Positions 1 to 64,000 of a stretch of DNA of 64,000 nucleotides are shown here, piece after piece. The DNA is taken from NCBI GenBank assembly GCA_043821585.1, contig JBDRCQ010000002.1:133969-197968 (forward strand), given 5' to 3'. The notes beneath the pieces are model-generated. The model was given only the letters and a program-made list of their open reading frames with translations, was not told the origin of the DNA and searched no databases. The translations under genes and the position numbers were made by a program. Within the stretch, counting starts at the first letter, position 1. The number at the start of each line of letters is the position of its first letter. Source of the stretch: an archaeon. GTDB taxonomy: Archaea; Nanobdellota; Nanobdellia; Pacearchaeales; GW2011-AR1.

Positions 1-1
1 G

Positions 2-646
2 AGCTTTAATGATGGGGGGCATGAAATAGCGATTAAATGCGTTCCTTATTCTGGGGAGGTGGAAGTGTATGAGCTGAGCTTCTTTTCTGATAGCAAGGCT
101 CCAAAGATCTCTAGAACCGAACCGCGGAGGAATTCGTTTACTAATGGTTCTGATTTTAGTGTTAGATACACAGAGGAAAATGTAGTTTCTGTCGAGTTGA
201 ATTTTGGTTCTTCCGAGGTTTTGGGGGATTGCCCCGATGGTAAGAATCAGGAGTGTTTCTTTGACGTTGATTTAAGTGGGTACGATGGCCAGGAGGTTGC
301 TTATTCTTTTGTGATTGAGGATGTTGCAGGTCATACCGACGAATCTAGGTCTGTTGTCGTTAAAATCGATATAACTCCCCCAGTGTTGAATAACCCGGGC
401 TCTTTTTGGGAACAGGATGGAAGGCGTGTTTATTTTAATTTAAATGTGGATGAAGATAATCTTGATGGGATCAATTATATCGATTTGTCTGAATCCAGGC
501 CGCGAGAAAAGCGGCTTTGTTCGCGGTTGAGAAATGGTGTTTGTGAGGTGCGGAAAAGTTTTAGAAGCGGAGGGCATGATTTAATTATAACAATTTTAGA
601 CGAGGCAGGCAATTCTTATCAGACACAAATAGGTTTTGAAGTTTAG
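2..646 (+). CDS. C-terminal portion of a large extracellular repeat protein (5' end outside window)
   Basis: The frame is open from the window edge through the GTG at 59. It contains a DITPPVL module boundary like the Ig-like modules of the 11363-17473 protein. It ends at TAG 644-646. Confidence 0.6.
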   Translation, partial: SFNDGGHEIAIKCVPYSGEVEVYELSFFSDSKAPKISRTEPRRNSFTNGSDFSVRYTEENVVSVELNFGSSEVLGDCPDGKNQECFFDVDLSGYDGQEVAYSFVIEDVAGHTDESRSVVVKIDITPPVLNNPGSFWEQDGRRVYFNLNVDEDNLDGINYIDLSESRPREKRLCSRLRNGVCEVRKSFRSGGHDLIITILDEAGNSYQTQIGFEV

Positions 647-1189
647 TTATTCTTCTTTTTGATTGCGATCCCAGATTATCTTTTTATTGAAGTTATATAG
701 GCCCATCTTTTCCATACCTTCGAACTGATCTTCTGAGAGCTCTACGTGCTGGATCTTGAAGTGGTACTTTTCATCTATTTCCTCTATTATTTCCGCTAGT
801 TTTTCTGAGGGTACTGGATTTCCTACAATTATGACTTTCGCTCCGTCATCTGTTCTTGATTCTAGGATAACTCTTTTTATCTTGGGAACGTCCTTTATTC
901 TTTCTATAAAGTCTGTGATGTGTTCTTCCTTTTTTAGCAGACGATTTAACGCGATTGTTTTCTCGCCCTGCTTTAGCTTGTAGAATTTTGACTTGCCCAT
1001 ATAGGTTATTTCCACTATGTCTTTTTTGACGAGTCTTTCAAGTATTCTTAGGGTGGTTGCTACGTTCACTTTTGACATAGAAGATGTTTGTGTTAGAGAA
1101 AAATGTTTTTCAGGTTCTTCCAAAAAAATGTTAATTATCTTGATTATCTTCTCGTCGAATAAATCTCTTAAAACATCGGATTTTTTCAT
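647..1189 (-). CDS. winged-helix transcriptional regulator (MarR/TrmB-like N-terminal wHTH)
   Basis: 180-aa ORF. The N-terminal segment FSLTQTSSMSKVNVATTLRILERLVKKDIVEI...KFYKL has an HTH plus wing pattern. Confidence 0.5.
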   Translation of the reverse strand: MKKSDVLRDLFDEKIIKIINIFLEEPEKHFSLTQTSSMSKVNVATTLRILERLVKKDIVEITYMGKSKFYKLKQGEKTIALNRLLKKEEHITDFIERIKDVPKIKRVILESRTDDGAKVIIVGNPVPSEKLAEIIEEIDEKYHFKIQHVELSEDQFEGMEKMGLYNFNKKIIWDRNQKEE

Positions 1190-1382
1190 ATTCTCTCAGA
1201 GACTTTATAATATATAAACCTATCACTTTGTTAGGGGTTTATTAATATGAATGAACTATTTTAACAAAATTGAAAAATTATTTTATTTCTGTAAAATAGT
1301 TTTCAAATTAAATATTATTTCGTTACCGACGGCAAAATATCTTTTCATTTTTGAAGTATAATTTCATTTTTGTAAAGAATCG

Positions 1383-1395
1383 AAACATTTAAATA
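1383..1395 (+). promoter_or_regulatory. archaeal BRE/TATA-like promoter element (AAACATTTAAATA)
   Basis: The 14-mer GAAACATTTAAATA is identical to the one at 17502-17515. It lies about 40 nt upstream of ATG 1434 in an AT-rich spacer. Confidence 0.45.
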
Positions 1396-1433
1396 CTATT
1401 TATTCCAAGATTAATCATAAAAAGAGATAAAAG

Positions 1434-1886
1434 ATGGTGACAAAAAAAGACTTCGTTGGGATGATCTTGGTTGGATTGATCTTAGTTGCTTCGGTTTGGT
1501 TCTTCCAGCCGGTTTTGGCTCTTGATCCTACAGGTGCTTCTGTTACTGACGTTAGGACTGAAACTGCTCCTGCGGACACAGCGGGGAATGATTCTGCCTT
1601 GGCGGGGAATATATCTGAGTTGACGATTACAGCGTACACTACTACGCAGACCTGGCAGGGTTATATAGGTAACATTTCCGGCGTTATCCAGTTGGCTGAT
1701 GGGGATGATGATGTTTTATACAACTGGTCTTTGGCAGATCCGGAAGGGGAAATTTATGCTACTACTAATGCAAGTGTGAATTGGAGTTTGATGAACCTGC
1801 TCATTCCATCATTACTTCCGACTGGATTTTGGGCGATTTTATTGGGACTGAAATTGGAGTCATGTGTGAACAATATGAGATTGTAG
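1434..1886 (+). CDS. signal/TM-bearing N-terminal fragment, probably the true N-terminus of the 1781-4120 Hint-domain protein (frame-disrupted)
   Basis: KK followed by the hydrophobic helix GMILVGLILVASVWFF. The ORF overlaps the next ORF by about 105 nt in the -1 frame. Adding one G at TGG 1782-1784 joins ...NASVNW to EFDEPAH... Confidence 0.5.
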   Translation: MVTKKDFVGMILVGLILVASVWFFQPVLALDPTGASVTDVRTETAPADTAGNDSALAGNISELTITAYTTTQTWQGYIGNISGVIQLADGDDDVLYNWSLADPEGEIYATTNASVNWSLMNLLIPSLLPTGFWAILLGLKLESCVNNMRL

Positions 1887-4120
1887 ATGCTTATGTAATA
1901 AGGGATCATGGATCTGTTCATTTTGAGATGTTTTCAGATACGGGTAGAAGTGCTCTTCTGTTTGAAGGAGAAGAGATCCCTTATATGCTTGGAAATGAAG
2001 TATTATATACCGTTTCGTTAGGTTCTGTTAGTTATGAGGGGGCGGAATTTTATGTAAATGGGGAACACTTCTTTTTGGGTGAGCGTGATAGTTTTAGACT
2101 GAGTGATGGGAACTGGATGGCTGTTTTAGATATAGGTTATGTTGAGGGACATAGTTCTGTCGAATTTATCATTGGGGGGCATGCGATTGTGTTGGAGGAG
2201 GGTTCAGATATAGATGTTGATAGGGCATATATTGATGGTCTTAGGGCTGATTTTGAATACACCATTGATGAAAGTGCGAACAGGTTTTATCTTGAAGAAA
2301 TCAGTTTTGACTGGCGTGCGGATGAAGAACGATTTATTGCTTCCGATGTTGATTATTTGAAAATGCCATTTTTTGAGACGTTTGAGTTTGTGTGGGGTGG
2401 CTGGCGAGGGGTAGGGGTAGGGGACGAAAGTTTTGATATTGAGACTATTAATAATATTGTTGATTTGGATTCTGTTACTGTTAAAAATGGTCCCGCGGAT
2501 TTAGAAGTTTTATATTCTGATGAAGGCTCTGATGTGTGGAGTGGAATTGGAGAACGTCCGACAGAAAGATTGGCCACTTCTAATACTAATGAGCTGACTT
2601 TTTATGAAAAGAAAGACGGGTTTGATTATGATAAATGGTTTGTTGCTTCTTGGAGGGATGAGCAAAATGCAGAGTCTTATTTGGTAAAAGCGGAAATTTA
2701 TCGCGATTCTGTGAGCGAGAGAGATGTGGCTGGTTTTTTCCTTTGGGGTGATGATGGCTGGGAACAGGCGGTTTGTTCCGGGATGGTTGAAGGAGAGGTT
2801 TGTGCGGTTGGTGATTTGACTTTGACTATTGAAGAAATCTATTATGAAGCCGGGGGAGATGAGTGGGTTGCGTTATCAATCAATGAAGGGGGAAATTTTC
2901 AGAGACTCTATACTGGGGAGGGGTTGACTATTCACTTACCTGTTGAATGTTGTGGCACGCCAGAGTATAGCTGTCCGGAGATTGGTAGTGTATGCTTGGG
3001 AAGGGATGACGAGTTTAGTTTATGGTTTACAGAGGAGAATATTGAAGGGGCTGTTGGAACCGGTGAGGATTTTTATGCAATGTTTAGGGCGATGGAAGAT
3101 GATGTGGGACTTAGTTACTTTGGACCTCCTGGAGAAATTCAGTTTTATGAGGCTGGAGATAGTGGAATTTATGAAGCGTATGTGTATTCTCCTTTGGCGA
3201 CAAAAATATTTTGGCGTTCAAATAATTCTTTGAGTCCTGCACAGATTATTTACCCTGGTGAAGAGTCTCTTGCTTCAGTTTATCTTAGAGGGGTGTGCGA
3301 GTGTGAAGGCGGTGTCGTTTCTATGAAAATGTCTAGCGAATCGATGCATCCAGTAGGATTAGTAGAATTTGGTTGTGGTGATGGCTCTGTCGATGATGCC
3401 GTGGAGGAATGCGATGATGGTGACGATAGTGATACTTATTATTTGGAAGATTCGAGTGATGCGGATGGGCCTTGTGTTCTTGATGATTCGTATCCAGCTA
3501 GGTCTTGCAAGCTGAATGTTTGTGGCGATGGTTACAAATATCCAAAGGGTCTCGATGGCGTAAGGGGGACGGAAGATGATGAAGAGTGCGATGATGGAAA
3601 TCTTGTTGATTGTGATGGTTGTAGTGATTCCTGCAAGGCAGAGGATTGCGGGGACGGAAAGTGTTGTCCTCATGAGAGGGGCGCTTGTGCGTTAGATTGT
3701 GAAACTTGTTTTGTTGCGGGAACAAAAGTTTTAGTTAACGGAATAGAAAAGAATATCGAAGATATTCTAGTTGGCGAGAGTGTTGTTTCGTTTGGAAATG
3801 GATTGGAGAGTTCTGGTGTGTTGCAGACGTTTGTTCATGATGTTTCTGGTTATCTTTTGATAAACGGGAAACTGAAGGTTACTGCTGAGCATCCGATGAT
3901 GATTAACGGGGCGTGGAGGAAGATTGGCGAGGCAGAGGTTGGAGATGTTTTGCAGACTCTGACTGGGGATGAGAAGATTTGGAATATTCGGAAAGTTGAT
4001 GAACGAGTGAAGGTTTATAATTTGGAAGTTGCAGAGAATCATAATTATTTTGCTGAAGGGTATTTAGTTCATAATAAGCCGCCCTTGGTAGAAGATGAAC
4101 CAAAAGGTCCTGAGAATTAG
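1781..4120 (+). CDS. secreted cysteine-rich-repeat protein with C-terminal Hint (intein/hedgehog-like) domain
   Basis: CGDG...EECDDGN...CDGCSDSC repeats lie at about 3360-3700. The Hint blocks span 3707-4075: CFVAGTKVLV, TAEHP and VYNLEVAENHNYFAEGYLVHN, followed by KPP... and TAG. Confidence 0.8.
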   Translation: MEFDEPAHSIITSDWILGDFIGTEIGVMCEQYEIVDAYVIRDHGSVHFEMFSDTGRSALLFEGEEIPYMLGNEVLYTVSLGSVSYEGAEFYVNGEHFFLGERDSFRLSDGNWMAVLDIGYVEGHSSVEFIIGGHAIVLEEGSDIDVDRAYIDGLRADFEYTIDESANRFYLEEISFDWRADEERFIASDVDYLKMPFFETFEFVWGGWRGVGVGDESFDIETINNIVDLDSVTVKNGPADLEVLYSDEGSDVWSGIGERPTERLATSNTNELTFYEKKDGFDYDKWFVASWRDEQNAESYLVKAEIYRDSVSERDVAGFFLWGDDGWEQAVCSGMVEGEVCAVGDLTLTIEEIYYEAGGDEWVALSINEGGNFQRLYTGEGLTIHLPVECCGTPEYSCPEIGSVCLGRDDEFSLWFTEENIEGAVGTGEDFYAMFRAMEDDVGLSYFGPPGEIQFYEAGDSGIYEAYVYSPLATKIFWRSNNSLSPAQIIYPGEESLASVYLRGVCECEGGVVSMKMSSESMHPVGLVEFGCGDGSVDDAVEECDDGDDSDTYYLEDSSDADGPCVLDDSYPARSCKLNVCGDGYKYPKGLDGVRGTEDDEECDDGNLVDCDGCSDSCKAEDCGDGKCCPHERGACALDCETCFVAGTKVLVNGIEKNIEDILVGESVVSFGNGLESSGVLQTFVHDVSGYLLINGKLKVTAEHPMMINGAWRKIGEAEVGDVLQTLTGDEKIWNIRKVDERVKVYNLEVAENHNYFAEGYLVHNKPPLVEDEPKGPEN

Positions 4121-4141
4121 TTTTTTGTTTTAGATAGTTTT
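4121..4141 (+). terminator. T-rich 3' flank (TTTTTTGTTTTAGATAGTTTT), duplicated after the paralog at 5249-5270
   Basis: Oligo-T tracts sit directly after the stop codon. A near-identical string follows the second Hint gene. Archaeal terminators are oligo-T. Confidence 0.35.
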
Positions 4142-4167
4142 AAAAAAGAGTATTTTGTTGTTTTTTC

Positions 4168-4272
4168 ATGGTAGTAAGAGAATTAGCGCTTGGCGGATTA
4201 GGATGGTTACTTGGGGCAGGGGTTTTGGGGGGATGTCCTGTTGTTGAGGATTTGAAGAAGGGAATAGTTTGA
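4168..4272 (+). CDS. lipobox-like signal peptide fragment (MVVRELALGGLGWLLGAGVLGGC...) of the second Hint protein
   Basis: Short ATG ORF ending at TGA 4270-4272. One extra G in GGG 4260-4262 fuses it in frame to the 4269 ORF (…KKGNSLTEVK…). Confidence 0.4.
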   Translation: MVVRELALGGLGWLLGAGVLGGCPVVEDLKKGIV

Positions 4273-5266
4273 CAGAAGTTAAAGCAGAGTTGTGGGTTTA
4301 TGACACTATTGATCGCGAATATTATTTGGATGTTATAAATCTTGGTGATTTGAATGCTCAAGAAGTTGAGAGTGTTCAATTTTATTATGATCAATTTACA
4401 GATGATAGAGTCTATGATTTGACCTTGCATGTAGAAGGTGTTGATTCTGTAAGAGGTGATGACCCTAGACGTTCAATAATGTTTTCAGTTAGTGTGGGAG
4501 ATGTTCCGGAGTGTTCTGATAAAATAGATAATCCTTATTTTGGGAGGCCGAATGGAAATGAGCGATGTGACGAGAGGGATTCTAATTGTTTAATTGGAGA
4601 AGATGGAGATCCATATTGCGATGGAAGTGATGATTTGCTTGAGGGTTTGACCTGTTCTAATGAGGAGAAGGTAGAAGGTTGTAGAATTTATAAGATGCGT
4701 TACGATTGTGAAGCCGACCTTTGTAATGTTAAGAACTATCTAAGTTTGCGAGATGCTTGTGTGTGGAAGGGTATGGATGGGTGTGGTCTGCCAGAGATAC
4801 AATGTTTTGATGAGGGAACGAAGATAAAGATGTTTGATGGAACAGAGAAATATATTGAAGATGTTGAGGAAGGTGATTCTGTTTTAAGTTATGATTTGGA
4901 AAGCGGAATGAATGTCGAAGGAGTTGTTGAGAAAGTGTTTGTGCATGATTATGCCGGAGAGTTGTTGGAGATTGCCGGGATGGGAGTAACGCCTGAGCAT
5001 CCTGTTTTTGTGAATGGGGATTGGGTTGAGGCTGGGGAGATAGTTGTGGGAGATAGGTTGTCTGACGTGGAAGTCAAGAGTGTAGAGGAGAATCATTTCG
5101 AGGGGAATGTCTATAATTTACATGTTGGGAAGTTCAGAATTATTATGCCGAAGGAAATCTTGTGCATAACAAGCCACCTATGGGGTTTGAGCAGAAAGGG
5201 ATGTTTAGTCCTCCTGTAGAAAAAGGTTTTTGGGAAAGGGTGTTGGAGTTTTTTGGTTTTAGATAG
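4269..5266 (+). CDS. second cysteine-rich / C-terminal Hint-domain protein (shorter paralog; frame disrupted near 5127)
   Basis: Hint blocks CFDEGTKIKM, TPEHP and VYNLHVG are present. After a -1 shift at GGG 5127-5129 the sequence reads EVQNYYAEGNLVHNKPP..., ending at TAG 5264-5266. The uninterrupted track ORF is 4269-5219. Confidence 0.7.
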
Positions 5267-5353
5267 TTTTGTAATTTAGGGTAAAAGCCGACGGTGAATT
5301 TCTATCCAAAAGGTTTATAAATAAAATGTTCTTACTGGATGTAGACAAATACA

Positions 5354-5917
5354 ATGGGTCTATTTAAGAGAAAAGAGGTGCCAGCAGAATTGCCGAGTCT
5401 TGCGGTTGACGAGGTTAAGAGAGTTGATCCTTCGCCTAGTCTTGTTCCGCAGCCCCAACCACAAGTTCATATCAGGGAGCAACCGGTTTCTTATAAGCCC
5501 TTGCCTGTTGCTGAGACACCTAAATCTGATAACGCGAGTGGAACTGTTTCCGGCAAAGATGAAAGCGGATACTTTAAGAATCTAGTTAAGAGTATTACCG
5601 AGGAGACGGAGGATTTGGACAAGCTGAGTTCTTGGTATAAGAATAAGTTTATGCCCGGAGATATGGTTTTTCAGATGAGGGAATATTGGCAGAAGCAGCA
5701 GCCTGAGTTGATGTTGAAGAATATCAGTGGGGAGTTGAAGCAGAAGTTGGCTGGGAAGACTGAAAAGTTGCATGCGCTTGAGAAAGAATGGCAGGAAGTT
5801 TACTTTAATTTGTTGAGCAAGGAGGAGGAGATTAGGAAGGAGGAGAAGGAGCTGAAAGATTCTTTGGCGGAGTTTATTGGTATGTTGAAGGGACCTCTTG
5901 GGAAAGAGGATAAGTAG
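5354..5917 (+). CDS. hypothetical protein with charged, coiled-coil-like C-terminal half
   Basis: 187-aa ATG ORF. It has a P/Q-rich N-terminus and an E/K-rich heptad-like C-terminus. No family was recognised. Confidence 0.45.
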   Translation: MGLFKRKEVPAELPSLAVDEVKRVDPSPSLVPQPQPQVHIREQPVSYKPLPVAETPKSDNASGTVSGKDESGYFKNLVKSITEETEDLDKLSSWYKNKFMPGDMVFQMREYWQKQQPELMLKNISGELKQKLAGKTEKLHALEKEWQEVYFNLLSKEEEIRKEEKELKDSLAEFIGMLKGPLGKEDK

Positions 5918-5918
5918 T

Positions 5919-6443
5919 TTAGTTAAGACCCCATGCCGAGTTGGAGTACTTTTGTTCTTTAAGGAGCCTTTTTATTTCGCTTTTTATGTCTTTGATGTCT
6001 TTTTCGTTTAATGGTTTCATTTTATTGTAGTGTTCGGGGTTTTTCTCTCTGTGTCCGGCAAATATGGCGTCTCCGTACTTGTTTATTTTTGCGCTTTTGG
6101 CCCTTCCGTAAACATGGATGTGAAAGTAAGGGCCTTCTGGTTTGAAAACGCCCCAGTTTCCGTTATCTTGGTAGTTGATTCTTCCTATGTCAACTCCGCG
6201 TTCATTCATGACCTTGTTCATAGATTGGCCCACTACGATTGTTAGTCTCATTAGCTCTATTGCTTGTTTAGGGGGGAGTTGTTGTCGGTTGATCAACCTA
6301 ATTTTTGGGTAAATTTTAATGTGGCCTCCCTCGTCTCTGTCGACATGGGGTTTTTCAACAGCGTCTATTTTGAAATTTTCTGTTTCATAGATTAATGTCA
6401 TAGAATTAGATGAATTTGCATGTATAAAAATCTTAAGATACAT
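5919..6443 (-). CDS. HIT-like (histidine-triad-related) protein
   Basis: The motif PYFHIHVYGR resembles the HxHxHxx triad with the third His replaced. The true start is probably MTLIYETENF at 6401. Confidence 0.4.
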   Translation of the reverse strand: MYLKIFIHANSSNSMTLIYETENFKIDAVEKPHVDRDEGGHIKIYPKIRLINRQQLPPKQAIELMRLTIVVGQSMNKVMNERGVDIGRINYQDNGNWGVFKPEGPYFHIHVYGRAKSAKINKYGDAIFAGHREKNPEHYNKMKPLNEKDIKDIKSEIKRLLKEQKYSNSAWGLN

Positions 6444-6471
6444 TTTTATATTCCCCCTGGTTAGATTTTTT

Positions 6472-6834
6472 ATGCCTAGGAGTAAGAAGCATAAGCCTGA
6501 TAAAAAAGGTGGGAAGCGGAAGAAAAGGTCGTTGTTAATAGGGATTGTTCTGATTGTGCTTTTGGCGGTTTTGGTGCTGTTGGTTCCTGTTTTGCTTTAC
6601 CAGCTTGGTTTGGTTAATAATCCTTTTACTAATCTGCATTTTCAGCCGAAGGAGTTTATTGTTAAGGATGAGTGTGCGATGATTGTTGGAAATTTGATTC
6701 ATCCTATTCAGGATGAGGGAATTTGTGAGCAAAGGTGCAAAATGGATTGTGATGTTAGAGGGTTATTTTTCTACGATTTTGAATTTACAGAAAGTGTGGG
6801 TGATTGCCACACATGTAAATGCCGTTGCAGATAA
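6472..6834 (+). CDS. small membrane-anchored cysteine-rich protein
   Basis: It has a basic N-terminus and one TM helix (LLIGIVLIVLLAVLVLLVPVLL). The C-terminal domain contains 8 Cys. Confidence 0.5.
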   Translation: MPRSKKHKPDKKGGKRKKRSLLIGIVLIVLLAVLVLLVPVLLYQLGLVNNPFTNLHFQPKEFIVKDECAMIVGNLIHPIQDEGICEQRCKMDCDVRGLFFYDFEFTESVGDCHTCKCRCR

Positions 6835-6837
6835 GGG

Positions 6838-7440
6838 GTGAACATGGATCTTGAGGAAATAGAAGACGTTTACAGAAGAGAGTTAGAGGAGATAGAGAAG
6901 AATTTTTTGAAAGCGGTAGCTGATAAAGAAAAGTCTAAGGGCGCTGAGAAGGCATATAAGGGAAAGATTAAGGCGGCGAGGGATAGATATTACACCTCAG
7001 TTAACACTTATTTGGAGAGAGAAAAGAAGAATCTTGGGAAGAAAGATAATAAGAAAAAGGAAAAGGAGACAAAACAGTTTAAGGTTGTGCCCGGGAATTT
7101 TGAGTTGAGCTGGTGGCAGAGGCAGAAGCTGCGTTGGGGTTTATTTTTCTTTAAGAAACGTTTTAGCGCAAGGAATAAGATTCGGAAGAATACTCCCGAG
7201 TTTGTTTCTTACCAGTACTACAAAAAAAGGCTTTTGTTTGGGAGATTTTTTGGTGTTGTGGGCGACTCTGTGAGGGGGGCTGCTTCTGAGGTTGCTTCTG
7301 TCTTGCAGGGCAATTATGAGATGTTTAAGAAAGGGGCTCAGAAGGCTTTGAAGTATCTTAGCGAATTACCTGGCAAGATCTTTGCCAAATTCTTTAAGAA
7401 GAAGGGGAAGGAAGGGGAGAAGAAAGAGGAAAAGACTTAA
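6838..7440 (+). CDS. lysine-rich hypothetical protein
   Basis: 200-aa ORF (likely ATG at 6844) with K/E-rich low-complexity ends. No family was recognised. Confidence 0.45.
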   Translation: MNMDLEEIEDVYRRELEEIEKNFLKAVADKEKSKGAEKAYKGKIKAARDRYYTSVNTYLEREKKNLGKKDNKKKEKETKQFKVVPGNFELSWWQRQKLRWGLFFFKKRFSARNKIRKNTPEFVSYQYYKKRLLFGRFFGVVGDSVRGAASEVASVLQGNYEMFKKGAQKALKYLSELPGKIFAKFFKKKGKEGEKKEEKT

Positions 7441-8189
7441 ATGTTCTCTAGGAAATCTAGAGTTTTACTAATCTCTTTCTTGTTTATGTGTTTTCGGAAA
7501 TACTCTTTTGACAAGTCCTTGGGGTAATGGTTTGAGGAAGTTTTTACTACGAGGAGTTTTGGTACTTTTTCAAACAGATCGATTATTTTTTTGGAGCGTA
7601 TCAGGCGGTCGTTTTCGTTTACTGCAAGGATGTACGGCTTTCTGTGCAACTCTATTTCTTGTTTATCACTGAGTATTATCCCAGCAGTTTTAAAGAGGGT
7701 TCGCGCGTCAACTGTTTCTAAAATTTTCCCTATGCTGTTTTTTGGGATTTTTAGTTTGGTTAGTGCCCATTTGAAAATTGAGGTTCTGTATGCGAAGTTG
7801 TATAGCTTTGTTTTGTAAATTATTTTTGTGACTGTTGCTAGGAATGTTCGGACTAGAGGGTTTAGCCTTAGGTAATCTATATTTATGAATGGCTCTAAGG
7901 CAAGGATGCTTTTGCATTCTCTTTCCATCTTGCATTGGTTTGCAATGAGAAAACCGAAACTCACTCCGCCTAAAATATAATTTTTTAGTTTTAGTTCGGT
8001 TATCTTTTTGTCTACATATCTTGCGTAATTTTTTACGCTTATCTTTTCTAATGGGGGCACGCCTGTGTTGAATCCGGGCAAGTCTATAGGGTAAATATTA
8101 AAGTATTCTTCGAGATATTTAATCAATCCCGCCAGTATGGTTTTGTTTGTTGGGAATGAATGTATCAGGACGAGGTTTTCTTTTTTCAT
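7437..8189 (-). CDS. alpha/beta-fold hydrolase
   Basis: It carries the nucleophile elbow GGVSFGF (GxSxG). The 250-aa length and the N-terminal beta-strand/HSFP pattern fit the fold. Confidence 0.55.
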   Translation of the reverse strand: MKKENLVLIHSFPTNKTILAGLIKYLEEYFNIYPIDLPGFNTGVPPLEKISVKNYARYVDKKITELKLKNYILGGVSFGFLIANQCKMERECKSILALEPFINIDYLRLNPLVRTFLATVTKIIYKTKLYNFAYRTSIFKWALTKLKIPKNSIGKILETVDARTLFKTAGIILSDKQEIELHRKPYILAVNENDRLIRSKKIIDLFEKVPKLLVVKTSSNHYPKDLSKEYFRKHINKKEISKTLDFLENI

Positions 8190-8190
8190 T

Positions 8191-11064
8191 TTAGTTCAGC
8201 TCAAAGTAAAAGTAAACATTAGACGTTTCTGTTTTGTCGTACTCTCTGAGTTTGACTGGCAGCTGTATTTCATAGTCGTATGTGCCGTGGTCTCCGGGCT
8301 TGCCTTTGTTGAATGGGCTCATGAAAACAAGGTCTTCTTCATCAACTGTGCCGTATTCTGAATCTGTGTCATCGTCGCTGTCCCAGAGTATTCCTGTTTT
8401 GAAGTTGCCGTTTTCTGAGGAGTCTATGATGGGGATGTTGGTTACTGTTTGTTTTCTTATGATGGTGGAGGTGTAGCCTAATGGTGGCCAGCCGCCTGTG
8501 GTGAATGTGTTTGCTACTGAGTCAGTGAAGTTTGTTGTGTTAAGGAGAATATCTATTTCCGTAAAGTCATCTGTTGCGTTGTTTCCAGAGAGATCTTGGC
8601 CTATTGCTTTTAGAGATGCCCAGTTGATGTTACTCTCTGTGTCTGCTACGAAGATGCTTCCTGTCAAAGAGGTCTCGTTCTCCCAGACAGTGACGTTTTC
8701 TATTGAGGAAGAAGCGAGTATTTTAGTTATCGTTGCGTTTCCATAGAAATCCTGCCAGGAGTTTATGTCAATTGAGCGATTCGCTCTGTTGTTTGTTTCG
8801 TTGAGTTCGTTTACTGTGCCGTTTGTTGCTAGAGGAGGGTCTAGGATTACATGAATTGTGTGTGGGCCGATTGTTGTGGTGAAGTTTATCGAGGCAACCG
8901 CTGTTCCTCCAAGCTCTGAAATTAGGAGGGACTGATTTGATCCAATTTGTATACCGTTCGTGTCTGGGTCTCCGTCGAAGAATTGCACCTTAACAGTTCC
9001 CTCTTGGCCGCCGATATTGTAAATTGTTGCGTTTATTGTCATGTTTGTTCCTTCGATAGTTGTTGCGTTATCGAAATCTATGTCTGTGGAGTTTAGAGTG
9101 AAATCTGGGGGGACTATCATATAGAACCATTCGTCTTCTGCTGTAAAGCCCACGTTGTTGATTGTGTCGTTACAGCGGACATTCCATTTTATCCAAGTGT
9201 TTTCTGTGAAACCAGATATTGTAAATGTGTTTTCTCCGCTTGGGTTGTATGCTTTTGTTTCTTCTAACGTGAAGAGGCCTGACTGGTCGTGGAAGATTGA
9301 ACACGAGTCAACTCCAGAGGGGTCTGTCGCCGTGTAATTTACTGTTATTGAGACTCCGAAGTTGGTTGTTCCGTTTTCAGGGAAACCAAGGATCACATCA
9401 GGTGGACGGAAGTCTATTTCAAATTCATAATAACCTGAAAGATTGTTCCCTAAGCCGTCTTGCATGATTGTTCCATTTGGTGATATGAACGCGGCGAATG
9501 CTCTGTAGATTCCTCCCGGATTGGAGTCTGTGTTAAATCCAGAGCCTTCTCCAGGGCCATTCCAGATGTTTGTTAGGTTGAGGGTTTCTCCAGCATTGAT
9601 CTCTCTTCTTTTTCCGGTTGTTGTGTCATTGACGATTGTCTCAAAGTTTTCCCAGTATCCTGATGAATTTGATAAGACCGATAAAAGAAGGTGGCCGCTT
9701 ATCGGTGTTGAGCCAGTATTGTTTATGATTGAAGGATTGTATGCGGTGGATGTGGCGTTTGGCCATTGAACGACTTCACAGTGGAATGTGTGGGAGGGGT
9801 CGCCGTTTCCTTCCTGGCCTCTTTCACAGTAGAAGGTGTCTTCGTCTAAGAGGTAACACGGATATTCTCCTTTAGCGTGGTTGTTTCCTTCCCCATTGTT
9901 GTAGAGTGAATAGGCGCAGAATCCAAGGGTTTTGTTTAAGTCGTCAACAGGATTTGAAAAAGAGGTATCAAACTGTAGGATGTTGCTGATTTCGGCTCCA
10001 GGGACGTGGTGCTCTACTTCTTCATTTCTGCCGCCTGGAAATTCTATAACGTATGCGACACATTCCTGGTTGGATGCTTCTGTAGTTCCTAATCCAGAGG
10101 TTAAGCAAGTTACGCTGCTGGTTCCATCCAAGTAACATTCTATATTTGCATGTTCTATTCCATCTCCGTCTGATTGGCAGCTGTAAATAAGCCAGGACTT
10201 GTCTCTGTTTACTGAGTGGCCGATACCTACTGTTGTTCCGGAATCGAAATGTGTTGATCCCAAATGAACTGGGGTGACGTTGGTTTCGTCGTTGAAACAG
10301 ACGACCTGTGCCTCTACAACTGAAACTCCGCAAGCAGTGTTGTCTCTTTGTAGATTGAGGTTTGTGGTGCTTGTTATATTGGCCATAACTTTTTGTTCTT
10401 CTGAACAAGTGTTAGTGCCAGAGCTTGCTTCTACGTTGTGGCGGGTTGAGACGAAACATTTTTCTTGGTAGTTTGAGGGGAGAGGTACATCACAGGACGC
10501 TAGAGAAACGTCTTCATTGCCGTCTGCGTTGGGCATCGTGTGGGAAATATGGCAGACGTCTATGTTATCTGATTGTAGGACGCTGTATGAATTGATCATT
10601 ATTCCTGTTGTGGATCCACGCTCTGCTGTTAGTTCTGATGAGTAGCCGTTTGAGATTGAGGAGAAGTATACGCGTCCGAGCCTGACATTAGGATCTTCTG
10701 TTGATGCTGCTCTAACTTGCGAGTCTGCTACGATGAATGTTTTGTTTATTTGGTACGTGTTACTTAGAGAATCTGTGCTGCTTGTAACTCCAGAGGTTAC
10801 CATGAATCCCTGTTCTGCTTGGACGTTGAAACTCACTATTGTGTAAGTTGTGTCGGTAATGTTTACTATTTCGTTAGGTATATATGCATTTTTATTTGTT
10901 TTTAGTGCTGTTGTGAGATTTGATTCTGCGAAGAAGTTTCCCATTGTGAGAGTTTGATTTGAGAAACCCGCGGTGTTGTTTGCCCAAATTGTGTAGTTGT
11001 AAGTTCCTTGGTACCAAGTTTGGGTAAAGTTATACTCGAATTGGCTGCCCCCTATTGGAGTCAT
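8191..11064 (-). CDS. giant NxS/T-rich surface (adhesin-like) protein with CARDB-like domain and conserved C-terminal module; N-terminus missing
   Basis: 957-aa ORF from the first ATG. It has a CARDB-like segment (…IYNIGGQEGTVKVQFFDGDP…NELNETNNRANRSIDI). Its C-terminal roughly 190 aa is paralogous to the end of the 11363-17473 protein. No signal peptide is present. Confidence 0.8.
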   Translation of the reverse strand: MTPIGGSQFEYNFTQTWYQGTYNYTIWANNTAGFSNQTLTMGNFFAESNLTTALKTNKNAYIPNEIVNITDTTYTIVSFNVQAEQGFMVTSGVTSSTDSLSNTYQINKTFIVADSQVRAASTEDPNVRLGRVYFSSISNGYSSELTAERGSTTGIMINSYSVLQSDNIDVCHISHTMPNADGNEDVSLASCDVPLPSNYQEKCFVSTRHNVEASSGTNTCSEEQKVMANITSTTNLNLQRDNTACGVSVVEAQVVCFNDETNVTPVHLGSTHFDSGTTVGIGHSVNRDKSWLIYSCQSDGDGIEHANIECYLDGTSSVTCLTSGLGTTEASNQECVAYVIEFPGGRNEEVEHHVPGAEISNILQFDTSFSNPVDDLNKTLGFCAYSLYNNGEGNNHAKGEYPCYLLDEDTFYCERGQEGNGDPSHTFHCEVVQWPNATSTAYNPSIINNTGSTPISGHLLLSVLSNSSGYWENFETIVNDTTTGKRREINAGETLNLTNIWNGPGEGSGFNTDSNPGGIYRAFAAFISPNGTIMQDGLGNNLSGYYEFEIDFRPPDVILGFPENGTTNFGVSITVNYTATDPSGVDSCSIFHDQSGLFTLEETKAYNPSGENTFTISGFTENTWIKWNVRCNDTINNVGFTAEDEWFYMIVPPDFTLNSTDIDFDNATTIEGTNMTINATIYNIGGQEGTVKVQFFDGDPDTNGIQIGSNQSLLISELGGTAVASINFTTTIGPHTIHVILDPPLATNGTVNELNETNNRANRSIDINSWQDFYGNATITKILASSSIENVTVWENETSLTGSIFVADTESNINWASLKAIGQDLSGNNATDDFTEIDILLNTTNFTDSVANTFTTGGWPPLGYTSTIIRKQTVTNIPIIDSSENGNFKTGILWDSDDDTDSEYGTVDEEDLVFMSPFNKGKPGDHGTYDYEIQLPVKLREYDKTETSNVYFYFELN

Positions 11065-11490
11065 TGTTTCTAGGAAGTTTTCGCCTAGCGGGGTGGTTAT
11101 ATTGGCTATTGCTGTGTCTATTGCACTTGTGGATGTTATTGTCGCATTTATAGATATGTTGTAACCATAACCGGTTGAAGAAGGGTAGTTATCTTGGAAG
11201 ATTGTTAGGACGTCTGTAACCGTTATGTTTGTGATATTTGAGCTTTGAAGTACGTAATCTGCGTTGTTGCCATTGAATGTTACATTTGTGGGGAAGGAGT
11301 TTATTCCTACTGGAGCATCTGTTGGAATTGTATAATTTATGGTTGCATAACCGGTTGCGTTTGTGATTGCTGAGAGGTTTTCTTGGAAGGTTATGTTTTG
11401 GTTAGGTATAGCTGAACTGTTGTCATATTCTAGCCTTGCCGTGATTGTTATGGGTTCGTTTCTTAAAGGATTTGATTGGTTGAACCAGAC
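11065..11490 (-). other. start-less upstream continuation of the 8191-11064 reading frame (142 codons of Ig-like-domain coding sequence)
   Basis: The same frame stays open up to the stop at 11491-11493. It translates to domain-like sequence (…ITARLEYDNSSAIPNQNITFQENLSAITNATGYATINYTIPTDAPVG…). It contains no in-frame ATG, GTG or TTG. Confidence 0.7.
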
Positions 11491-14400
11491 TTATCAGGTT
11501 ATGGCAAATCAGGGAAGCTTTGTTGCTTTTGGAAACGAGGAGAAAGGTAAGGCTGGAGCTATTCCAATGATTGTCGGTGAAGAACCGTTTTATACAATTT
11601 CTCAGAACCCTCGGGATCATATCAACTCGACTTGTTTGTCTGATTTGAAACCAGGGATGAGTTGTGATGTTAGTTGGAGTGTGAATGCCACTGGAGAAAT
11701 TAATTCAGTGTGGGAATTCTATGTGATAGCAAATACTACAAACTACACTAATTGGTTTTCTTCAGACAGCGAGTCTAGGAGAATTAATATTACAATTGTT
11801 AATCAACTTGCTCCGAGCGTTCCTCAACTTAATGCTCCTCAGAACGGTTCTGCTTCGGCTACGGTTCTTGAATTTAACTGGACTAATTCTACTGATGTGA
11901 ATAGTGATCCAATTTATTATGTTCTTCAGGTTAGCAATGTGTCAAACTTTTCTAGTTTGGTTTATTTCAATGGATCTATCCCTGAGACGGGGAGCCCAAC
12001 TGGAGATACGCCTGTCTTGCCTTCTTTTGGAACCTACTATTGGAGGGTTTTGGCAACAGATTTAATGGCCAATTCTTCATGGAGCCAGACTTGGACATTT
12101 TATTACGATGTTTCTGCACCTAATTTGACTTTTATTAATCAATCAGGGGAGGACAATGAAATAGTTGATGAATCTCATCCGCTTGATGAGGGAGAGAACA
12201 TGACGGTTTATGTGGAGGTTGATGATATTAACGTGGACAGCGTTTGGATTGTGGTTTGGGAGACCGTGAAAGGCGGGGCTGAGAAGGCAAAGATATTCTT
12301 TACATATGTGGGAGGGTTGTTGTGGAAGGCAGTCATTCCAACAGATTACTCTTGGGAGGGATTGGTTTATGATTATACTATTTATGCTAACGACACCCTG
12401 AATGAAACTGTTGAGTATGATGGGAACTTCACTATGCTACATGGCGATATAACTCTTGATTTAAGTCCAAATCCAGTTACGGAAACAACTGGGGTTATGG
12501 CTTTTGGACATCTTAATTTGACTAACGGGTCTGTTCTAGGGAGTTACCCTATAAACTTGTGGCTAAATGGAACGCTGTTGTTGTTTTCTAATTTGACAGC
12601 TAATGGGGCCTATGACAATTATCTTAATTTCAGCGATACTTCGAACTCTGAATTTGATGAAGGGGCTTACTTCCAGACTGAAAGCGATTGGCAGAATTTG
12701 ACGCTTGCTTCGGGTAATACTTCTGGCAACTTCACAAGAATCTTTGATGCTGGAGCGCGTGTTGAATGGGATAACATTTGGTGGTCTTCTGCGGGACATG
12801 CTTGTTCTGCAGTAGTATCATTTCAAGAAGGAGATTCTAATGGTTATTCGGGTACAGAAGATACTTATGTAGACAGCGGGGTTTCCTCGAGTAATTTTGG
12901 CTCGGCAGATGCAATTGTTGTTGATGGTTCTCCCGACAATGAAAATGGTCTTGTAATGTTCAGTAGAATCTTAGGAACAGGGTTTAATCAGATTCCTAGG
13001 AACTCAACGATAAGCGCGGCTAATGTAACGTTTGAAGTTTATGATCCGGGAAACCTTGTCGCGGTTTATGAGATTCTAGAAAACTGGACTGAAAGCCAGG
13101 CCACTCATGACAATAGGCTTACTGGAATTGCTTGGAGTTCTGACGGCTGCGAAGACGCTCCTTCAAGATCAACGACTTATGAAGATACATTCACAGCGGG
13201 AGTGGTTGGCGCGTATACAGCTGATATAACCAATGCCGCAAGGCGCTGGGTCAACGGAACCTCTAACAATTATGGTATTGTTCTTGATTTAACTACTAGT
13301 AACGGTATTAATATTCGTAGTAGCGAGTATTCTACTCAAGATGAAAGGCCTATTTTGACAGTTGGATACAGTTCGGATGACTGTACTGGTGTAGATGTCT
13401 ATGTTCGAACATCTAATGATAGGGTCTCCTGGAGCGCGTGGAAGAAGGTTTCTAATGGTGAAGGTATTAACGATACCAATTTGGCCAGTCGGTATCTTGA
13501 GTATAAAGTTGAGCTGACATCAACAGATCCTTCATTTACACCTTACTTACAAGAGTTTAGCGTTAATTATACTGCTGTTGTAACAGATACAAGCGGAGAT
13601 TATAGTTACAACTTTACTAACCCTTCGGCATACGCTGATTACGAATTTGTTGTTTCATCAGGATTAAGGACTATTGTGATAAATAATACGAAAACTTTGT
13701 CAGTTCAAACAGGCGTTGCTCCAGAAGTGGCTTTATTGTATCCTTCTGACGGACAGTGGTTTGCTTATGGAAACTTAACTTTCATTTACAATGCTACAGA
13801 CATAAACGATGACATGATTAATTCTACTCTGATTATAAATGGGTTGATTAATGCGACTAATTCCAGCGAAATCTTAAATGGGCTGAATAATAGTTTCTTT
13901 GCTAATTTTACTGGTGGTCAGTATAACTGGACGGTGAATGTCACTGATAGTTCGGGATTTGTATCTACTGATGCCTTGCGGAGTTTTTACGTTGATTTGG
14001 AAAATCCCGTTATTGAGCTAGTCTTCCCGCCAAATGGGACTTCTTATGTTCTTAATGAATTGAACCTCACGTTTAAGGCTACAGATAATCTTGATGATGT
14101 TTTGATGTGTGATGTCTTTCTTGGGGAAGATGCTATACATGATGATGTTCCTGTCGTTAATGGCGTGGAGACCAATTTCTCTTCCGGAGCGCTTACATCT
14201 GGTTGGTATTCTTGGTATGTCACTTGCGTAGACGAGGTGGGGAGAAGCAATATTAGTTCTATTGATTGGTTTTTGATAAATGACACCTTCCCAGAGGTTA
14301 CGCTTGTTTGGCCAGAAGAGAACTATTTTGATGGCGATGGAAATATTTCTTTTGTCTTTAACGCAACAGATAATTCTGGATTTTTAAACTGCAGTCTGAT

Positions 14401-17400
14401 AATTAATGATAGTTTTTATTCGCTTAATCAAACTTCTATAAACAATGGGCAGAATAGCACAATCAATGCTACGGGTCTTGGGGAGGGGAATCACAATTGG
14501 ACAGTAGAATGTTTTGATTTAAGTGCAGGTTCCGATAAAGCATCGGCTAGGAACTTTAGTGTGGATCTTTACTTTCCTACAATTTCACTTAACAGTCCTG
14601 AGAACTATGGGAATGTTAGCTCCGCTGACGTTAAGTTTAACTTTACTGCTAATGATACATTTGACTCTTTGTTAGACTGTAATTTAACAGTCGATAACGT
14701 GGTTAGAGATACATTCACAGCTAGCTCTGGCGTTGAAACAAGCAAGCAGGTGGATGACTTCACCGATGGTGAAAAGGTTTGGTATGTGACTTGTTGGGAT
14801 GGTGCGGGGCATACTAATTTGAGCTCTCTTTGGAGAGTAAACGTTCTTGAGCCTCCGACGGTTATTTTGAACACTGATAACGAAACCTCTTTTGATACTT
14901 CCGACTTCAATTTGAGTTATACGCCAAGTGATAATACAAACCTTAGTTCTTGTGATTTGTACATTGATGGCGCGTTCAATCAGACAAATGACACTGAAAT
15001 TATAAATGGCGTTCAACGGAATTTCACGGTTTTGGGAATGTCTGCTGGCCAGCATATGTGGTTTGTTAATTGTACTGACATGATGAATCTGACTAATATT
15101 TCTGAGACGCGCGTATTTGCTGTGGATACTTTTGGACCAAATATCACTCTTCATTATCCAGATGGTCATGAAATCGGAACCGACAATGTAACGTTTAACT
15201 TTACAGCAGTGGATGATACAGACAGCTCTTTTGTTTGTAATCTCACCGTCGATACTAGCATTGTGCGGGGAAGTTTTGTGGTAGACAATGGCACTGTTAC
15301 GAACGTAACAGTGGCCGACATAACTGATGGCTACCATGTGTGGTTTGTTAATTGTACAGATAGTGCTAGTAATACTGAGGGAAGTGCTATATTTAATTTC
15401 ACCAAGTCTACCCCTCCACAAGTCTCTTTAATTGCCCCTCCTGATGGATATTGGTTTAACGCTTTGCCGTTTAATCTGACTTATTTGCCTTCGGATGATG
15501 AGGGCTTCTTTGGGGCTGTGCTTTATATAAACGAGGAGTTCAATATGACAAACTCTACTGAAATTTTGGAGTTTGAGAATAATACGTTTGAAATATCCAG
15601 TTTTATGGAAGGGGCCTATAATTGGACAGTTAAGGTAACAGACGTTAGGGGACTTAATGATACTGCTTCCCCTAATTGGACATTTTATTTAGACACTACG
15701 CCTCCGCAACTTGTCTTGAACTATCCTAATGCCTCTGCTAATCTGTCTAATAACAATGTGACTTTTAATTTCACAGTTTCTGATAACTTAGACTTGAGCC
15801 TTGAGTGCAATCTGTATCTTGATGGGGAAGTGGATTATTCGGACAACTTTACGAGCGATTCTGATGTGGTCCATTATGCTCTTGTTGGTGACGGGTTGCA
15901 CTTCTGGAATGTTACTTGCGTGGATGAGGCTTCTAATTTCAATGTTAGCGAGATCATTAATTTTACTATTGAAGCGCCTCCGAACGTTACATTGGTTTCA
16001 CCAAATAACGGAGCTTACATAAATTATACAGATACGGTTTTTGTTTATCTACCAGAAGATCCTATTGGAATAACTAATTGTTCGATTTATATAGATGGTG
16101 TCTTTAATGATACGGACACTTCTGTGACTGCAAATGAAAACAATAATTTTACTGTTTCCAATATCCTTGAGGGTTATCACAATTGGACCGTCGAGTGTGT
16201 TGACGCAATTCCAGATTATAACTTATATAGGGCGCCTGTTTGGAATCTTACAATGGACAGAACCTCTCCAAACATCACCTTGAGTTCTCCAGGTGATGGG
16301 GAAAATGTTTTGGGGGCCCCAACGTTTAACTTTAGTGTCGAGGATAATTATGACGATCAAATGGATTGTGGAATCTACATAGACGGTGTCTTTAATGTTT
16401 CTACTAGCGTGAATAATGGTTCTTCTACTTCACAAACTATTTCAGGTCTTGATCTGGGGGACCATAGTTGGAATGTTTCGTGCGTTGATAATGCAAGTAA
16501 TTTAGGTTGGTCTGCGACTTGGAGCTTTAACGTTACCTTCTCTGATTTGTATGTAAATGAAAGTAGCCTCGTGTTTAATGATTCATCCCCTACAGAAAAT
16601 CAGACAATTCAAATAAATGCCACGGTTTATAATCTTGCTTCGGTGGGAATTTATAATGTTACAGTTAGTTTTTATGATGGTCACCCTTCGAGCGGAGGTG
16701 CTCAAATCGGAACCAATCAGACAATTAATTATATCGGAAGTCTGAGTCAGGAAGTTGCGACTGTTGAATGGAATGCAGATCTGGGCACTTCAGTAATTTT
16801 TGTGTTTGTTGATCCTCCTACGGAATCTAATGGGAGCATCGAGGAATGGGACGAGACCAACAATGAGGCAAATAAGTCAATTTCTGTTGGGGGTTGGCAT
16901 TTTGTTGTTGGCGATATTTCTGCACTTAGCGAATTTGATTTGGCAGAGGGAATTACTAACAAGAGTGTTAAAAGATGGACTGCAGTAAATTATGAAAGTG
17001 GGAATCTTTACGTTGCGGATGAGGATTCTTCGGTTTCCTGGACTACATTGCAAGCGCTGGGTAAGGATTCTAGCGATGCTGACGCTTCAAACGACTTTGA
17101 TGATATTGATAATTTATTGAGCATGACTGGTTTTGCAGATTCTGTCTCGAATCTTTATTTGAATAGCACGGGAGATATATCCCAATTAGATACTTATGTG
17201 ATCTTCAAAGGAAGTGTTGACGAAGTTCCTATTACAAATTCTACCAACAATACTAACTTCTTTACAGGGATCTTGTGGGACTTTAGTGATGATGTTGGCG
17301 ACGGGGAATATAGCATTGACGACGTGGAGGACCTAGTTTTCGTAACAGAGATACAAAAAGATCTAACCGGGGCTTATGGGGTTTATGATTATGAACTGAG

Positions 17401-17473
17401 GATTCCTGCAACCTTGAGAGAATACAAGGTTGCGGGGTCGCGTGAAGTTGTTCTTTACGCAGAATTGAGGTGA
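11363..17473 (+). CDS. giant NxS/T-rich surface (adhesin-like) protein: N-terminal NP..C..L..G.SC..W.VNATG domain, DNRLRE-like domain, 10 Ig-like modules, CARDB-like domain, conserved C-terminal module
   Basis: 2036-aa uninterrupted ORF. Candidate starts are GTG 11363, ATG 11393 (hydrophobic MFWLGIAELLSYSSLAVIVMGSFL) and ATG 11501. The motif ATHDNRLTG lies at about 13100. The CARDB-like segment (…EEWDETNNEANKSISV) lies at about 16540-16895. Confidence 0.85.
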   Translation: MIAERFSWKVMFWLGIAELLSYSSLAVIVMGSFLKGFDWLNQTYQVMANQGSFVAFGNEEKGKAGAIPMIVGEEPFYTISQNPRDHINSTCLSDLKPGMSCDVSWSVNATGEINSVWEFYVIANTTNYTNWFSSDSESRRINITIVNQLAPSVPQLNAPQNGSASATVLEFNWTNSTDVNSDPIYYVLQVSNVSNFSSLVYFNGSIPETGSPTGDTPVLPSFGTYYWRVLATDLMANSSWSQTWTFYYDVSAPNLTFINQSGEDNEIVDESHPLDEGENMTVYVEVDDINVDSVWIVVWETVKGGAEKAKIFFTYVGGLLWKAVIPTDYSWEGLVYDYTIYANDTLNETVEYDGNFTMLHGDITLDLSPNPVTETTGVMAFGHLNLTNGSVLGSYPINLWLNGTLLLFSNLTANGAYDNYLNFSDTSNSEFDEGAYFQTESDWQNLTLASGNTSGNFTRIFDAGARVEWDNIWWSSAGHACSAVVSFQEGDSNGYSGTEDTYVDSGVSSSNFGSADAIVVDGSPDNENGLVMFSRILGTGFNQIPRNSTISAANVTFEVYDPGNLVAVYEILENWTESQATHDNRLTGIAWSSDGCEDAPSRSTTYEDTFTAGVVGAYTADITNAARRWVNGTSNNYGIVLDLTTSNGINIRSSEYSTQDERPILTVGYSSDDCTGVDVYVRTSNDRVSWSAWKKVSNGEGINDTNLASRYLEYKVELTSTDPSFTPYLQEFSVNYTAVVTDTSGDYSYNFTNPSAYADYEFVVSSGLRTIVINNTKTLSVQTGVAPEVALLYPSDGQWFAYGNLTFIYNATDINDDMINSTLIINGLINATNSSEILNGLNNSFFANFTGGQYNWTVNVTDSSGFVSTDALRSFYVDLENPVIELVFPPNGTSYVLNELNLTFKATDNLDDVLMCDVFLGEDAIHDDVPVVNGVETNFSSGALTSGWYSWYVTCVDEVGRSNISSIDWFLINDTFPEVTLVWPEENYFDGDGNISFVFNATDNSGFLNCSLIINDSFYSLNQTSINNGQNSTINATGLGEGNHNWTVECFDLSAGSDKASARNFSVDLYFPTISLNSPENYGNVSSADVKFNFTANDTFDSLLDCNLTVDNVVRDTFTASSGVETSKQVDDFTDGEKVWYVTCWDGAGHTNLSSLWRVNVLEPPTVILNTDNETSFDTSDFNLSYTPSDNTNLSSCDLYIDGAFNQTNDTEIINGVQRNFTVLGMSAGQHMWFVNCTDMMNLTNISETRVFAVDTFGPNITLHYPDGHEIGTDNVTFNFTAVDDTDSSFVCNLTVDTSIVRGSFVVDNGTVTNVTVADITDGYHVWFVNCTDSASNTEGSAIFNFTKSTPPQVSLIAPPDGYWFNALPFNLTYLPSDDEGFFGAVLYINEEFNMTNSTEILEFENNTFEISSFMEGAYNWTVKVTDVRGLNDTASPNWTFYLDTTPPQLVLNYPNASANLSNNNVTFNFTVSDNLDLSLECNLYLDGEVDYSDNFTSDSDVVHYALVGDGLHFWNVTCVDEASNFNVSEIINFTIEAPPNVTLVSPNNGAYINYTDTVFVYLPEDPIGITNCSIYIDGVFNDTDTSVTANENNNFTVSNILEGYHNWTVECVDAIPDYNLYRAPVWNLTMDRTSPNITLSSPGDGENVLGAPTFNFSVEDNYDDQMDCGIYIDGVFNVSTSVNNGSSTSQTISGLDLGDHSWNVSCVDNASNLGWSATWSFNVTFSDLYVNESSLVFNDSSPTENQTIQINATVYNLASVGIYNVTVSFYDGHPSSGGAQIGTNQTINYIGSLSQEVATVEWNADLGTSVIFVFVDPPTESNGSIEEWDETNNEANKSISVGGWHFVVGDISALSEFDLAEGITNKSVKRWTAVNYESGNLYVADEDSSVSWTTLQALGKDSSDADASNDFDDIDNLLSMTGFADSVSNLYLNSTGDISQLDTYVIFKGSVDEVPITNSTNNTNFFTGILWDFSDDVGDGEYSIDDVEDLVFVTEIQKDLTGAYGVYDYELRIPATLREYKVAGSREVVLYAELR
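13715..16540 (+). repeat. tandem array of ~10 coding repeats (~283 nt / ~94 aa Ig-like modules, two alternating subtypes)
   Basis: Module boundaries with a P-rich linker recur at about 13720, 13995, 14283, 14565, 14845, 15125, 15410, 15695, 15970 and 16258 (e.g. APEVALLYP, ENPVIELVFP, FPEVTLVWP). Conserved internal motifs are W.V.C.D and NF(T/S)A.D. Confidence 0.75.
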
Positions 17474-17493
17474 TTTTGTCTTCGGTAATTTTT

Positions 17494-17538
17494 GTTTCTT
17501 AGAAACATTTAAATAGTGTATATACATCTGTATATACA
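17494..17538 (+). promoter_or_regulatory. promoter (GAAACATTTAAATA) flanked by palindromes: GTTTCTTAGAAAC and two copies of the 10-bp palindrome TGTATATACA
   Basis: TGTATATACA occurs at 17517-17526 and 17529-17538, 2 bp apart, ending 1 nt before ATG 17540. The TATA/BRE 14-mer is identical to the one at 1382-1395. Confidence 0.45.
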
Positions 17539-17539
17539 G

Positions 17540-17746
17540 ATGGAACAAAAAGAAATCAAGAAAGACTTCGAAAAAATTGCAAGGCAGATACAAGGGCTGA
17601 GCAAAGAAATTGAAAGGGTTGTTCCTTATGCGATCATCAAAGATACAACTGTCTTTGGGAATTCATCTCATGTTGTTCTTTCTAGGAACTTTTTGGATAA
17701 AAGAGTTGGCGTAATCATTCTTGGGGATAGGGGGGCAGACAAATGA
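17540..17746 (+). CDS. small AbrB/SpoVT-like (DUF2080-like) protein
   Basis: 68 aa counted from ATG 17540. The C-terminal segment TVFGNSSHVVLSRNFLDKRVGVIIL resembles the swapped-hairpin K.V..FGnS..V.lP...vGk.V.V pattern. Confidence 0.4.
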   Translation: MEQKEIKKDFEKIARQIQGLSKEIERVVPYAIIKDTTVFGNSSHVVLSRNFLDKRVGVIILGDRGADK

Positions 17747-17783
17747 TTTATTTTAATGAAATAACTGCAAGGAGGTGTTTGAA

Positions 17784-17921
17784 ATGATATTTTCAGTTAG
17801 CGAATATCTGGGTTTTACGCCTGAGGAAGTCTTGGAGATTTTGTCTGAGGACGGAATAGAGATAACAGCAATACGAGAACCACAAGAATTCCAAAAAGCA
17901 GTCTTCCTTCAGAGAGGATAA
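17784..17921 (+). CDS. small hypothetical ORF (45 aa)
   Basis: The ATG is preceded by AGGAGGTG at 17770-17777. The product is MIFSVSEYLGFTPEEVLEILSEDGIEITAIREPQEFQKAVFLQRG. It is absent from the track, which only lists ORFs of 60 aa or more. Confidence 0.35.
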   Translation: MIFSVSEYLGFTPEEVLEILSEDGIEITAIREPQEFQKAVFLQRG

Positions 17922-17946
17922 AAACTTATTTTATTTTTTAATTTTC

Positions 17947-18162
17947 TTAATTTGATTTTTCTGCAAACTCTGTATAGTGGCATTTTCCGCAGAACACTCT
18001 TGTTTTGTGGTCTGCTAAAAAGTTTCCAGGGCCGCATCTTGGGCAAGTCTTTTTAGTTTTCTTACCCTCTTGATAATGCGAGTATTTTTTGCTGGTCAAT
18101 TTATTTTTGTGCGGTTTCTTACCTTTCTTGTCCTTGTTTGATCCGCCTTTTGATTTTGCCAT
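17947..18162 (-). CDS. rps27ae: 30S ribosomal protein S27ae (eS31)
   Basis: It has a basic N-terminus and the zinc ribbon [27 protein letters not shown]. It is the last gene of the canonical archaeal cluster. Confidence 0.9.
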
Positions 18163-18431
18163 TATGCTCCTGCTTTTTTCTTAGGTTTAATTTTTGGTTC
18201 GATCCTTTCTTTGTCTTTTATTGATTCATAGATAAACGCTTCAACTAGAAACTCATTTGTTCCGAAATTGTTTTTTATATATTTTACTGTAATGTTATCT
18301 AGTTCTGCTTTGAATTTTTCGGCGATTGATTTCCTTGAACCCTCAAATCCAGGGTTTGATTCTGATGCTAGTGAGACTAGGAGCTCTTTTCTTTTCAATA
18401 ATTCGTTTTTTGTTTCGTTTAGGATTTCCAC
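18162..18431 (-). CDS. rps24e: 30S ribosomal protein S24e (eS24)
   Basis: The sequence [13 protein letters not shown]…[15 protein letters not shown] is typical of S24e. The gene is start/stop-coupled to its neighbours. Confidence 0.85.
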
Positions 18432-18616
18432 TATGCTCTTATTGCGTATTCTCCTTTTTCTTTGATTTTAAGCTTTTTGGCTATTTCAGAATCTTCTGGA
18501 TTTAAAATAAATACTCTGCCTTTAAAGGCGTCGGAAAACTCTTCAGATCCACATTTTGGGCATTTTGCTCCGGAGAAAATTGTCTTACATTTTTTGCATG
18601 CTTTTTGTTTTGCCAT
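18431..18616 (-). CDS. spt4: transcription elongation factor Spt4 (RpoE'')
   Basis: 61-aa protein with the zinc ribbon ACKKCKTIFSGAKCPKCGS followed by KGRVFILNPE. It sits between rpoE' and rps24e. Confidence 0.9.
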   Translation of the reverse strand: MAKQKACKKCKTIFSGAKCPKCGSEEFSDAFKGRVFILNPEDSEIAKKLKIKEKGEYAIRA

Positions 18617-19218
18617 TATTTCTTAGCTCCTTTTTTGGTTGGAGATTCTGACTTTTTTGCAGCCTTTTTTGCGGCAGATTCTTTCTTTTTCTTGTCTTCG
18701 TCTAACCATTGTAATTTTCCTAAACCTGCTTGTCGCATTGTCATGCCAATTTTTGGCATTCCTGCTTTGTAGCTTATTGCAACAACTCTTGCTAAGCAGT
18801 CGTCTCCTTTTGCAAGGGATCTCTTTGAGGATTTTCCAGAAAGTGTTCCAGTTTTATTTAGAGAAACGTAGTCTTCCATTGTCTGGGAGATGTGTATCAT
18901 CCCTCTTGCTGGACCGACTTGCATGAATGCGCCGAAGTTTGTTATCTCGGAGACTGTTCCGTAAACTAGCTCGTGCAATTCTGGTTTCCAGGTTAGGATT
19001 TTGAACCTCGAGTTATAGTACGCGGCGCCGTCTCCAGGGATTATCACGCCTTCGTCTATATCCCCGATTTCTAAAACTGCCATTACATAACCAAGTTCTT
19101 TTGTTACAGAATCAACGAAATTCTCGTTTAGCTGCTTTTCTACTGCTTCGTGAGTAGGCAGGCCGAAGTGTTTCGGTTCAACTCTTACATGATCTTCAAC
19201 ATCCAGGATATAGAACAT
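18616..19218 (-). CDS. rpoE1: DNA-directed RNA polymerase subunit E' (Rpo7) with S1 domain
   Basis: The N-terminus MFYILDVEDHVRVEPKHFG and the S1-like segment GTVSEITNFGAFMQVGPARGMIHISQ match Rpo7. It is the first gene of the cluster. Confidence 0.9.
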   Translation of the reverse strand: MFYILDVEDHVRVEPKHFGLPTHEAVEKQLNENFVDSVTKELGYVMAVLEIGDIDEGVIIPGDGAAYYNSRFKILTWKPELHELVYGTVSEITNFGAFMQVGPARGMIHISQTMEDYVSLNKTGTLSGKSSKRSLAKGDDCLARVVAISYKAGMPKIGMTMRQAGLGKLQWLDEDKKKKESAAKKAAKKSESPTKKGAKK

Positions 19219-19314
19219 TTTTAACTCCTAAGTTATAAACCTGAGATAAAATCGGTTTTTAAAGTTTGCCATTGAGGGTTAGAATTAAAAATGATGGAAA
19301 ATTGATAGGGTTAC

Positions 19315-19396
19315 GCCCGGATGGCACAATGGTACTGCGCTGGTCTCGAGAACCAGTTTCCCTTGGGATATCCCGGTTCGATTCCGGGTCCGGGCG
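19315..19396 (+). tRNA. tRNA-Ser (anticodon CGA), class II with long variable arm
   Basis: The cloverleaf was folded by hand. The acceptor GCCCGGA pairs with TCCGGGC. The anticodon stem is CTGGT/ACCAG with loop CTCGAGA. The variable arm is TCCC-TT-GGGA and the T arm is CCCGG-TTCGATT-CCGGG. The discriminator is G, and an AT-rich TATA-like box lies about 25 nt upstream. Confidence 0.9.
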
Positions 19397-19402
19397 TTTA
19401 GA

Positions 19403-20323
19403 TTAACTTCCTAGTTCTTTTTGGACTTTTTTCACGCTCTTGACTATCTCCTTAACCCCAAGGTCTTCTTTTAAACTTTCTAAGAATTCTTTGAATGGAT
19501 GCTCGCTTGCGTTTCTTATTTCTTTTAGGTAGCGTCTTGTGGAGTACCTTCCTTTTTGTATTAATATCTTGGTTTTTGAGAAATCGAAGCCGTCGATTTT
19601 TTCTAGGTTAATATTTATTACTACGTCTGCCTTGTCCCCGAATAGGTCTGCTTCGCTTAGTTCGCATTCACGAATGTGGAGAGATCTCATTGCGCTTTGG
19701 TAAATACTGGGCAGGCCTTTTTGTGATTGTTTTGGGATAGCTTCTGCGTTCATTATGGGTTTTTTTGTCTTAAGGTGGTTCACATTAACTGCTATTACTA
19801 TGTCTGCTCCTCTCTCTCTTAAGATCTCTGTGGGGATTGGGTCTGCTACAGCGCCGTCTACAAGGATTCGGCCCTTGTTTATGATAGGGATAAAAATGCC
19901 TGGGATTGATATACTTGCTCTTACAGCCTTTGTTACATCTCCCCTATGGAAGATTATCTCTCGGTTGTTTTTGAGATCGAATGCAGTGATGTAGAGGGGG
20001 ATTTTTAGATCTTTAAACTCGATGTCTCCAATTAGGTTTTTTAGGATTTCTTCTATTTTCTTTCCCTTGATAAGGCCGTGCCTTGGGAATGTGTAATCAA
20101 AGAAACTTTGGTCTTTTAGGCCTATTGCTTTTTTTTCAATCTTTTTGGCGTTTGGTTCGATTGCATAGAGTGCGCCTATTAACGCGCCCATGCTCGTGCC
20201 TGCGATCATGTCGATTGGAATCTTGTTTTTTTCTAAAATTTCTAGAACGCCGATGTGCGCTAATCCTCGTGAACCGCCACTGCTTAGGGCTACACCAATC
20301 TTTTTTCTTTGGAACATGGCCAT
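19403..20323 (-). CDS. patatin-like phospholipase
   Basis: It has the oxyanion motif SSGGSRG, the nucleophile GTSMG (GxSxG) and the catalytic DGA motif (VDGAVAD). Confidence 0.9.
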   Translation of the reverse strand: MAMFQRKKIGVALSSGGSRGLAHIGVLEILEKNKIPIDMIAGTSMGALIGALYAIEPNAKKIEKKAIGLKDQSFFDYTFPRHGLIKGKKIEEILKNLIGDIEFKDLKIPLYITAFDLKNNREIIFHRGDVTKAVRASISIPGIFIPIINKGRILVDGAVADPIPTEILRERGADIVIAVNVNHLKTKKPIMNAEAIPKQSQKGLPSIYQSAMRSLHIRECELSEADLFGDKADVVININLEKIDGFDFSKTKILIQKGRYSTRRYLKEIRNASEHPFKEFLESLKEDLGVKEIVKSVKKVQKELGS

Positions 20324-20398
20324 AGGTAATTTAGTTATTTGGGGGATTTAAAGGTTTAGACGCGAAAAGATTATAACCTCTTTCTACTTTTGATTTGG

Positions 20399-21208
20399 AT
20401 GGAAGGTGAGAAAGCAGTTGTATACATGGTTGCGGGAATGTCGAGTCGGTTTGGCGGGAAGGTTAAGCAGTTCGCGGAGGTTGGTGAGAATGGTGAGACT
20501 TTAATGGAGGTTTCTATGCAGCAGGCTTTGGCTGGAGGAGCGAGCAAGATAATTTTTGTTGTGGGTAATAAGACTGAGATTTTGTTTAAGGAGAAATTTG
20601 GAGATTCTTATCAAGGCGTGCCTGTGTCGTATGCTTATCAAAAATTTGATGAGGCTGAAAGGGACAAGCCCTGGGGAACGACGGATGCTTTGTGTGCTGC
20701 GCGAGAGGTTGTGGATTGTCCATTTGTTGTTTGTAATGGAGATGATCTCTATGGGGAGAATTCAATTAAGGATCTGTTTGATTGTCTTGATGGCGAGGAT
20801 GAGGGGACGGTCGGTTTTCAGCTGGGGAAGGTGGTCCCTGAGGAAGGGGGCGTGAATAGGGCGATTTTTACTGAAGAGGGAGGTTATGTTATGTCTCTTG
20901 TTGAAGAGTTTGGTATTGAGATGTCTAAACTTTCTGGGCGTGGATTGAGTGGGGAAAGCTTGTGTAGTATGAATATTTTTGGTTTGCATCCTGGCGTGTT
21001 GGATATGTTACAACAAAAGCTTATGGCGTTTAAGAAAGCTCATGCGGGCGATCGGAAAGCCGAAAGCATTTTGCCAGGAGATCTTTCTGAGTTGATTAAC
21101 GAGGGCAAAATAAAGATGAAACTGTTTCCGGCGAGGGATAAATGGATTGGGATTACGAATCCTGGAGACGAGGCTGCTGTTAGAGAGTTTTTGAAAGAAA
21201 ATAAGTGA
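20399..21208 (+). CDS. sugar-phosphate nucleotidyltransferase family protein
   Basis: The N-terminal VAGMSSRFGG is an NTP-transferase G-rich loop, and an NGDDLYG motif is present. ATG 20399 lies inside track ORF 20390-21208. Confidence 0.65.
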   Translation: MEGEKAVVYMVAGMSSRFGGKVKQFAEVGENGETLMEVSMQQALAGGASKIIFVVGNKTEILFKEKFGDSYQGVPVSYAYQKFDEAERDKPWGTTDALCAAREVVDCPFVVCNGDDLYGENSIKDLFDCLDGEDEGTVGFQLGKVVPEEGGVNRAIFTEEGGYVMSLVEEFGIEMSKLSGRGLSGESLCSMNIFGLHPGVLDMLQQKLMAFKKAHAGDRKAESILPGDLSELINEGKIKMKLFPARDKWIGITNPGDEAAVREFLKENK

Positions 21209-21216
21209 TTTTATTT

Positions 21217-21573
21217 TTATGGATCGTCGTGTCGTACGCTGAGGACTTTAGAGCCGTTGCCTCTAATACCCACTAAATACCACGAACCGCTCTCGTCTCG
21301 AACTTCAAAATATCTTCTTCCTGCTTTGGCTTCTCCATCAAGGTCTTCAGGGCCTAGTTCAGACATTCTAGAAACAGGATGGCCTATACTTCTTGCGATT
21401 TTGCCCCTAATGCCCGCATCTGAGTGTTGGTAGGGTTTTCTTCCTTTTGTAGAAATGATTCTTGCCGCTGTTTCCATGGTCACTCCAAGGGATGTTGCTA
21501 TTTGTAATTGGCTAAAAGATAGGGCTGCTCTCTCTTGTTGTGCTCTTGCGTTGTAGGTCTTGTCATCTCTCAT
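21217..21573 (-). CDS. hypothetical protein with possible N-terminal HTH
   Basis: 118-aa ORF, visibly more GC-rich than its surroundings. LSFSQLQIATSLGVTMETAARIIS is HTH-like. No family was recognised. Confidence 0.4.
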   Translation of the reverse strand: MRDDKTYNARAQQERAALSFSQLQIATSLGVTMETAARIISTKGRKPYQHSDAGIRGKIARSIGHPVSRMSELGPEDLDGEAKAGRRYFEVRDESGSWYLVGIRGNGSKVLSVRHDDP

Positions 21574-21612
21574 TTTTAGTTTAATTTATTTGATTTTATA
21601 AGCATTGTTGTT

Positions 21613-22179
21613 TTAGGAATACCAAAGAAGAGAAATACCTAGTTTTATTAGGGCGTAGAGTATTACATAACTTATTGCTCGGGGGATTAGGCCGAAGAAG
21701 GTTATGTTTTTTGGAGACATGCCGATGGCGCCGAAGACAATTGTGAGGTAAGGGAGAGGCGTTAGGGCGGCGAGGGCGACGAACCACCTTCCGTGGGTGT
21801 TGAACAATTTGGCTACTTTGTTTATCTTATCTTTCCCGAACATTTTTCTTGCGAATTTTATTCCATATTTTCTTCCAACAATGTAACCTATTCCTGCTCC
21901 TAGTGTTGAGCCGATGATTATGTAAATTGTTGTTGTTAGAAGGGGGAGATCTAAGATTGCAGCGTTGATCATTATCCAAGTTGGGGCGATTAGTTGTGGG
22001 ATGAATTCCAGTACGGCTGAAGCAATTACGATGAAAAAGTAACCTGAGGTTCTTGCTTCACCTCCGATAAAATTGCTTAACTCATCCTGATACATTATGC
22101 TTAAGGTGAATATTTCTATGAAAACTAGGGTTATTACAGTCACGATAACCTCTATGGCTCCGCGGGTTTGGTTGTTCAT
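21613..22179 (-). CDS. DedA/VTT (SNARE-associated) family membrane protein
   Basis: 188 aa, multi-TM, with the motif IGSTLGAGIGYIVGRKYG. It is coupled to the upstream paralog. Confidence 0.6.
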   Translation of the reverse strand: MNNQTRGAIEVIVTVITLVFIEIFTLSIMYQDELSNFIGGEARTSGYFFIVIASAVLEFIPQLIAPTWIMINAAILDLPLLTTTIYIIIGSTLGAGIGYIVGRKYGIKFARKMFGKDKINKVAKLFNTHGRWFVALAALTPLPYLTIVFGAIGMSPKNITFFGLIPRAISYVILYALIKLGISLLWYS

Positions 22180-22856
22180 TTTCTTTTCAGTATTGAATAG
22201 AATAGTATGTAAATGAAAGCTGCGATGTATGCTAAACTTAACATGATAAATATTATGAGGAGGGTTGGGTTTGATCTGATTAAGTCTGATCCGAAATATG
22301 TTTGAATGAAAACTAATGGGGCCAAGCCGAGGGCAGTGCTTAGGAGGAATTTTGATATCTTCATTTTGCTAAGGCCTGCAATGTAGCTGAATATGTCTGA
22401 AGAGGTGAGGGGATTGATCCTAAGAAGGAATATTGCGAAGAAACCATATTTTTCAGTTAGGCTGTTAAAACACTCTTTCCTTTCCTTACTTATCTTTCCA
22501 GATACAAATCTTTCTCCAAAGGTTCTCGCTATGATAAATGCGATTGCGGCGCCGATTAGGTTGCCTAGAAGGACGAGAAACCCTCCAAATAAAGTGCCAA
22601 AGATTATTCCTGCGGCGAGGTACAGGAGCAAAGGAGGGATTGGTGCTAGGACGACTTCTAATACAACTAGCAGGAGGAGTATTAGTGACGCAAGGGCGCC
22701 AAATGAGTCGATATAGTTTACGACTGAATCAATGTCGCTGTTAACTATCGAGTAGATGACCCCTTCAGAGAGGTATGAATAATACGATCCGAATATTAGC
22801 GCTATGAGCGCTGTGAGGAGAAGGGCTGCGGCAAGGGTACTTTTTTTCTTTGCCAT
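22176..22856 (-). CDS. TVP38/TMEM64-DedA family membrane protein
   Basis: 226 aa, multi-TM, with the motif GNLIGAAIAFIIARTFGERF. It overlaps the next gene by 4 nt. Confidence 0.6.
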   Translation of the reverse strand: MAKKKSTLAAALLLTALIALIFGSYYSYLSEGVIYSIVNSDIDSVVNYIDSFGALASLILLLLVVLEVVLAPIPPLLLYLAAGIIFGTLFGGFLVLLGNLIGAAIAFIIARTFGERFVSGKISKERKECFNSLTEKYGFFAIFLLRINPLTSSDIFSYIAGLSKMKISKFLLSTALGLAPLVFIQTYFGSDLIRSNPTLLIIFIMLSLAYIAAFIYILFYSILKRK

Positions 22857-22880
22857 GGAATGTGCAGGGATTTGTGATAT

Positions 22881-23822
22881 TTAATTGCGGATAATATTAA
22901 TTTTACTTTTTCTTAATTCTTTTGACATTCCCTTCCAATCTAGAAGGCCGTTTTTGGCTCCGGGAATTCGTATTACCGATTCCGCGTTTAGCGAACCTGC
23001 TATTATTGCTGCTTCAAGGCTGTCTGATCTTGTTAATGATGCTACGAATGCTGAAGCGAACGCGTCTCCCGCACCCGTTCTTTCTACAACTTTTACTTTT
23101 CTTGGTAGGGCTGTAAGAATTTCCTCACCATTGGAGACAGAGTTGCCTTTTTTTCCGAATGTGATTGCGACTATTTTTGGACCTAGTTTGTGGAGGCCTT
23201 TAAAGAGGTCTCCTTTTGGAATTAAGTCTTTGGCTTCGTCATTGTTGAGGATTAACGCATCGGTGTTTTTTAGGATTTCCTTGATGTAAGAAGGGCCTTT
23301 CTTCGTTAGGTAGCTGGAGGGATTGTAAGCAATTTTGATTTTGTTTTTTTTGGCATATGCGGTGAGTTTCTTTTGTGTTGCTAATGACTTACCGTCAAGA
23401 GATGCGAAGTAGAACCATTTTGTTTTTAGCTTGCTTATCTGGAGATCTTTGTATTCAATTGAGTTTGATTTTTCTTTGTGGGTGAGGATTGTTCTGTTGT
23501 GCTCTTTGCTGTCAAGAATTACTGAGAAGTCTGTGTTGCCTGGTTCTTGCTTGCCTAGGAAGGCGACTTTGCGGGATTTTAGGTCTTTAAGGATTAGTTG
23601 AGCATTTGTGTCGTTGCCGATTTTTATTATTGCGCCTGTTTTGAGGCCAAGGTTTGCGAATGTTGCTGCAGTGTTTGTTGCTCCGCCGCCTGTTTCAAAA
23701 GAGAGATTCTTTATTGCTATTTTGGAGCCTGCGAGGTAACAGATGTCTTTGCCTTTTTGTGGAACGTCGGTGTCTAGGAACGCGTCAACAACTGCTCCGC
23801 CGAAGGTTATTATGTCGAACAT
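22881..23822 (-). CDS. PfkB-family carbohydrate/nucleoside kinase (ribokinase-like)
   Basis: It has the GGGATNTA motif and the C-terminal TGAGDAFASAFVA signature. Confidence 0.8.
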   Translation of the reverse strand: MFDIITFGGAVVDAFLDTDVPQKGKDICYLAGSKIAIKNLSFETGGGATNTAATFANLGLKTGAIIKIGNDTNAQLILKDLKSRKVAFLGKQEPGNTDFSVILDSKEHNRTILTHKEKSNSIEYKDLQISKLKTKWFYFASLDGKSLATQKKLTAYAKKNKIKIAYNPSSYLTKKGPSYIKEILKNTDALILNNDEAKDLIPKGDLFKGLHKLGPKIVAITFGKKGNSVSNGEEILTALPRKVKVVERTGAGDAFASAFVASLTRSDSLEAAIIAGSLNAESVIRIPGAKNGLLDWKGMSKELRKSKINIIRN

Positions 23823-23823
23823 T

Positions 23824-24234
23824 TTATTTTTCTTCGAGTTTGTTTTTAATTATTTCTTCTAGTTGCGTAATTGTTTTGTCAACTGTTTTTTTATGGTTTA
23901 GGAAGAATTCTTCGCCTGCTTTTTTTCCGTAGTAGAGTGTGCCGTGTCTTATTTTTCTTAGGGTGTCGATGACGTCAATTTCTTCTTTAGGTATCTCCCT
24001 ATAATTGATTGAGATGTATCTTATTAGGGTAATATGGCCGAGAGTTTTGTATCCGTCCGCATACATAACGGCAGTCATGAGTTGGACTATTGCTTCATAA
24101 TACTCTTCGATTATTTTGAACTGTTTATTTTTTGGGAATATTGGTATTATCTCTTTGATTCTTTCATTTGCAAGTTTTAGTAAATCCTTTGCTCTTGTCT
24201 TGTCCTTTTCTATCTTGAAGATTTCTTTATCCAT
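23824..24234 (-). CDS. HEPN domain protein (toxin-type partner of adjacent nucleotidyltransferase)
   Basis: 136-aa helical protein with a C-terminal LRKIRHGTLYYG (R..(R)H/Y) motif. It overlaps the MNT gene by 8 nt. Confidence 0.65.
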   Translation of the reverse strand: MDKEIFKIEKDKTRAKDLLKLANERIKEIIPIFPKNKQFKIIEEYYEAIVQLMTAVMYADGYKTLGHITLIRYISINYREIPKEEIDVIDTLRKIRHGTLYYGKKAGEEFFLNHKKTVDKTITQLEEIIKNKLEEK

Positions 24235-24733
24235 ACATCACCAATCCTTTTTTTAGGTTTTCCTGTACACTTTCGCTTAATTCGCTTGTTTTCTCTACGA
24301 AAATAAGGTTTATTTCTCTTTTAAGTCTTTTCTCGAGGTCTTTGAGCTCTATTGTTTTTTTAACTTTTGAGATTATCACGATGTCGATGTCGCTGCTTTC
24401 TATGTCTTCTCCTCTTAGATATGAGCCGAATAGGATTATCTGTTGAGGGTAAACTTTTTCGATGATCCTTTGTTTTAAGTCGAGTAGGGAATAGAAGTTG
24501 TAAGCTTGTTTGAAGTGTTTGAATTTGTCGTTGTCTCTGTTTGCGATGAATCCGTCGAATGGCTTGGATTCTTTTTTCACTATCAAGTTCTCTTTGAAAA
24601 GCGTTTCTATGTGGTTTCGTGTCGAGGTTTGGGCGAGGTTTATTTTTCGGGATATCTCTCTAATGAAATGGACTGTGGTTGGTTCTTGGAAGAAAATTTC
24701 GAGGACCTTGATTAAGCTACATTTTTGTATCAT
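24227..24733 (-). CDS. minimal nucleotidyltransferase (MNT) with N-terminal wHTH
   Basis: It carries the motif GSYLRGEDIESSDIDIVII (GS…SDxD). Confidence 0.75.
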   Translation of the reverse strand: MIQKCSLIKVLEIFFQEPTTVHFIREISRKINLAQTSTRNHIETLFKENLIVKKESKPFDGFIANRDNDKFKHFKQAYNFYSLLDLKQRIIEKVYPQQIILFGSYLRGEDIESSDIDIVIISKVKKTIELKDLEKRLKREINLIFVEKTSELSESVQENLKKGLVMYG

Positions 24734-24808
24734 GTGATATATTTATGTTGATTGTGATATATAAATGTTGCTATGCGGATTCTTTTTCTTTTGAAGGGCA
24801 GTTTATCT

Positions 24809-24880
24809 TTAAGAAAATAGCCTTAATGAATTGGACGGCGCGAAGGCGCCGGACGCGCTCGGCAGATTAACGAAGATTTT
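24809..24880 (+). ncRNA. conserved GC-rich hairpin element, copy 1 (candidate small RNA or cis-regulatory element)
   Basis: TTAAGAAAATAGCCTTAAT…GGCGCGAAGGCGCCGGACGCGCTCGGCAGATT aligns with 52862-52930. The hairpin GCCGG-ACGCGC-TCGGC is followed by T-runs. Confidence 0.35.
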
Positions 24881-24925
24881 AAATTCTGGAGAATTAATTG
24901 AAGAATAGGCAAAATAACTTTCATA

Positions 24926-25213
24926 ATGGTGCTGACTAAAGAAGAATTTATCAAACACGCTTGCGAACAAGTTCTGCGTTTCACGCGGGTAAAGAAGTGG
25001 GACGATCTTTCGGAAGAGTTGAAAGTACAGATCGGTTTCAATATGGGGGTAATGGCGTTAGGCCTTGGTCTGAGCAAAGAGGATGGGTTTCTAACACTTT
25101 CAAATGTTCGCAATGGAAATATTTCTATGGAAGAATTTCATAAGCATGTACGGGCTCTAACTGTTTCTTATAAGATTGTTGTGGATGAGGAGAAGGTGGC
25201 GAGGGGTTTTTGA
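24926..25213 (+). CDS. hypothetical protein (95 aa)
   Basis: ATG ORF with no recognisable motifs. It lies downstream of the hairpin element. Confidence 0.4.
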   Translation: MVLTKEEFIKHACEQVLRFTRVKKWDDLSEELKVQIGFNMGVMALGLGLSKEDGFLTLSNVRNGNISMEEFHKHVRALTVSYKIVVDEEKVARGF

Positions 25214-25295
25214 TGGCAGGGCGGGGGGAATGAAGGAGTGAGGGTGTAGAAAGTTATAATAAGCTGGTTTTATTTATTCAATAGAGGGGTGAAAA

Positions 25296-25826
25296 ATGGA
25301 TAGCCAAGAATTTGTTGAGAGAAATATCATTCTTTTACTTGGGCAAGATGAGATGGGAGCAACCTTAACTCATTTGCAAAAAGAAATGTTTGCCCTGTCT
25401 GAAATTAAGGGTGATCTGAAAGAAGATTTGAATTTTGAGAAACATTATCTTGGGCCGTATTCAAGAGTCATTAGCGAGACCGTTCAATCTCCGTCTTACT
25501 TCTCGGATATGTTTGGGTTTGAAGGCGGGAGAATCTTCTTGTCTGATTCGGGTAAAAGAATTTATGAAGAAATGTTAAAGGATAATCTTGGGAATGAAGA
25601 ATTTCTGATTTTTATTTCTTCTTTGAAGGTTCTAAGGAAAATTTATGAAAGTTTATCTGAAAGAGAGTTGCTCTTTCTTGTTTATGAGACTTATCCAGAA
25701 TATAAAAAGAATTCCGCGATTTCAGATAGTCTCTTGAGAGAACCTCGTAGAAGCAGAATTTTATCTTCCCTCCTAAGAAAGGAAATTATTACCGAAGAGA
25801 GGTTTAAGGAACTTGAAAATGGATAA
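25296..25826 (+). CDS. hypothetical protein, weakly Panacea/DUF4065(SocA)-like
   Basis: THLQKEMFALSE…FEKHYLGPYSRVI resembles the KLlY…f.aw.yGPv pattern. It is the first gene of a translationally coupled trio. Confidence 0.3.
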   Translation: MDSQEFVERNIILLLGQDEMGATLTHLQKEMFALSEIKGDLKEDLNFEKHYLGPYSRVISETVQSPSYFSDMFGFEGGRIFLSDSGKRIYEEMLKDNLGNEEFLIFISSLKVLRKIYESLSERELLFLVYETYPEYKKNSAISDSLLREPRRSRILSSLLRKEIITEERFKELENG

Positions 25827-26352
25827 ACAAAAATTAATACCCGATAGTACATTTCTAAGCTTGTTCCTGAAATGCAATAAGATAAATGAATTGGAAAAGA
25901 TAATTGACTATTTTGATACTCGTATCTGTTCTGTTGTTGATAGGGAGATATCTAAAATCTTCCCAAAAGTGTCTAACTCGCTGAAGAAAAAAATGATGGT
26001 GGTAAATTCTAAGCTGGACTATTTTTTACTAATGAAACCTTTCATTTCCAAGGAGCAATATGAGAAGGGAGAATTTGATGTAATTATCTTGGCGCAATTT
26101 TGTGAGGATATGAAATTGAAATATATTGTCATTATAGATGATGGTCCAGCGCTGAAACTTTTGAAGAGATATTTTCCTGAAATTGCAATTAATCACAGGA
26201 GGACTGGGAGATTCCTAATTGAGTGTTTTAGGAACTACAAAATACTTAATAAGTCTGAAACGCTAGATTTAATAGAGACAATGGACTTGTCAGATTTTCG
26301 TATAGGCAAGGAGCATATTACCTCTCTCAAAAAGGAGCTAGAAGATGAGTGA
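25813..26352 (+). CDS. hypothetical protein, possible PIN-like nuclease
   Basis: The acidic positions are spaced as in PIN domains: IPDSTF, VVDREI, GEFDVIILA and IVIIDDGPA. It overlaps both neighbours. Confidence 0.3.
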   Translation: MKMDKQKLIPDSTFLSLFLKCNKINELEKIIDYFDTRICSVVDREISKIFPKVSNSLKKKMMVVNSKLDYFLLMKPFISKEQYEKGEFDVIILAQFCEDMKLKYIVIIDDGPALKLLKRYFPEIAINHRRTGRFLIECFRNYKILNKSETLDLIETMDLSDFRIGKEHITSLKKELEDE

Positions 26353-27508
26353 TATCAATGTAAAAGAAACGATAATAGATAAAACTTCACCATTTAACAT
26401 AAAGAGGTTTAACTTAAGGGGATTGGGTTCGGATTTTTTTACAAAGACGGCAGATATAACAAATGTAAACAAAAAATACACAGAAGAAGTTTTGGGTTCT
26501 AAGGCCGATAGGTTTATTTTTGAAAAAGGCAAGGAAATACCCTCGTTTGATAAAATAATGGAGATTATTAAGGAAACAGATGAAAGAAAGCTGAATTCTT
26601 TTTTTGACAAGAAAGCATGGTTAAATAATAAATTTACAGTCCTACATTCTATCCTTAAGTTCAATCCGTATAAACATATTAAAAGACTGAATCAAATTGA
26701 TGGGTTTTGGTACTATTACTATTCTTATTCGAAGGACATGGTTCTTATCCCCAATGTCCTAAAAGAAAGAACGCCCTATGATGAAGAAGGGAAAGCCCTT
26801 AGCAAGGAGACCATAATTAATCTCCTAGATTATAAAAAGTATGTTGACGAAACGTATGAGATCTTTAACGCAATGAATAATAAGCCCCTCTTTGTTCCGC
26901 TATCTATTAGGTTCGACATAGGTGAAATCGGGGACTTATTAGAGCATTATTTGAAAAAAGAGTATTTTTATATTTGGATTGATTTTGAAGGCAAACCTGC
27001 AGATCCTGCGAATAGCGCTGTCTACGCTAAGGTTTTGAAAATAAATACTGTGCTGAGAAATTCTAAATCTTTTGATAAGTGCATCCTGTATGTCACGAAT
27101 ATTAAAAGGGAAATAACTTCAAATCCGAAAGAGTCCTTCAGCCCGGCGTCTAATGTTTTAACTTCTTTGTGTGGAGCAAACATTGTTGGGAAGAACAAGG
27201 AACCAAAGAGAAAGTTTCCTCCAAGCGAGGAGAATAAAAAGAAAGTAATTCAACATAAAGCAAGGGTTTTTCAGGAAGATACATACTACTATCATATTAT
27301 AGAAAACTCTCCAATTTCTATGATAAAGAATATAACAGAAAATACAGATAAATTGGCTAGTGAATTTGATAATCAAAAACAGAATTTCCTGAAAGATTTT
27401 GATATAAAAAACTATTTAGGTAGTAAGAAGATGATACAGGAATATGCTGGCGGAAAAATATTACGTTCCCTTAATCTTAAGGATAGGGTGAAGAGGAATG
27501 TTGTGTAA
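26345..27508 (+). CDS. hypothetical protein (387 aa), no recognisable family
   Basis: Long ATG ORF overlapping the previous gene by 8 nt. The region is very AT-rich. Confidence 0.5.
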   Translation: MSDINVKETIIDKTSPFNIKRFNLRGLGSDFFTKTADITNVNKKYTEEVLGSKADRFIFEKGKEIPSFDKIMEIIKETDERKLNSFFDKKAWLNNKFTVLHSILKFNPYKHIKRLNQIDGFWYYYYSYSKDMVLIPNVLKERTPYDEEGKALSKETIINLLDYKKYVDETYEIFNAMNNKPLFVPLSIRFDIGEIGDLLEHYLKKEYFYIWIDFEGKPADPANSAVYAKVLKINTVLRNSKSFDKCILYVTNIKREITSNPKESFSPASNVLTSLCGANIVGKNKEPKRKFPPSEENKKKVIQHKARVFQEDTYYYHIIENSPISMIKNITENTDKLASEFDNQKQNFLKDFDIKNYLGSKKMIQEYAGGKILRSLNLKDRVKRNVV

Positions 27509-27515
27509 TTTTTGC

Positions 27516-28793
27516 TTATCTCTTATTCTTCTTCAGCACTTCCAATCCCTGTAACTTCTTCCCCGCAATATATTCATCCAACGCGCCACCTGATAATGAA
27601 ATATAGCCAAACTTCTTTTTGTTGATTTTTAGTTTGCTGATGGCATCGGTTGTGTGGCCGCCGCCGACTACAGAGAAGGCTTTGCTGTTTGCGATGGCTT
27701 TCATTATGGCGTTTGTGCCTTGGCAGAACTGCATGTCTTCGCAGTAACCTGCAACGCCTTTCATGAAGATTGATTTGGCTTGCTTGATTTTTTTGACGTA
27801 GAGTTTTTGGGTTTGTGGGCCGATGTCGAAGATTTCGTATTCGCTTGGGAAATCTTTTAATGAGATGTCTTTGCGTTTGCCGTTGACGTTGACAGCGAAG
27901 TCAATCGGTGTGAAGATGTTTTTGACTAATGGTGCGAGAGCGGGGACGAATTCTTTGATTTTGTTGTCTAGGAATTCGTTTTGGGCTCCGAGATTTGTGC
28001 CTTTGGCGATTGTGCAGAGCTGGCCGAAGATGCCGCAGGTTAGGACGTTTTGCGAGATATTTTTGCTCCCACCCACCCGCCCAGATAGTGCAATCGTCGC
28101 ACTATCCCTCTTGCTGTGCAACGATTGCTTATTTGTTGCAAAAGTATCTCTCTTTGGATTTTCTGCTTCAGAAAAATCTCGTGAACTTTGGACAGAGCTT
28201 TTTACAATATCAATGTTTTCTTTGGGTTTTGCGCCGCCGAAGATGTAAAGTGTGTCTTTGAGGTTGATTTTTTCGAGGCTTTTGACTTCGGCTTCCATGA
28301 CTCTGCCTATTCCGCAGGGGAGGACCTTTGGGAAACCTGTAACAGAGGTTTGCGCTCTATGGGAAACTGAGAAGGCGTCGTTTATGTAGATGTCGAATAA
28401 TGGCGCGAGGATTGTTATTAATGAGTTGTTTTTTATTGAGGTGTTGAATTCGTCTTTTTCTGAGCGGATGTTTTCTAGGAGGAGGACTTCGCCTGGTTTT
28501 AGGGTAGTGATTGCTTTGATTGCTTGTTTTCCGAGAATGTCGGGGACGAATTTGGCTTTGATTAATTTGGCGTGCTGTTTCAAAGAAGTAAAGTCTTTTT
28601 CTCCCGGCCTAGATTGGTGAGCGAGGATTACTGTTTTGGCCTTTTTCTTTTTTAGTTCATTGAGGGTTTGCATGTGGGCTTTCATTCTTTCACTGAATTG
28701 AGCTTTTCCTTTGATGATTTCTGTGTTTAAATCTAAACGTAGGAGGACGCGTTTGTTGCGGACGTTTAGGGTTGAGAGTGTGCGGAGTTTCAT
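27516..28793 (-). CDS. pgk: phosphoglycerate kinase carrying a ~43-codon in-frame insertion
   Basis: Recognisable motifs include VLLRLDLN, AHQSRPG, NDAFSVSHR, FGGAKP, GVAGYCE and GGGHT. The start is ATG 28793, overlapping the cdd stop as ATGA; the track ORF is extended to 28898. Confidence 0.9.
   Translation of the reverse strand: MKLRTLSTLNVRNKRVLLRLDLNTEIIKGKAQFSERMKAHMQTLNELKKKKAKTVILAHQSRPGEKDFTSLKQHAKLIKAKFVPDILGKQAIKAITTLKPGEVLLLENIRSEKDEFNTSIKNNSLITILAPLFDIYINDAFSVSHRAQTSVTGFPKVLPCGIGRVMEAEVKSLEKINLKDTLYIFGGAKPKENIDIVKSSVQSSRDFSEAENPKRDTFATNKQSLHSKRDSATIALSGRVGGSKNISQNVLTCGIFGQLCTIAKGTNLGAQNEFLDNKIKEFVPALAPLVKNIFTPIDFAVNVNGKRKDISLKDFPSEYEIFDIGPQTQKLYVKKIKQAKSIFMKGVAGYCEDMQFCQGTNAIMKAIANSKAFSVVGGGHTTDAISKLKINKKKFGYISLSGGALDEYIAGKKLQGLEVLKKNKR
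28053..28181 (-). repeat. GC-rich, inverted-repeat-bounded structured element inserted in frame in pgk
   Basis: In mRNA sense it is bounded by CGAGATTTTT … AAAAATATCTCG. It contains a 13-bp hairpin (28090-28102 / 28116-28128) and GGGCGGGTGGGTGGG (28068-28082). It shares motifs with the elements at 47284-47433 and 60474-60570. Confidence 0.6.
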
Positions 28794-29191
28794 TTGATTG
28801 GTAGGGGGTATAAGGCATTTAGTTTCACTTTTTTGTCTTTTGAGATTATTACAAATGGATCGCCGAATTGACTGATAACGTGTCTGCATGAGCCGCAAGG
28901 TTGCATTACGTTTGTTTTGCCTTTGTTTTCATATACACAGGCGATTGTGTTGATTGATTTTTCTCCGTTCGAGATCATGGAAGCGATTGCTGCAGTTTCG
29001 CTACAAATCGACGTAGGACCAGAAAGTTTACTTTCGATATTTATCCCTTTGTAGATATTTCCTTTTTTAGTTATTAATGCACAGCCCACATCACATGCTA
29101 CTTGGCGAGTGTCTATCTTGTGGTTTTTCGACATGTCTCTTGCTAGTTTGATTAATTCCCTATCTTGGCTTGTTAGTTTGTAGGTTTTCAT
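28790..29191 (-). CDS. cdd: cytidine deaminase
   Basis: The zinc-binding motifs CSETAAI (C[AS]E) and PCGSCRH are present. The length is 133 aa. Confidence 0.8.
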   Translation of the reverse strand: MKTYKLTSQDRELIKLARDMSKNHKIDTRQVACDVGCALITKKGNIYKGINIESKLSGPTSICSETAAIASMISNGEKSINTIACVYENKGKTNVMQPCGSCRHVISQFGDPFVIISKDKKVKLNALYPLPIK

Positions 29192-29970
29192 TTTAACTTT
29201 GTTTTTATTGCAAGGACTAGTGGGTATTTGGTGTACTTTTCATATTCCTCTGGGAAGTACCTTTTGGATTTGGTGGAGGGTTTGCAATCTTTGTATTGCA
29301 TTATTTCAAAGCCGTTTTTAATCAATGTGTTGAGTAAGGTTTCGTAGGTAATATGGTGTGAACGAATTTTTACAGTTTTTATTTTACCATCGGCACATTT
29401 AACATTTTCCCAGTTTGCTGAAATTGTTCTTTCCTTGAAATAGTCGCCAACCACTTTGTATTTCTTATCTTTAACTTTCATCGTGTCTGCAATTTCTGTT
29501 ACTGGATTTCCTGTTGAAAGGATAAAGAGCCCTCCCCTTTTAAGAACTCTTTTTATTTCTTTCAACATTTTGTTCCAATCATTTAGATAATGAACAACTA
29601 GTGATGAAATAACGATATCAAATTTCTCTTTGAAAGGGATTTTATATCCTGAACCGTGTCTCAAATCCAGTTCTGGATTTTTTTGTTTTGCTATTGCCAA
29701 CATTTGTTTTGAGATGTCAAAACCTTTTACTTTGGCGCCCTTTTTTGTCAGAATTTCTGCGTAGATGCCAGAACCGCAACCGAAATCAAGGATCTTTTTA
29801 CCCTTTATTCTTCCAAGAAGCTCGAGCATTGTGGGCATCTCTAAAAATTCATTATAAAACCAACCATGTGGACAGTCTTTTGTTCTTAGGTCGTGGTATG
29901 ACTGTGCTAAGTTGTCGTAAATTCCAACTGCGATTTTTTCGTCGGTGTTCATTTTGACTTTGTCCTCCAA
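29188..29970 (-). CDS. class I SAM-dependent methyltransferase
   Basis: Motif I is ILDFGCGSGIYA, followed by the post-I acidic segment KGFDIS. Confidence 0.8.
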   Translation of the reverse strand: MEDKVKMNTDEKIAVGIYDNLAQSYHDLRTKDCPHGWFYNEFLEMPTMLELLGRIKGKKILDFGCGSGIYAEILTKKGAKVKGFDISKQMLAIAKQKNPELDLRHGSGYKIPFKEKFDIVISSLVVHYLNDWNKMLKEIKRVLKRGGLFILSTGNPVTEIADTMKVKDKKYKVVGDYFKERTISANWENVKCADGKIKTVKIRSHHITYETLLNTLIKNGFEIMQYKDCKPSTKSKRYFPEEYEKYTKYPLVLAIKTKLK

Positions 29971-30338
29971 TATTCGTTAAGATGGGAAATCTTGTTGCCT
30001 TTCATTTTGATTATCATGATGCCGGCCATGTGATCTTGTCTCCACTTCATGTCTTTTTTCCATTTGTGGGCATTTTTACATTCCCACTCTGCGAAGCCTA
30101 CTTTTTTATCTGAGGAGATGTAACATTTCCCGAGTTTAAATCTTATGTTTTTTGTTTCTTCGCCTACGACTTGGTTCCAGAAGTTTGCTATTTTTTTGTG
30201 GCCTTTGATTGTTTTGGCAAGCGGACTTTCTTGGTAGACTCCGTCTTTTGCGAAGATAGATAGCAAGAGATCTGAGTCTTGGTTTTCCCAGGCTCTGCCG
30301 TAGGTTTTCATAGTTGATTTTAGTTGTTGGAGGTTCAT
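29949..30338 (-). CDS. SnoaL/NTF2-like fold protein
   Basis: 129 aa. The pattern YGRAWENQDSDLLLSIFAKDGVY…GFAEWE is typical of SnoaL-like proteins. Confidence 0.55.
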   Translation of the reverse strand: MNLQQLKSTMKTYGRAWENQDSDLLLSIFAKDGVYQESPLAKTIKGHKKIANFWNQVVGEETKNIRFKLGKCYISSDKKVGFAEWECKNAHKWKKDMKWRQDHMAGIMIIKMKGNKISHLNEYWRTKSK

Positions 30339-30814
30339 TATTTGTTATCAACCACCTTTTGTCTTATTTCTTTAATATGGGTTTCGTTTAGTTTGCTTAA
30401 AATTTCTTTGGATTTGGCTACAAAGTCTGGTGCCCCCTTTATTATGAAATCAACATCTTCTTTATCAATTATTCTGTCCACATAATATTGAGCGATGTTT
30501 CTAAGTTTGAATGCTTTTTTTATTATGTCTTCATCGCTTTTTGTGTATAAGCTTGACAGGAATGTTTCCATGAACTTTATTGAGCAGGAATGAATCTCGC
30601 ATTTTATTCCGATTTGTCCCATGATTGCGTAGAGGGAGTAGTACGTTGAATAATAGCAAGCAGAGATTGAGAAAACTAAATTGTGCTTTGCTTCGCGGTT
30701 CATTGTTCCGAGTGCGTTTTCAGCCATCTTAATGTAACTTTCTGCAAGATTTTCATTTGGTTCTATTGCTTTGATTCCCTCTTTTTGTTTAAAGCACCAG
30801 TTTAGGCTCACCAT
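30338..30814 (-). CDS. HEPN domain protein
   Basis: It has a KLRNIAQYY motif and overlaps the upstream MNT gene by 7 nt. Confidence 0.65.
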   Translation of the reverse strand: MVSLNWCFKQKEGIKAIEPNENLAESYIKMAENALGTMNREAKHNLVFSISACYYSTYYSLYAIMGQIGIKCEIHSCSIKFMETFLSSLYTKSDEDIIKKAFKLRNIAQYYVDRIIDKEDVDFIIKGAPDFVAKSKEILSKLNETHIKEIRQKVVDNK

Positions 30815-31365
30815 ATCAAATTGACAAATTCATCTACTCCTTTCAAGACAATGTGGTTTTTTATAACTTCCTCAATGAATTGTTCTTTTTTATTGAACTT
30901 CTTTTTTGATGATTTAATTAGGTTGATTTCAATGTTGAACGTTTTTTCTAGATTCTCTACGCTTGGGGATTTTCCCAGAACAAATATGTCTAAATCTGAT
31001 TTTGAAGTTTTTGTGTTCGAGGCATAGCTGCCAAAGATAACTAAGATTCCTTCAACTGATTGCTCTAGTTGGTCGAATAGATTAAGTAGTTTTTTGTTCT
31101 GATTTAGAAAGGTTAGTTTTCTATGTATCTCTATGATTTTTATTATTTCTTTGATGTGTGGATTAAGTTTGTTTAGAGAATATGTTTTGTTTTTGCCTTC
31201 GAATTTATATCTCACTATGCCATTTTTTTCTAATTTGTTGAGGACGTTTGCCACTGTTTTTTGGTTCATGCCTGTTTTTTTGGCTAAAGCTCTGCCGTAG
31301 ATTCTTTTATGGAAATCGTCTGCGAATTCTTCTAAGACCTTGGACTCTTTTGTATTGAGTAACAT
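30808..31365 (-). CDS. nucleotidyltransferase (MNT) with N-terminal wHTH
   Basis: The NTase motif is FGSYASNTKTSKSDLDIFVLG. The N-terminal HTH is MNQKTVANVLNKLEKNGIV. Confidence 0.75.
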   Translation of the reverse strand: MLLNTKESKVLEEFADDFHKRIYGRALAKKTGMNQKTVANVLNKLEKNGIVRYKFEGKNKTYSLNKLNPHIKEIIKIIEIHRKLTFLNQNKKLLNLFDQLEQSVEGILVIFGSYASNTKTSKSDLDIFVLGKSPSVENLEKTFNIEINLIKSSKKKFNKKEQFIEEVIKNHIVLKGVDEFVNLIW

Positions 31366-31420
31366 GTTACTTATATGAGTAAATAGTTATTTAAGGGTTT
31401 TGGTTGGGGAGGAGAATGAG

Positions 31421-31942
31421 TTATTTCCTGAACTTAAGGAACTTAGTTTTTATTTTGTATTTGTCGTAGATCATTTTTGGATAGTAATCTTTTTCTGTGT
31501 AACCTAAGAGGTTTGCGACTTTTTTGATGTTTGGTTTTGAACCCTCGATTTCAATCAATTCAGGCATTTTAGGGAATTTCATTATTGAAACTAAGCAGTT
31601 ATAGAGTTTCCAGTCTTCGCGCATGACTTCGACCGCGCCGATTTGTTTTAGCCCTATTGTTTTGAGGCCAGATTTTGCTTCTTTGATGTTTTCGATTCTT
31701 GTTTCGTGTTCTTCCATAGTTTTAACGCCCTTAACGAATTTGACTTTTGACTTGAAGGCAATTGTGTTCCCGAGAATGTTCTTTCTTAATCTGATGACTC
31801 CTTTTTTATCGATTTCTTTATTGGCATAGAAGTAGTTGCCTTGAAGGTTTTTTGGCATGACGAGTTTTGCCTTGTGTTTCTTAAGGATGTTTCTAATTTT
31901 TGTAGGATTGACTTCGAGGATTTTTACTTCGGTTTCTTTCAT
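31421..31942 (-). CDS. CYTH-domain protein (CyaB-like adenylyl cyclase / triphosphatase)
   Basis: It has an N-terminal ExExK motif (TEVKILEV), followed by IRLR, HETRIEN and LIEIEG. Confidence 0.7.
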   Translation of the reverse strand: MKETEVKILEVNPTKIRNILKKHKAKLVMPKNLQGNYFYANKEIDKKGVIRLRKNILGNTIAFKSKVKFVKGVKTMEEHETRIENIKEAKSGLKTIGLKQIGAVEVMREDWKLYNCLVSIMKFPKMPELIEIEGSKPNIKKVANLLGYTEKDYYPKMIYDKYKIKTKFLKFRK

Positions 31943-32712
31943 TTTTCAATCTCCGAATTAATCTTCCAACCATCAATATTAAATCCACCCATTCGTTTGA
32001 AGACGTGATCTTTTAGCTTGTTGATTTTTTTCATCATTGTGTTTTTATTGCTTATTTGCATGGTATCTATAAATAATGAAGTGAACTTTTGGTCCTTGAA
32101 TTTTTTGAGGAGGTACTTCTTTCTGGTTTTTTCTTTGTTTAATACATCGAATGTTTTGGAAGTTCCGCTGATTGGTTCGCCTAGGAACCGGGCATATGTT
32201 TCGTACATTCTTTTCAGAGCTTCAAAGTAGATGTAGTAAAAGTCTGGGGAATTCTTCTTGAAACTATCTTCTATATTGTCTATTCTGTCCCAGGTAGCAT
32301 ACTTCTCTAATTCTTTATTGATATTGCCCATTTTTGTGAACTTTTTTCTTTTGAATTCTTTGGCTGTTTTTACCAATTTTTTGACTTCTCCCTTTTTGTC
32401 AAACAGGACTTTTCCGGTAAGGAACATGTTGGGAGCCATATGGGTGTTGTCTCTTAAGTCCTCTTCAAAATATTTGATTATCTGTTTTGGAGGATTTGCA
32501 AAATATTCTATTAGGAAGCCGTCTACAATCCTATTTCCTCTTTCTCTCCACTTTACTTTTTTGTCGAGCACTATTTGGATGTCTATATCAGAGTTTGCAC
32601 TAGCGTCTCCAAATAGGTAACTTCCGCAGACTACTGCTCCGATTACCTCTTTCTTTTCCTTCCAATATTTTAGAAACTTTTCTGTTGCGATTTCCCACTT
32701 CTCTTTTTTCAT
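31939..32712 (-). CDS. nucleotidyltransferase-domain protein (KNTase/ANT-like)
   Basis: It carries the motif CGSYLFGDASANSDIDIQIVL. Confidence 0.65.
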   Translation of the reverse strand: MKKEKWEIATEKFLKYWKEKKEVIGAVVCGSYLFGDASANSDIDIQIVLDKKVKWRERGNRIVDGFLIEYFANPPKQIIKYFEEDLRDNTHMAPNMFLTGKVLFDKKGEVKKLVKTAKEFKRKKFTKMGNINKELEKYATWDRIDNIEDSFKKNSPDFYYIYFEALKRMYETYARFLGEPISGTSKTFDVLNKEKTRKKYLLKKFKDQKFTSLFIDTMQISNKNTMMKKINKLKDHVFKRMGGFNIDGWKINSEIEK

Positions 32713-32713
32713 C

Positions 32714-34036
32714 TTAGTCTTTCCCCTCCGAGAAAACAGGCATGTCGTCTTCGGAGATTTCTTTTTGGATGGCTTTGGTTTCTTCTTTGTGGATGTTGAG
32801 GAATGGGAGGAGGCCCTTGAAGTGGCCGGTTTCTGCGAAGAAGGCGAATATTGCTACCAGAACGATGCTTACTAATATTATTGCCAGTACTAACGAGAGA
32901 ACTGTGTCTGCTCCAGGGATCGCTTCTTGAACTGCGATTTGGGCAAGCACTGCTGCTGCGAGACCCTTAGGGATTAGGGATTCCATTATTGCTTTGCTTT
33001 TTACGTCTACGTCTTCTCCCCAGAATGAGAGTGTGACAACGAATGGGCGGATTATCAACATGCCTGCTGTGAAGATTAGGGCGTAGCCGAAAATCATTGG
33101 TTGGGAAAGGTCGATGAGTATGCCCAAGTAAACGAAGAAGAATACTTTCACGAAGAAGGAGATTTCGCGGTAGAAACCGCGGGCGCTATGGGATAGGGCG
33201 CTCCTTACGGCCGGTTCTTTGTCTGTGTGGTTCTTAACGCGGAGGAATGTTGATCTTATTCCCTTTGAGTTTCCGAGGACTAGGCCGAATGTTAGAGCAG
33301 CGATTGCACCGCTTGCGCCGACGAAGGGGCTTTCTACGAAGGCGTATAGGCCCATGACAACGGCTACTGTGACCATATAAGAGTCCATTAGCAGTCTTGA
33401 TTTTGAGAGAAGCATCATCCAGATGAAACCTGCGACTAGCCCGATGACTAGTGCTAGGGAGAATGAAGAGAGGATTGAACGGAAGACTGATGAGCCTGAG
33501 ATTTCGCCGGTTTTGATTATTGCTATTATTGTTATGGTGCCAACAATGCAGAGAACGTCAGAGATTGCTGATTCGAGAGTTAGAATTAATCCGTATCTTT
33601 TCTTGATTGTTAAGTTTTGGACTAATGGAATGACAACCGCAGAGGACGTGCCTCCGAGAATTGTGCCGAGAAGCATCGATGTCATGAACGGGAGTTTTAA
33701 GGAGAAGAGGGCTATTGCGCTGACTACGAAAAAGGTTAGGGCGAAACTTAAAACGGTGAGGAGGGTTGCTCTTGAGAGGGATTCAAATAGTTTTTTGAAT
33801 TGGATATTTAATGAGCCTTGAAATAGGATGAAGACTAAGGCGAATGTTGTGAATAGCCGGGCGCCGAAACCGAGGTCCTCTGCATTTACCCATCCGAATA
33901 CGTGGTTTATTAGGATGCCAGCACCGATTAGGAGGAGGACGTCGGGAATGCGGGTTTTTCTGAAGATCAGTTCGCTGATGAAGCCGAGGAAAACTAGACC
34001 TGCAATAACTGCGAAAACTGTGATCACCTCTGCCAT
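32714..34036 (-). CDS. cation:proton (Na+/H+) antiporter, CPA family
   Basis: 440-aa protein with about 11-12 TM segments. The N-terminus IAGLVFLGFISELIFRKTRIPDVLLLIGAGILI is typical of this family. Confidence 0.7.
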   Translation of the reverse strand: MAEVITVFAVIAGLVFLGFISELIFRKTRIPDVLLLIGAGILINHVFGWVNAEDLGFGARLFTTFALVFILFQGSLNIQFKKLFESLSRATLLTVLSFALTFFVVSAIALFSLKLPFMTSMLLGTILGGTSSAVVIPLVQNLTIKKRYGLILTLESAISDVLCIVGTITIIAIIKTGEISGSSVFRSILSSFSLALVIGLVAGFIWMMLLSKSRLLMDSYMVTVAVVMGLYAFVESPFVGASGAIAALTFGLVLGNSKGIRSTFLRVKNHTDKEPAVRSALSHSARGFYREISFFVKVFFFVYLGILIDLSQPMIFGYALIFTAGMLIIRPFVVTLSFWGEDVDVKSKAIMESLIPKGLAAAVLAQIAVQEAIPGADTVLSLVLAIILVSIVLVAIFAFFAETGHFKGLLPFLNIHKEETKAIQKEISEDDMPVFSEGKD

Positions 34037-34037
34037 G

Positions 34038-34550
34038 TTAATGGGATGTTTCTTTGGTTTTTAAGGGTTTTGAGGATTGTTTTACTTCCCTTTCTAATTC
34101 CTTACATATCTCGAAATAATTCTCTTTTTTCCCGCCGGTTTTCTTGGCTCGCTTGTATACTCTTTCTTTATCTTCCCAGAGCTTTAAAATTTTTGGATTT
34201 TTCTTGAAGTACTCTTTGACATCTCGTAGATATTTTTTAAGTATGCCTTTTGGATCGTACATTATTTTGTGAGGTAGTGAAGCGTATTGTGCGTAGATCT
34301 TCTTGGAAAAATCTTCTTTGAATTGTTTGAGGGCGTACATGCTAAAATCTACTCCGATGCCATCGACTTTTTTGTGATATAATTCGTAAGGTTTGTTTCT
34401 CTTTTTGAAGATGAATTCAATATCTAAATCTGATTTTTTCCTTGCTTTTCTTTTCGCGAGACTTCCGAAAATATAGATTCCAACTACGTTTTTGTCCTTG
34501 GAATATTCTTTAGTTAATTCGGCAGCCAGTTTTTTGTGTTTCTTGGTCAT
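34038..34550 (-). CDS. nucleotidyltransferase-domain protein
   Basis: It carries the motif IYIFGSLAKRKARKKSDLDIEFIF. Confidence 0.65.
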   Translation of the reverse strand: MTKKHKKLAAELTKEYSKDKNVVGIYIFGSLAKRKARKKSDLDIEFIFKKRNKPYELYHKKVDGIGVDFSMYALKQFKEDFSKKIYAQYASLPHKIMYDPKGILKKYLRDVKEYFKKNPKILKLWEDKERVYKRAKKTGGKKENYFEICKELEREVKQSSKPLKTKETSH

Positions 34551-35494
34551 TTCATCCTCTTTTTCAACAGAGCTTCTAACTCCATATATTTATTATACTT
34601 TTTGACCATGAACTTTAACATTTCTAGTCTTTTTTTCTCGTTTTTCATTCTTCCCCTGTAGGCCCACCTGAATCCGTGGCAGTTTCCAAGAAGTTTGTTG
34701 TTGACAAGGTTTTGTATTTCCGATTTTTGGATTTTGTTGTATTTTTGATATTCTTTTATGAAAAGTATGCTCTGGTTGAGATCAAAGATATTCAGGAAGA
34801 AGTCGTTTATGCGTGGACCGTAGCCGACATTTTCGAAGTCGAGGATTCCTGTTAATCTGCTTTTGTTGAATAGAATATTTGATGGATGAAAGTCTTGATG
34901 GCAAACTATTGGGTTTTTTGTTTGTTTGTGTTTTAGTCCTCTTTCAAGGGCTTTTATGAATGTGTCTACATGACTCAGCATGTATTTGTCTACTTCTGTG
35001 CGAGGTTCGAGTTTCTTCATGTCTTGTAACTCTTTCGCGAGCCATTTGTGACTTTCATTTTTTAGGAACTCTTTGTGTTTTTGCATTTTTGCAATTGTTT
35101 TGTGGAGGAATGCTAGGGCTTTCGCCATTTCTCTCACGTGTTTGACTTGTGGTCTTTTGATTGTTCGTCCTTTCAATCTAGGGTAAACTTCTATGAGGTT
35201 CCCAGAAATTTTTGTTATACATTCTCCTTTTTTGTCTTTGATGAAGTGAGCTACTTCGTAAGGGAATTTGTTTTTGATTAGAAACTCAATTACAAGATAC
35301 TGCAGTTTTTTTTGCCTTGTCCAATAAGGGTTTTTTAGGTTGTATCCTAAGACTCTTACAATAAATTCGCCCTTGCTCGTCTTGAAAACGTAGTTGTGGC
35401 TTATGTTTCCTCCTTCTACTAACTTGGTTTGTTTGACTTTGCCGAGACCGTAAGCTTCTGAGATCTTTGTGACTAGGGTTTTGGAGAGTTTCAT
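34547..35494 (-). CDS. APH/choline-kinase-family phosphotransferase
   Basis: The catalytic loop is VCHQDFHPSNILF (HxDxxxxN) and the metal-binding segment is ILDFENVGYG. Confidence 0.75.
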   Translation of the reverse strand: MKLSKTLVTKISEAYGLGKVKQTKLVEGGNISHNYVFKTSKGEFIVRVLGYNLKNPYWTRQKKLQYLVIEFLIKNKFPYEVAHFIKDKKGECITKISGNLIEVYPRLKGRTIKRPQVKHVREMAKALAFLHKTIAKMQKHKEFLKNESHKWLAKELQDMKKLEPRTEVDKYMLSHVDTFIKALERGLKHKQTKNPIVCHQDFHPSNILFNKSRLTGILDFENVGYGPRINDFFLNIFDLNQSILFIKEYQKYNKIQKSEIQNLVNNKLLGNCHGFRWAYRGRMKNEKKRLEMLKFMVKKYNKYMELEALLKKRMK

Positions 35495-35495
35495 T

Positions 35496-37292
35496 TTACT
35501 TTTTCTTTTGATTTTCTTTGAGCTTCTTGTCTAGGAGTTTTTCTTTATGGTAACGCCTCCACATCTTGGCGAAAACAGGATTTTCTTTTAGTTCATCTAA
35601 CGTTCCTTTTCCTATAATTTTGCCTTCGGAGAAGAGGTAGATATAATCGAATTTGTCTAAGAGGTGAAGTCTGTGGATTGAGGATATTATCGTTTTGTTT
35701 TTGTATTCTTCGAAGACTTGTTCGTGGATTTTTATTTCGTTTAGACTGTCTACGCTGCTTGTTGGTTCATCCATCAAAACTATGTTACTTTTTTTTGCGG
35801 CGAGTAGTCCTCTGGCGAGGGCAAGTCTTTGTTTTTCTCCACCGCTTAAAGAAACACCTTTTTCCATAACGCTTGTGTCTAAGCCATTTGGCAGCTTGGT
35901 TATAACTGGTTTCAGTTGGGAAATCTTAATGACCTTGTTTATATCTTCATCTGTTGCTGGAAGGTTCATGGTGATATTGTACTTGAATGTGTTGTTGAAT
36001 ATCTCAGGTTCTTGGGGAATCAGTGTAACGTGGTCTTTGATTTTGTCTACTCCTTCTTCCAGGAGTTCATTGTCACAGTATATTTTCCCTTTTTCTATTT
36101 TGTAGAGGCCGCGAATGAGTGAAAGAATGGTGCTTTTGCCAGAGCCGCTTTCTCCAACTAGAGCGATCTTTTGTTTCCTTTTAATCGAGAATGAGATGTT
36201 GTTTAGGTGGGCTTTTTTGCCTTCTCGATCGTAGGTGAATGAAACATCTTTGAAGGAGACTTCTTTCCAGCCTCTTGGAAGCCTGGACGCTTCAGGGTTT
36301 TTTAGTTTTTTATATTCTTCTTCTAAGGGATACGCTCCGACGATTCTGGCGTTTGCTCTGATGATGCTCCCATATATCTCTGCAAATCTGTAAAACGTTT
36401 CTCCGACGTTATTAAGATAACCGTAGACCATGTATAGCGTTCCGATTAGGATTGCTCCGGTTAGGGTGAATTCGGTGTAGGCCTTGTAGATTAATGCTGC
36501 TACGATCATTATTTGTATCGCAACGCTTGCGAAACCCCATTTTAATTCGTTTATGACTGTGCTGCTTTTGAATGTGTTATAGCTGACAACTTGCTTGGCG
36601 TTGATTTCTTCCGAAACGGTTCTTCTGAGCCTTAGGGTGATTACTGTAATGACATTGCTTAGGTAATCAAAAATTGTGGCCGATAATTTGTTGTTGTATT
36701 CGTTCATTTCTCTGTACTTTTTATCGAGTCTTTTGTCCACCCGAGATATTATCAGGAGGGTTAGGCTTGAGAATATGAACGCAAAAAGGCCTATTTTCCA
36801 GTCTATGAAGAACAAGATGGCTAGTGAACCAAAGAAACTGATTATTCCATAAACTATCTGATAGGTCATTTGTCCAGAAAATTCTTCGAGTGCATTTGAG
36901 GCTCTGTTGACCTTGTCTATCGTGTCTCCAGAGTGGTTGTCTTTGTGCCATTTTATGGGAAGCTTTAGTACAACTCTTATCTTATCGTTGATGTAATTCT
37001 TTTTTACATGAAACGAAGTTGTGGTCTCTAGGACTCTTCCTACTCCGTGGAAAATCCAAAAGACTACTACGATTACCAGCAGAAGGAAGATTTTGAATAT
37101 TAGGCTTGAGAGTTCAGCTTGAGTTTGGATTGATTGTTGGATTGAGTTGAATATTAATCCAATGACGTATGGCGTCAGAAGGGAAACTGCTCCAGCTATG
37201 GCAAATAAAAATATGTAGAGCAAGAACAACTTTCTTCTTTTGCCTAAGTAGCCCCATTCAGTTTTTAGCGCGTTGATTATCGGGTGTGTCAT
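35496..37292 (-). CDS. ABC exporter, fused permease/ATPase (MdlB/MsbA-type half transporter)
   Basis: Six TM segments are followed by Walker A GESGSGKST, signature LSGGEKQR and Walker B IVLMDEPTS. Confidence 0.9.
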   Translation of the reverse strand: MTHPIINALKTEWGYLGKRRKLFLLYIFLFAIAGAVSLLTPYVIGLIFNSIQQSIQTQAELSSLIFKIFLLLVIVVVFWIFHGVGRVLETTTSFHVKKNYINDKIRVVLKLPIKWHKDNHSGDTIDKVNRASNALEEFSGQMTYQIVYGIISFFGSLAILFFIDWKIGLFAFIFSSLTLLIISRVDKRLDKKYREMNEYNNKLSATIFDYLSNVITVITLRLRRTVSEEINAKQVVSYNTFKSSTVINELKWGFASVAIQIMIVAALIYKAYTEFTLTGAILIGTLYMVYGYLNNVGETFYRFAEIYGSIIRANARIVGAYPLEEEYKKLKNPEASRLPRGWKEVSFKDVSFTYDREGKKAHLNNISFSIKRKQKIALVGESGSGKSTILSLIRGLYKIEKGKIYCDNELLEEGVDKIKDHVTLIPQEPEIFNNTFKYNITMNLPATDEDINKVIKISQLKPVITKLPNGLDTSVMEKGVSLSGGEKQRLALARGLLAAKKSNIVLMDEPTSSVDSLNEIKIHEQVFEEYKNKTIISSIHRLHLLDKFDYIYLFSEGKIIGKGTLDELKENPVFAKMWRRYHKEKLLDKKLKENQKKK

Positions 37293-38248
37293 TTTGCCTC
37301 TTTTTGCAGTGCTGCAATTTCTTCTTTGATTACTTTGAGATATACATTTTTTGTTTTACGCTCTAAATCTTTTTTTTCTAAGATTTCTCTAATGAAATAA
37401 ACCATATCTGAGAATCTACGTTTTGTTTGGTAGTACTCTAATGCAATAGGGTCTGGTTTGTGTTTAGTTAACTTCATGTATTCTTTCATGAATACTTTGT
37501 TCTTTATGAAGAATATTAGGTCTTTTTCTGGTAAGGCTTTTTCTAGAGACTCCCAGTCTAGGATGAAGACTTTGTTTTTTGAGATATAAAGATTGCCTTC
37601 GTGTAGGTCTGTGTGTACTAGAACGTATTTATTCTTATTTTTACTTATGTACTTTTTTAGTTTTTTGATATTATTCAGATGTTTTTCAAATAGTTTGGTT
37701 TTTCCGTTAAGTATTTTTTTGAGTTCTCCGTGGCGGGATTTTTTGACTTTTGGGACTAGTTTTAGGATCTTGTTTTCCCAATTTAAAATTAATTCCTCTT
37801 CTTTGATGCCTGGGAAACTTTTTGCTTTGAAATTGTGGAGCCTTGCTATTGATTTGGCGAGAGTTCTTGGACTGGGGATTGTTCCTTCTTTTGGATTTTT
37901 ACCTTCGATAAAGTTTGTAATCGATATGGGGAAGTTTTTACGGAGTATTACATATTTGCCGTCTTTTGACTTAATTGGACTTGGAATGTTTTCCATTTTT
38001 AATAACTTACGCAGATTTATAAGGCAGTTTATCGCATTTTTTTGTCTATAAATGGATATCCACTTTGGTTTTCTCACACTTACGAAAATTTTATTTCCTG
38101 AATTTAGGATTGCGATGTAAGATGCTCCGTTTTCTCCGACTGGAATGTATTTCATCTTTTTTATTTTGAAGTCATATCTTCTTTCTAGGGTTTCTTTCAA
38201 TTCTTTTTCGTGGAGGCCTGTGAGTTTCATTTTACCAAAACTCCACAA
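37289..38248 (-). CDS. APH-family phosphotransferase (second copy)
   Basis: It has LVHTDLHEGNLY and ILDWESL. The start may be ATG 38230 (MKLTGL…). Confidence 0.7.
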   Translation of the reverse strand: MWSFGKMKLTGLHEKELKETLERRYDFKIKKMKYIPVGENGASYIAILNSGNKIFVSVRKPKWISIYRQKNAINCLINLRKLLKMENIPSPIKSKDGKYVILRKNFPISITNFIEGKNPKEGTIPSPRTLAKSIARLHNFKAKSFPGIKEEELILNWENKILKLVPKVKKSRHGELKKILNGKTKLFEKHLNNIKKLKKYISKNKNKYVLVHTDLHEGNLYISKNKVFILDWESLEKALPEKDLIFFIKNKVFMKEYMKLTKHKPDPIALEYYQTKRRFSDMVYFIREILEKKDLERKTKNVYLKVIKEEIAALQKEAK

Positions 38249-39326
38249 ATATGTGTGCAGGCGATTTAGTTTTTAACATTTTGCTAATAAGTTTGTCTTT
38301 TCCTTCGTAATAAATCCCGTCACCATCGGGGTCGTAAACTTTTTCTCCGTTTGGTTTGAGCCAGACAAATCTTCTTATAAAATTCTTTTTAGTTCCAAGA
38401 CCGACTTTAGCAAAGAATTTTGTTTTCCCTGTAAAACCAAGAATTGTTTTCCCTGTTTTTTCTGAAAAATCTTTCATGACATTAACCATTATTTTTCCGT
38501 ACCCTTTTTTCTTGATAACTGAAATCGTGCTACAAACTCCCCCAATATGATAAATTCTGTCTTTGTATTTTACCTTAATAGGTCTAATGCCTCCGAAAGA
38601 AACAACCTTGCCTTTCTTCTTAATCATGACCCACAATGTATCTGGTTCGTAATCTTTTTTAAAATCTTTTCTATTCTTTTCTCCAAATTCTTTAACCCTC
38701 AGTTCTTCTAAGGTTCTTTTGTCTTTTTTGTTTAAGTCTTTGCTTTTAATTCTCTCAACTTTCAAATCTCCTTTTAGTTTTCTTCCTAAAAATTTCTCAA
38801 GAAGGTCTACTTTATGAACTACGTTCAGTTTAGTCTTGTCTGATTCGATTAATGCTCGCCCATACATTTCTTCTATTTGGTTTAGTTTAAGCAACCCTAT
38901 TGTAAGGCCATAAAAATCAATCCTCTCGTGATTGGATTTAAACAAAGTATTCTCTTTCATTGTTTTATAACCCCTTCCGACGCTATCAACCTCCACTTTC
39001 AAATTACCTTTTTTAATAATCAGAGTTTCCCATTTAGGATAATAATTATGCTTTATTTTAGCTTTCTTTAAAGCACGAACAACTTTTGGAAAATTCTTTT
39101 TATGGTCCGGAATCATAATATCAATGTCATTAACTTTCATACTTTTGTCTTTCGTATGATAAAAATGTGCAAAGCTACCATAAACAACGGTCGGAATTCC
39201 AACATTTTCAATAATCTGAATTATTTTTTGAGCAAAAGGGATTAGTTTTTTGAAGTGTTCGGCGTTTTTTGGGCAGAGTTTTAAGGGTTTCATTCTTTCA
39301 AATACCCTCCTTTCTGAAGATTCCAA
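38232..39326 (-). CDS. nucleotidyltransferase-like N-domain fused to GNAT acetyltransferase C-domain
   Basis: The N-domain motif is VVYGSFAHFYH…VNDIDIMIPD. The C-domain has GGVCSTISVIKKKGYGKIMV (GNAT motif A-like). The likely start is MKPLKL at 39293. Confidence 0.55.
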   Translation of the reverse strand: MESSERRVFERMKPLKLCPKNAEHFKKLIPFAQKIIQIIENVGIPTVVYGSFAHFYHTKDKSMKVNDIDIMIPDHKKNFPKVVRALKKAKIKHNYYPKWETLIIKKGNLKVEVDSVGRGYKTMKENTLFKSNHERIDFYGLTIGLLKLNQIEEMYGRALIESDKTKLNVVHKVDLLEKFLGRKLKGDLKVERIKSKDLNKKDKRTLEELRVKEFGEKNRKDFKKDYEPDTLWVMIKKKGKVVSFGGIRPIKVKYKDRIYHIGGVCSTISVIKKKGYGKIMVNVMKDFSEKTGKTILGFTGKTKFFAKVGLGTKKNFIRRFVWLKPNGEKVYDPDGDGIYYEGKDKLISKMLKTKSPAHIFVEFW

Positions 39327-41080
39327 AGATGCTTGTAGATGCCTGGCTTTTTGATTAGGTCATTGTGTTTGCCGGTCTGTGCGATGCGGCCTTTGTTCAT
39401 GACTATGATCTTGTCGACTTTCATGATTGTGGAAAGGCGGTGAGCTATGATTATTGATGTTCGGCCTTTCATCAGCTTTTCTAAGTCTTTCTGTATTTCG
39501 AATTCTGTTTGGGAATCTAGGGAGGATGTGGCTTCGTCAAGAACGAGGACCTTTTTGTTTGCAAGGATTGCTCTTGCTATGGAAACTCTTTGCCTTTCTC
39601 CGCCGGAAAGTTTGACTCCGCGTTCGCCTACGATAGTGTTTTCTTTTTCTGGAAGGTTATTTACGAAGACGTCTAGTTGTGCAAACTTTATGGCTTTGAA
39701 TACTTCTTCTCTGGTTGCTTTAGGGTTTGAGAATAAGATGTTGTTGTAGATGCTGTCGTCAAATAGGACGCATTCTTGTGGGACGATTGAGAGTTCTCCC
39801 CTTAGAGATTCCTGTTTGAATGTTTTGATGTTCTTTCCGTCGATTAGGATCTGTCCATTTTGAACGTCGTATAACCGATAGAGTAATTTTATGAGTGTGG
39901 TTTTGCCGCTACCTGAATGGCCAACTAGGGCTATTTTTTCACCTGGTTTTACTTTTAGGGAAATGTTGTCCAAGATGTTTCTGTCGTGATATTTGAATGA
40001 AATGTCTTTTAGTTCGATTTCTCCTTTGGTGATTTTCAGTTTCTTTGAGTTTGGTTCGTCAACTATGTCGTTTGTTATTTCAGAGTAGCTGAAGAGTGTG
40101 TCGAAGTCTCCGACCGCTTTGTAATATCTTCTTATGCCGTAAACGAAGCCCATGAGGGGACCCATTAGGCCTAGGTAGGTCGTGTAGATGAATGTGAGCG
40201 TACCTATCGTGACGTTGCCATCAAGGAATCCTTTGACTGGGAAGTAGATAAGGAAGAATGTTCCGAGTCCGATTAGGAAGCTGTTCCCTAAGTTGAAGAG
40301 TATTCCGTAGTTCCAGAAGCTTTTCATTTTTTCTTGGGAGGTTGTTGCGAGGTTCGCGTATTTTTGTTTGATCAGATTTTCTTTGCCGTAATATTTGACT
40401 GATTCGATGTTTGTTAAGATGTCTGCAAGACTGCCTTTTTCGCGGTCTTCTGTTTGGTTAAGTGCGACATGGGACTTTTTTCTTGCGTTTGCCATCGCGA
40501 TTCCCCAGAGTATCGCCATCGTCGAAGTAACGAGGATTACCACTGCGGAGACCCAGTCGAGAAATAACAGAGAAACAGATACAATTGCAATTTGGAATAT
40601 TAACGGCGTGATGTTATCAATAATGAAGTCAGTTAGGGACTCTGCTGCGCCAGTTCCTCTGTTCATCCTGGAGATTAATGAGCCTGTTTTGTGGGTTGTG
40701 TGAAATCTGTGTGATAAATGGAGTATGTGATTGAAAAACTTTGTTTTTATGTCGAGAACCATTCCAGTCATTAGGTCTCTTTCTTTTCTTGCCTTGTATC
40801 CGTGGTTAAGTGCTAATTTTATGAATAGTGCGCCGAAGTAGATTCCCGTTAAGGCGAGTAATATGCTGACGAATGAGCTTCTTAGGAGAGTTCCGGCGGT
40901 GTATTCTGCCCCCTTGTCGAGTACGACTTTGAAAAGATATCTGTCGAAAACTCTTAGGCCTTCTATGACGCCTGTGACTATCAGAATTGAGATGTAAGTC
41001 CACTTGTACTTGCTGACTATGTCTAAGTAATGTTTCAGGTTTTTCTTGAAGTCTATGTCTTTGTATAGTTCTCGATTCAT
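39290..41080 (-). CDS. ABC exporter, fused permease/ATPase (partner half transporter)
   Basis: Walker A is GHSGSGKTT, the signature is LSGGERQR and Walker B is VLVLDEATS. Confidence 0.9.
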   Translation of the reverse strand: MNRELYKDIDFKKNLKHYLDIVSKYKWTYISILIVTGVIEGLRVFDRYLFKVVLDKGAEYTAGTLLRSSFVSILLALTGIYFGALFIKLALNHGYKARKERDLMTGMVLDIKTKFFNHILHLSHRFHTTHKTGSLISRMNRGTGAAESLTDFIIDNITPLIFQIAIVSVSLLFLDWVSAVVILVTSTMAILWGIAMANARKKSHVALNQTEDREKGSLADILTNIESVKYYGKENLIKQKYANLATTSQEKMKSFWNYGILFNLGNSFLIGLGTFFLIYFPVKGFLDGNVTIGTLTFIYTTYLGLMGPLMGFVYGIRRYYKAVGDFDTLFSYSEITNDIVDEPNSKKLKITKGEIELKDISFKYHDRNILDNISLKVKPGEKIALVGHSGSGKTTLIKLLYRLYDVQNGQILIDGKNIKTFKQESLRGELSIVPQECVLFDDSIYNNILFSNPKATREEVFKAIKFAQLDVFVNNLPEKENTIVGERGVKLSGGERQRVSIARAILANKKVLVLDEATSSLDSQTEFEIQKDLEKLMKGRTSIIIAHRLSTIMKVDKIIVMNKGRIAQTGKHNDLIKKPGIYKHLWNLQKGGYLKE

Positions 41081-41132
41081 GTCACTTTTTTGTGTTACAC
41101 ACGTTTATATATTTCGAATAGGTCTATAAATT

Positions 41133-41258
41133 ATGCCGCAAGACAGTTTTATTGATGGATTTCATGAAGGTCCTCTGAAGGGTGAGCGAGAGAAGGATGA
41201 GGAGGAGGATATTGTTGAGTCTGAAAAGTGTAAGGTTCTGGCGGACGATAATGATTGA
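41133..41258 (+). CDS. small acidic hypothetical ORF (41 aa)
   Basis: The ATG lies about 25 nt after TTTATATATTT. The product is MPQDSFIDGFHEGPLKGEREKDEEEDIVESEKCKVLADDND. Support is weak. Confidence 0.25.
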   Translation: MPQDSFIDGFHEGPLKGEREKDEEEDIVESEKCKVLADDND

Positions 41259-41401
41259 CTATCTTTTCATTATTGTAAACTTTAGTTAACAAGGTTTTTA
41301 GAGTTTTCGGGTGTTATTTTATTGAGGGGTAAAATTATTAAAGTTTGATTGTTATGTGTTGAGTGGAAATAAGGAAAACTAAAAAATTATTTTTGTTGAC
41401 C

Positions 41402-41904
41402 TTAATACTCGATGAAGGCTCTTTTGACCACATGTTCGACACCTGCCTTTCTTGCTTTTTCAGTGATTTTTTCTAAATTGCCTAGGATGTTTGCGACGTG
41501 TGCTCTTACAACAGTGTAGGGATTTTGAGACCTTGTGTATGTTTGTGTTAAAACTCCTATTTCATCTCTTGGGGGAGAGTCGCACCAGTCACAAAGGGCC
41601 TGAAATTCAAATCCTTCGGGATTAGATCCATAACCTGGAGGGGTTGGAGCTGAAAGCCCTTCGAAAAATTCCTCTTCGAATATCGTAAATGCTACTGAAT
41701 GAGCCCCTTCATTGTGATCGGGGTTTCTTCCTTCTACAGTCATAGGCAATACTAGCCTTCCTGCTGGTCTGTAAATCCCATTTCTTTTTTGAAGATGTCC
41801 TCTTCCCATTTGAAAATTCCATAGACGTCATAGTTGTCTGGGACTTCTAGGATCTTTTGAACCTTCGACAAGTGATCAAAGTGGGTTCCTTGTTTGAATG
41901 TCAT
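41402..41904 (-). CDS. hypothetical protein, frame-disrupted at a 6-nt homopolymer
   Basis: ATG 41904 gives MTFKQGTHFDHLSKVQ…IFKK. That frame breaks at T6 41785-41790, and the sequence continues in track ORF 41402-41809 (…NGIYRPAGRLVLPMTVEG…). Confidence 0.45.
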
Positions 41905-41905
41905 C

Positions 41906-42067
41906 TTAACTCTGCCCTCCTTTCACTTCAATTACTCTGAAAGTTGTTTCTACGACCGTGCCCGGCGAGAGTTCTTGCTCTAGCAGTTTTGGTATGACTA
42001 CTATCGCTTGGCGACCGTGTTTTGCTATTCTCTTAGTTATTGTGAACTGTTTTTGTTCTGTTTCCAT
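41906..42067 (-). CDS. small AbrB/SpoVT-like protein (53 aa)
   Basis: The product is METEQKQFTITKRIAKHGRQAIVVIPKLLEQELSPGTVVETTFRVIEVKGGQS. The SD-like AAGGAGGG for the next gene lies within its 3' end. Confidence 0.45.
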   Translation of the reverse strand: METEQKQFTITKRIAKHGRQAIVVIPKLLEQELSPGTVVETTFRVIEVKGGQS

Positions 42068-42068
42068 T

Positions 42069-42602
42069 TTATCCCCCACATTCAGTTGTCAAATCATAAA
42101 AATCAGTTGTTACCCAGAGCTCATATAATCCCGGTTTTTTTCCGAAACCTGAACCCAGGTCGAGCTGTACAGCTCCGCCTAGTTTATGATCTCCGAAATT
42201 TAATATTTCCTCATAACCTTTTATCTCCCTACCAGACTTACCAGAGAATCTTAACCCTCTAGCGTTGTAGAAGTCCATTGTTGCTTGTACTATGTCTTTT
42301 GGAGTGTAGAGGGTCATATTGCTGGGAAGAGCTTCAATAATAAAATCCTCGGAATTTGCTCCTAATTCTTCTTGCATTTTTTGTTGTTCTCCATCTATCG
42401 CTCTTGCTTGAGCTAATGCGCGCGTGTAGGCAGAGATATTAATTCTTTCTATAGCTTGGGATCTTAGAAATGCATAAGTAGGAATATCTGATCTATCTAG
42501 CGCTTGAGCGACTAGTCTTCCAGCTACCTTGGGTTCGTCTGCGGGTGCTTGAAGCAGATTTTCTAAATATGCCCTAAATGTTTGTTTTTCTGTCATTTTC
42601 AT
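42069..42602 (-). CDS. hypothetical protein (177 aa)
   Basis: ATG ORF, first gene of a three-gene minus-strand unit. No family was recognised. Confidence 0.45.
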   Translation of the reverse strand: MKMTEKQTFRAYLENLLQAPADEPKVAGRLVAQALDRSDIPTYAFLRSQAIERINISAYTRALAQARAIDGEQQKMQEELGANSEDFIIEALPSNMTLYTPKDIVQATMDFYNARGLRFSGKSGREIKGYEEILNFGDHKLGGAVQLDLGSGFGKKPGLYELWVTTDFYDLTTECGG

Positions 42603-42711
42603 GTAAGTTTTGTTTACTTAATTGTAGTAACTCTTGTTGGATAATTAAAACTTCTTTCTTAATATCTTAACTAAGCGCAATATTTATATAGATAAATGCG
42701 GATAGTTAACT

Positions 42712-43665
42712 ATGGAGCTTGATGTGAAAGATCGGAAGATTCTGGCGGAGTTGGAGATGAATGCCCGGATTGCTCAGAGTGTGCTTGCAAAAAAGGTAGG
42801 TGTGTCTAAGCAGGTTGTGAAGTATAGAACTGAAAGGTTGGAGAAAGAGGGTTTGATTCAGGGATATAATGCGATTGTTGATGTGGGTAGGTTGGGGCAG
42901 ACGATTTACGTGGTTTATTTGAGGTTGGTGCGGATTTCTTCATTGGCTGAAAATAATTGGGTGAAGGCGATTGATAAGGACGGGAGTGTTCTTGGGGTGG
43001 GGAGGAATGCGGGGCGTTGGGACTTGACTATTGCGATGAGCGCGAGGAACAATCAAGAGTTTGATGAGGCGTTTAAGAGAATTAGTGAGGGAAAGCAGGA
43101 TAAAATAAAAGAGAAGTTGGTGACTAGCGAAATAGAGAGCACGTATTTTTCTATGCGTTTGGTTTTTGATTCAAATGCGAAGGAGTTTTCTACTTCTGCC
43201 AGTGAGGATGCCGGGCTTGATGAGAACGACTTGGAGATAGCTAAAATTTTGTCGAGCGATTGCAGGACTAACCTGTTGAATTTATCTGATAAGGTGGGCA
43301 TGTCGCCGAATGGTGTTAAGGAAAGAATTAAGCGGTTGGAAGGGAAGAACGTGATTATGGGGTATAAGATGAAGGTGAATTATGAAAAGTTGGGTTACCT
43401 GCATTTTAGGGTGTTTTTGCATTTGGCTAAGTTTAACGAGGGCGTTTATGGGGCAGTAAAGGAGTTTCTGAAGAAGTCTGGGAGGGTGGAGAGTGTTTCT
43501 CGTTATGTTGGCTATGCGGATGTTGATTTTAGATGTTATGCTAAGAATCTTGAAGAGTTTTATGGTTTTGTATCTGAGTTGAAGGATAAGTTTCTGCAAG
43601 AGATTATTGAAGTCGACTCTATGCCAATCTTTAGGTGGGAAAGAATTGGGTATTTTAGCGGGTGA
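42712..43665 (+). CDS. Lrp/AsnC-family regulator with two tandem HTH_AsnC units
   Basis: The first unit is VKDRKILAELEMNARIAQSVLAKKVGVSKQVVKYRTERLEKEGLIQGY. The second is LEIAKILSSDCRTNLLNLSDKVGMSPNGVKERIKRLEGKNVIMGY. Confidence 0.8.
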   Translation: MELDVKDRKILAELEMNARIAQSVLAKKVGVSKQVVKYRTERLEKEGLIQGYNAIVDVGRLGQTIYVVYLRLVRISSLAENNWVKAIDKDGSVLGVGRNAGRWDLTIAMSARNNQEFDEAFKRISEGKQDKIKEKLVTSEIESTYFSMRLVFDSNAKEFSTSASEDAGLDENDLEIAKILSSDCRTNLLNLSDKVGMSPNGVKERIKRLEGKNVIMGYKMKVNYEKLGYLHFRVFLHLAKFNEGVYGAVKEFLKKSGRVESVSRYVGYADVDFRCYAKNLEEFYGFVSELKDKFLQEIIEVDSMPIFRWERIGYFSG

Positions 43666-43694
43666 GTTAAATTTAGTAATTAGCCTGGATTGAA

Positions 43695-43907
43695 ATGATA
43701 ATGAGAAAAAAAGGTCTGATCTTCCTGGGTGTTTTGTTGGTGGTTTTGGGAGCTGTTTTATTGTTGAGTTCCTTTTCTGGGATGACTGGGTTTGCTGTTT
43801 TTGAGGGGGTTTCTTCGAAGGTTGGTGGGGTTGTGGGTGTTGTGTTTGTTTTGGGAGGTTTGGGGGTGTTGATGGCGCGGGCGCACCATACTCGGGCGTA
43901 TGGTTAA
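43695..43907 (+). CDS. small two-TM membrane protein with SGMTGFAV motif
   Basis: 70 aa, with two hydrophobic helices separated by FSGMTGFAVFEG. Confidence 0.45.
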   Translation: MIMRKKGLIFLGVLLVVLGAVLLLSSFSGMTGFAVFEGVSSKVGGVVGVVFVLGGLGVLMARAHHTRAYG

Positions 43908-43931
43908 ATAGCTGCAAGAATTTATGATATT

Positions 43932-44219
43932 ATGGGCACGAGGAACGCTTATGGGCATAAGACGGAGCAGATTTCTGTTACAGAATCAAGGATTGCAGCT
44001 CATACGCCCTTTAGTAAAGGGGAAGTGCGTCATGTGATTGAAGGGGAAATTAATGGCGGGCGGTTGTTGCTTGATAAATCGGGACATGCTATTTCTATAA
44101 CGACTAAACCCGGCAAGGTTCAAGAGATAGAGCAGAGGTATGGGAGAAAGATGAAATATACTGTTGTTGACAGATTGCATGATTTAGAAGAAAGACATTT
44201 ACCTATGGGTGTTAGGTAA
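43932..44219 (+). CDS. hypothetical protein (95 aa)
   Basis: ATG ORF with no recognisable motifs. Confidence 0.4.
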   Translation: MGTRNAYGHKTEQISVTESRIAAHTPFSKGEVRHVIEGEINGGRLLLDKSGHAISITTKPGKVQEIEQRYGRKMKYTVVDRLHDLEERHLPMGVR

Positions 44220-45212
44220 TTATCTTGCCCACTTGCTAATCATTTGTAGGACGTCAATAACTCTGTTGGAGTAGCCCCACTCATTGTCATACCAAGCAAG
44301 GACTTTTATGAGGTTGCCATCAACCTGGGTGCATTTTGCGTCTACGACGGAGGAATGGGTATTGCCGATTATGTCTGATGAAACTAGTTCTTCTTCGCTG
44401 TATTCTATGATGCCTTTCATTTCTTTTTGGGAGGCTTTTTTTAGGGCAGAGTTGATCTGTTCTACAGAATATTCTTTTTCTAGTTCGGCTACGAGGTCGA
44501 CAAGTGAGCCGCATGCGACTGGAACTCTTACAGCGAGGCCGTTGATTTTGCCGAGAAGTTCTGGCATGATTTCGACGACTGATTCAGCTGCGCCTGTTGT
44601 TGTTGGGATTATGTTCTGTGAGGCTGCTCGGCCTCTGCGGAGTTTTTTGTGGAATTCGTCATGTGTTGCTTGGTCGTTTGTGAATGCGTGGACGGTGGTC
44701 ATTAGCGCTCTTTTGATTTTGAAGTTATCGTGGATGATTTTTACAATAGGCGTTAGGCAGTTTGTTGTGCAGGAAGCTACTGAAATGATCTTGTGGTCTT
44801 TGTTTAGCTTCTGGTGGTTGACGCCCGGAACGATAGTTATGTCCGGTTTTTTTGCGGGTGAAGTGATTATTACTTTTTTTGCTCCGTTTTTTAAGTGGAT
44901 TGATGCGGATTCGCGGTCGCGGAAGACTCCAGTGCTTTCGATTACAACGTCAACGCCGAGTTTTTTCCAGGGCAATTTGTTTATGTCTCTTTCTGAGAGA
45001 AGTTTGATCTTTTTGTTGTTGATTATTATGTTGTCTTTGTCTTTTGAGACTTTGCCCTTGAATGGGCCGTAGACTGTGTCGTGTTTGATTAGGTATTCTG
45101 CGGCTTCGATTCCGTGTGGGTCGTTGATTGCTACGACGTTTAGCTTTTTTTCTAGCGCTATTCTGAGAATTACTCTGCCGATTCGGCCGAAGCCGTTGAT
45201 TGCTATTTTCAT
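44220..45212 (-). CDS. gap: glyceraldehyde-3-phosphate dehydrogenase, class I (bacterial/eukaryotic type)
   Basis: It has MKIAINGFGRIGR, the active site SCTTNCL, and WYDNEWGYS. The true start is ATG 45212. The track N-terminal extension runs through the GC-rich leader. Confidence 0.95.
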   Translation of the reverse strand: MKIAINGFGRIGRVILRIALEKKLNVVAINDPHGIEAAEYLIKHDTVYGPFKGKVSKDKDNIIINNKKIKLLSERDINKLPWKKLGVDVVIESTGVFRDRESASIHLKNGAKKVIITSPAKKPDITIVPGVNHQKLNKDHKIISVASCTTNCLTPIVKIIHDNFKIKRALMTTVHAFTNDQATHDEFHKKLRRGRAASQNIIPTTTGAAESVVEIMPELLGKINGLAVRVPVACGSLVDLVAELEKEYSVEQINSALKKASQKEMKGIIEYSEEELVSSDIIGNTHSSVVDAKCTQVDGNLIKVLAWYDNEWGYSNRVIDVLQMISKWAR

Positions 45213-45420
45213 TTTTTGTTTTGGAGGTGGTTGTGACGCGATGCGTTCCCAACTCGCGGTCACGCACGTTGCCAATGTTAGACAATACTCGGTACGTGAC
45301 GCGCTCGCCCACCCTGCCCTGTTTGTGCCGACGCTTTTCGTTTAGCGAGTTTGCGTCGGCCGATTAATAGCGCATCGCTATCTTGTGAGGGTCGGGATTA
45401 CGCGTTATTAGGACCTCTTT
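45213..45420 (-). repeat. GC-rich structured leader element upstream of gap (family member E1)
   Basis: TCCCAACTCG lies at 45247-45256. There is an 8-bp perfect stem GCCGACGC/GCGTCGGC (45327-45334 / 45353-45360), plus the stem GTGACGCG…CGCGGTCAC and CCCACCCTG at 45308-45316. Confidence 0.5.
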
Positions 45421-45463
45421 GTTTATGTTAAGAAGTGGGAAGAGAGATTTATTAAGGTTGCGG

Positions 45464-46660
45464 TTAGTTTTCTTTGATTCTAGAGAATACAATTATCGCG
45501 GGAATTAAGATTATGCTTGAGATTAATATTGTATGTCTGCTTCCGATGGTGTCTACGAGGAGCCCCCCTATCGGTGCCGCGATGATGCTTATTACTGATA
45601 AGAACATTGATTCTACGGAGCCTATGCTCGCCCTTAGTTTGCTTGGAATAAATTTTTGGAAATATATCCTTTCTGCCGGTTTTCTCGCGAAGTCAAAGAA
45701 TGCATTTAAGAAGATTAATAGAAGGGCGAACGCTAGCACTTGTGCTAGTGAGATAATTAAAAGTGAAATTGCTGCGAATAGGATTGTCGTTATTATGAAT
45801 GTTCTTTCTCGGTTTTTGGCGTAGAACCTTTGAGTTATGAGTGGGGCGATTACACCCATAAGAGCAACGCCAGACCAAACGTACCCGAACGCGTAGTCCG
45901 GTAAGCCAAGGTCTTGTAGGAATGGAACCGATGCGATGTTTTCTGTCATTTCTGTTGCGAGAAGAACGAATGCAGAAGCGATTAAGAAATAGAAGATAAC
46001 TTTGTTTTTGTAGCTGTATTTTATGGCTTTAGAAGATTGTTGTTTAATCTCCTTGAGCGCATCCTTTGTTTCTATGCGTCTTTTTTTGTAGTTTTCTTTT
46101 GCAAAAATCATAAGAACTGTGGCAATGAAGAATGATGCGGCCGTTATGGGGAAGATTACTTTCGTGCCGAATATTCCAACTAATACCACGCCAATGAGTC
46201 CTGAAAAGATTAGTGCTGCGCTGTCGAAAACTCTTGTTTTCACAAAGAAACTTTGTAAAAGGTTTTTTTTGTTTTTCCTTATCAAATCGGTTGCCCACGC
46301 TTCATACGCTCCGGAGTTGAATGTTAGGGAAAACCCGATTAGGGCCGAAAGCGATAGCAAGGCATAATAGTTTGTTGTAAAAAACATTAAGAGGAAGAAA
46401 ACTCCTGTCAGGACATTCCCTAGAATGACTGAGAACTTTCTGCCGTATAAATCAGCTATCGCGCCAGTCGGAATCTCCGAAACGAGCATTATTGTGGCAG
46501 GGGCAGAATATGCAAGGATGCCAATTTGAAATAAACTGAATCCTAAGTCTTTTAGGTAGATAATTAGAAAGAGGGGATAAAAATAAAGTAAGGGAGAAAT
46601 TATGGAATCTAGGTAGAAGGGCCAGAGAAGTTTGAGTTCACCTTTTTGGAATAGTTTCAT
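45464..46660 (-). CDS. MFS transporter
   Basis: 398 aa with about 12 TM segments and the loop motif GAIADLYGRK (MFS motif A-like). Confidence 0.8.
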   Translation of the reverse strand: MKLFQKGELKLLWPFYLDSIISPLLYFYPLFLIIYLKDLGFSLFQIGILAYSAPATIMLVSEIPTGAIADLYGRKFSVILGNVLTGVFFLLMFFTTNYYALLSLSALIGFSLTFNSGAYEAWATDLIRKNKKNLLQSFFVKTRVFDSAALIFSGLIGVVLVGIFGTKVIFPITAASFFIATVLMIFAKENYKKRRIETKDALKEIKQQSSKAIKYSYKNKVIFYFLIASAFVLLATEMTENIASVPFLQDLGLPDYAFGYVWSGVALMGVIAPLITQRFYAKNRERTFIITTILFAAISLLIISLAQVLAFALLLIFLNAFFDFARKPAERIYFQKFIPSKLRASIGSVESMFLSVISIIAAPIGGLLVDTIGSRHTILISSIILIPAIIVFSRIKEN

Positions 46661-46759
46661 TTTATTTTAGGGCGAGGATCTCTGATAAATGTTTTGGTTA
46701 ATGATCAGTTTTTTCAAGGGTAGTTTAGATATTTCCTTGGAAAATACCTACTTTTTTGT

Positions 46760-46984
46760 TCAAGTACGACTGATTGGTCCGCCTAAAGCTCTAACTTCTT
46801 CATCTCCAAGGACTCCTTCTAGGAGTCTAATATTTTCCTTTAATTCTCTCCCGTGGAGTGTAAGTGAGTTTTCTTCTAATCTATCTGTGCATTTGTAATT
46901 GGTTGTTCTATAACTGGCAGCTTCGCTAAGAAGTTCTTTGTATCTGTCTCTTGCTCTTTCGGCTATTTGTGTTTCGTTTGTCAT
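46760..46984 (-). CDS. hypothetical protein (74 aa)
   Basis: ATG ORF with charged, helical composition. Confidence 0.35.
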   Translation of the reverse strand: MTNETQIAERARDRYKELLSEAASYRTTNYKCTDRLEENSLTLHGRELKENIRLLEGVLGDEEVRALGGPISRT

Positions 46985-47058
46985 GTTTTTTTAAGGCCAA
47001 ATAAGAATTTAAATCTTTCTATTGTTACTACTTTTAGATTACTGCTAATCTTCTTTTG

Positions 47059-47283
47059 TTAGGCTTCTACAGAAACGCATTCGCCTTTAAGGCAGAGGCA
47101 GTCGAGACTTCTGTCGCCTCGGTGTGAGCAGTCGCAGTCTTCGTTTGAGAAAGTTCTTAGTGCTACGATTAGTAGCATAAGGACGATTGCAATTGTTAGG
47201 ATTATTTTTGTTGGTTTTTTCATGCTAATCATTTGATCGGCTTCGTTAAAAATCTTTTCTTTTGCAGTTTTGAATTCCCTCAT
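47059..47283 (-). CDS. small single-TM protein with Cys-rich C-terminus
   Basis: The product starts MREFKTAKEKIF, has the TM helix ILTIAIVLMLLIVAL, and ends CDCSHRGDRSLDCLCLKGECV. The TTG extension in the track is rejected. Confidence 0.45.
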   Translation of the reverse strand: MREFKTAKEKIFNEADQMISMKKPTKIILTIAIVLMLLIVALRTFSNEDCDCSHRGDRSLDCLCLKGECVSVEA

Positions 47284-47433
47284 GAGTTTCACTTTCAGTG
47301 AAAATCCCAACTCGTAGCCACGCGCCCAGATTAGTGGCGCTTTGTGACGTATAACTTGCTCGCCCTACCTACGCCTCCTTCCCGCACCAATCAAACGAGT
47401 AAACCTGCAATCTTGGGCTTTTTCCAACAAATC
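47284..47433 (-). repeat. GC-rich structured element (family member E2) between the P-type ATPase stop and the small membrane protein gene
   Basis: TCCCAACTCG lies at 47305-47314 and GCCCAGATTAGTG at 47323-47335. There is a stem GCCAC…GTGGC, and GCTCGCCCTACC aligns with E1. Confidence 0.5.
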
Positions 47434-50076
47434 TTATATTTCCATCAAGTTTAGGAACTTCTTTTTGTTGTTTATCTTTTTCGCAATGTCAAATATTGCC
47501 AGGAGAGCGAGTGAAAAGGCTATCGCAATGCCCCAGTCAGCTAGGGTGATTGGTACGGTTTCGAAAACTTTGTTAAGTGGCGTGTAAACTATTGCGAGTG
47601 TGGCTATGAGTGAGATTATTGAAGCATAGACTAGATATTTGTTGACGAGTGGTGAGCGGTTTAGTACTCCTTTTCTGAATGATCTAAAGTTGAATGCGGA
47701 GGCGATTTCCAGCGTTATGAGGGATACCAAGGCGGTTGTTCTGGCGTATTCAATGTTTCGATCTAGGATATTGAACGTGAAGAAGAACACCGTTAGGACA
47801 AATAGAGCTAGCAGACTTCCTGTTAAGATTAACAAGATAATGAAGTTTTTGTTTAGGAGTTCTGATTTTTTTCTAGGTGTTGCGTCCATTACATCTGTTG
47901 AGGAGGGGTTGAAGCCAAGGGTGATGGCTGGTAGATTATCCGTGACAAGGTTCATGAAGAGAATTTGTAGGGCGAATAGTAGAGGGATTTGCCAGCCAAG
48001 AAGCGGAGTGAGTAGGACGCCGACAAAGATGATAGTTAGCTCGGCAAAATTGCAGGAAAGTTGATAGGTCACAAATTTTCTTACGTTTCTGAAGATTGTT
48101 CGGCCTTCTTTGATCGCCGAGACTATTGTTGTGAAGTCGTCGTCTTTTAATGTCAGGTCGGCGACTTCTCTTGAGACGTCTGTTCCGTTTTTTCCCATTG
48201 CAACGCCGATGTGTGCTTCTTTGAGTGCAGGTGCGTCGTTGACTCCATCGCCAGTCATTGTAACTATCTCGCCATTTGCTTTCAGAGCTTTGACTATCCT
48301 TAATTTATGTTCCGGTTTTACTCTGGCCAGAATGACAATCGAACCGATTACTTTTGAAAGTTCTTCATCTGTAATACGATCTAGTTCGTGCCCCTCCATT
48401 ACTTTTCCGCGAAGTCCGATTTGGTTTGCTATTGACAATGCAGTTTCTTTGTTGTCGCCTGTGATCATTTTAACTTTGATACCTGCTTTGAGGCAGATTT
48501 TGATAGATTCTTTGACGCCTTCTCGAGGCGGATCTTCCATGCCAACTAAGCCTAGGAAAATTAGGTCTTGTTCAAGTGTTCTCTTTTCAAATACTGAAAC
48601 TTTTTTGTAGGTAATTGCGAGAGTTCTCAATGTTTGAGATGTCATCCTAATGTTTTCTTTTAGGATTTTCTTTTTGTCCTTGGTTGTCAGTTTGAAAACG
48701 CCGTTGTGTCTTTGAATGTATGCGCATTTTTCCAGAATAAACTCAAGAGCGCCCTTTGAGAAGACGAAATTTTCTTTTTCGCGTTTGCAGACAACAGTCA
48801 TTCTTTTTCGTTCTGAACTGAAGGGTATTTCTTCGATTCTTTTTAGTTTTAGGTCCTCTTTGTAAAGGCCTTGTTTAGCAGCCATTATTAATAATGCTGC
48901 TTCTGTTGGCGTTCCGGAGATTTTGAATGTGTTTTCCTCGCCGGCTCTTTCTATTCGAGAGTCATTGCATGATATTGCAGCTCTTAACAACAGGTCCAGA
49001 ACAGGTTCCTTTCCGATTGAAATCTTTTTACCCGAGGAGGTGAAGTCTCCTGACGCTTCGTAACCTGTTCCAGAAATTTCTATTATTTTGTTGTCAGAGA
49101 ATATTCGGTTGACAGTCATTTCTCCTTTTGTGATTGTTCCGGTTTTGTCAGAGCAGATGACGGTTGTTTCGCCGAGCGTTTCGATGGTGGACATTCTGTT
49201 GACGATCGCATTTTCTTTGGCCATCTTTCTGGCGCCGCTGGCCAGGGTTGTTATTAATACAACTGGAAAACCTTCTGGAAAGGCAGAGACTGAAAGAGCA
49301 ATTACCAGGATTAGCGCTTCGATGACAAAGGTTTGCGAGAGCTCGGGGGCTCTCCAGAGCATTAGTAAGCCTGTTAAAATAGAGACTGTGATCGCAAGAG
49401 TGGCCATATATTTAGCAATTTTGTTGATTTTCTTTTGGAGAGGGAGTTCTTTTTCTGCGGTTGAGATCATGTGAGCAATTTTTCCAAATTTTGTGTTCAT
49501 GCCTGTGTGGAGAACATTGGCCAGGCATTTTCCGTTTACCACGAATGAACCCATGAATATGAGGTTTTTGTCAGAATATTTTTTAAGGTTTTTCGCAGTT
49601 TCTTTTTTTATCTCTTTGGATTCTCCGGTGAGGATTGATTCGTTTATGTAAAGCTCTTTTTCTTCCAGGATGATGCAGTCTGCAGGAATCTTCTCGCCGC
49701 TTCTGAGAACTAAGATGTCGCCGGGAACTATCTGGGTGGAAAGAATCTCTTGTTCTTTGTTGTCGCGGATCACTATAGAAACTGGTAGGATAATTTTTTT
49801 CAAGGCTTTGATTGCTTTGTCTGCTCTGTACTCTTGTATGAAACCAAGAGATACAACCATCACGATTACTGCGATTATTGTATACGCGGTGATTGACTTA
49901 CCTACAAAGAAAGAGATAAGCATTGCAGCGAGTAAGAGGTAAATTATGAAGTTGTTTTTTATTTGTCTTGTGAGAATTCTTAGAGGGGTATTTAGTGAGA
50001 CCTCTTGGATCTCGTTTGTGCCGAACCTCTCTAAAATGGCTTCAGCTTCTTCTTTTGTAAGACCTCTTTTTTCCAT
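47434..50076 (-). CDS. P-type cation-transporting ATPase (type II, Ca2+/cation-like)
   Basis: Motifs present are TGES, the phosphorylation site CSDKTGTIT, MITGDN and TGDGVNDAPALKEA. The protein is 880 aa with about 10 TM segments. Confidence 0.95.
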   Translation of the reverse strand: MEKRGLTKEEAEAILERFGTNEIQEVSLNTPLRILTRQIKNNFIIYLLLAAMLISFFVGKSITAYTIIAVIVMVVSLGFIQEYRADKAIKALKKIILPVSIVIRDNKEQEILSTQIVPGDILVLRSGEKIPADCIILEEKELYINESILTGESKEIKKETAKNLKKYSDKNLIFMGSFVVNGKCLANVLHTGMNTKFGKIAHMISTAEKELPLQKKINKIAKYMATLAITVSILTGLLMLWRAPELSQTFVIEALILVIALSVSAFPEGFPVVLITTLASGARKMAKENAIVNRMSTIETLGETTVICSDKTGTITKGEMTVNRIFSDNKIIEISGTGYEASGDFTSSGKKISIGKEPVLDLLLRAAISCNDSRIERAGEENTFKISGTPTEAALLIMAAKQGLYKEDLKLKRIEEIPFSSERKRMTVVCKREKENFVFSKGALEFILEKCAYIQRHNGVFKLTTKDKKKILKENIRMTSQTLRTLAITYKKVSVFEKRTLEQDLIFLGLVGMEDPPREGVKESIKICLKAGIKVKMITGDNKETALSIANQIGLRGKVMEGHELDRITDEELSKVIGSIVILARVKPEHKLRIVKALKANGEIVTMTGDGVNDAPALKEAHIGVAMGKNGTDVSREVADLTLKDDDFTTIVSAIKEGRTIFRNVRKFVTYQLSCNFAELTIIFVGVLLTPLLGWQIPLLFALQILFMNLVTDNLPAITLGFNPSSTDVMDATPRKKSELLNKNFIILLILTGSLLALFVLTVFFFTFNILDRNIEYARTTALVSLITLEIASAFNFRSFRKGVLNRSPLVNKYLVYASIISLIATLAIVYTPLNKVFETVPITLADWGIAIAFSLALLAIFDIAKKINNKKKFLNLMEI

Positions 50077-50153
50077 AAGCTAAATCTCTTTAGTTGGTGG
50101 GAAACAACCTTTTTATACTCTTTTCTCGTTGTTAAACCATAAAAGAGGTAAAA

Positions 50154-50990
50154 ATGAAAATACTTGCGTTAGATATCGGTGGGACGAATGTTCGTTCGGC
50201 GATTGTTAAGGGAATGAAGCTTTGTGATTATCGCAAGATTAAGACGCCGGCGAAACAGAAGGAAGAGGTTAAGTGCCTTTTTGATGTTGTCTCGGGTTAT
50301 GGTAAGGTTGATGCGATTTGTATATCGACTGCAGGTTTTTTGAGGGATGGGAAGATTGTTCTTTCTTTGAATAACGATATGGATGGCGTGCCCTTGCCGG
50401 GTGTTTTGAAGAAGAAATTTAGGACTAATGTATATGTGGGGAATGATGCGAATTGTGCGGCATTGGCGGAGTTTTATTATGGTGCTGGTCGGGGGCGGCG
50501 TAATTTTATTTTGATTACTCTTGGTTCGGGAATTGGTGGGGGTGCGATTTTGAATGGGAAATTGTATTGTGGTGGCGGTGGAGCGATTGAGCCCGGGAGT
50601 ATGAGGATTGATGGCGAGAAATATATCTGGGAGGAGTTGGCTTCGGGGAATGCTTCGATTAGGGTTGCTCGAGAAATGGGTTTTAAGGGGATCACGAGTC
50701 TGGAGTTAGAGCATAAGGCAGATGCAGGGAATGCGAAGGCTAAGAATGTTTATGACATTGTTGGAAAGAATATTGGTCTTGGGCTTGCTAATTTAGCTTA
50801 TATCTTTGATCCGGAGTTGTTGGTTGTTGGAGGGGGTTTTAGTAGAGTAAAGTACATTTACCCTGAAATGAATAAGACGTTCAAGAGATTGTACAAGTTG
50901 AATCCGAAGCCGAAGATTGTTAAGGCTAAATTTGGGGATGATGCTGGTTTGATTGGTGCTTCTTTACTTGTGAAGGAAAAAAATGGATAG
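50154..50990 (+). CDS. ROK-family sugar kinase (glucokinase-like)
   Basis: Motifs present are LALDIGGTNVR, GNDANCAALAE and GSGIGGG. Confidence 0.8.
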   Translation: MKILALDIGGTNVRSAIVKGMKLCDYRKIKTPAKQKEEVKCLFDVVSGYGKVDAICISTAGFLRDGKIVLSLNNDMDGVPLPGVLKKKFRTNVYVGNDANCAALAEFYYGAGRGRRNFILITLGSGIGGGAILNGKLYCGGGGAIEPGSMRIDGEKYIWEELASGNASIRVAREMGFKGITSLELEHKADAGNAKAKNVYDIVGKNIGLGLANLAYIFDPELLVVGGGFSRVKYIYPEMNKTFKRLYKLNPKPKIVKAKFGDDAGLIGASLLVKEKNG

Positions 50991-51768
50991 TGCGATGGCA
51001 GTTGCAGGTCAGCAGGAACAAGCTCCTCCGGTGCAGCAGCCGAGGTCTAAGATCTGGATTTATGTAATGGTTGCGGTTTTTATTGTGATAGTTGTGATTG
51101 CTAGTGTTGCAGTGGTTTATCTTACCAATAAGCAAAGCAGTAAGGAGGAAGTTGTTGAAGCCCATATGACTTGGTTTAGGTGTTTGAGTTTGTGTCCTCT
51201 TATTCCGTATGAATCTCTCGTGAATGATGAGGTGGTTCGTACAGTTGACCCCAGTTGCATGTATGGATGTAATGATGAAGGGCATAGGGTCGAGTGGGAA
51301 TATGGCTATGTTTTATATCCCGGACCTATCGAGGAGGCTATTTCCCAGGGATATCTGGACTGTTTTAATCTGGCTAGGGCAGATTTAGATTTTGATCATG
51401 AAACTTGTTATAGTGAGTTGTTTGATAGGTATAAAGAGTATTACGATTTCAGCGATTATGAGCTGCCACATTATCAGGTTTATAGTTTGACGCTTGACGG
51501 TTTTACTTGTTATGAGGATCGTCTTGAGGTTAGTGTCACGTATAGCGAGGGAGATGATGTGGGGGGCAATGTTACAGTGGTGCTTGAGGGAGGAGATTAT
51601 ACTACTAAGGCTGTTCAGTTTGATGCCATTAATGTGGGGGATAGCGAGACTTATGTGGTTGTTTATGATGAACAGGGATTAGACTTTGATTATCTTAATG
51701 GCACTTTTTCTACGTCATTACTTATTCAAGGAAAAGGCACTACCTTGCAAGAGTGGTCTCAATGTTAA
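50983..51768 (+). CDS. membrane-anchored extracytoplasmic protein, unknown function
   Basis: The N-terminal TM helix is IWIYVMVAVFIVIVVIASVAVVYL. The C-terminal domain is acidic and Cys-containing. The start overlaps the ROK stop. Confidence 0.5.
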   Translation: MDSAMAVAGQQEQAPPVQQPRSKIWIYVMVAVFIVIVVIASVAVVYLTNKQSSKEEVVEAHMTWFRCLSLCPLIPYESLVNDEVVRTVDPSCMYGCNDEGHRVEWEYGYVLYPGPIEEAISQGYLDCFNLARADLDFDHETCYSELFDRYKEYYDFSDYELPHYQVYSLTLDGFTCYEDRLEVSVTYSEGDDVGGNVTVVLEGGDYTTKAVQFDAINVGDSETYVVVYDEQGLDFDYLNGTFSTSLLIQGKGTTLQEWSQC

Positions 51769-51802
51769 TCTAGCAAGGACCTAAATATTTTTATAGGGTT
51801 TT

Positions 51803-52357
51803 TTGGCTGGGCTTGTCATGAGAATTAGAGATAAATTGCCTTCTGCTTTCGTATTGTGGCATAAGGGGCTTGTAATGGTTGGCGTTAGGGGAATGTTTTC
51901 TGGGGAGCTTGGTGAGATTGGGGCATTGTTTGGCCAGGAGGGTTTTGGAGTTTCTCAGGTCGTTAAACAGCCTGAAAGGGATTTCTTGGCGGTTTTTGCT
52001 ACAGAGCAACCAATTGTTGATTTTACTGTTGATTTGTATGGGTCTGGGGCTTCGGCGATTGTTGCTTGGAGTTTGGATGTTGATAGAGTTGTGCCATTGA
52101 TTGAGCGAGTTGTGGATAGTCCTTCTTTTTCGTTGGATTCTGTTTTAGATCCTGGATTTGCTCGAACGCTTCAGAGCGAGTTTGTGATGGAATGCGCTGC
52201 TTATGAAATGTGTGAGGTGGCTTCTCGACAGAGTGGAATTGGGTTTGACGATTTATTTGCTACGATACGTTATGGCAATTTTTTGTATCAGTATAGGGGA
52301 GTTCCGGAGGAAGGGGCGTTGCAGTTGGCGGGCGAGAAGTATGGTTGTTCTTTGTGA
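51803..52357 (+). CDS. hypothetical protein (likely start ATG 51818)
   Basis: 184-aa ORF in a more GC-rich block. It shows faint resemblance to nucleotide-sugar dehydrogenase segments only. Confidence 0.4.
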   Translation: MAGLVMRIRDKLPSAFVLWHKGLVMVGVRGMFSGELGEIGALFGQEGFGVSQVVKQPERDFLAVFATEQPIVDFTVDLYGSGASAIVAWSLDVDRVVPLIERVVDSPSFSLDSVLDPGFARTLQSEFVMECAAYEMCEVASRQSGIGFDDLFATIRYGNFLYQYRGVPEEGALQLAGEKYGCSL

Positions 52358-52509
52358 GGGGCTACCACAACAATCTTTTTATAGCGTTTATTGGTGGGAT
52401 TTTTATGAAGGTTATATTAGAAACGCCAGGAAGGGGAGAAACTGTTAGTTTGGATCAGCCTGGATTGTATAAGATTGGTGCGCCTTAGGGTTTTAGCGGC
52501 GAGTTAGAC

Positions 52510-52857
52510 GTGAGGGTGGATGTTATGAAGATTGATATGCATCCCTCTTCGCCATATGAGTCTCATAGGGGAAGGCTTTTTGAGGGAAAGGTCGGAGGTC
52601 TTGCTGATGATGAGAAATTTAAACCCTTATCCGAGAAGCCTGTGTTGTTGCATTTGACTAAGGATTCTGCAGTGTTTTATGATTCTGCTGGGGAGCAAGG
52701 AGTTCGGCCTGATTGGAGTGGGTGGGGTCAAGAGAAAGCAGATGATATTGTTGATGTTTCGTCTCGTGTGGGGTGTGGTCATAGCGAGCTTTATATGAGG
52801 GGCGTGAGGTTTCATCTTTTTGTTGAGAAAGATGAAAAATCTTGTGGTGCTGTTTGA
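52510..52857 (+). CDS. hypothetical protein; same frame as an upstream 27-codon ATG ORF (52405-52485) separated only by TAG 52486-52488
   Basis: Track ORF with a GTG start. ATG 52525 has the upstream GAGGGTGG. The upstream in-frame piece is MKVILETPGRGETVSLDQPGLYKIGAP. Confidence 0.45.
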   Translation: MRVDVMKIDMHPSSPYESHRGRLFEGKVGGLADDEKFKPLSEKPVLLHLTKDSAVFYDSAGEQGVRPDWSGWGQEKADDIVDVSSRVGCGHSELYMRGVRFHLFVEKDEKSCGAV

Positions 52858-52861
52858 TTAA

Positions 52862-52930
52862 TTTAAAGAAAATAGCTTTAATTATAGGTGAGGCCGAAGG
52901 CCGAACGCGCTCGGCATGATTTGGATTTTT
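52862..52930 (+). ncRNA. conserved GC-rich hairpin element, copy 2
   Basis: TTAAAGAAAATAGCTTTAAT…GAGGCCGAAGGCCGAACGCGCTCGGCATGATTTGGATTTTT aligns with 24809-24880. The hairpin is GCCGA-ACGCGC-TCGGC. Confidence 0.35.
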
Positions 52931-52998
52931 GCAGGGGTTCGGGCAAGGAAATTATGGGAGATCAAAGAGTTTTTATAGCTCAACACTGGTAATTTTTC

Positions 52999-53202
52999 AT
53001 GGAAAGAGCGTATTGTCAAAATTGTGGAAGGGAAACAAATCACGTTGTGGTGGATGATCCCGGAACAACGGGCGGCAGGAAAGATTAGTACTCTTGTTAT
53101 GAGTGTGGCGAAGATAGAAAGAGATTATTCGAAGAGGGGGTTCGAATTGATTCTCAGGAAAGAACTTCTGTGCTTCCTGAAAACTCTTCAATGGCCGTGT
53201 AA
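52999..53202 (+). CDS. zinc-ribbon small protein interrupted by an in-frame TAG (53086-53088)
   Basis: The sequence is MERAYCQNCGRETNHVVVDDPGTTGGRKD-TAG-YSCYECGEDRKRLFEEG…MAV-TAA. The two CxxC pairs lie on either side of the TAG, and the second half has no start codon of its own. Confidence 0.45.
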
Positions 53203-53256
53203 GGTGCGATTGTGACTGAATAATTTTTTAAACCCTTGATCTTCTCTTTGTGGGAG

Positions 53257-54381
53257 ATGCATTACCACATAATTTTGACGGAGCTGTGCAATTCGAAGTG
53301 CAGGTATTGTTATGGGAAGAGCATGTGCGAGGAGAATGATCTGAACAAGAGGTTTAAGTTTGACTTTGATGCGCCGCAGGTTTCTGAGGTTACTACGGAA
53401 AAGATTAGGGAGTTTCTATTGAAGGATAAGGGGCCGACGTTGGTGTTTTACGGCGGGGAGCCGTTGTTGCAGATGGATCGTATTAAGGAATTGATCGATT
53501 CTTTGTCTGACGTGCCCAATATTCAGTTTAGGGTGCAGACGAATGGGAAACTGCTTGATGGGTTTGATATAAACTATTTGAAAAAAATTGGGAAGATTCT
53601 TGTTTCGATTGATGGGACGAAGGAGCGGACCGATTTTAATAAAGGGAAGGGGACTTATGACAGGGTTGTGGGGAATTTGCGCCGGGTTCGGGAATTAGGT
53701 TACGATGGGGAGATTGTTGCACGGATGTGTGTTTCTGAGTTTGGGGATGTTTATGAGCAAGTGATGCATCTTAAGAGTTTAATTGATGAAGGACTTTTTG
53801 ATTCGATACATTGGCAGTTGGATGTTGGGTTTTATTCTTGTGATTATGATTTTGATAGGGTTAGCAAGTTCGTTGAGGAGTATAATGCCTCGATAGATAA
53901 GCTGGTTGAGTGGTGGGTTGGGGAGATGGAAAAAGGCAAGGTTTGGAAGTTGTATCCGTTTGTGGGGCTGGTTGAGAATTTGCTTTCTGGGAAGAAGACG
54001 AAGTTGATGTGTGGAGCAGGGCATTCGGGATATACGATAACGACTGATGGCAATTTGGTGGCGTGTCCGATAATGGGTTGTATGCCTGATTTTTATTGCG
54101 GGACACTTGATTCTGCTCCGAGTGGGTTGCGGGAGATTGGACCAGCTTCGCGGTGCGAGGGGTGTGCTTATTTGAAGGATTGCGGAGGGCGGTGTTTGTA
54201 TGTGAATAGCGTGAATTTGTGGCCGGCGGAGGGGTTGGATATGGTTTGTTCTTCGGTTAAACATTTGATTGATTTATTGAAAGGGAAGTTGGAGGAGATC
54301 AAGGGTTTTATTGACTCGGGCAAGGTTAGCGAGAAGGACTTTGGGTATGAAAAGTATTTTGGGCCGGAGATTATTCCTTAG
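53257..54381 (+). CDS. radical SAM enzyme with C-terminal SPASM-type auxiliary cluster domain (peptide/protein-modifying maturase-like)
   Basis: CNSKCRYC (CxxxCxxC) lies at about 53287-53310. The C-terminal Cys motifs are CGAG…ACP and CEGCAYLKDCGGRC. ATG 53257 lies within the track ORF. Confidence 0.8.
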   Translation: MHYHIILTELCNSKCRYCYGKSMCEENDLNKRFKFDFDAPQVSEVTTEKIREFLLKDKGPTLVFYGGEPLLQMDRIKELIDSLSDVPNIQFRVQTNGKLLDGFDINYLKKIGKILVSIDGTKERTDFNKGKGTYDRVVGNLRRVRELGYDGEIVARMCVSEFGDVYEQVMHLKSLIDEGLFDSIHWQLDVGFYSCDYDFDRVSKFVEEYNASIDKLVEWWVGEMEKGKVWKLYPFVGLVENLLSGKKTKLMCGAGHSGYTITTDGNLVACPIMGCMPDFYCGTLDSAPSGLREIGPASRCEGCAYLKDCGGRCLYVNSVNLWPAEGLDMVCSSVKHLIDLLKGKLEEIKGFIDSGKVSEKDFGYEKYFGPEIIP

Positions 54382-55900
54382 CCTCGTTAAATGCTTTGAC
54401 GTTTTTCTTGAGTTTTTTAAACTCTCTAACAAATTCTTCTTCTGTTGGGGCGTTTCTTCCATCTCTTGAAATAACTCTGTTGTATATATCATGAATGTTT
54501 GAGCAGTAAATTAACGAAGTTCCGGCGTACCTGCTGTTTGCGATTATTTCTTTTCTCTTTTCCGTGTAGGCTCTTGCGATTAGGTACCTTACTTTACGCG
54601 CGAATTCTTTGGCTCGCTTTAGACCATCTCTTTCTTCTATCTTGCCCAATATTGCTTTGTACTTTTCGTATTCTTTGTGTGTCCTGAAATCTCCATTTGA
54701 TCCCTTTTTACTGCAGTATGGTTTTGGAGGGTGGTATTCTATAAACTCTCCATTAATCATAAAGTCAATACCTCCACAATTTAATCCACCATCTCTTATT
54801 TGCCAGGTCTTTCCTTGTTCTAATCCCCATTCTGGGATGTATCGCTCGAATAATGTTGCTATTGCTGCCTCTTCTTGGGAATGGAATTTGTTTCCTAGCC
54901 AGCATATCCTTTGGCTTTCTCTTGCAAGTTTGTTTCCACTTCTTTTTCCAACTGCAGACATCTTTTTTCTATGCGTTGGATCTTGCCACAACTTTCTTGC
55001 CCAATCACTTGTCTGCTTTTTTCTCCTTTCTCGGTATTCCTGATTGGCCCAAAGTCGTTTACTTTTTTCACTCATTAGTTTAACCATTTTATCCCGGTTT
55101 TTCCCTTTTGCCCACATTTCTCTTGATCTTTTGGACAGTATCTTTGCATGTTTTTCTCTAGCACCTTCGTCTTGCCATCTTTTTCTTACGCCTTGATCTT
55201 GTACGGCAGTGTATTCGGGGTCTTGCCATAATCTTTTGGATAGTTGGCTTTGGAGAATTTTTATGCGATACGTCCTTTCGTCCTCCGGCAGATTTTTTGT
55301 TAGAACTCTCCTAACCTTTAGGGCAGCAGTGTTTAATTCATCTGCTAGTTCTTTGGTTGTTCTTAATTGGTTAATTTTGCCAGTTTGATGGGCCCTGATT
55401 TCATTCAATGCGGCTGCAACAATCTCTTCTTTGATCTCTCGGGCTAGAAGATCCTTTGTTGTTTGGATCTTTGATTTTTTTGGTTGATTAGGTCTTACCT
55501 TTGTTTGACCAAGCACTGTTTTTCGCCCACCTTTTTTTGCTTTTTCCTTACATCTTAAAGTTCGGAGTGCTTCAGTTCTTTCTCTGGCGGAGATTCCCAC
55601 TTTTTTCATTAATTTATTTACTGCCGATCTGGATATGCCGAAATCCTTTGCTAAATCTCTTTGACTTCTCCCTTGAGAATGATACTGGAGCTGGATGTAA
55701 TTCGTCAAGCCTCCGAATTCTTCCTTGTAACCTTGTTTTTCTTCCAGGTCTAACCAAAAAGTATACCAAGAAGGCCGGGATGATTCTAGCTGTAGTTGTT
55801 CAAGAGGTTTTATTTGTGGCGTGTTTTGATCTTTTGAGACTATTTCCACTAAGTTTTCAGTTTCTTTATCTGTTCTTATTAGCGGGGGAATCTTTTCCAT
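54371..55900 (-). CDS. HTH- and repeat-containing protein with C-terminal PD-(D/E)xK/DUF559-like segment (possible selfish-element nuclease)
   Basis: The HTH is RSQRDLAKDFGISRSAVNKLMKKVG. There are about 4 repeats of the S(K/E)(R/K)..(R/K)(L/M)W(Q/A).(P/Q)EY(R/T) type. GIDFMINGEFIEYHP resembles the DUF559 core. Confidence 0.4.
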   Translation of the reverse strand: MEKIPPLIRTDKETENLVEIVSKDQNTPQIKPLEQLQLESSRPSWYTFWLDLEEKQGYKEEFGGLTNYIQLQYHSQGRSQRDLAKDFGISRSAVNKLMKKVGISARERTEALRTLRCKEKAKKGGRKTVLGQTKVRPNQPKKSKIQTTKDLLAREIKEEIVAAALNEIRAHQTGKINQLRTTKELADELNTAALKVRRVLTKNLPEDERTYRIKILQSQLSKRLWQDPEYTAVQDQGVRKRWQDEGAREKHAKILSKRSREMWAKGKNRDKMVKLMSEKSKRLWANQEYRERRKKQTSDWARKLWQDPTHRKKMSAVGKRSGNKLARESQRICWLGNKFHSQEEAAIATLFERYIPEWGLEQGKTWQIRDGGLNCGGIDFMINGEFIEYHPPKPYCSKKGSNGDFRTHKEYEKYKAILGKIEERDGLKRAKEFARKVRYLIARAYTEKRKEIIANSRYAGTSLIYCSNIHDIYNRVISRDGRNAPTEEEFVREFKKLKKNVKAFNEAKE

Positions 55901-55994
55901 AATGCCCCCTAAAAAAGAGACTATATCAAACTATTTCGAAAAAATGTGAAGAATAGTTAATTTTAAATAGATCTTATACTATTTGTTAAGTAAT

Positions 55995-56943
55995 ATGAGA
56001 TTTTTAATTAAAGAATCTGAAGCAAGGAAGAAAGAAGTTAAATTGAATGTTAAAGATAGGAAGTTGATTCAACTACTTGTTCAGAATTCCCGTATGGGGG
56101 TATCTGAATTGGCAAAAAGACTTCAAATTTCTAAATCTGCAATTACGCAGAAGATCCGGGCGTTGCAGGAGAAGGGGGTATTGATGGCGCCAGTTACTTA
56201 TGTTTCTGTCAAGGTTGAAGAAAAACCCTTCTATTTTCTTCAGATTGCGACTGGCTTAGGCCAAGATACGGAATTAACTTCTCAGGACTTGCTCTCGATC
56301 GAAGGTGTTTCTGCAATACTCTGGTATAACGGATCTTATAATCTTCTTCTGGGAGTTTTTCACGAAGACATTCACCAAGCAATCCAGGAAGTTGGAAATT
56401 ATTTAACAATCAAGAAGCTGCGCATCATGCGCGTTACAGATAATTGGTTTCATTCTCCGCATTTGTTTGAAGAGGTAGCTGATAAGGGGGCAACTTTTTT
56501 GCGGACTAACCCAAAGATTCTTAGTTCAGATAGAAAAATTCTTAACACTTTATTTGAAAATCCTCGTGCAACCTTGCTTGAGATCGCAGAAAAAACACGT
56601 AGTGCACCGATAACTATAAAGAAACGGATGGAAGAAATGAAAAAATCAGGAGCTATAATTCAATTTAGCAATTATGTAAATCCATGGTTATGTGGGAAAG
56701 ATATTGTATCAGTTCATTTTTCCGTTCTTGGCAGAGAGAACATTGATAAGGTAATAAAAAAAACTTCTATCCTTGCCTCAAACAGGGAATGTATGGGAGC
56801 TTGATCATGAGTGGAATCTGAATGTTGTTTTTTGGGTTGACAATCAGATTGAGGTTGGCAAGATTCTTGAAGACTTAAGCAAGAATTATACAGGAATTTT
56901 AGATATGGACGTTATGGTTATGGTAAAAATGGTCGGACGTTAG
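55995..56943 (+). CDS. Lrp/AsnC-family regulator with two HTH units (paralog of 42712-43665), frame-disrupted at an A8 run
   Basis: It begins VKDRKLIQLLVQNSRMGVSELAKRLQISKSAITQKIRALQEKGVLM. The frame breaks at A8 56756-56763. The +1 frame continues LLSLPQTGNVWELDHEWNLNVVFWVDN… to TAG 56941-56943, matching the paralog's C-terminal pattern. Confidence 0.7.
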
Positions 56944-56959
56944 TATTTTGGGCAGGAGA

Positions 56960-57706
56960 TTATTCCTTAGCGATTTTCCAGAAGAATTCGAATTGTTTTA
57001 TGAAGCTTTTTGCAACCTCTTCATTTTCTATTGTGATGAACACGAGTTCTGCTGAAAATATGCCGATGATTGTGAGGTTTCCGATTATGTTTATTGAAAC
57101 TGGTGAAATGTAGGGTATGTATCGTACTTTTGCGTTTTTTTCAGCAGGGACTTTATCTTTCTTTGATTCTTCAGAGTGCAGCTTTAAAACTTTGTATCTT
57201 CTCTTTTCCCTCTTCTGTTGGTGGCTTGTGGTAAAGAAATTCCAAATTGTTTTATCGTAGTATTGTGGTGACGCAATGCCGAATACGTAGAGGGTTTCAT
57301 TTTTGCCGAATTCAAGTTCTTTTGCAAATGCTGTTTTCATGCCCTTTAGCCCGGTAAATATTTCAATTGCTAATTTGCTTTTCTTTAGGTTTACTTTTTC
57401 AAGTAACTGGGGGAGTATCTTTTGGTAGTTCGTTTCTTGGTTGGTTATTATAGACTTTTTTTCTTCTAGGTAACTTATGACTCTTTTTGGATTTGCTGGT
57501 GAAAAGCATAGGACTCCCGCTTTCTTTATTTCTGAGACGAGTCCTTTCTTTTTTAGAGAATCGAGTATTTCATAGATTTTCCCTGAATTGATCCCTGAGT
57601 GTCTTAGGATTTCTCCTGTTTTTGTTTCTCCTAGTTCGAGTAGCGAGAGGTAGACTCTTATTTCATTTTTTGTCAGGCCGATTTCTTCTAACACGCTTTC
57701 TATCAT
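56960..57706 (-). CDS. TrmB-family transcriptional regulator
   Basis: The N-terminus LEEIGLTKNEIRVYLSLLELGETKTGEILRHSGINSGKIYEILDSLKKKGLV is typical of TrmB. Confidence 0.75.
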   Translation of the reverse strand: MIESVLEEIGLTKNEIRVYLSLLELGETKTGEILRHSGINSGKIYEILDSLKKKGLVSEIKKAGVLCFSPANPKRVISYLEEKKSIITNQETNYQKILPQLLEKVNLKKSKLAIEIFTGLKGMKTAFAKELEFGKNETLYVFGIASPQYYDKTIWNFFTTSHQQKREKRRYKVLKLHSEESKKDKVPAEKNAKVRYIPYISPVSINIIGNLTIIGIFSAELVFITIENEEVAKSFIKQFEFFWKIAKE

Positions 57707-57794
57707 ACTTGTTGTAAGTCTTGGTGCTTTATAAGTTTTACTCTACACCAGGTGGGGGATTATCTTTATGTATGCCTTTTTGAGTTTTTCTTAG

Positions 57795-58910
57795 ATGGAT
57801 AATGTAGTTTCAAGACAGAGAAAGAAAACAGGCTTCGTTCTTTTGATAGCGTTAGCCCTGTTGGTTTTGGCGCTGTCTCTTGTTAATTTTACAGGGTTTG
57901 CTATTCTTGGTAATGCTCAGGCTGATACGATAACTATTGGTGCGACGTTTCCTTTAACGGGAGAGTTGTCAGTATATGGCGAGGCGTATAAGAATGGTGC
58001 GATTCTGGCTCAGGAAGAGATCAATCGTAATGGTGGAATTGATGGGAAGAAATTAAAGATTAGTTTTCAGGATAACAAAGGGGACGCAAAGACTGCTGTT
58101 GGCGACGTTATGTACCTAATTAATGTCGAACGAGTTCCGATCATTCTTAATTCTATGGAGTACCTCACTCTTGCTTCGAAGGATATTGCTGAGAAGAACA
58201 AGGTGATCATGTTGACGTTTACGACTTACTTGCTCTCTGAGAAAGATGACCCTCGTTATTTGTATAAAGATTCTTGGGATTTTGGGATTATTGGAAGAGG
58301 CTTTGGTGAAGCAGCTAATGGGATTGGATCTAAGAGATTAGCAGTCGTTAGGCTTAAAGACTCATCTTATTCTGATCTTCAGTCCAGCTTTTTTGGAGTG
58401 TATAACGGAATAGTTGTTATTGATGAAACTTATAATTTTGGTGAGAAAGACTTTCGAACTATTCTCGCGAAAATTAAAAATGAAGATGTTGACACAATTT
58501 TGGTTTACTCTTATCCGGTTGATGTTGGCTTGATTTTGAAACAGATGGCTGAATTGGATATGAGGAGTTACAATTTGATTACAGCCGAGGGAACTGAGCA
58601 GTATGCTATGTCGAGAAATCTTGACTTGCTTCAGTCAACTCATGCTATATCTTATATGGGCTCTGAGTTGCAAGGTCCTGATTGGTTTGTTCGTGAATAT
58701 AAAGAACGATTTGGGGCGGATCCGCGGCCAGACAGTTATTATGCGTACGATTCTGTCACAATGTTTGGTAGGGCCATGGGTGCTTGTGGGGATGACGTTG
58801 ATTGTATAAGAAAAGAAATTTCAGTTAATTTTGACGAGTTTCATAACCGAGAAAGGGTATTGCCTATTGTTCGGTATGATGGGGGGTGGTACGAGATAGA
58901 TGTTTCATAA
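57795..58910 (+). CDS. ABC-transporter substrate-binding protein (LivK/branched-chain amino-acid type)
   Basis: A signal anchor is followed by ITIGATFPLTGELSVYGEAYKNGAILAQEEINRNGGIDGKKLKISFQDNKGDA. Confidence 0.8.
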   Translation: MDNVVSRQRKKTGFVLLIALALLVLALSLVNFTGFAILGNAQADTITIGATFPLTGELSVYGEAYKNGAILAQEEINRNGGIDGKKLKISFQDNKGDAKTAVGDVMYLINVERVPIILNSMEYLTLASKDIAEKNKVIMLTFTTYLLSEKDDPRYLYKDSWDFGIIGRGFGEAANGIGSKRLAVVRLKDSSYSDLQSSFFGVYNGIVVIDETYNFGEKDFRTILAKIKNEDVDTILVYSYPVDVGLILKQMAELDMRSYNLITAEGTEQYAMSRNLDLLQSTHAISYMGSELQGPDWFVREYKERFGADPRPDSYYAYDSVTMFGRAMGACGDDVDCIRKEISVNFDEFHNRERVLPIVRYDGGWYEIDVS

Positions 58911-58911
58911 C

Positions 58912-59547
58912 TTAATATTTCAATACAAAATCTTTTTCTTCTCTGGAGCCGTATTTATCATGGGCTGCGTCTATTATCTGGAGGACTTCTTTCAACGAGT
59001 TGGCATGAAAGAGTAGTTTGAAGTCGCGTTTGTCGAAGTAGCCTCTGCTTAGGGGCTGGTCTTTGAGCCATTCAAGGAGACCCTCCCATTGCTTGCCCAT
59101 TAAGATTATGGGGATGCGGTTGATGTGCTTGACTTGAAGGACTTGCCAGGTGTAGAATAGTTCTAGGAGGGTGCCGACGCCGCCGTGAGCGACTACGACT
59201 GCGTTGCTTAAGAGCATGAAGTTGTCTAAGCGGTTAGAGAATCTTTTGAATAGTTTTTCAACTTGGACACCCTTGTTTGTTTTTTGTTCGTGTGGGAGTA
59301 CAATGTTTAGGCCGAATGAAACTGCTTTGGTTTCTTTTGAACCTTCATTGTGGCCGAGGTTTGCAGCAGCCATTATTCCCGGGCCGCCTCCGGTGACTAC
59401 GTCGATGCCGCGTTCGCCGAGCCTTTTTGCCAGTTCGTGAACTTGTTTGTATGTCTGGCCGTTTCTTTTTATTCTAGACGAGCCGAATATGCTAACTCTG
59501 AAACGTTTCCTTTTGAGTTCTTCTTCGAAATTGCCTCTTTTTTTCAT
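58912..59547 (-). CDS. LOG-family protein (TIGR00730 / cytokinin riboside 5'-monophosphate phosphoribohydrolase-like)
   Basis: It has GGGPGIMAAAN and HGGVGTLLELF (the PGGxGTxxE type). Confidence 0.85.
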   Translation of the reverse strand: MKKRGNFEEELKRKRFRVSIFGSSRIKRNGQTYKQVHELAKRLGERGIDVVTGGGPGIMAAANLGHNEGSKETKAVSFGLNIVLPHEQKTNKGVQVEKLFKRFSNRLDNFMLLSNAVVVAHGGVGTLLELFYTWQVLQVKHINRIPIILMGKQWEGLLEWLKDQPLSRGYFDKRDFKLLFHANSLKEVLQIIDAAHDKYGSREEKDFVLKY

Positions 59548-59631
59548 GAACGAATAAAGCGAGGGGGGTTTTTAATTGTTGTTGGCTGCCCCCATAAAAT
59601 TATCATGCTCCCAACTCGCCGGACCGAAGGG
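59548..59631 (-). repeat. GC-rich element (family member E3) in the leader of the LOG gene
   Basis: TCCCAACTCG lies at 59609-59618. In the minus sense it reads CCCTTCGGTCCGGCGAGTTGGGAGC, with a stem GGGGG…CCCCC. Confidence 0.45.
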
Positions 59632-59838
59632 TTATTGGTTTTTCATTTTTTTGAATAATTTGTAGAAAATTGCGGAGAGCCCTGTTAGTCCGATTAAGAA
59701 GGTTAGGAAGTTGCTTCCTCTTGGTTCACCATCGATCCACCGATACATTGCATTAACAAACAGGTTTCCGAAGACACCTCCTGCTAAGCCGAATGCGGCT
59801 CCTGTGTAAAACTGTTTTTCTAACCTTTTGCTTTTCAT
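59632..59838 (-). CDS. small two-TM membrane protein (68 aa)
   Basis: ATG ORF with hydrophobic helices. Confidence 0.45.
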   Translation of the reverse strand: MKSKRLEKQFYTGAAFGLAGGVFGNLFVNAMYRWIDGEPRGSNFLTFLIGLTGLSAIFYKLFKKMKNQ

Positions 59839-59840
59839 AT

Positions 59841-60473
59841 CTAAACTTTGGCAATCTCTTTTAGCAATTTTTCAGCGGTTCGTGGATGGGCTCTTGCGAT
59901 TGCGCTGGCTATGAGAACTCCGTGGCAGCCAAGGTTCTTCGCTGTGGCCACATCTTTCGCCGAGGAGATTCCTGCTCCGCAGAGTGGCGCGATTGATGAG
60001 CCGTTGAATAGTTGGGCGAATTTTTTAACTTCATCTTGTCTGTATTCTGTGATTGATTTTCCTGTGCCGATTAGCTTTTTGTCTTCGAAGGCGATTGCTT
60101 CTGGTTTTAATTGGGCTAGTTTTTTTGCTTCCTTTATTGATGGGGCGCAAAGGACGACTCGGAGGCCGGCTTTGTGGGCTCTTGGGACTGCTTGCTTTAG
60201 GATTTTGAATGACAATGGATGCTCTGAATGGTTTAGTAATGTGCCAAGTGCTCCGACCGCACGAGTTGTTTCAGGTAATAAAAATCCTGTTGCGCGGCCG
60301 CCTTCTGCATCAATGTGTTGGGCGAAAACGTGGAGTTTTGTTTTTTCATGGACTTCTTCGATGTCCACTGCAGGGACTGCTACAATCGCCTGCGGGAGGT
60401 ATTTTTCTATCAATTTAGCTAGCTTTAGAGTTTTGGGCCCAGATGTGTAGTTCTTGAAGTTTATGATTATCAT
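59841..60473 (-). CDS. tpiA: triosephosphate isomerase (archaeal type)
   Basis: It has MIIINFKNY, LLNHSEH and GAGISS. The true start is ATG 60473. The track extension to 60560 reads through the GC-rich leader. Confidence 0.9.
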   Translation of the reverse strand: MIIINFKNYTSGPKTLKLAKLIEKYLPQAIVAVPAVDIEEVHEKTKLHVFAQHIDAEGGRATGFLLPETTRAVGALGTLLNHSEHPLSFKILKQAVPRAHKAGLRVVLCAPSIKEAKKLAQLKPEAIAFEDKKLIGTGKSITEYRQDEVKKFAQLFNGSSIAPLCGAGISSAKDVATAKNLGCHGVLIASAIARAHPRTAEKLLKEIAKV

Positions 60474-60570
60474 CTTTTGGATTTTAGCAGGTTTACGATT
60501 CCCTCTTGCTGCGACTGTCATCGCGACCCACCCTGGCCGCCCAAATCCATTCCGCCCCAAATTATTGGTA
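60474..60570 (-). repeat. GC-rich leader element upstream of tpiA (family member E4)
   Basis: TCCCTCTTGCTG at 60500-60511 is identical to 28105-28116 in the pgk insertion. CCCACCCTG at 60527-60535 is shared with E1. Four G-tracts occur in the minus sense (60527-60558). Confidence 0.5.
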
Positions 60571-60625
60571 AACCTACAATGCCTCTTTTGGATAAATATT
60601 TAAACGAGGTTAAATTATTAAAGTT

Positions 60626-61312
60626 ATGCCTAGCGCACAGAGAAAACCGGGGGATGAGGAGCAGAGACCTAATTTGAGGATTGTTCGACAAGGCGATTCT
60701 AGAGAGGTTGCTCCGAAAGAGGTTAAAGGAAGGAAAGAAGTTGTAAAATTGGATAAAGACTATGCTGCTGTGGCAGGAAGGGTTTTGAACTCTGTGGAGG
60801 GTGATGAATCGCGGCAGTATGTTGGAAATGTTTTGGGTACAGAAGACGCGCAAACAATGTACCATGATATGCGCAAGGCAGGGATGTCAAATGGGCAGGC
60901 GACTATTTACCTTAAGCATGCATTGGGAGATCTTGGACAGGGACACGGTATCTCGTTTAAGGCCTATGCGCGGGCGGTTGCGGAGGATATAGCTAAAACT
61001 GGCGATTATGTGGAGGCGCTTGATGCTATGCGGGATGATGGGTTGATCTCAGAGGCAGATCATCGAAAGTATGTGGTTAAACTCAAGGATCGGGCGGTGG
61101 ATCGGCAGGCGGGCGTTTCAGGGATGTTGGAGAAGGTTGTTGAAAAGGATGCTGCTGTGTGGTTATTTATGGCAATCGGCGCGGTGTTAATTTTGGTTTC
61201 AGGGTTTACGATGACAGGGGCAGTTGTTGGTTCCACATTTGACATTAGCTCTTTGTTTGTGGTAGGTCTTGTGCTTTTTGTTGGTGGGATTATTTTGAAG
61301 TTTAGAAAGTGA
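60626..61312 (+). CDS. hypothetical protein with C-terminal TM helices (SGFTMTGAVVG motif)
   Basis: 228-aa ATG ORF with TATTTAAAC about 30 nt upstream. It is more GC-rich than its neighbours. Confidence 0.5.
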   Translation: MPSAQRKPGDEEQRPNLRIVRQGDSREVAPKEVKGRKEVVKLDKDYAAVAGRVLNSVEGDESRQYVGNVLGTEDAQTMYHDMRKAGMSNGQATIYLKHALGDLGQGHGISFKAYARAVAEDIAKTGDYVEALDAMRDDGLISEADHRKYVVKLKDRAVDRQAGVSGMLEKVVEKDAAVWLFMAIGAVLILVSGFTMTGAVVGSTFDISSLFVVGLVLFVGGIILKFRK

Positions 61313-61366
61313 GTAACGTTGTTATTGGTAATTCATAATGTTTAAAATGCTTCTTTGATACATTGC

Positions 61367-62170
61367 ATGATGGGGAAGGATATTATTGTTGTTAAGAATC
61401 TTGTGAAGAAATTCAAAGATCTTGTAGCGGTGGATGGGGTGTCTTTTGATGTAGGGGGAGGTGAGATGTTTGCTTTTTTGGGGCCGAACGGAGCTGGAAA
61501 GACGACTACGATAAAGATGTTGACAACTTTGTTGAGACCTACTTCTGGTGAGCTTGAGGTAAATGGGTTTAATCCATTGAAAGATAAGCACAATGTAAGG
61601 AATTCTTTTGGAATTGTTTTTCAGGATTTCAGTCTTGACAATGAGCTAACTGCTTGGGAAAATCTTGATTTTCATGGTACCTTGTATAGGGTTCCTAAGA
61701 AATTAAAGTTGGAACGGATAGAATATTTACTTAAGTTTGTGGGACTTTGGGATCGGAAGGATGATTACGTTAAGAATTTTTCTGGTGGTATGAAAAGAAG
61801 GTTGGAGATTGCTCGTGGGCTGATACATCATCCGAAGATTTTGTTTTTGGATGAGCCAACTTTAGGGTTGGATCCTCAGACTCGGAAGTATATGTGGGAT
61901 TATATTCGGAAGTTGAATAAGAAAGAAGGGATGACTGTTTTCTTTACGACCCATTATATGGAGGAGGCGGAGAAGTATGCGGATAGAATTGCGATTATTG
62001 ATCATGGGAAGATTGTCAAGCAGGGGACTTTGAAAGAGTTGAAGGCTGCGACTAAGACTAAAACTTTGGAGGCGGCGTTTTTGAAACTGACTGGAAAGCA
62101 GATAAGGGAAGAAAAGGGCGGGGCGAAGGATAGAATGAGGATTACGCAGAAAGCGTGGGGGAGGGGATAA
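61367..62170 (+). CDS. ABC transporter ATP-binding protein (ABC-2/DrrA type)
   Basis: Walker A is GPNGAGKTT, the signature is FSGGMKRR and Walker B is ILFLDEPTLGLD. Confidence 0.9.
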   Translation: MMGKDIIVVKNLVKKFKDLVAVDGVSFDVGGGEMFAFLGPNGAGKTTTIKMLTTLLRPTSGELEVNGFNPLKDKHNVRNSFGIVFQDFSLDNELTAWENLDFHGTLYRVPKKLKLERIEYLLKFVGLWDRKDDYVKNFSGGMKRRLEIARGLIHHPKILFLDEPTLGLDPQTRKYMWDYIRKLNKKEGMTVFFTTHYMEEAEKYADRIAIIDHGKIVKQGTLKELKAATKTKTLEAAFLKLTGKQIREEKGGAKDRMRITQKAWGRG

Positions 62171-62913
62171 TGGGTGCGATACAGGTTATGTGGCTAAGGC
62201 AAATAAAGAGATATTGGAGGTCTCGGGCGAGGATGATTGGTATGCTCGGGCAGCCGATCCTATTTTTGTTGGCTTTGGGTTTTGGACTTGGGCCTATATT
62301 TCAGGCTGCTGGTCAGGGCGATTTTATTCAGTTTCTTTCTCCAGGGATTATAGCGATGACTGTTTTGTTCTCTGCGATGTTTTCAGGGATTGAAGTTATC
62401 TGGGATAAACAGTTTGGGTTTTTGAAGGAAACGTTGGTTGCGCCGGTTTCGCGAGGGCAGATCATGCTTGGGCGAGCTCTTGGTGGTGCGACTGTTGCGA
62501 TGGTACAGGGAATCGTTGTTTTGTTGATAACCTTGTTGATAGGTTTTAGGCCTTCTTTGAGTCTTATTCCCCTTGCATTATTGTTTATGTTTGCTATTGC
62601 GTTTTTGTTTACTTCTTTGGGAATTGCGATTGCTTCTAAACTTGAGGATATGCAGGCGTTTCCTTTGATCATGAATTTCCTAATTATGCCAATTTTCTTT
62701 TTGTCTGGGGCATTGTTTCCGCTAGATAACATCCCTAACGTTTTGGAAATAATAACTCGGTTTAATCCTTTAACTTATGGGGTTGATGGGCTTAGGGGAG
62801 CGTTTGGGGGTGTAGCGCATTTAGGGTTTGCTATTGACGGAGGAGTTATAATTGTTATTGGGGCAATAGTGTTTGCTGTTGGGAGTTACTTCTTTTCGAA
62901 GATTGAGATTTAA
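62170..62913 (+). CDS. ABC-2 type transporter permease
   Basis: Six TM segments. ATG 62170 overlaps the ATPase stop (TAATG). Confidence 0.8.
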   Translation: MGAIQVMWLRQIKRYWRSRARMIGMLGQPILFLLALGFGLGPIFQAAGQGDFIQFLSPGIIAMTVLFSAMFSGIEVIWDKQFGFLKETLVAPVSRGQIMLGRALGGATVAMVQGIVVLLITLLIGFRPSLSLIPLALLFMFAIAFLFTSLGIAIASKLEDMQAFPLIMNFLIMPIFFLSGALFPLDNIPNVLEIITRFNPLTYGVDGLRGAFGGVAHLGFAIDGGVIIVIGAIVFAVGSYFFSKIEI

Positions 62914-64000
62914 TCCTTCACGTTCTTATTTACAATGTTTGTTATCCCAATAGCCAAGAAATAACCAATAACTGTTCCTGCTATCAAAATTCCCCAAGAG
63001 TAGAATCCGAGTGGCACGATGTGGAAGAAGGTATTTAGAGGTGTGTACATGATTACTAATTGCATAATCAGTGAAAGTACCAACGCGCCAACGAGCCATT
63101 TGTTTGAGAACCAGGTGAGTTTTTCTTGGCTTCTTATTACACCGATTCGTACGAATTCGTAGAGAATGAAACCTGTGAAGAGGGTGGTGCGTGCTTTGTC
63201 TAGGCCTGCAGGCAGGACAAGGAAGAAAGTTATGAAGAGGATTATTGTCTTTTTTGCTCCGATTGTGCCTATGAGCCAGGACATTTTTCTGTCTATGATT
63301 CCCTGGTTTTTCTTTCTTGGAGGGCGGGACATTACGTCTGCTTTCTCTGGATCTACGCCAAGGGCTAGGGCTGGGAGGCCATCTGTTAGAAGATTCACCC
63401 AAAGTATTTGGATTGGCAGGAGAATTGGTTCTTTCAGAGTGAGGAAGAGCGTCGCGATGAAAAGCACTGCGACTTCTGCGATATTGCTGACGAAAAGATA
63501 ATTGATGAATTTTTGGATGTTGTCGAAGATTCTTCTGCCTTCTTTCACGGCAAGGGGAATTGAGGCGAAGTTGTCGTCAAGCAAGATTATATCGCTGGCT
63601 TGTTTTGCTACGTCGGTCCCGCGGAGTTCCATTGAGATACCTACATCTGCTTTCTTTAAAGCAAGGGCATCGTTTACGCCGTCGCCAGTCATTGCAACTC
63701 TGTTGTGCTGCATTAGTATTTCTAGAATTCTTAGTTTATGGAATGGAGAGACGCGGGCGAAGATGTTAAAGCCGGAGTTGAGCTTTTCTTCAAGTTGTTT
63801 GTTGCTTAGTTTTTCTATTTCGTGTCCTTCTAGTACGCCGCCGGTTTTTAGACTTATCTCGTCCGCTATTGCTTTTGCGGTAAGCGCGTTGTCTCCTGTT
63901 AGCATTATTACTCTGATGCCTGCGTTTGTGCAGGATCTTATGGCTCCCTTTACCTCTTTTCTTGGAGGATCTTTCATTGCTTGTAAGCCGAGCCAGATTA
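62910..64000 (-). CDS. P-type ATPase, C-terminal part (gene continues beyond the window end)
   Basis: It has LTGDN, MTGDGVNDALALKKA and C-terminal TM helices. The frame stays open upstream of the listed Met (…IWLGLQAMKDPPRKEV) to nt 64000. Confidence 0.9.
   Translation of the reverse strand, partial: IWLGLQAMKDPPRKEVKGAIRSCTNAGIRVIMLTGDNALTAKAIADEISLKTGGVLEGHEIEKLSNKQLEEKLNSGFNIFARVSPFHKLRILEILMQHNRVAMTGDGVNDALALKKADVGISMELRGTDVAKQASDIILLDDNFASIPLAVKEGRRIFDNIQKFINYLFVSNIAEVAVLFIATLFLTLKEPILLPIQILWVNLLTDGLPALALGVDPEKADVMSRPPRKKNQGIIDRKMSWLIGTIGAKKTIILFITFFLVLPAGLDKARTTLFTGFILYEFVRIGVIRSQEKLTWFSNKWLVGALVLSLIMQLVIMYTPLNTFFHIVPLGFYSWGILIAGTVIGYFLAIGITNIVNKNVKD

Follow-up and report, generated by a model that had tools for sequence, protein, structure and literature searches.

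Adjacent archaeal surface-protein genes with a predicted BIL-type autoprocessing Hint domain at the extreme C-terminus, in copies that may be decaying

Introduction

Bacterial-intein-like (BIL) and pretoxin Hint domains are self-cleaving modules that usually have a cargo, for example a toxin, behind them. In the two neighbouring archaeal genes considered here, A and B, the same catalytic machinery is predicted to lie at the extreme end of surface proteins, essentially without cargo and with a conserved lysine directly behind it (the +1 position). Two questions follow: what such a terminal module would do, and whether the present copies are still able to do it. We consider it reasonably probable that the genes are adjacent paralogues of a small, uncultured DPANN-type archaeon, encoding exported surface proteins that end in an autoprocessing Hint domain of the BIL-A/pretoxin-HINT kind, the copies at this locus possibly being in decay. 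Coordinates below are in the numbering of the window, that is, of the whole 64,000-nt stretch of DNA analysed, and all features are on the + strand.

Results

Hint modules and their affiliation

When the whole window was scanned, two Hint modules only were found, one in each gene. Hint domain A (3707..4075; Cys1 at 3707-3709, T-A-E-H at 3881-3892, His-Asn at 4070-4075) matches PT-HINT (PF07591) with 34.6 bits against a cut-off of 27.7 and intein_Cterm (TIGR01443) with 25.5 bits against 15.6. Hint domain B (4803-5170 as a whole module, two frames combined; Cys1 at 4803, T-P-E-H at 4989-5000), taken without repair, matches Vint (36.8 bits) and PT-HINT (32.0 bits, the same cut-off of 27.7). Both carry Cys1, T-x-x-H and the terminal His-Asn (LVHN), hence the full predicted catalytic set, followed by Lys at +1, exactly as the original prediction had it. 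Its statement that a Hint module ends both ORFs stands as far as the family is concerned, both modules exceeding the PT-HINT cut-off, but has to be amended for gene B, where the module is split over two frames.

In the profile comparison with PDB sequences the best match was the BIL domain of C. thermocellum (2LWY, 2e-30; E 7e-8 with a single-sequence query), an A-type BIL, followed by 8W20 (1.5e-29), a 1368-aa Hint-containing chain deposited as 'Intein C-terminal splicing domain-containing protein', and by BIL2 (4e-24), from the BUBL1 polyubiquitin-like locus of Tetrahymena thermophila (6Y75, 6TMM; PMC8616854). True inteins reached 5e-13 or weaker, and Sonic hedgehog 7e-4. The AlphaFold model of Hint A has a pLDDT of 91.2, and its top Foldseek matches are BIL2 (6Y75, TM 0.84, E 7.6e-10), the best structural match, and 2LWY (TM 0.81); there were 64 PDB matches at E <= 0.001, the best 50 of which are all Hint-fold proteins, the hedgehog domain HhC (1AT0) being at rank 38. 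Profiles and model together show that the modules have the Hint fold and belong to this family, one of the points on which the original prediction had agreed to stand or fall.

Class 1 mini-inteins (Mtu RecA, gp41-1) have the same fold and likewise carry blocks A, B and G, so the modules might be taken for true inteins, which are mobile and splice themselves out. However, inteins interrupt conserved hosts and require Cys, Ser or Thr at +1, whereas here the host proteins are variable, +1 is Lys, and neither a C-extein domain nor a homing endonuclease is present; moreover, the profile favours BIL domains by about 17 orders of magnitude. We rejected this identity and give it practically no chance.

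A-type BIL domains (PMC7765530, citing Amitai et al. 2003 and Dassa et al. 2004) share with the modules Cys1, T-x-x-H, the terminal His-Asn and a non-nucleophilic +1 residue, as well as a preference for variable, non-conserved secreted hosts. In contrast to them, the host here is archaeal, the Hint domain is at the extreme C-terminus with 14-31 aa after it (1 aa in a relative), the +1 Lys is conserved, and cysteine repeats of the DUF4215 family are regularly found upstream.

Composition of the two genes

The body of gene A is a 779-aa ORF (1781..4120), 100% identical to the NCBI protein P0001 ('MAG: polymorphic toxin-type HINT domain-containing protein [archaeon]'), which is encoded on a 201-kb contig. 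Its core (aa 23-502, 1847..3286) aligns with residues 192-686 of P0002 at 28% identity (E 2e-43). The archaeal S-layer-like family PF05124 is present in P0002-P0005, homologues of this core; despite this alignment, gene A itself had no PF05124 entry when scanned against Pfam. Compared with the homologues, the core lacks the N-terminal ~190 aa. In front of it, in another frame, is ORF1a (1434..1886), a 5' fragment with a signal peptide, aa 1-123 of which are homologous to a DPANN family of secreted proteins; complete members are 230-294 aa long and stand alone, with the C-terminal ending ...YYFFVELE. The tblastn homology of ORF1a is confined to nt 1434-1802. Homology to two different truncated gene families ends at the junction, which points to a real rearrangement, and gene A is, judged by these alignments, a rearrangement chimera starting at the breakpoint.

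The core is followed by acidic cysteine-rich repeats of the form CGDG...EECDDG...C..C (3365..3706), which match DUF4215 (27.8 bits, cut-off 27) and TIGR02232 (23.2 bits, cut-off 20.8), have relatives in Myxococcota and Peribacteria, and are closed by the residues C-E-T directly before Cys1. Such repeats had been described upstream of both modules; in the profile scans the cysteine-rich region of gene B matched neither family, so the description holds for gene A only.

Gene B begins with a short lipobox-like ORF (4168..4272, starting MVVRELALGGLGWLLGAGVLGGC, stop TGA at 4270). The body in frame 0 (4269..5129) comprises a non-repeat cysteine-rich region and then Hint B up to a GGG triplet; the frame-0 ORF as called spans 4269-5219 and differs in frame from the preceding one. 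The remainder is in frame 2 (5129..5266, EVQNYYAEGNLVHN), with His-Asn at 5165-5170, the +1 Lys at 5171-5173 and the stop TAG at 5264-5266. Signal or lipobox-like N-termini, called by eye only, are thus found upstream of both bodies as predicted, but out of frame with them.

Counted from the +1 Lys, the gene A tail (KPPLVEDEPKGPEN, 4076..4117, stop codon 4118-4120) has the predicted 14 residues, while that of gene B has 31 aa; the two differ by frame-changing indels, and neither has a family match in the profile scan. Downstream of each gene is a copy of a conserved T-rich 3' flank, AGTTTTTT(G)GTTTTAGATAGTTTT (4119..4141 and 5247..5270), as the original prediction had it; its 15-nt core was found nowhere else in the window, although 22 of 100 shuffles also reach at least two matches at <=2 mismatches. 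The first copy continues into an A/T-rich stretch 5' of the gene B ATG, and the reading frame of gene B extends into the second. The DNA of the two Hint domains is only about 70% identical.

Frame breaks

Neither gene is a single intact ORF, since three one-base frame breaks fall within 3.8 kb: at the junction of ORF1a with the body of gene A, somewhere in 4248-4269 at the 5' end of gene B, and in Hint B at GGG 5127-5129, beyond which the block EVQNYYAEGNLVHNK falls in another frame. Were they mere errors of the local assembly or consensus, made where the sequence is variable, both genes would be intact and expressed. One added base mends each break; the sites are a GGG run, a 22-nt stretch with short runs only and the rearrangement junction; and the signal-peptide ORFs are placed exactly as an exported cysteine-rich protein requires. 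With one G added, gene B yields a full Hint domain (PT-HINT, 44.2 bits) of the same length as Hint A and with the consensus NY[FY]AEGxLVHNKPP. On the other hand, outside genes A and B no comparable break was seen in the other 60 kb, which are 91% ORF-covered and include ORFs of 2036, 957 and 880 aa; the gene A junction, as noted, looks like a genuine rearrangement; and a search for a close relative to compare found none. We regard assembly error as a serious possibility, somewhat short of an even chance.

Unless the breaks have this origin, the present copies may have lost activity or be in decay. As both genes are frame-disrupted and gene A appears chimeric, their function in this genome is doubtful, and the locus is perhaps silent on function.

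The terminal layout among relatives

In 23 aligned relatives the residues C, T, H, Y and N are invariant and H-N is nearly so. In the best 150 relatives, Cys1 is present in 279/279 domain copies, His-Asn in 264/269 and the +1 Lys in 204/269; these relatives were picked by similarity to a query containing Lys and the tail, so that there is a slight bias toward Lys among them. At most 35 aa follow the last Hint domain in 43 of 126 representatives, the +1 Lys being retained in 31/43 terminal copies, and DUF4215 lies upstream in seven of ten terminal-type relatives. One relative, internal to two independent contigs, terminates in ...LVHNK-stop, its C-extein thus being 1 aa.

The ectodomains, on the contrary, vary: an S-layer-like core (gene A), another cysteine-rich body (gene B), LamG-like (P0011), beta-helix/PKD (P0139) and others. 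The closest relative of the cassette, from Nanoarchaeota (63-70% identity), has a different, LamG-like ectodomain. Among the relatives are MAGs of archaea assigned by their labels to Nanoarchaeota and Euryarchaeota, one Paceibacterota (CPR) bacterium, and contigs with names suggestive of a 0.1-µm fraction of Hainich groundwater. The sequences thus show a layout common to many intact relatives: a variable ectodomain, DUF4215 repeats, Hint and a tail of at most 35 aa. A literature search found no paper on such an architecture in archaea, in agreement with the initial impression that it had not been characterised there.

This layout bears on the possibility that the genes are decayed polymorphic toxins, in which Hint once freed a C-terminal toxin that was later lost, leaving pseudogenes without function. 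PT-HINT is the best Pfam family, its usual place is immediately before a toxin domain (Zhang et al. 2012, PMC3482391), and pretoxin-HINT proteins resemble ours in being secreted and multidomain, as well as in the name given by NCBI. The three breaks, the chimeric 5' end of gene A and the frame-changing indels between the tails would also suit decay. However, the cargo-less terminal layout recurs in many intact, mutually distant genes that keep the catalytic residues and the +1 Lys, one of them ending HNK-stop, and terminal Hint domains go together with DUF4215 repeats, not with toxin-delivery domains. Past the Hint break, the codons of gene B can still be read as the family consensus; the break is therefore recent or an artefact. 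In the present genes toxin-delivery domains are absent and no toxin domain stands behind the Hint domains, and no toxin or immunity family was recognised among the neighbours of these genes or in the relatives' neighbourhoods examined, where no recurrent small neighbour gene was seen either. The downstream ORF (5354-5917) has no Pfam match; immunity families are diverse, and hence an immunity role could escape profiles. Thus, despite the PF07591 score above the gathering threshold, the present genes lack the toxin domain of a polymorphic toxin with a pretoxin HINT, and descent from a decayed one seems to us unlikely, at about one chance in several.

Discussion

Profile, fold and neighbourhood support the view that these Hint domains belong with the bacterial intein-like group and not with inteins, and that they close exported-type surface proteins at the C-terminus; the genes lie in an archaeal surface-protein neighbourhood. 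The modules would most likely cut the ectodomain from Hint or hand it to an amine. In the mechanism that we propose, the Hint domain would fold after export, and Cys1 would attack the preceding peptide bond to give a thioester, the tail being removed by Asn cyclisation. The thioester could then be hydrolysed, setting the ectodomain apart from Hint, or be attacked by an amine, for which the conserved +1 Lys is an obvious candidate, so that Hint would be excised and the ectodomain capped by Lys and the tail.

BIL domains without a +1 nucleophile cleave at their N- and C-terminal ends and ligate to some extent (PMC7664689, PMC7765530), giving 'predominantly cleaved products' (PMC7664689); a review on BILs, in its own text, states that A-type BILs cannot ligate their flanks. 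The original claim that splicing is impossible without Cys, Ser or Thr at +1 was hence too strong, since BILs lacking the nucleophile mainly cleave yet do ligate.

As an alternative, the bolder option of the original prediction, an external lipid or cell-surface acceptor could attack the thioester, anchoring the C-terminus of the ectodomain covalently, as in hedgehog. HhC is likewise a C-terminal Hint domain in a secreted protein, its reaction likewise opens with an N-to-S acyl shift, and Cys1 and T-x-x-H are intact here. But HhC is not known to carry a terminal His-Asn, and a sterol-recognition region follows its Hint domain, whereas after the modules studied only 14-31 aa remain, with no region to recruit a sterol or another acceptor; the last ten residues of the gene A tail (131-140 of the model) average a pLDDT of 47. 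His-Asn and the +1 Lys are kept as counted above, though dispensable for a hedgehog-type reaction, and both the Foldseek rank and the Sonic hedgehog E-value are distant. The hedgehog analogy proved weak, and a hedgehog-type domain does not fit; transfer of this kind is improbable in our estimation, even though BIL2 joins the N-extein to lysines of other proteins (PMC8616854).

BIL2 finishes its reaction by forming an amide bond, an isopeptide bond, with the amine of a lysine, so that there is precedent for the conserved +1 Lys playing a part; the paper does not say that the acceptor lysine is the +1 residue (PMC8616854). Also, BIL2 is eukaryotic and cytosolic, is flanked by ubiquitin-like domains, and is only 22-24% identical to the modules here. 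By analogy with this ubiquitin-like conjugation in Tetrahymena, retention of Cys1, His-Asn and the +1 Lys even at a single-Lys C-extein might reflect self-catalysed transamidation, in which a lysine amine, either that of the protein's own +1 Lys or one in other surface or host-cell proteins, would take over the C-terminal carbonyl of the ectodomain from the Cys1 thioester. We consider this a long shot; if true, the small episymbiotic DPANN archaea and CPR bacteria could covalently modify surface proteins, or attach them, with neither sortase nor ATP.

The BIL/PT-HINT class of chemistry is known; its terminal layout with a +1 Lys and essentially no cargo recurs in many lineages of uncultured microbes. 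The value of this particular locus is lower because both its copies are frame-disrupted. If the module is active, protein engineering might gain from it a compact tag capable of self-cleavage or self-ligation; in the organisms themselves, it would constitute a widespread post-translational step by which very small, host-dependent microbes build their cell surface.

Organization of the two genes and class of their Hint domains

Positions 1434-5270 comprise two genes on the same strand, each ending in a Hint domain, and a six-frame motif scan of the 64 kb revealed no Hint modules besides these two. The body of the upstream gene (gene A, 1781-4120, + strand) is a 779-aa ORF, 100% identical to the NCBI entry [quoted passage not shown], which is encoded on a 201-kb contig; the protein is already annotated automatically, in generic terms. 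Its residues 23-502 resemble residues 192-686 of archaeal PF05124 proteins (the S-layer-like part; 28% identity, E 2e-43), and are followed by acidic cysteine repeats at residues ~529-641, by the Hint domain (Hint A) at residues 643-765, and by Lys with 13 more residues. The body of the downstream paralogue (gene B, ORF 4269-5219) consists of a cysteine-rich region and a Hint domain (Hint B) starting at 4803. Cysteine repeats had been reported upstream of both Hints; those of gene A score above the cut-offs of DUF4215 (27.8, cut-off 27) and TIGR02232 (23.2, cut-off 20.8), whereas the cysteine-rich region of gene B yields no family match. The tail of gene B, originally given as about 14 residues, actually extends 31 aa beyond His-Asn. 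In neither gene does the tail contain a transmembrane segment by inspection, and hence a PGF-CTERM-type sorting signal at the C-terminus was rejected. The ORFs on the opposite strand within both genes are short and, as the family evidence sits on the + strand, are taken to be spurious.

At 3698-3709 gene A encodes C-E-T-C1, where C1 (Cys1) is the first Hint residue, that is, a C-x-x-C motif across the N-terminal cleavage site; a relative (P0155) carries C-C-T-C1 at the same junction, and not all family members have the motif. Engineered inteins with redox traps offer a parallel: a disulfide to Cys1 could block the reaction until it is reduced.

The 3' flank AGTTTTTT(G)GTTTTAGATAGTTTT comes after both genes, as the original prediction stated, and the reading frame of gene B runs into it. 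Its core is found only at these two places in the window, ruling out a role as a window-wide repeat, and the Hint coding DNA of the two genes is only ~70% identical. The flank is presumably a shared oligo-T terminator region remaining from the duplication.

In a single-sequence search of PDB sequences, the first match was 2LWY, a bacterial intein-like (BIL) domain from Clostridium thermocellum (E 7e-8), aligned end to end. A profile built from 23 relatives and searched against the same sequences discriminated sharply between the classes, retrieving 2LWY at 2e-30, the 1368-aa Hint-containing chain 8W20 at 1.5e-29 and Tetrahymena BIL2 at 4e-24. True inteins scored 5e-13 or weaker, as against 2e-30 for 2LWY, and an intein identity was thus rejected. 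The AlphaFold model (pLDDT 91.2, with the last ten tail residues averaging 47) superposes best on BIL2 (TM 0.84) and 2LWY (TM 0.81). Sonic hedgehog reached only 7e-4 with the profile, and hedgehog HhC ranked 38th by structure, so a hedgehog-type domain was rejected as well, and the hedgehog analogy proposed earlier is the weakest of those available. Both domains are of the BIL-A / pretoxin-HINT (PT-HINT) class; that exported-type proteins here end in a non-intein Hint had been recognised correctly.

Frame breaks and the 5' junction of gene A

Each gene had been described as one ORF, and the disrupted state of both had been missed. The signal-peptide ORF upstream of gene A (ORF1a, 1434-1886) and the gene A body are read in different frames, as are the lipobox-like ORF 4168-4272 (MVVRELALGGLGWLLGAGVLGGC...) and the gene B body; Hint B itself is split, as past ...NVYNLHVG frame 0 turns to unrelated sequence and frame 2 carries the block EVQNYYAEGNLVHNKPP.... 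All three breaks can be mended by one added base each. With one G added at GGG 5127-5129, Hint B becomes exactly as long as Hint A (44% identity between the two), and the PT-HINT score of gene B rises from 32.0 to 44.2 bits. Since the codons past the Hint B break still match the family consensus, this break is either recent or artefactual.

ORFs, among them some of 2036, 957 and 880 aa, cover 91% of the rest of the window, which contains no comparable frame break; hence the breaks either are real and reflect decay, or stem from assembly problems local to a variable region. The protein and contig collections searched contained no close relative to compare the breaks against. Among metagenome contigs, the exact DNA of the Hint B break region with GGG or GGGN had no match and the repaired gene B protein had no relative; gene A, searched against genome contigs, brought up relatives of its cysteine repeats alone, in Myxococcota, Peribacteria and other groups. 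Three further explanations were rejected: stop-codon reassignment, as in-frame readthrough of TGA 4270 does not extend the protein; programmed frameshifting, as inspection of the sequence revealed no slippery heptamer; and phase variation, as contingency loci need longer base runs than those at the break sites (3-4 bases at most). Being frame-disrupted, the locus is a poor exemplar of the Hint layout.

The family of the 150-aa ORF1a, known from MAGs of Nanoarchaeota and of unclassified archaea, comprises standalone secreted proteins of 230-294 aa that have no Pfam match, share the motif TTQTWQGY.GN.SG and end in ...YYFFVELE. ORF1a could have been the native N-terminus of the S-layer-type protein; this was rejected, as nothing in it resembles S-layer N-termini and its relatives occur as standalone proteins. 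The homology is limited to the first 123 residues of the family (nt 1434-1802), the remaining family sequence being missing. The divergently transcribed neighbour at 647-1189 (- strand) is 55% identical to a gene beside an ORF1a-family gene in a relative, and the window lacks the genes further downstream in that relative's cluster. The S-layer-like part of gene A, in turn, is missing ~190 residues that its homologues have at the N-terminus. The truncated family, the missing cluster genes and the missing S-layer-like N-terminus mark the junction at ~1785 as a rearrangement breakpoint, out of frame, and gene A as a chimera.

In relatives (loci L026, L027) the ORF1a family occurs as tandem paralogues adjoining a conserved divergently transcribed gene of ~180 aa. 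In addition, the last ~190 residues (8197-8763, - strand) of the 957-aa CARDB surface protein at 8191-11064 resemble residues 80-251 of the family (tblastn E 1e-5; the protein ends in ...NVYFYFELN), which suggests that the domain is also used as a C-terminal module of large surface proteins.

The wider Hint family

An exhaustive search of 1.84 billion representatives yielded 9,341 proteins at E <= 0.001. Among the best 150 of these 9,341 matches, all 279 domain starts had Cys1, 264 of the 269 domain ends had His-Asn, and the residue after the terminal His-Asn (+1) was Lys in 204 of 269 copies: in 31/43 terminal copies, 78/90 copies with a Hint directly next, and 94/135 others. No more than 35 aa follow the last Hint in 43 of 126 representatives. 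In one relative the "C-extein" amounts to a single lysine: the protein terminates in ...GYLVHNK-stop, and on each of two independent contigs this end lies well away from the contig edges. Tandem, head-to-tail Hint arrays are frequent among the relatives (P0012, P0017, P0018, P0023, P0024 and others); they number two to five domains, or more, with joiners consisting only of K, zero to four G, and C, and several begin ~25-40 residues from the N-terminus, with 400-550 residues coming after.

DUF4215 repeats lie upstream of the Hint in seven of ten terminal-type relatives. The closest relative of the gene A cassette, from a Nanoarchaeota MAG, is 63-70% identical over the cysteine repeat, the Hint and the tail KPPLEPEDPEQYVY, and there the cassette is attached to a LamG-like domain, not an S-layer-like one. 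Intact relatives were found on contigs whose names point to a 0.1-µm fraction of Hainich groundwater, one of which has two terminal-Hint genes ~3.5 kb apart. The unit "cysteine repeats, Hint, Lys, short tail" thus behaves as a cassette behind varied ectodomains, often in several nearby genes.

On the Hainich-named contigs, terminal-Hint genes have a second PT-HINT gene or DUF4215/DUF1554 genes in their vicinity, mirroring the tandem of the window (L029, 6001-8571 and 12050-13981; L028, 6001-7977 and 8424-11525). In one Paceibacterota (CPR) genome, a Hint protein of this clade (L004, 6001-7113) is directly upstream of type IV pilus genes (T2SSE, T2SSF, N_methyl pilin).

Genomic surroundings

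The organism is archaeal, given an Rpo7-type subunit at 18619-19218 and the archaeal MAG labels. The surrounding genes encode large surface proteins that carry Big_13, CARDB and Big_7 domains, and housekeeping genes come further on; no toxin or immunity family was seen among the neighbours here or beside the relatives. A 120-aa ORF at 6472-6834 (+ strand) has a basic N-terminus, one hydrophobic segment, a cysteine-rich end (...CEQRCKMDCD...CHTCKCRCR) and no family match. G exceeds C (positive GC skew) in 31 of 32 two-kb bins, the skew peaking at 0.45-0.47 at 2-6 kb and 0.39-0.43 at 50-54 kb, and T exceeds A (negative AT skew) in 31 of 32, despite the presence of genes on both strands.

Candidate chemistry

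As the literature establishes, BIL domains without a +1 nucleophile still form the Cys1 thioester and cyclise the terminal Asn. Their products are mainly N- and C-cleaved, with some ligated ones (PMC7664689; PMC7765530, with the title of Dassa et al. 2004 cited there). The original statement that no splicing can occur without +1 Cys, Ser or Thr was thus too strong. In BIL2, the epsilon-amine of a lysine resolves the thioester, and the N-extein becomes conjugated to substrates (PMC8616854). In this clade, the Hint would form a thioester at X-Cys1 once exported, the tail would be removed by Asn cyclisation, and the ectodomain would then be freed by hydrolysis or joined to an amine, for which the conserved +1 Lys is the obvious candidate. 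That His-Asn-Lys is strictly kept even with nothing else after it argues that C-terminal chemistry matters in this clade. A hedgehog-type transfer needs neither His-Asn nor Lys, and a splice-like or Lys-directed reaction would fit this retention better.

Searches of the literature for Hint domains, whether in S-layer proteins of archaea or in DPANN/CPR proteins, turned up no relevant paper. The feature is real: a BIL-A / PT-HINT domain in a terminal layout without cargo, with a conserved +1 Lys, in archaeal surface proteins. Its interest is moderate and lies at the level of the family, in the pattern of a terminal Hint with a conserved +1 Lys.

What the first reader, a model, noticed from the sequence alone, without database searches (positions are those of the whole stretch)
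11065..11500. Two giant surface-protein genes collide head-to-head; one has 142 codons of domain-like sequence but no start codon
Seen in the sequence:
- The minus-strand frame of the 8191-11064 gene stays open for another 426 nt, up to a stop at 11491-11493.
- That stretch translates into typical Ig-like-domain sequence (…NEPITITARLEYDNSSAIPNQNITFQENLSAITNATGYATINYTIPTDAPVG…).
- It contains no in-frame ATG, GTG or TTG, no signal peptide and no promoter space.
- The oppositely oriented 6.1-kb gene begins inside this stretch. Its candidate starts are GTG 11363 and ATG 11393, with TATAATTTAT at 11331-11340.
- The only hydrophobic N-terminal segment of that gene (MFWLGIAELLSYSSLAVIVMGSFL) is encoded antisense to the orphan Ig-like sequence.
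- Its first recognisable domain (PFYT…NP…C…W.VNATG) starts just after ATG 11501.
- The two genes end in paralogous CARDB-plus-C-terminal modules, so they form a large inverted pair.

Inference, with three possible explanations:
1. A DNA inversion or recombination breakpoint, conceivably a shufflon-like or phase-variation arrangement in which one expression site with its N-terminus is swapped between surface-protein bodies.
2. A decayed paralog, with the neighbour's signal anchor overprinted on the antisense strand.
3. A chimeric inverted join created by amplification or assembly.
Basis: partly seen in the sequence, partly recalled or inferred. Interest (0 to 1): 0.65.

Follow-up and report, generated by a model that had tools for sequence, protein, structure and literature searches.

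The report
Two truncated surface-protein genes fused head-to-head
Two giant cell-surface protein genes of a tiny (DPANN-type) archaeon have both lost their front halves and now abut at a short shared sequence. This is most likely a recent deletion scar, or possibly an assembly error, and not a gene-switching device; the public annotation wrongly calls both remnants complete genes.

Summary
The minus-strand frame of the 8191-11064 gene ("X") stays open to 11490 with no ATG/GTG/TTG. Those 142 codons are genuine coding sequence. They align without a break across the annotated Met to residues 1420-1651 of a 2518-aa homologue (E 5e-77).

X is the C-terminal 1099 aa of a ~2500-2900-aa protein with a signal peptide, so about 1400-1800 aa are missing. 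The plus gene ("Y") is truncated too. Its orthologue in a close relative (71.5% identity over 2010 aa) continues at least 771 aa further upstream.

Y-derived sequence begins at 11474 and X-derived sequence ends at 11481-11490. The fragments therefore overlap in 8-17 nt of microhomology that contains the near-palindrome TGGTTGAACCA.

- The junction sequence is not repeated elsewhere in the window.
- No recombinase was found in 64 kb.
- No candidate start has a TATA box above background.
- The missing halves are not in the window.
- Third-position strand bias shows neither fragment was flipped recently, which argues against inversion or a shufflon.
- Both remnants are intact and evolve no faster than intact orthologues, so the event is very recent or artefactual.

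Best reading: a microhomology-mediated deletion between two divergent giant genes (~0.5). Main rival: a chimeric read or assembly join (~0.33). Ordinary in kind; useful mainly as an annotation correction.

The parts
8191..11064 (-). Annotated part of gene X (NCBI MFH1802005.1, 957 aa, 'CARDB domain-containing protein'). It starts at an internal Met of the ancestral protein.
   Evidence: tblastn of P0005 residues 1420-2518 matches window 11490-8194 at 58% identity, and P0009 residues 1834-2931 matches at 60%.
11065..11490 (-). The 'orphan' 142 codons: the in-frame, start-less continuation of X. It encodes Ig-like domain sequence that lies in the middle of full-length homologues.
   Evidence: phmmer E 4.8e-77, query 1-232 aligned to P0005 1420-1651 across Met143. 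Codon-usage score is like the rest of X. No start codon.
11474..11490 (.). Junction and microhomology zone, GATTGGTTGAACCAGAC. 11474-11481 is confidently homologous to both parents, and 11482-11490 possibly so. It contains the near-palindrome TGGTTGAACCA (11477-11487), which reads W-L-N-Q on the plus strand and W-F-N-Q on the minus strand.
   Evidence: Codon-level comparison with L002 and L003 (X side) and L081 (Y side). blastn of L081 reaches window 11473.
11491..11496 (-). Two consecutive stop codons (TAA, TGA) in the X frame. X-derived sequence cannot extend beyond 11490.
11474..17473 (+). Y-derived coding sequence, a 5'-truncated giant surface protein. NCBI annotates it from ATG 11501 (MFH1802006.1, 1990 aa, 'DNRLRE domain-containing protein'). 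That Met is an internal residue conserved in the orthologue (QMMANQ versus QVMANQ).
   Evidence: 71.5% aa identity over 2010 aa to the giant gene of L081, which has at least 2779 aa and continues at least 771 aa further upstream. Accession.
11363..11473 (+). In-frame upstream extension of the Y ORF (GTG 11363, ATG 11393; hydrophobic MFWLGIAELLSYSSLAVIVMGSFL). It is antisense to X coding sequence, is not homologous to the Y orthologue, and is most likely fortuitous.
   Evidence: No homology to L081 upstream of 11474. The overlap 11363-11490 (which runs 17 nt into the microhomology zone) scores -0.17 in the plus frame, against +0.32 for 11501-11926. About 4.6% chance occurrence.
11331..11340 (+). 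It does not match the local promoter consensus above background.
   Evidence: A PWM (nTTTAWATAn, -28 to -58 from the start codon) built from 24 genes gives a best score of 3.8 upstream of GTG 11363. Real genes score 4.6-13.7 and the background mean is 2.9.
5354..7440 (+). Three genes downstream of X that are syntenic with the X-orthologue loci. They show that the left flank is in its ancestral arrangement.
   Evidence: tblastn of L002 and L003 neighbour proteins: 52-71% identity at window 5348-5902, 6430-6831 and 6844-7386.
17947..19218 (-). RpoE(Rpb7)-Spt4-S24e-S27ae operon, convergent with Y. The same arrangement is found in relative L081, which anchors the right flank as ancestral.

Best explanation
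The stretch 11065-11500 is not an intergenic region. It is the scar of one illegitimate joining event that fused the interiors of two divergently transcribed giant surface-protein genes.

**What is shown**
- X (minus strand) keeps only the last 1099 codons of a ~2500-2900-codon gene.
- Y (plus strand) has lost at least 771 codons.
- The two remnants meet at 8-17 nt that both parental sequences share.

**What is inferred**
- The DNA once between them was removed by a microhomology-mediated deletion (replication slippage or end joining between short direct repeats). That DNA would have held both 5' halves with their signal peptides and promoters. It probably also held the CHASE4 / histidine-kinase / response-regulator cluster that lies upstream of X in relatives.
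- The event is very recent, or is a variant allele within the sampled population.
- Both remnants now lack a promoter and a signal peptide, so they are most likely silent gene fragments. The public annotation calls them complete proteins from internal Met codons.
For: - X truncation: collinear homology of the whole 1099-codon frame to residues 1420-2518 of P0005 and 1834-2931 of P0009. Both of these carry N-terminal signal peptides.
- Y truncation: the orthologue in L081 continues at least 771 aa upstream. Window Y begins in the last ~10 residues of a domain ('...IDEVRISNVFRST|DWVNQTYQ'). Its first complete domain is one that lies internally in other giant proteins.
- Microhomology of 8-17 nt at 11474-11490.
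- Both flanks are ancestral. Genes downstream of X are syntenic with L002/L003, and Y is convergent with the RpoE operon as in L081.
- No recent flip. Third-position skew on the plus strand is about +0.4 to +0.57 (GC) and -0.4 (AT) for genes of both orientations on both sides of the junction. X orthologues sit on the C/A-rich strand and the Y orthologue on the G/T-rich strand, exactly as in the window. A deletion preserves this polarity automatically.
- The upstream two-component cluster and the X N-terminus are absent from all 64 kb.
- Tetranucleotide composition is the same on both sides.
- The overlap is shorter than the k-1 = 20 nt that a de Bruijn graph with k >= 21 needs for a repeat-induced misjoin (the k value is from my own knowledge of assemblers).
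Against: - Both remnants are perfectly open (3.3 and 6.1 kb). Relative-rate tests show no acceleration compared with intact orthologues. This requires a very recent event and is explained equally well by an artefact.
- The ancestral adjacency of X and Y is not shown. Within 6-10 kb upstream of X in L002 and L003 there is no Y-like gene.
- No reads or independent assembly of the same population could be found.
- Contigs of relatives break in or at these giant genes, so the region is hard to assemble.
Confidence: 0.5

Rival explanations
1. Artefact. The contig is chimeric at 11474-11490. A chimeric library fragment or read formed by template switching at the microhomology, or an erroneous end-join of two contigs that each broke inside a giant repetitive gene. 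In the real genome both X and Y would be full-length.
For: - Both ORFs are intact and evolve no faster than intact orthologues.
- Independent assemblies of relatives end at or inside these genes: L001 inside an X homologue, L081 inside Y, and L082-L084 just beyond the small ORFs that precede the 3' end of Y in L081.
- No promoter or signal peptide is present for either remnant, which is odd for retained genes.
- Junctions with a few to ~20 nt of microhomology are typical of amplification chimeras (own knowledge).
Against: - The overlap is at most 17-18 nt, too short for a k-mer-graph repeat join at k >= 21.
- The contig is 201 kb long, which suggests coverage high enough for single chimeric reads to be pruned (inference).
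- Composition is identical on both sides.
- Strand-bias polarity is continuous across the junction, which a random misjoin achieves only about half the time.
Confidence: 0.33
2. Breakpoint of a genuine but non-programmed inversion or translocation, for example one symmetric about the replication origin or terminus. The reciprocal junction (X 5' part converging on Y 5' part) would lie elsewhere in the genome.
For: - The head-to-head collision of two 5'-truncated genes is the geometry produced by an inversion whose breakpoints lie in two same-strand genes (inference).
- The junction contains a near-palindrome.
Against: - Neither fragment shows flipped third-position skew, and both match the polarity of their orthologues.
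- The reciprocal junction and the X N-terminus are not in the 64-kb window.
- A word-indexed protein search with the X N-terminal profile found no fragment on a 201,320-bp contig. This is weak evidence, because the same kind of search missed the exact Y protein.
Confidence: 0.08
3. Programmed, shufflon-like or vsa-like switching. X and Y would be silent 3' cassettes that a site-specific recombinase joins to a single expression site carrying the promoter and signal peptide.
For: - In a shufflon, adjacent segments do present start-less partial ORFs head-to-head, separated only by a recombination site (own knowledge of R64 pilV; topic reviewed in PMC9881135).
- Surface adhesin-like proteins are typical targets of phase variation.
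Against: - No copy of the junction sequence occurs elsewhere in the window at up to 3 mismatches, and no shared k-mer of 13 nt or more.
- No significant inverted repeats lie between or around the genes.
- No recombinase, integrase or transposase was found in 64 kb.
- Orthologues of X are ordinary contiguous full-length genes with conserved flanks.
- Strand-bias polarity is unmixed.
Confidence: 0.03
4. Add-on to the real-deletion reading. Y remains functional because the junction supplied a new start (GTG 11363 or ATG 11393) and a new signal anchor, encoded on the antisense strand of the X remnant.
For: - An in-frame start is followed by a 25-residue hydrophobic segment (Kyte-Doolittle 19-residue mean 1.71). 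This happens at only ~4.6% of possible junction positions.
- The Y ORF is intact and under no detectable relaxation.
Against: - No TATA box above background lies upstream of either start.
- Plus-strand codon usage of the overlap region is poor.
- The X remnant is just as intact without any such rescue, so intactness is not evidence of function.
Confidence: 0.06

Closest known systems
Gene remnants left by microhomology-mediated deletion (ordinary prokaryotic pseudogene formation)
   Same: One junction truncates two neighbouring genes. A short shared sequence sits at the breakpoint. Promoters and 5' ends are lost. The flanks remain collinear with relatives.
   Different: Both remnants are unusually long (3.3 and 6.1 kb) and completely undecayed. 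The deleted segment and the ancestral adjacency could not be observed directly.
Shufflon of IncI plasmids (pilV / Rci) and other gene-altering programmed inversions (PMC9881135, PMC5430464)
   Same: Start-less partial ORFs for surface-exposed proteins abut head-to-head.
   Different: No repeated recombination sites, no recombinase, no constant 5' segment and no sign of past flipping. The 'cassettes' are one to two thousand codons long and are orthologues of ordinary full-length genes.
Chimeric junctions from amplification or library preparation, and metagenome misassembly
   Same: An abrupt switch between two unrelated loci at a few to ~20 nt of microhomology. The location is inside repetitive giant genes where assemblies of relatives break.
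   Different: The overlap is too short for a k-mer repeat join. Composition and strand-bias polarity are continuous. The contig is long.
Giant Ig-like/CARDB/LamG-type surface proteins of DPANN archaea (e.g. the giant proteins described for nanohaloarchaea, PMC10266531)
   Same: X and Y belong to this general class. They are multi-kilobase genes with tandem beta-sandwich domains and many N-glycosylation sequons. Homologues come from Woese-, Pace- and Nanoarchaeota MAGs.
   Different: Here only the C-terminal parts are present. There is no signal peptide and no ATPase or secretion-system domain.

Membership tests
Shufflon-like / programmed gene-altering inversion | Inverted repeats (about 14-22 bp or longer) flanking the invertible segment, in or next to the target CDSs (criteria used in PMC9881135) | tested here: not met
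   The best inverted pairs in 7000-18500 are 14-28 nt at 70-100% and none lies at the junction. The junction 31-mer is unique at up to 3 mismatches. No shared k-mer of 13 nt or more.
Shufflon-like / programmed gene-altering inversion | Site-specific recombinase (tyrosine or serine invertase) encoded nearby | tested here: not met
   Pfam scans of about 70 of the larger ORFs of the 64-kb window (most of those of at least 120 aa, plus three small ribosomal/Spt4 genes) found no integrase, invertase, resolvase or transposase.
Shufflon-like / programmed gene-altering inversion | A constant 5' expression segment (promoter plus N-terminus) to which the cassettes can be joined | tested here: not met
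   No sequence in the window resembles the X N-terminus (P0005 1-1419 or P0009 1-1833). Sequence outside the window could not be tested.
Shufflon-like / programmed gene-altering inversion | Both orientations coexist in the population | not testable with these tools
   No reads. Exact look-ups found no other assembly of this sequence. Indirectly, the unmixed third-position skew argues against frequent flipping.
Orthologous group of giant surface protein X (P0005, P0009) | Collinear homology over the C-terminal ~1100 residues | tested here: met
   58% (P0005) and 60% (P0009) identity over 1102 aa, E = 0.
Orthologous group of giant surface protein X (P0005, P0009) | N-terminal signal peptide plus ~1400-1800-residue N-terminal region | tested here: not met
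   The frame is closed by TAA/TGA at 11491-11496. The N-terminal region is absent from the window.
Orthologous group of giant surface protein X (P0005, P0009) | Conserved neighbours: three small genes downstream; CHASE4 / HisKA / 2x response regulator / DUF835 upstream | tested here: inconclusive
   The downstream genes are present. The upstream cluster is absent from the window.
Orthologous group of giant surface protein Y (L081 giant gene) | Collinear homology, and the same position convergent with the RpoE-Spt4-S24e operon | tested here: met
   71.5% identity over 2010 aa. The DNA alignment runs window 19273-11473 against L081 701-8492.
Orthologous group of giant surface protein Y (L081 giant gene) | Upstream module (at least 771 aa, with DUF2341 and a LamG-like domain end) | tested here: not met
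   Homology stops at window 11474. The upstream plus-frame sequence is unrelated.
Microhomology-mediated deletion scar | Short sequence at the junction attributable to both parental sequences | tested here: met
   11474-11481 is shared with confidence and up to 11490 possibly.
Microhomology-mediated deletion scar | Both flanks keep their ancestral orientation | tested here: met
   Synteny of both flanks. Skew polarity is equal on both sides and equal to that of the orthologues.
Microhomology-mediated deletion scar | X and Y were neighbours before the event, and the lost DNA is absent from the genome | not testable with these tools
   Only 64 kb of the 201-kb contig is available. Scans of GTDB genomes and JGI metagenomes found no close relative carrying both genes.
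Assembly or library chimera | Compositional discontinuity, or a shared repeat of at least k-1 nt at the join | tested here: not met
   The tetranucleotide distance of the left part lies within the range of right-side segments. The overlap is at most 17-18 nt.
Assembly or library chimera | Lack of spanning read support | not testable with these tools
   No reads available.

The most novel reading that the evidence does not exclude
The junction is real, and the truncated Y protein was rescued. A start codon and a signal anchor born de novo on the antisense strand of the dead neighbour's Ig-like coding sequence now export a 2036-aa surface protein. This would be a natural example of one rearrangement creating a new N-terminal targeting sequence by overprinting.
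Probability: 0.06. Interest if true: 0.55.

Novelty: new member of a known kind. Interest (0 to 1): 0.3.

Why it matters
- **Annotation.** Two public protein records (MFH1802005.1 and MFH1802006.1) present fragments as complete proteins that start at internal methionines. A 436-nt 'intergenic' gap is in fact mostly coding sequence.
- **DPANN biology.** If the junction is real, it shows that the host-interaction repertoire of giant surface proteins turns over by large deletions. The event is caught here before any decay.
- **Genome scanning.** In genomes with extreme strand bias, long start-less open frames are common. Homology to full-length relatives, not ORF shape, decides what they are. Third-position skew can tell deletion from inversion without reads.

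Tried and rejected
- **Pfam on the orphan stretch and on the first 340 aa of the extended X frame:** nothing useful, even at E <= 10. The exhaustive phmmer search was what solved it.
- **Exact-protein look-ups** for X, several Y start variants and the neighbouring hydrolase gave no contig on record, so no independent assembly or reads were available. One look-up failed for lack of a slot.
- **Simple inversion of one ancestral gene** was rejected. The N-terminus of Y is unrelated to the N-terminus of X orthologues; only the C-terminal modules match.
- **Homologous recombination between domain repeats** was rejected. The two genes share no DNA-level repeats. Such recombination would also give in-frame chimeras, not a switch of coding strand.
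- **Search for the missing X 5' half:** tblastn over the window found nothing. A profile search of the 5.8-billion-protein set found no fragment on a 201,320-bp contig. This is weak, because that index also missed the exact Y protein. A GTDB scan returned only distant N-terminal-domain relatives. L078, from a related MAG, is not an X orthologue.
- **Metagenome scans** found nothing, both for the exact left flank and for the extra N-terminal part of the Y orthologue.
- **The TATAATTTAT 'promoter'** was rejected using a PWM trained on 24 local upstream regions.
- **Inter-genome chimera** was rejected by tetranucleotide composition.
- **Not run:** structure prediction, because the sequence homology was already decisive.
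Full report
**1. The observation**

The minus-strand frame that holds the 8191-11064 ORF stays open up to 11490. It is closed by TAA (11491-11493) and TGA (11494-11496). The first ATG/GTG/TTG after these stops is ATG 11064. The plus ORF runs 11363-17473, with GTG 11363, ATG 11393 and ATG 11501. TATAATTTAT lies at 11331-11340. The two proteins share a C-terminal module of about 420 aa (35% identity, E 3e-60) that includes CARDB hits.

Openness alone is weaker evidence than it looks. The plus strand of this window is strongly G+T-rich, so stops and starts are rare on the minus strand. Start-less, stop-free runs of 90-178 codons occur about a dozen times in 64 kb. Still, among 59 ORFs of at least 150 aa the next-longest start-less leader is 63 codons.

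**2. The orphan codons are real coding sequence, and X is a 3' fragment**

A codon-usage log-odds score trained on the two giant genes gives +0.15 for 11065-11490 in the X frame. Undisputed parts of X score 0.11-0.19, and the other five frames score -0.3 to -1.0. Pfam sees nothing in the stretch.

An exhaustive phmmer search of 1.84 billion representatives, using the first 235 residues of the extended frame, found 247 proteins at E<=1e-3. The best is P0005 (2518 aa) at E 4.8e-77. Query residues 1-232 align to residues 1420-1651, so the alignment runs straight through the annotated start Met143.

tblastn shows P0005 1420-2518 matching window 11490-8194 (58% identity over 1102 aa). P0009 (2932 aa) residues 1834-2931 match 11484-8197 (60%). 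Both homologues begin with a typical signal peptide followed by about 1400-1800 residues of other domains.

X is therefore the last 1099 codons of a gene of about 2500-2900 codons. Nothing resembling the missing N-terminal part occurs elsewhere in the window.

The three small genes downstream of X are syntenic with the loci of P0005 (L002) and P0009 (L003). The CHASE4 / histidine kinase / two response regulators / DUF835 cluster that precedes X in both relatives is absent from the window.

**3. Y is truncated as well**

NCBI annotates X as MFH1802005.1 (957 aa, from ATG 11064). It annotates Y as MFH1802006.1 (1990 aa, from ATG 11501), on a 201,320-bp MAG contig labelled only 'archaeon'.

The window's RpoE protein clusters at 90% or more with proteins of Nanoarchaeota MAGs. 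One of their contigs, L081, carries the same RpoE-Spt4-S24e operon convergent with a giant gene that runs off the contig end after 2779 codons. That gene is the Y orthologue, with 71.5% identity over 2010 aa. DNA homology runs from window 19273 to 11473.

In the orthologue the protein continues at least 771 residues further upstream. This part includes a DUF2341 domain and a domain ending '...IDEVRISNVFRST|DWVNQTYQMMANQ'. From my own knowledge, this is the characteristic end of a LamG-type domain.

The window reads '...SFLKGF|DWLNQTYQVMANQ'. Homology begins exactly at the GAT codon 11474-11476 and there is none upstream of it. ATG 11501 is the second Met of the orthologue's 'QMMANQ', so it is an internal residue.

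The first complete domain of window Y (PFYT...C...W.VNATG) is of a type found deep inside or near the C-terminus of other giant proteins. The hydrophobic 'signal anchor' (11393-11464) is therefore not Y sequence. It is the antisense translation of X.

**4. The junction**

On the X side, nucleotide and residue conservation with L002 and L003 is clear up to the AAC codon at 11479-11481 (a conserved N-x-S sequon). It is plausible up to GTC at 11488-11490. On the Y side, homology starts at 11474.

The two parental sequences therefore overlap by 8-17 nt (GATTGGTTGAACCAGAC). The overlap contains the near-palindrome TGGTTGAACCA, which explains why both strands read W-[LF]-N-Q. This is a microhomology junction with no filler. 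The overlap is shorter than the 20 nt that a de Bruijn graph with k = 21 would need to misjoin at a repeat (k value from my own knowledge).

**5. Tests of the programmed-inversion idea**

- The junction 31-mer is unique in the window at up to 3 mismatches.
- No k-mer of 13 nt or more from 11455-11525 recurs on either strand.
- Inverted repeats in 7000-18500 are short chance-level matches, and none lies at the junction.
- Pfam scans of about 70 of the larger ORFs of the window found housekeeping genes, transporters, MNT/HEPN pairs and Hint-domain proteins. They found no recombinase, integrase or transposase.
- Orthologues of X are ordinary contiguous genes in conserved contexts.

**6. Strand bias as a clock for orientation**

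Third codon positions show GC skew of about +0.39 to +0.57 and AT skew of about -0.37 to -0.42 in plus-strand letters. This holds for genes of either orientation, on both sides of the junction.

In coding-strand terms, X has GC3 skew -0.63 and AT3 skew +0.33. Its intact orthologues have -0.35 to -0.40 and +0.1 to +0.2. Y has +0.08 and -0.47, and its orthologue has +0.26 and -0.53.

Both fragments thus sit on the same compositional strand as their orthologues. A recent inversion of either side, or frequent flipping, would have left the opposite polarity. A deletion between two divergently oriented genes preserves polarity automatically. A random misjoin would do so only about half the time.

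**7. Expression signals**

A position weight matrix built from 24 upstream regions of this window recovers an archaeal TATA box (nTTTAWATAn), placed 28-58 nt before the start codon (28-51 nt in all but one gene). Real genes score 4.6-13.7.

Best scores upstream of the candidate starts are 3.8 (GTG 11363), 2.1 (ATG 11393), 3.7 (ATG 11501) and 2.0 (X ATG 11064). The mean for random positions inside the two genes is 2.9. Neither remnant has a recognisable promoter or a native signal peptide.

An in-frame start followed by a TM-like segment would arise by chance at about 4.6% of possible junction positions in X. That is mildly unusual but not compelling. Plus-frame codon usage of the overlap is poor (-0.17, against +0.32 downstream).

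**8. Age**

Tajima-type relative-rate counts show no excess of lineage-specific substitutions in the window copies.

| Comparison | Unique changes, window copy | Unique changes, orthologue |
|---|---|---|
| X against P0009, P0005 | 91 | 143-162 |
| X against P0009, P0005, with P0002 as outgroup | 85-91 | 74-109 |
| Y against L081 | 36 | 37 |
| Y against L081, second outgroup | 16 | 34 |

Both frames are free of stops over 3.3 and 6.1 kb. Either the event is very recent, or the contig is wrong at this point.

**9. Real or artefact?**

For an artefact:
- The remnants are pristine.
- Assemblies of relatives break at or in these genes. L001 ends inside an X homologue, L081 inside Y, and L082-L084 just beyond the small ORFs that precede the 3' end of Y in L081.

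Against an artefact:
- The overlap is too short for a k-mer repeat join.
- Tetranucleotide composition is continuous across the junction.
- Skew polarity is continuous.
- A 201-kb contig suggests adequate coverage.

I could not obtain reads or an independent assembly. I rate a genuine, recent microhomology-mediated deletion (possibly a variant allele that assembled more easily than the repetitive full-length allele) at about 0.5. A chimeric read or assembly join gets about 0.33, a non-programmed inversion or translocation about 0.08, and programmed switching about 0.03.

The statement common to all of these has high confidence (about 0.9). It is that the locus is an illegitimate join of two 5'-truncated giant genes and that 11065-11490 is X coding sequence.

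**10. Comparison and novelty**

The geometry resembles the boundaries between shufflon segments, but the defining features that could be tested are absent. The locus belongs with ordinary gene remnants produced by deletion, or with assembly chimeras.

The proteins belong to the known class of giant DPANN surface proteins (PMC10266531). Homologues come from Woese-, Pace- and Nanoarchaeota MAGs.

The most novel reading still allowed is that Y was rescued by a de novo antisense-encoded signal anchor. Its probability is low, about 0.06.

The practical outcome is an annotation correction, plus a worked example of using full-length homologues and third-position skew to interpret a breakpoint.

Noticed in passing
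window 1-64000 (all genes); also L002, L003, L081: Extreme strand compositional asymmetry. At third codon positions the plus strand has GC skew of about +0.4 to +0.57 and AT skew of about -0.4, whatever the gene orientation, across the whole 64 kb. Relatives show the same kind of bias. One consequence is that the minus strand is poor in stop and start codons and carries many long start-less open frames (e.g. 50169-50705, 178 codons).
   Followed up: partly
window 11501-17473: Y has a much lower GC3 skew (+0.08) than other plus-strand genes on the right side (mean +0.49), although its AT3 skew is normal (-0.47). Its orthologue in L081 has +0.26. Unexplained.
   Followed up: no
window 1781-4120 and 4269-5219 (+): Two adjacent proteins with Hint/intein-like C-terminal domains (PT-HINT, Vint, Intein_splicing below cut-off). 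The first also has DUF4215. They may be polymorphic-toxin-like or self-processing surface proteins.
   Followed up: no
window 1-646 (+): The 3' end of another Ig-like surface protein (Big_13, DUF7743) runs off the left edge of the window.
   Followed up: no
window 24227-24733, 30338-31365, 31939-32712, 34038-34550 (-): Several minimal nucleotidyltransferase (NTP_transf_2 / Polbeta) genes, one of them paired with a HEPN-domain gene. These are MNT/HEPN toxin-antitoxin-like modules scattered among housekeeping genes.
   Followed up: no
window 7437-8189 (-): An alpha/beta-hydrolase gene lies directly downstream of X (its start codon follows the X stop codon by 1 nt). It is absent from the syntenic position in L002 and L003. 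Relatives L082-L084 carry a Ser_hydrolase gene next to the RpoE operon instead.
   Followed up: no
L081 2495-10834 (-); P0155: The Y orthologue contains an internal tandem duplication of a large module. L081 residues 2-228 are 53% identical to window Y extended-frame residues 84-312, which align collinearly with L081 residues ~774-1002. The GOS fragment P0155 shows the same end-to-start module arrangement.
   Followed up: partly
L004-L080 (GTDB scan): The N-terminal 'AKDTDGNG...DYVEW' domain of the X family also occurs in many CPR bacteria (Staskawiczbacteria, Paceibacterota, Saccharibacteria), not only in DPANN archaea. This suggests a surface-protein domain shared across ultra-small episymbiont lineages.
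   Followed up: no
tool behaviour: The word-indexed protein search with the first 700 aa of the Y ORF did not return the exact Y protein (MFH1802006.1), although it is in the collection. Negative results of that search are therefore weak evidence.
   Followed up: yes

Follow-up and report, generated by a model that had tools for sequence, protein, structure and literature searches.

The phosphoglycerate kinase gene (pgk) that carries the insertion lies on the minus strand at positions 27516-28793 (425 codons plus stop) of the window, the whole 64 kb stretch of DNA that was analyzed. This open reading frame was matched by Pfam PF00162 in two stretches (E = 8.7e-84), and its product (P0001) is identical to one NCBI MAG protein. 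Between the FGGAK and TIAKG motifs 71 residues were counted, compared to 24 in the nearest relative; the initial annotation had reported 72, so that the long interval stands while the exact count does not. A 43-residue block (RDFSE…KNIS) was found in this interval, and the 129-nt segment was confirmed to contain no stop codon. Residues 204-248 have no counterpart in the Pyrococcus horikoshii PGK (2cun), and the extra block as a whole has none in solved PGK structures. Alignment with orthologs, which had been proposed as a check, showed that the insert is absent from the three closest PGKs (83-85% identity). The orthologs P0002 (locus L002) and P0003 (locus L215) are insert-free, and the net gain relative to orthologs with an empty site is 47 codons. 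When a profile of P0001 and P0005 (the PGK of Pacearchaeota UBA73) was searched against 5.8 billion proteins, only these two of the best 120 PGKs carried an insert, and no third insert-bearing PGK was found among them. The pgk insert is a genuine extra block and not a private protein loop.

The inserted element, probably a 3′-truncated copy of a miniature non-autonomous DNA transposon (MITE) with IS6-like ends, spans approximately 149 nt on the minus strand (28050-28198, with the 3′ boundary uncertain by about 3 nt) and reads in frame as S-SVQSSRDF…SKNIS-Q. Its 5′ terminal inverted repeat, GCTCTGTCCAAAGTTCACGAGATTTTTCT, was placed at 28170-28198 and consists of an outer IS6-like tip (28186-28198) and an inner arm (28172-28181), the latter pairing with the 3′ inner arm AAAAATATCTCG at 28053-28064. 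The imperfect inverted repeat that had been described from the sequence (CGAGATTTTT at 28172-28181 and AAAAATATCTCG) is thus present, but it does not delimit the insert exactly as had been claimed, given that the empty-site orthologs put the start 17-18 nt further 5′, at 28198, with GCTCTGTCCAAAGTTCA. This copy has neither the outer 3′ repeat nor the target duplication that full copies show. Two further features were recovered as originally described: a 13-bp hairpin with one U·G pair at 28090-28128 (arms 28116-28128 and 28090-28102, with a 13-nt loop containing AGCAAGAGGGA) and a G-tract with a G-quadruplex-type motif, GGGCGGGTGGGTGGG, at 28068-28082, all on the minus strand. The motif GGGCGGGTGGGTGGG is one of only two canonical G-quadruplex motifs in the 64 kb window.

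Base composition did not support the earlier description of a block much more GC-rich than its flanks. The GC content of the 129-nt segment is 45.0% versus 43.7% for the rest of pgk, and only the 3′ half of the segment is GC-rich (54.7% versus 35.4% in the 5′ half). The sense-strand GC skew changes sharply, from −0.23 in the rest of pgk to +0.16 in the element. Fold stability is modest (z = −2.6 in the mRNA sense and z = −3.25 on the other strand). Overall, the initial annotation was partly confirmed, in that its core held while the GC-richness and the boundaries did not.

In order to place the element, an HMM of the two pgk copies was used, and an intergenic full-length copy was retrieved at positions 11354-11548 of locus L214 (E = 1e-25). 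In related Pacearchaeota-like contigs, full copies are bounded by terminal inverted repeats, GGCTCTGTTGAAAA…TTTTCAACAGAGCC, opening with (G)GCTCTGTTGAAAAAG and closing with its reverse complement (GGCTCTGTTG ends). They measure 185-557 nt, contain no ORF and hence no transposase ORF, and have an interior of G-tracts and GC-rich hairpin modules. Contig L214 (17 kb) contains at least six copies; four pieces were counted in the window, and L001 and L215 have a single copy each. Six other related loci (L002, L004, and L217-L220) yielded none, and in the pgk neighborhoods of four relatives (77 kb) neither a family copy nor a transposase was seen. Terminal inverted repeats were present in copy L214a (GGCTCTGTTGA…TCAACAGAGCC) and also in L214d, L215a, L214b, and L001pgk, the last being the copy within the UBA73 pgk. 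Target duplications were identified as CAAAAACGC on both sides of L214a (GGCTCTGTTGAAAAAG…CAACAGAGCC), TTTATAAGT on both sides of L214d (AGCTCTGTTG…CAACAGAACC), TCTACACC on both sides of L215a, and TCAAAACA on both sides of L001pgk. Eight contiguous identical bases therefore flank all four scorable copies, two of which reach a perfect 9 bp. The family accordingly shows the hallmarks of MITEs: terminal inverted repeats at both ends, a duplication together with an empty site, and small, non-coding, multi-copy members.

Searches outside these loci returned little. Plasmid and phage BLAST searches of the family copies gave no match, and a scan of viral contigs for the terminal repeat gave one chance match. 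Metagenome contigs scanned with an 18-base 5′-end pattern yielded 88 matches, almost all of them one unrelated repeat of gutless-worm metagenomes and none with the 3′ end. Genome contigs scanned with a 15-base pattern, which was too loose, yielded about 120 chance matches, and only the UBA73 contig was real.

The ends of the family were compared with IS6100 and IS6 reference repeats taken from papers. Against the IS6100 left repeat (GGCTCTGTTGCAAA), both ends of L214a agree at 13 of 14 bases and other copies at 12 of 14; for the window pgk copy (AGCTCTGTC-CAAAG), agreement is 9 of 14 without gaps, or about 11 of 14 with one gap. The IS6 family is characterized by 8-bp repeats, GG tips, and cTGTt and caaa motifs, has known MITEs, and is abundant in archaea (PMC7986276); ISfinder holds two IS6/IS26-family MITEs of 227 and 336 bp (PMC7986276). 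The family described here resembles these in its GG-start repeats with cTGTt followed by an A-rich caaa-like motif, in its 8-bp duplication (up to 9 bp here), in its lack of an ORF and its size range, and in belonging to archaeal hosts, where IS6 elements are common. It differs in that its interior combines G-tracts and covarying hairpins in a variable arrangement rather than simply joining two IS ends, in that two copies have 9-bp rather than 8-bp repeats, and in that its hosts are DPANN (Pacearchaeota-like) archaea, for which no described MITE was found. It also differs in that tblastn revealed no cognate IS6-family transposase across the 64 kb of the window and about 140 kb from related contigs (ten loci, a small part of the genomes, searched with an approximate Tnp26 query). 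Because IS6100-like repeats, 8-9 bp duplications, and the absence of an ORF occur together, the full copies look like IS6-type MITEs, apparently an as yet undescribed family in Pacearchaeota-like archaea.

Neither the outer 3′ repeat nor a recognizable duplication remains in the window pgk copy, and it returned only a self-match when used as the sole query; it was therefore assigned to this family on several individually weaker lines of evidence. Positions 1-29 of a family HMM from which this copy had been left out align to its 5′ end (E = 0.02), its ends show homology to the pgk copy of L001 (E = 8e-4), and short modules match at E = 2e-4 to 0.03. The strongest of these modules is the G-tract, which is common to L214e (E = 2e-4); L214e also has a G-quadruplex-type motif (GGGCGGGTGGGTCGGG), and G-tracts recur in L001pgk and L214d. 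The 13-bp hairpin of the window pgk copy has no conserved equivalent in L001pgk.

Three other family pieces were located in the window, all on the minus strand. A near full-length copy with decayed terminal repeats lies between a P-type ATPase gene and a small ORF at 47244-47422 (nhmmer E = 6.2e-9 with an HMM of out-of-window copies); within it, 47304-47365 matched a covariance model built from out-of-window sequences only (E = 7.9e-5). The family hairpin module (GGGCGAGC, hairpin, GCGAGTTGGGA) occurs at 45246-45310 (E = 2.4e-10 with a covariance model from out-of-window sequences only), 34 nt upstream of the start codon of gap, the downstream gene being GAPDH by Pfam. A decayed remnant with moderate support was found directly upstream of tpiA (TIM by Pfam) at 60483-60576, where two collinear nhmmer matches covered HMM positions 19-61 (E = 1.9) and 119-164 (E = 0.0043). 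The initial annotation had pointed to two of these regions by a 12-mer shared with the tpiA leader and by GCCCAGAT(T)AGTG shared with an element at 47284-47433. Both matches exist, yet taken alone these 12- and 13-mers are no better than chance (BLAST E = 0.39-1.4), and the 12-mer also occurs by chance in the conserved Rpb7 gene at 18900. The relationships were instead shown for the tpiA leader by the profile and for the other element by the profile and covariance tests, so that the copy search recommended at the outset did find family pieces at both regions. BLAST and repeat searches of the originally marked 240-nt region within the window had returned only chance-level k-mers, single-sequence searches being too weak for the divergent window pgk copy. 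Rfam at the gathering threshold reported only one tRNA across the whole window, and Rfam E-value scans of 27950-28300 and 47150-47550 reported nothing meaningful.

The second insert-bearing PGK, P0005 of UBA73 (L001), carries a complete 195-nt family copy at the same codon as the window PGK, corresponding to 65 residues compared to 47-48 in the window PGK. The sister contig L214 has the empty site (ATC CTT CAA AAC AAC TCA), and L001 equals this site plus exactly 195 nt flanked by the direct repeat TCAAAACA, an exact match of filled and empty states. The sister genome of UBA73 thus has an empty pgk site together with intergenic family copies. P0001 grouped with P0002 in 193 of 200 bootstrap trees and P0005 with the insert-free P0012 in 200 of 200, while P0001 and P0005 were never sisters. 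Since the insert-bearing PGKs are not sister taxa, the pgk site was probably hit twice, and sequence comparison makes an independent insertion the most likely origin of the UBA73 copy, which is complete and apparently recent. Its interior is identical to the intergenic L214b at 91 of 96 positions, against a host synonymous divergence of 0.56; the interior of the window copy differs (54% identity to L001pgk). The inner helix CGAGATTTT/AAAATCTCG is common to the two pgk copies, and L214b has TGTTGATTTT/AAAATCAACA in its place, so the copies are mosaic. A same-codon double hit is unusual for a MITE; a preference for A-tract targets and a small number of insertion-tolerant places in PGK would plausibly favor double use of the site.

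A related PGK with an insert at the homologous position was what the initial annotation had named as grounds for regarding the block as an ordinary lineage-specific loop. P0005 has such an insert in form, but it is a separate copy of the mobile element and not an inherited loop. The corresponding alternative is a single ancient insertion, or lineage-specific loop, in the ancestor of P0001-P0012, inherited with several precise losses and with the UBA73 interior overwritten by gene conversion. The shared codon position, the identity of the two pgk copies at 24 of 29 5′-end bases, their common inner helix that L214b lacks, and the possibility of precise excision by recombination between target duplications are all compatible with this history. 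We nevertheless consider it unlikely, in that it requires at least five precise losses on the neighbor-joining tree compared to two gains, and in that the UBA73 duplications are intact (8 of 8) and its helices of 10 bp and 6 bp perfect despite a dS of 1.4 between the two hosts. The UBA73 interior is moreover 95% identical to an intergenic copy of another genome, while the window copy interior is unrelated to it.

Readings at the RNA level had been offered as the second and third of three options. Archaea, DPANN included, splice bulge-helix-bulge (BHB) substrates, and the element is structured (z about −3), as would suit an archaeal BHB intron or a translational bypass element from which a canonical protein results. 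An exhaustive scan (3-nt bulge, 4-bp helix, 3-nt bulge), however, found no boundary motif common to both pgk copies, and the sole boundary candidate in the window needs a bulge that the UBA73 copy lacks. Both copies are also multiples of three and stop-free, neither of which excision would require, and Rfam found nothing, so that an intervening sequence is highly improbable. An intein was set aside as well: inteins need at least about 130 residues, an N-terminal Cys/Ser block, and C-terminal His-Asn and nucleophile blocks, and the insert has 47-48 residues (65 in UBA73) and no intein motifs. Co-option of the element or family as a cis-acting structured RNA/DNA module, with the pgk hairpin and G-quadruplex tuning translation or stability and a leader upstream of gap and tpiA, has several observations in its favor. 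The central hairpin of the family covaries strongly (93.6% of cells paired, 7 of 14 pairs compensatory, none of 500 shuffles as high), with recurrent U·G pairs that the opposite strand would present as mismatches. Within each contig all copies share one strand, and they run sense to the following gene (5 of 5 cases that could be decided in L214 and 4 of 4 in the window); of the four window pieces, three lie within or adjoin genes of glycolysis. We still regard this reading as quite unlikely; the covarying module is absent from the window pgk copy, whose own 13-bp hairpin lacks conservation in the UBA73 pgk copy, covariation may equally reflect what transposition or DNA structure demands, and copy numbers are small. 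A cis-regulatory mRNA structure thus found no direct support for the pgk copy. The upstream regions of gap in four relatives contained no hairpin module, and the module was therefore set aside as a conserved leader of glycolytic genes. Finally, an assembly or binning artefact, for example a chimeric join through a repeat, might be suspected given that repeats cause misassemblies and that only one NCBI MAG contig is on record for the window protein. Against this, the insert keeps the frame, pgk is continuous on both sides within a 201-kb contig, and an analogous same-site insertion recurs in another organism, in both its NCBI (UBA73) and Logan (SRR5037222) assemblies, which makes an artefact barely credible.

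The first of the three options, a tolerated MITE-like insertion translated in frame as a surface loop, is the one supported, by the intergenic copies with their repeats and duplications and by the insert-free orthologs; that a member of a repeat family landed in pgk is upheld with it. Based on these comparisons, the extra block of the window PGK is likely a copy of a MITE with IS6-family-type ends. An IS6-type DDE transposase acting in trans, itself not seen, would have put one copy into an A-rich stretch of pgk, which encodes the loop between the helix that follows GGAK and the next beta-strand in the C-terminal domain. Element plus duplication being a multiple of three with a stop-free sense frame, ribosomes would read through, adding 47-48 residues as a disordered surface loop that may leave the PGK fold and activity intact. 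A later deletion in this genome could then have removed the outer 3′ repeat and the duplication; with these lost, the window copy would now be an immobile fossil. Both pgk inserts are in frame and stop-free, and the pgk dN/dS of 0.10-0.13 (0.13 for the window pgk versus its insert-free sister) suggests that the host genes appear functional. In the AlphaFold model, pLDDT falls below 50 with coil structure for residues 204-245 only, flanked by a confident helix (190-202) and strand (250-252). The insert is most likely translated as a floppy surface loop.

The closest known likeness is with the Rickettsia palindromic elements (RPEs) of Ogata et al. (2000, 2002), as summarized in PMC10969869. As far as that summary goes, RPEs likewise form a multi-copy family of palindromic repeats, about 100-150 bp in length, that sit in frame within housekeeping or metabolic genes of a reduced genome and add an extra peptide at fold-compatible positions, translation being presumed in the present case. 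The pgk insert is RPE-like in being an in-frame, stop-free insertion at a permissive site of an apparently functional gene. By the same summary, RPEs are bacterial and have no recognized IS-type ends or target duplications, unlike the IS6-like ends and 8-9 bp duplications found here, and the RPE peptide is conserved in many host proteins, whereas pgk is the only known intragenic host of the present family and all other copies seen are intergenic. Recurrence of the insert peptide in unrelated host proteins was not detected, a profile of the two insert peptides returning only three spurious tandem-repeat proteins from 1.84 billion representatives. The bacterial ERIC/IRU, Correia (CREE), BOX, and RUP elements are also small, imperfectly palindromic, dispersed repeats that mostly adjoin genes, are co-transcribed with stable RNA hairpins, and are occasionally intragenic with open frames, but they have other ends and targets (TA for Correia) and no sequence relation to the window family. 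Archaeal BHB introns occur in protein-coding genes, for example in cbf5 of Crenarchaeota, and share with the pgk insert the form of a short structured intervening sequence within an archaeal protein gene. The pgk insert differs in having no BHB at its boundaries, an open reading frame kept in phase, DNA-transposon hallmarks, and intergenic relatives.

The case belongs to a known kind; it is a curiosity of evolution rather than a new mechanism. A more far-reaching interpretation, which we consider doubtful, would make the family a mobile carrier of a strand-specific module (G-tract and covarying hairpin with conserved U·G) always in sense to the neighboring gene, a portable cis-regulatory RNA/DNA element in DPANN; or it would grant the family a target preference sharp enough to reach the same pgk codon independently in two lineages, an archaeal counterpart of the Rickettsia elements. 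The one-strand orientation and the covarying hairpin are testable leads in this regard, not findings. With the ends, the target duplications, and a covariance model of the hairpin module now at hand, a family is available for recognition that could otherwise be mistaken for structured RNA genes, introns, or lineage-specific domains. The pgk insert gives the Rickettsia palindromic elements a concrete parallel in archaea and exemplifies how mobile DNA creates protein length variation, with the same permissive PGK site apparently used twice. If translated as presumed, it indicates that a transposon fragment can become a 47-65-residue loop of an essential glycolytic enzyme, even in the tiny, streamlined genomes of DPANN archaea.

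The minus-strand ORF at 27516-28793 encodes a phosphoglycerate kinase (PGK) of 425 residues, which was matched by the Pfam PGK model in two separate stretches (E = 8.7e-84) and whose residues 204-248 are unmatched in the solved P. horikoshii enzyme (2cun). The initial annotation had marked a 129-nt block of 43 stop-free codons at 28053-28181, and this segment, its imperfect inverted repeat, its 13-bp hairpin with a single U·G pair and its G-rich tract (GGGCGGGTGGGTGGG) are all present as described. The description was largely right but erred on two points. The claimed strong GC enrichment of the block is not borne out (45.0% GC versus 43.7% in the remaining pgk), and the inverted repeat does not delimit it exactly, given that codon comparison with orthologues places the true insert edge elsewhere. 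The GC-rich portion is confined to the 3′ half of the block, and sense-strand GC skew shifts from -0.23 in the remaining pgk to +0.16 within it.

In the closest relatives (P0002-P0004, 375-378 residues), orthologue alignment, a check the annotation had proposed, confirmed that the block is missing, with 83-85% identity outside the gap. A protein identical to the window PGK (P0001) is encoded on a 201-kb contig of an NCBI MAG. An insert at the same place was found in a more distant PGK from Candidatus Pacearchaeota UBA73 (P0005, 441 residues), and no third insert-bearing PGK was detected among the best 120 PGKs when a P0001 + P0005 profile was searched against 5.8 billion proteins. In a 401-residue PGK from ENA (P0050), a different insert of ~23 residues (…CQESYKRFLSTQRTKTKKRKFSE…) occupies another site, close to the C-terminus, and insertions may have struck the PGKs of this clade more than once. 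In another relative, ~1 kb downstream of an intact pgk, an ORF of 70 residues matches the Pfam PGK model (L004:5128-5340) and is apparently a fragment of pgk that arose by duplication.

The pgk genes of the window and its relatives were then compared codon by codon. The contig encoding insert-free P0012 (L214, ENA ERZ925065) preserves an empty site (ATC CTT CAA AAC AAC TCA AAC), and the UBA73 pgk equals this sequence plus exactly 195 nt, which begin with GCCCTGTTCAAAATTCGCGAGATTTT, end with AAAATCTCGCAAGAAGATTCTTCAGAACAGAGC(G) and are flanked by the direct repeat TCAAAACA. Both pgk copies have the same 5′ end (GCTCTGTCCAAAGTTCACGAGATTTTTCT in the window, 24 of 29 bases identical) and inner 3′ arm (…ATCTCGCAA), and from these shared features and the orthologue comparison the window insert was drawn at ~28050-28198, which adds a net 47 codons relative to P0002. 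Neither the outer 3′ repeat nor a recognisable duplication is present in the window copy, and one host codon is gone at its site, which suggests a deletion after insertion. The 13-bp hairpin of the window copy has no conserved counterpart in the UBA73 copy. Over 28053-28199 (minus strand) four of the six reading frames are stop-free; the UBA73 copy is open solely in the frame actually used. Directly downstream of the UBA73 pgk (L001:11418-14868) lie cas1, cas2, cas4 and a gene for a 534-residue Cas12f1-like_TNB protein, where L214 has toxin-antitoxin and HEPN/nucleotidyltransferase genes.

An HMM built from the two pgk copies was run over the window and the relatives' loci DNA. A full-length intergenic copy was recovered in L214 (11354-11548, E = 1e-25), together with additional copies in L214 and L215, a further relative's locus. 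Follow-up searches placed at least six copies within the 17-kb L214 contig, all on one strand, including 968-1097, 1545-1850, ~4000-4151, 11358-11548, 17003-end and, at 8756-9313, a 557-nt copy in which multiple hairpin and G-tract modules form an array. In all five decidable L214 cases the copy is immediately followed by a gene in the same orientation, so that both the density and the orientation of the copies are strikingly biased. Judged from sequence, the family ends and flanks are of the DNA transposon type: copy L214a (GGCTCTGTTGAAAAAG…TTTTCAACAGAGCC) is flanked on each side by CAAAAACGC, L214d (AGCTCTGTTG…CAACAGAACC) by TTTATAAGT, and L215a by TCTACACC. The end sequence agrees in 13 of 14 positions with the inverted repeat published for IS6100 (GGCTCTGTTGCAAA). 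The ends fit the description of the IS6 family, which has 8-bp target repeats, GG tips, and cTGTt and caaa motifs, is frequent in archaea and includes known MITEs (PMC7986276). Since no IS6 transposase was detected in the window or related loci DNA by tblastn with an approximate query sequence, we infer an autonomous, transposase-bearing partner. An abundant, unrelated repeat in JGI metagenome contigs (L126-L213; Ga0056108, Ga0209259, Ga0126332 and others) contains GTCCAAACTTCACGAGATTTT, a 21-mer that nearly coincides with the insert's 5′ end; this repeat was rejected as a family member, having nothing else in common with the insert and no 3′ counterpart.

A second HMM, built solely from out-of-window copies, gave four matches in the window. 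One, at 47244-47422 (minus strand, E = 6.2e-9), is the second element that had been noted previously. The others are the pgk insert at its 5′ end, aligned to model positions 1-29 (E = 0.02), a decayed G-rich remnant upstream of tpiA at 60483-60576 (minus strand, E = 0.004 plus a collinear weak match) and a region upstream of gap (E = 0.03). The suggested covariance-model search, using the family central hairpin from out-of-window sequences only, returned matches at 45246-45310 (minus strand, E = 2.4e-10) and, in the second element, at 47304-47365 (E = 7.9e-5). The former is a 65-nt module (GGGCGAGC, an 11-bp stem, GCGAGTTGGGA) 34 nt upstream of the gap start codon. This hairpin module is absent from the window pgk copy, which has the G-tract module ATCTGGGCGGGTGGGT in common with copy L214e. 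The tpiA remnant sits between a TATA-like TTTAAATATTTAT (about 60590-60605, minus-strand reading) and the start codon, and may form the tpiA 5′ leader. The shared 12- and 13-mers first used to connect these regions are at chance level alone, but the regions they pointed to are related by HMM and covariance model. The 12-mer TCCCTCTTGCTG, found in the pgk insert and tpiA leader, also occurs at 18900-18911 (plus strand) inside a conserved Rpb7/S1-domain gene, encoding …GPARGM…; this is chance and a warning about k-mer evidence. Separately, direct repeats at 13911-16476 (families D1, D2, D5, D10, D16), spaced ~282-288 nt and multiples, are probably the coding sequence for recurring domains in a large surface protein.

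Whether the PGK site was hit once or twice was weighed using bootstrap NJ trees (200 replicates, 370 gap-free columns). P0001 clustered with insert-free P0002 in 193 of 200 trees and P0005 with insert-free P0012 (90.5% identical) in 200 of 200; P0001 and P0005 were sisters in none. A single ancient insertion would entail at least five precise losses; in its favor, both pgk copies have the same inner helix, for which L214b, an intergenic copy, has a compensatory variant. That swap also indicates that the copies are mosaic. In the UBA73 copy the duplications are intact and the 10-bp and 6-bp helices perfect, 91 of 96 interior positions are identical to L214b (host synonymous divergence from L214, 0.56), and the window and UBA73 copies have unrelated interiors and 54% overall identity (synonymous divergence between these hosts, 1.43). 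The state of the UBA73 copy, its identity to L214b, the unlike interiors and the tree together favor two independent insertions at the same pgk loop.

RNA-level readings were weighed against insertion as well. No bulge-helix-bulge motif occurs at the boundaries of either pgk copy, leaving the proposed intron unsupported, and Rfam searches gave no match to the element. Folds of the whole element have z near -3 on either strand, as any element with inverted ends should. The family central hairpin covaries strongly, with 93.6% of cells paired, compensatory changes at 7 of 14 pairs (a value reached by 0 of 500 shuffles) and recurrent U·G pairs. Within any one contig the family copies all share a strand and run sense to the gene that follows, and of the four family pieces in the window, three lie in or next to genes of glycolysis (pgk, gap, tpiA). 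A conserved gap leader was rejected because the module is absent upstream of gap in four relatives. Co-option of the module, or selection on its orientation, may still have occurred.

Both inserts are stop-free with lengths that are multiples of three, and purifying selection acts on both host genes (dN/dS 0.10-0.13). The AlphaFold2 model of the window PGK is confident throughout except for residues 204-245, a coil (pLDDT < 50) placed between helix 190-202 and strand 250-252. In the simplest reading, the insert would be translated into a disordered loop on the protein surface where helix 190-202 ends; in PGK topology, that end of the helix points away from the nucleotide site. No relatives of the insert peptide were found among 1.84 billion representative proteins.

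The first reading offered for the block, a MITE-like insertion, thus holds, in that the block belongs to a dispersed family with IS6-like ends; on sequence grounds, the pgk element is an IS6-type MITE inserted in frame. It is comparable to the Rickettsia palindromic elements (PMC10969869), and it is of interest in that its host is a DPANN archaeon, one PGK site appears to have been used twice, and its interior is structured and modular.
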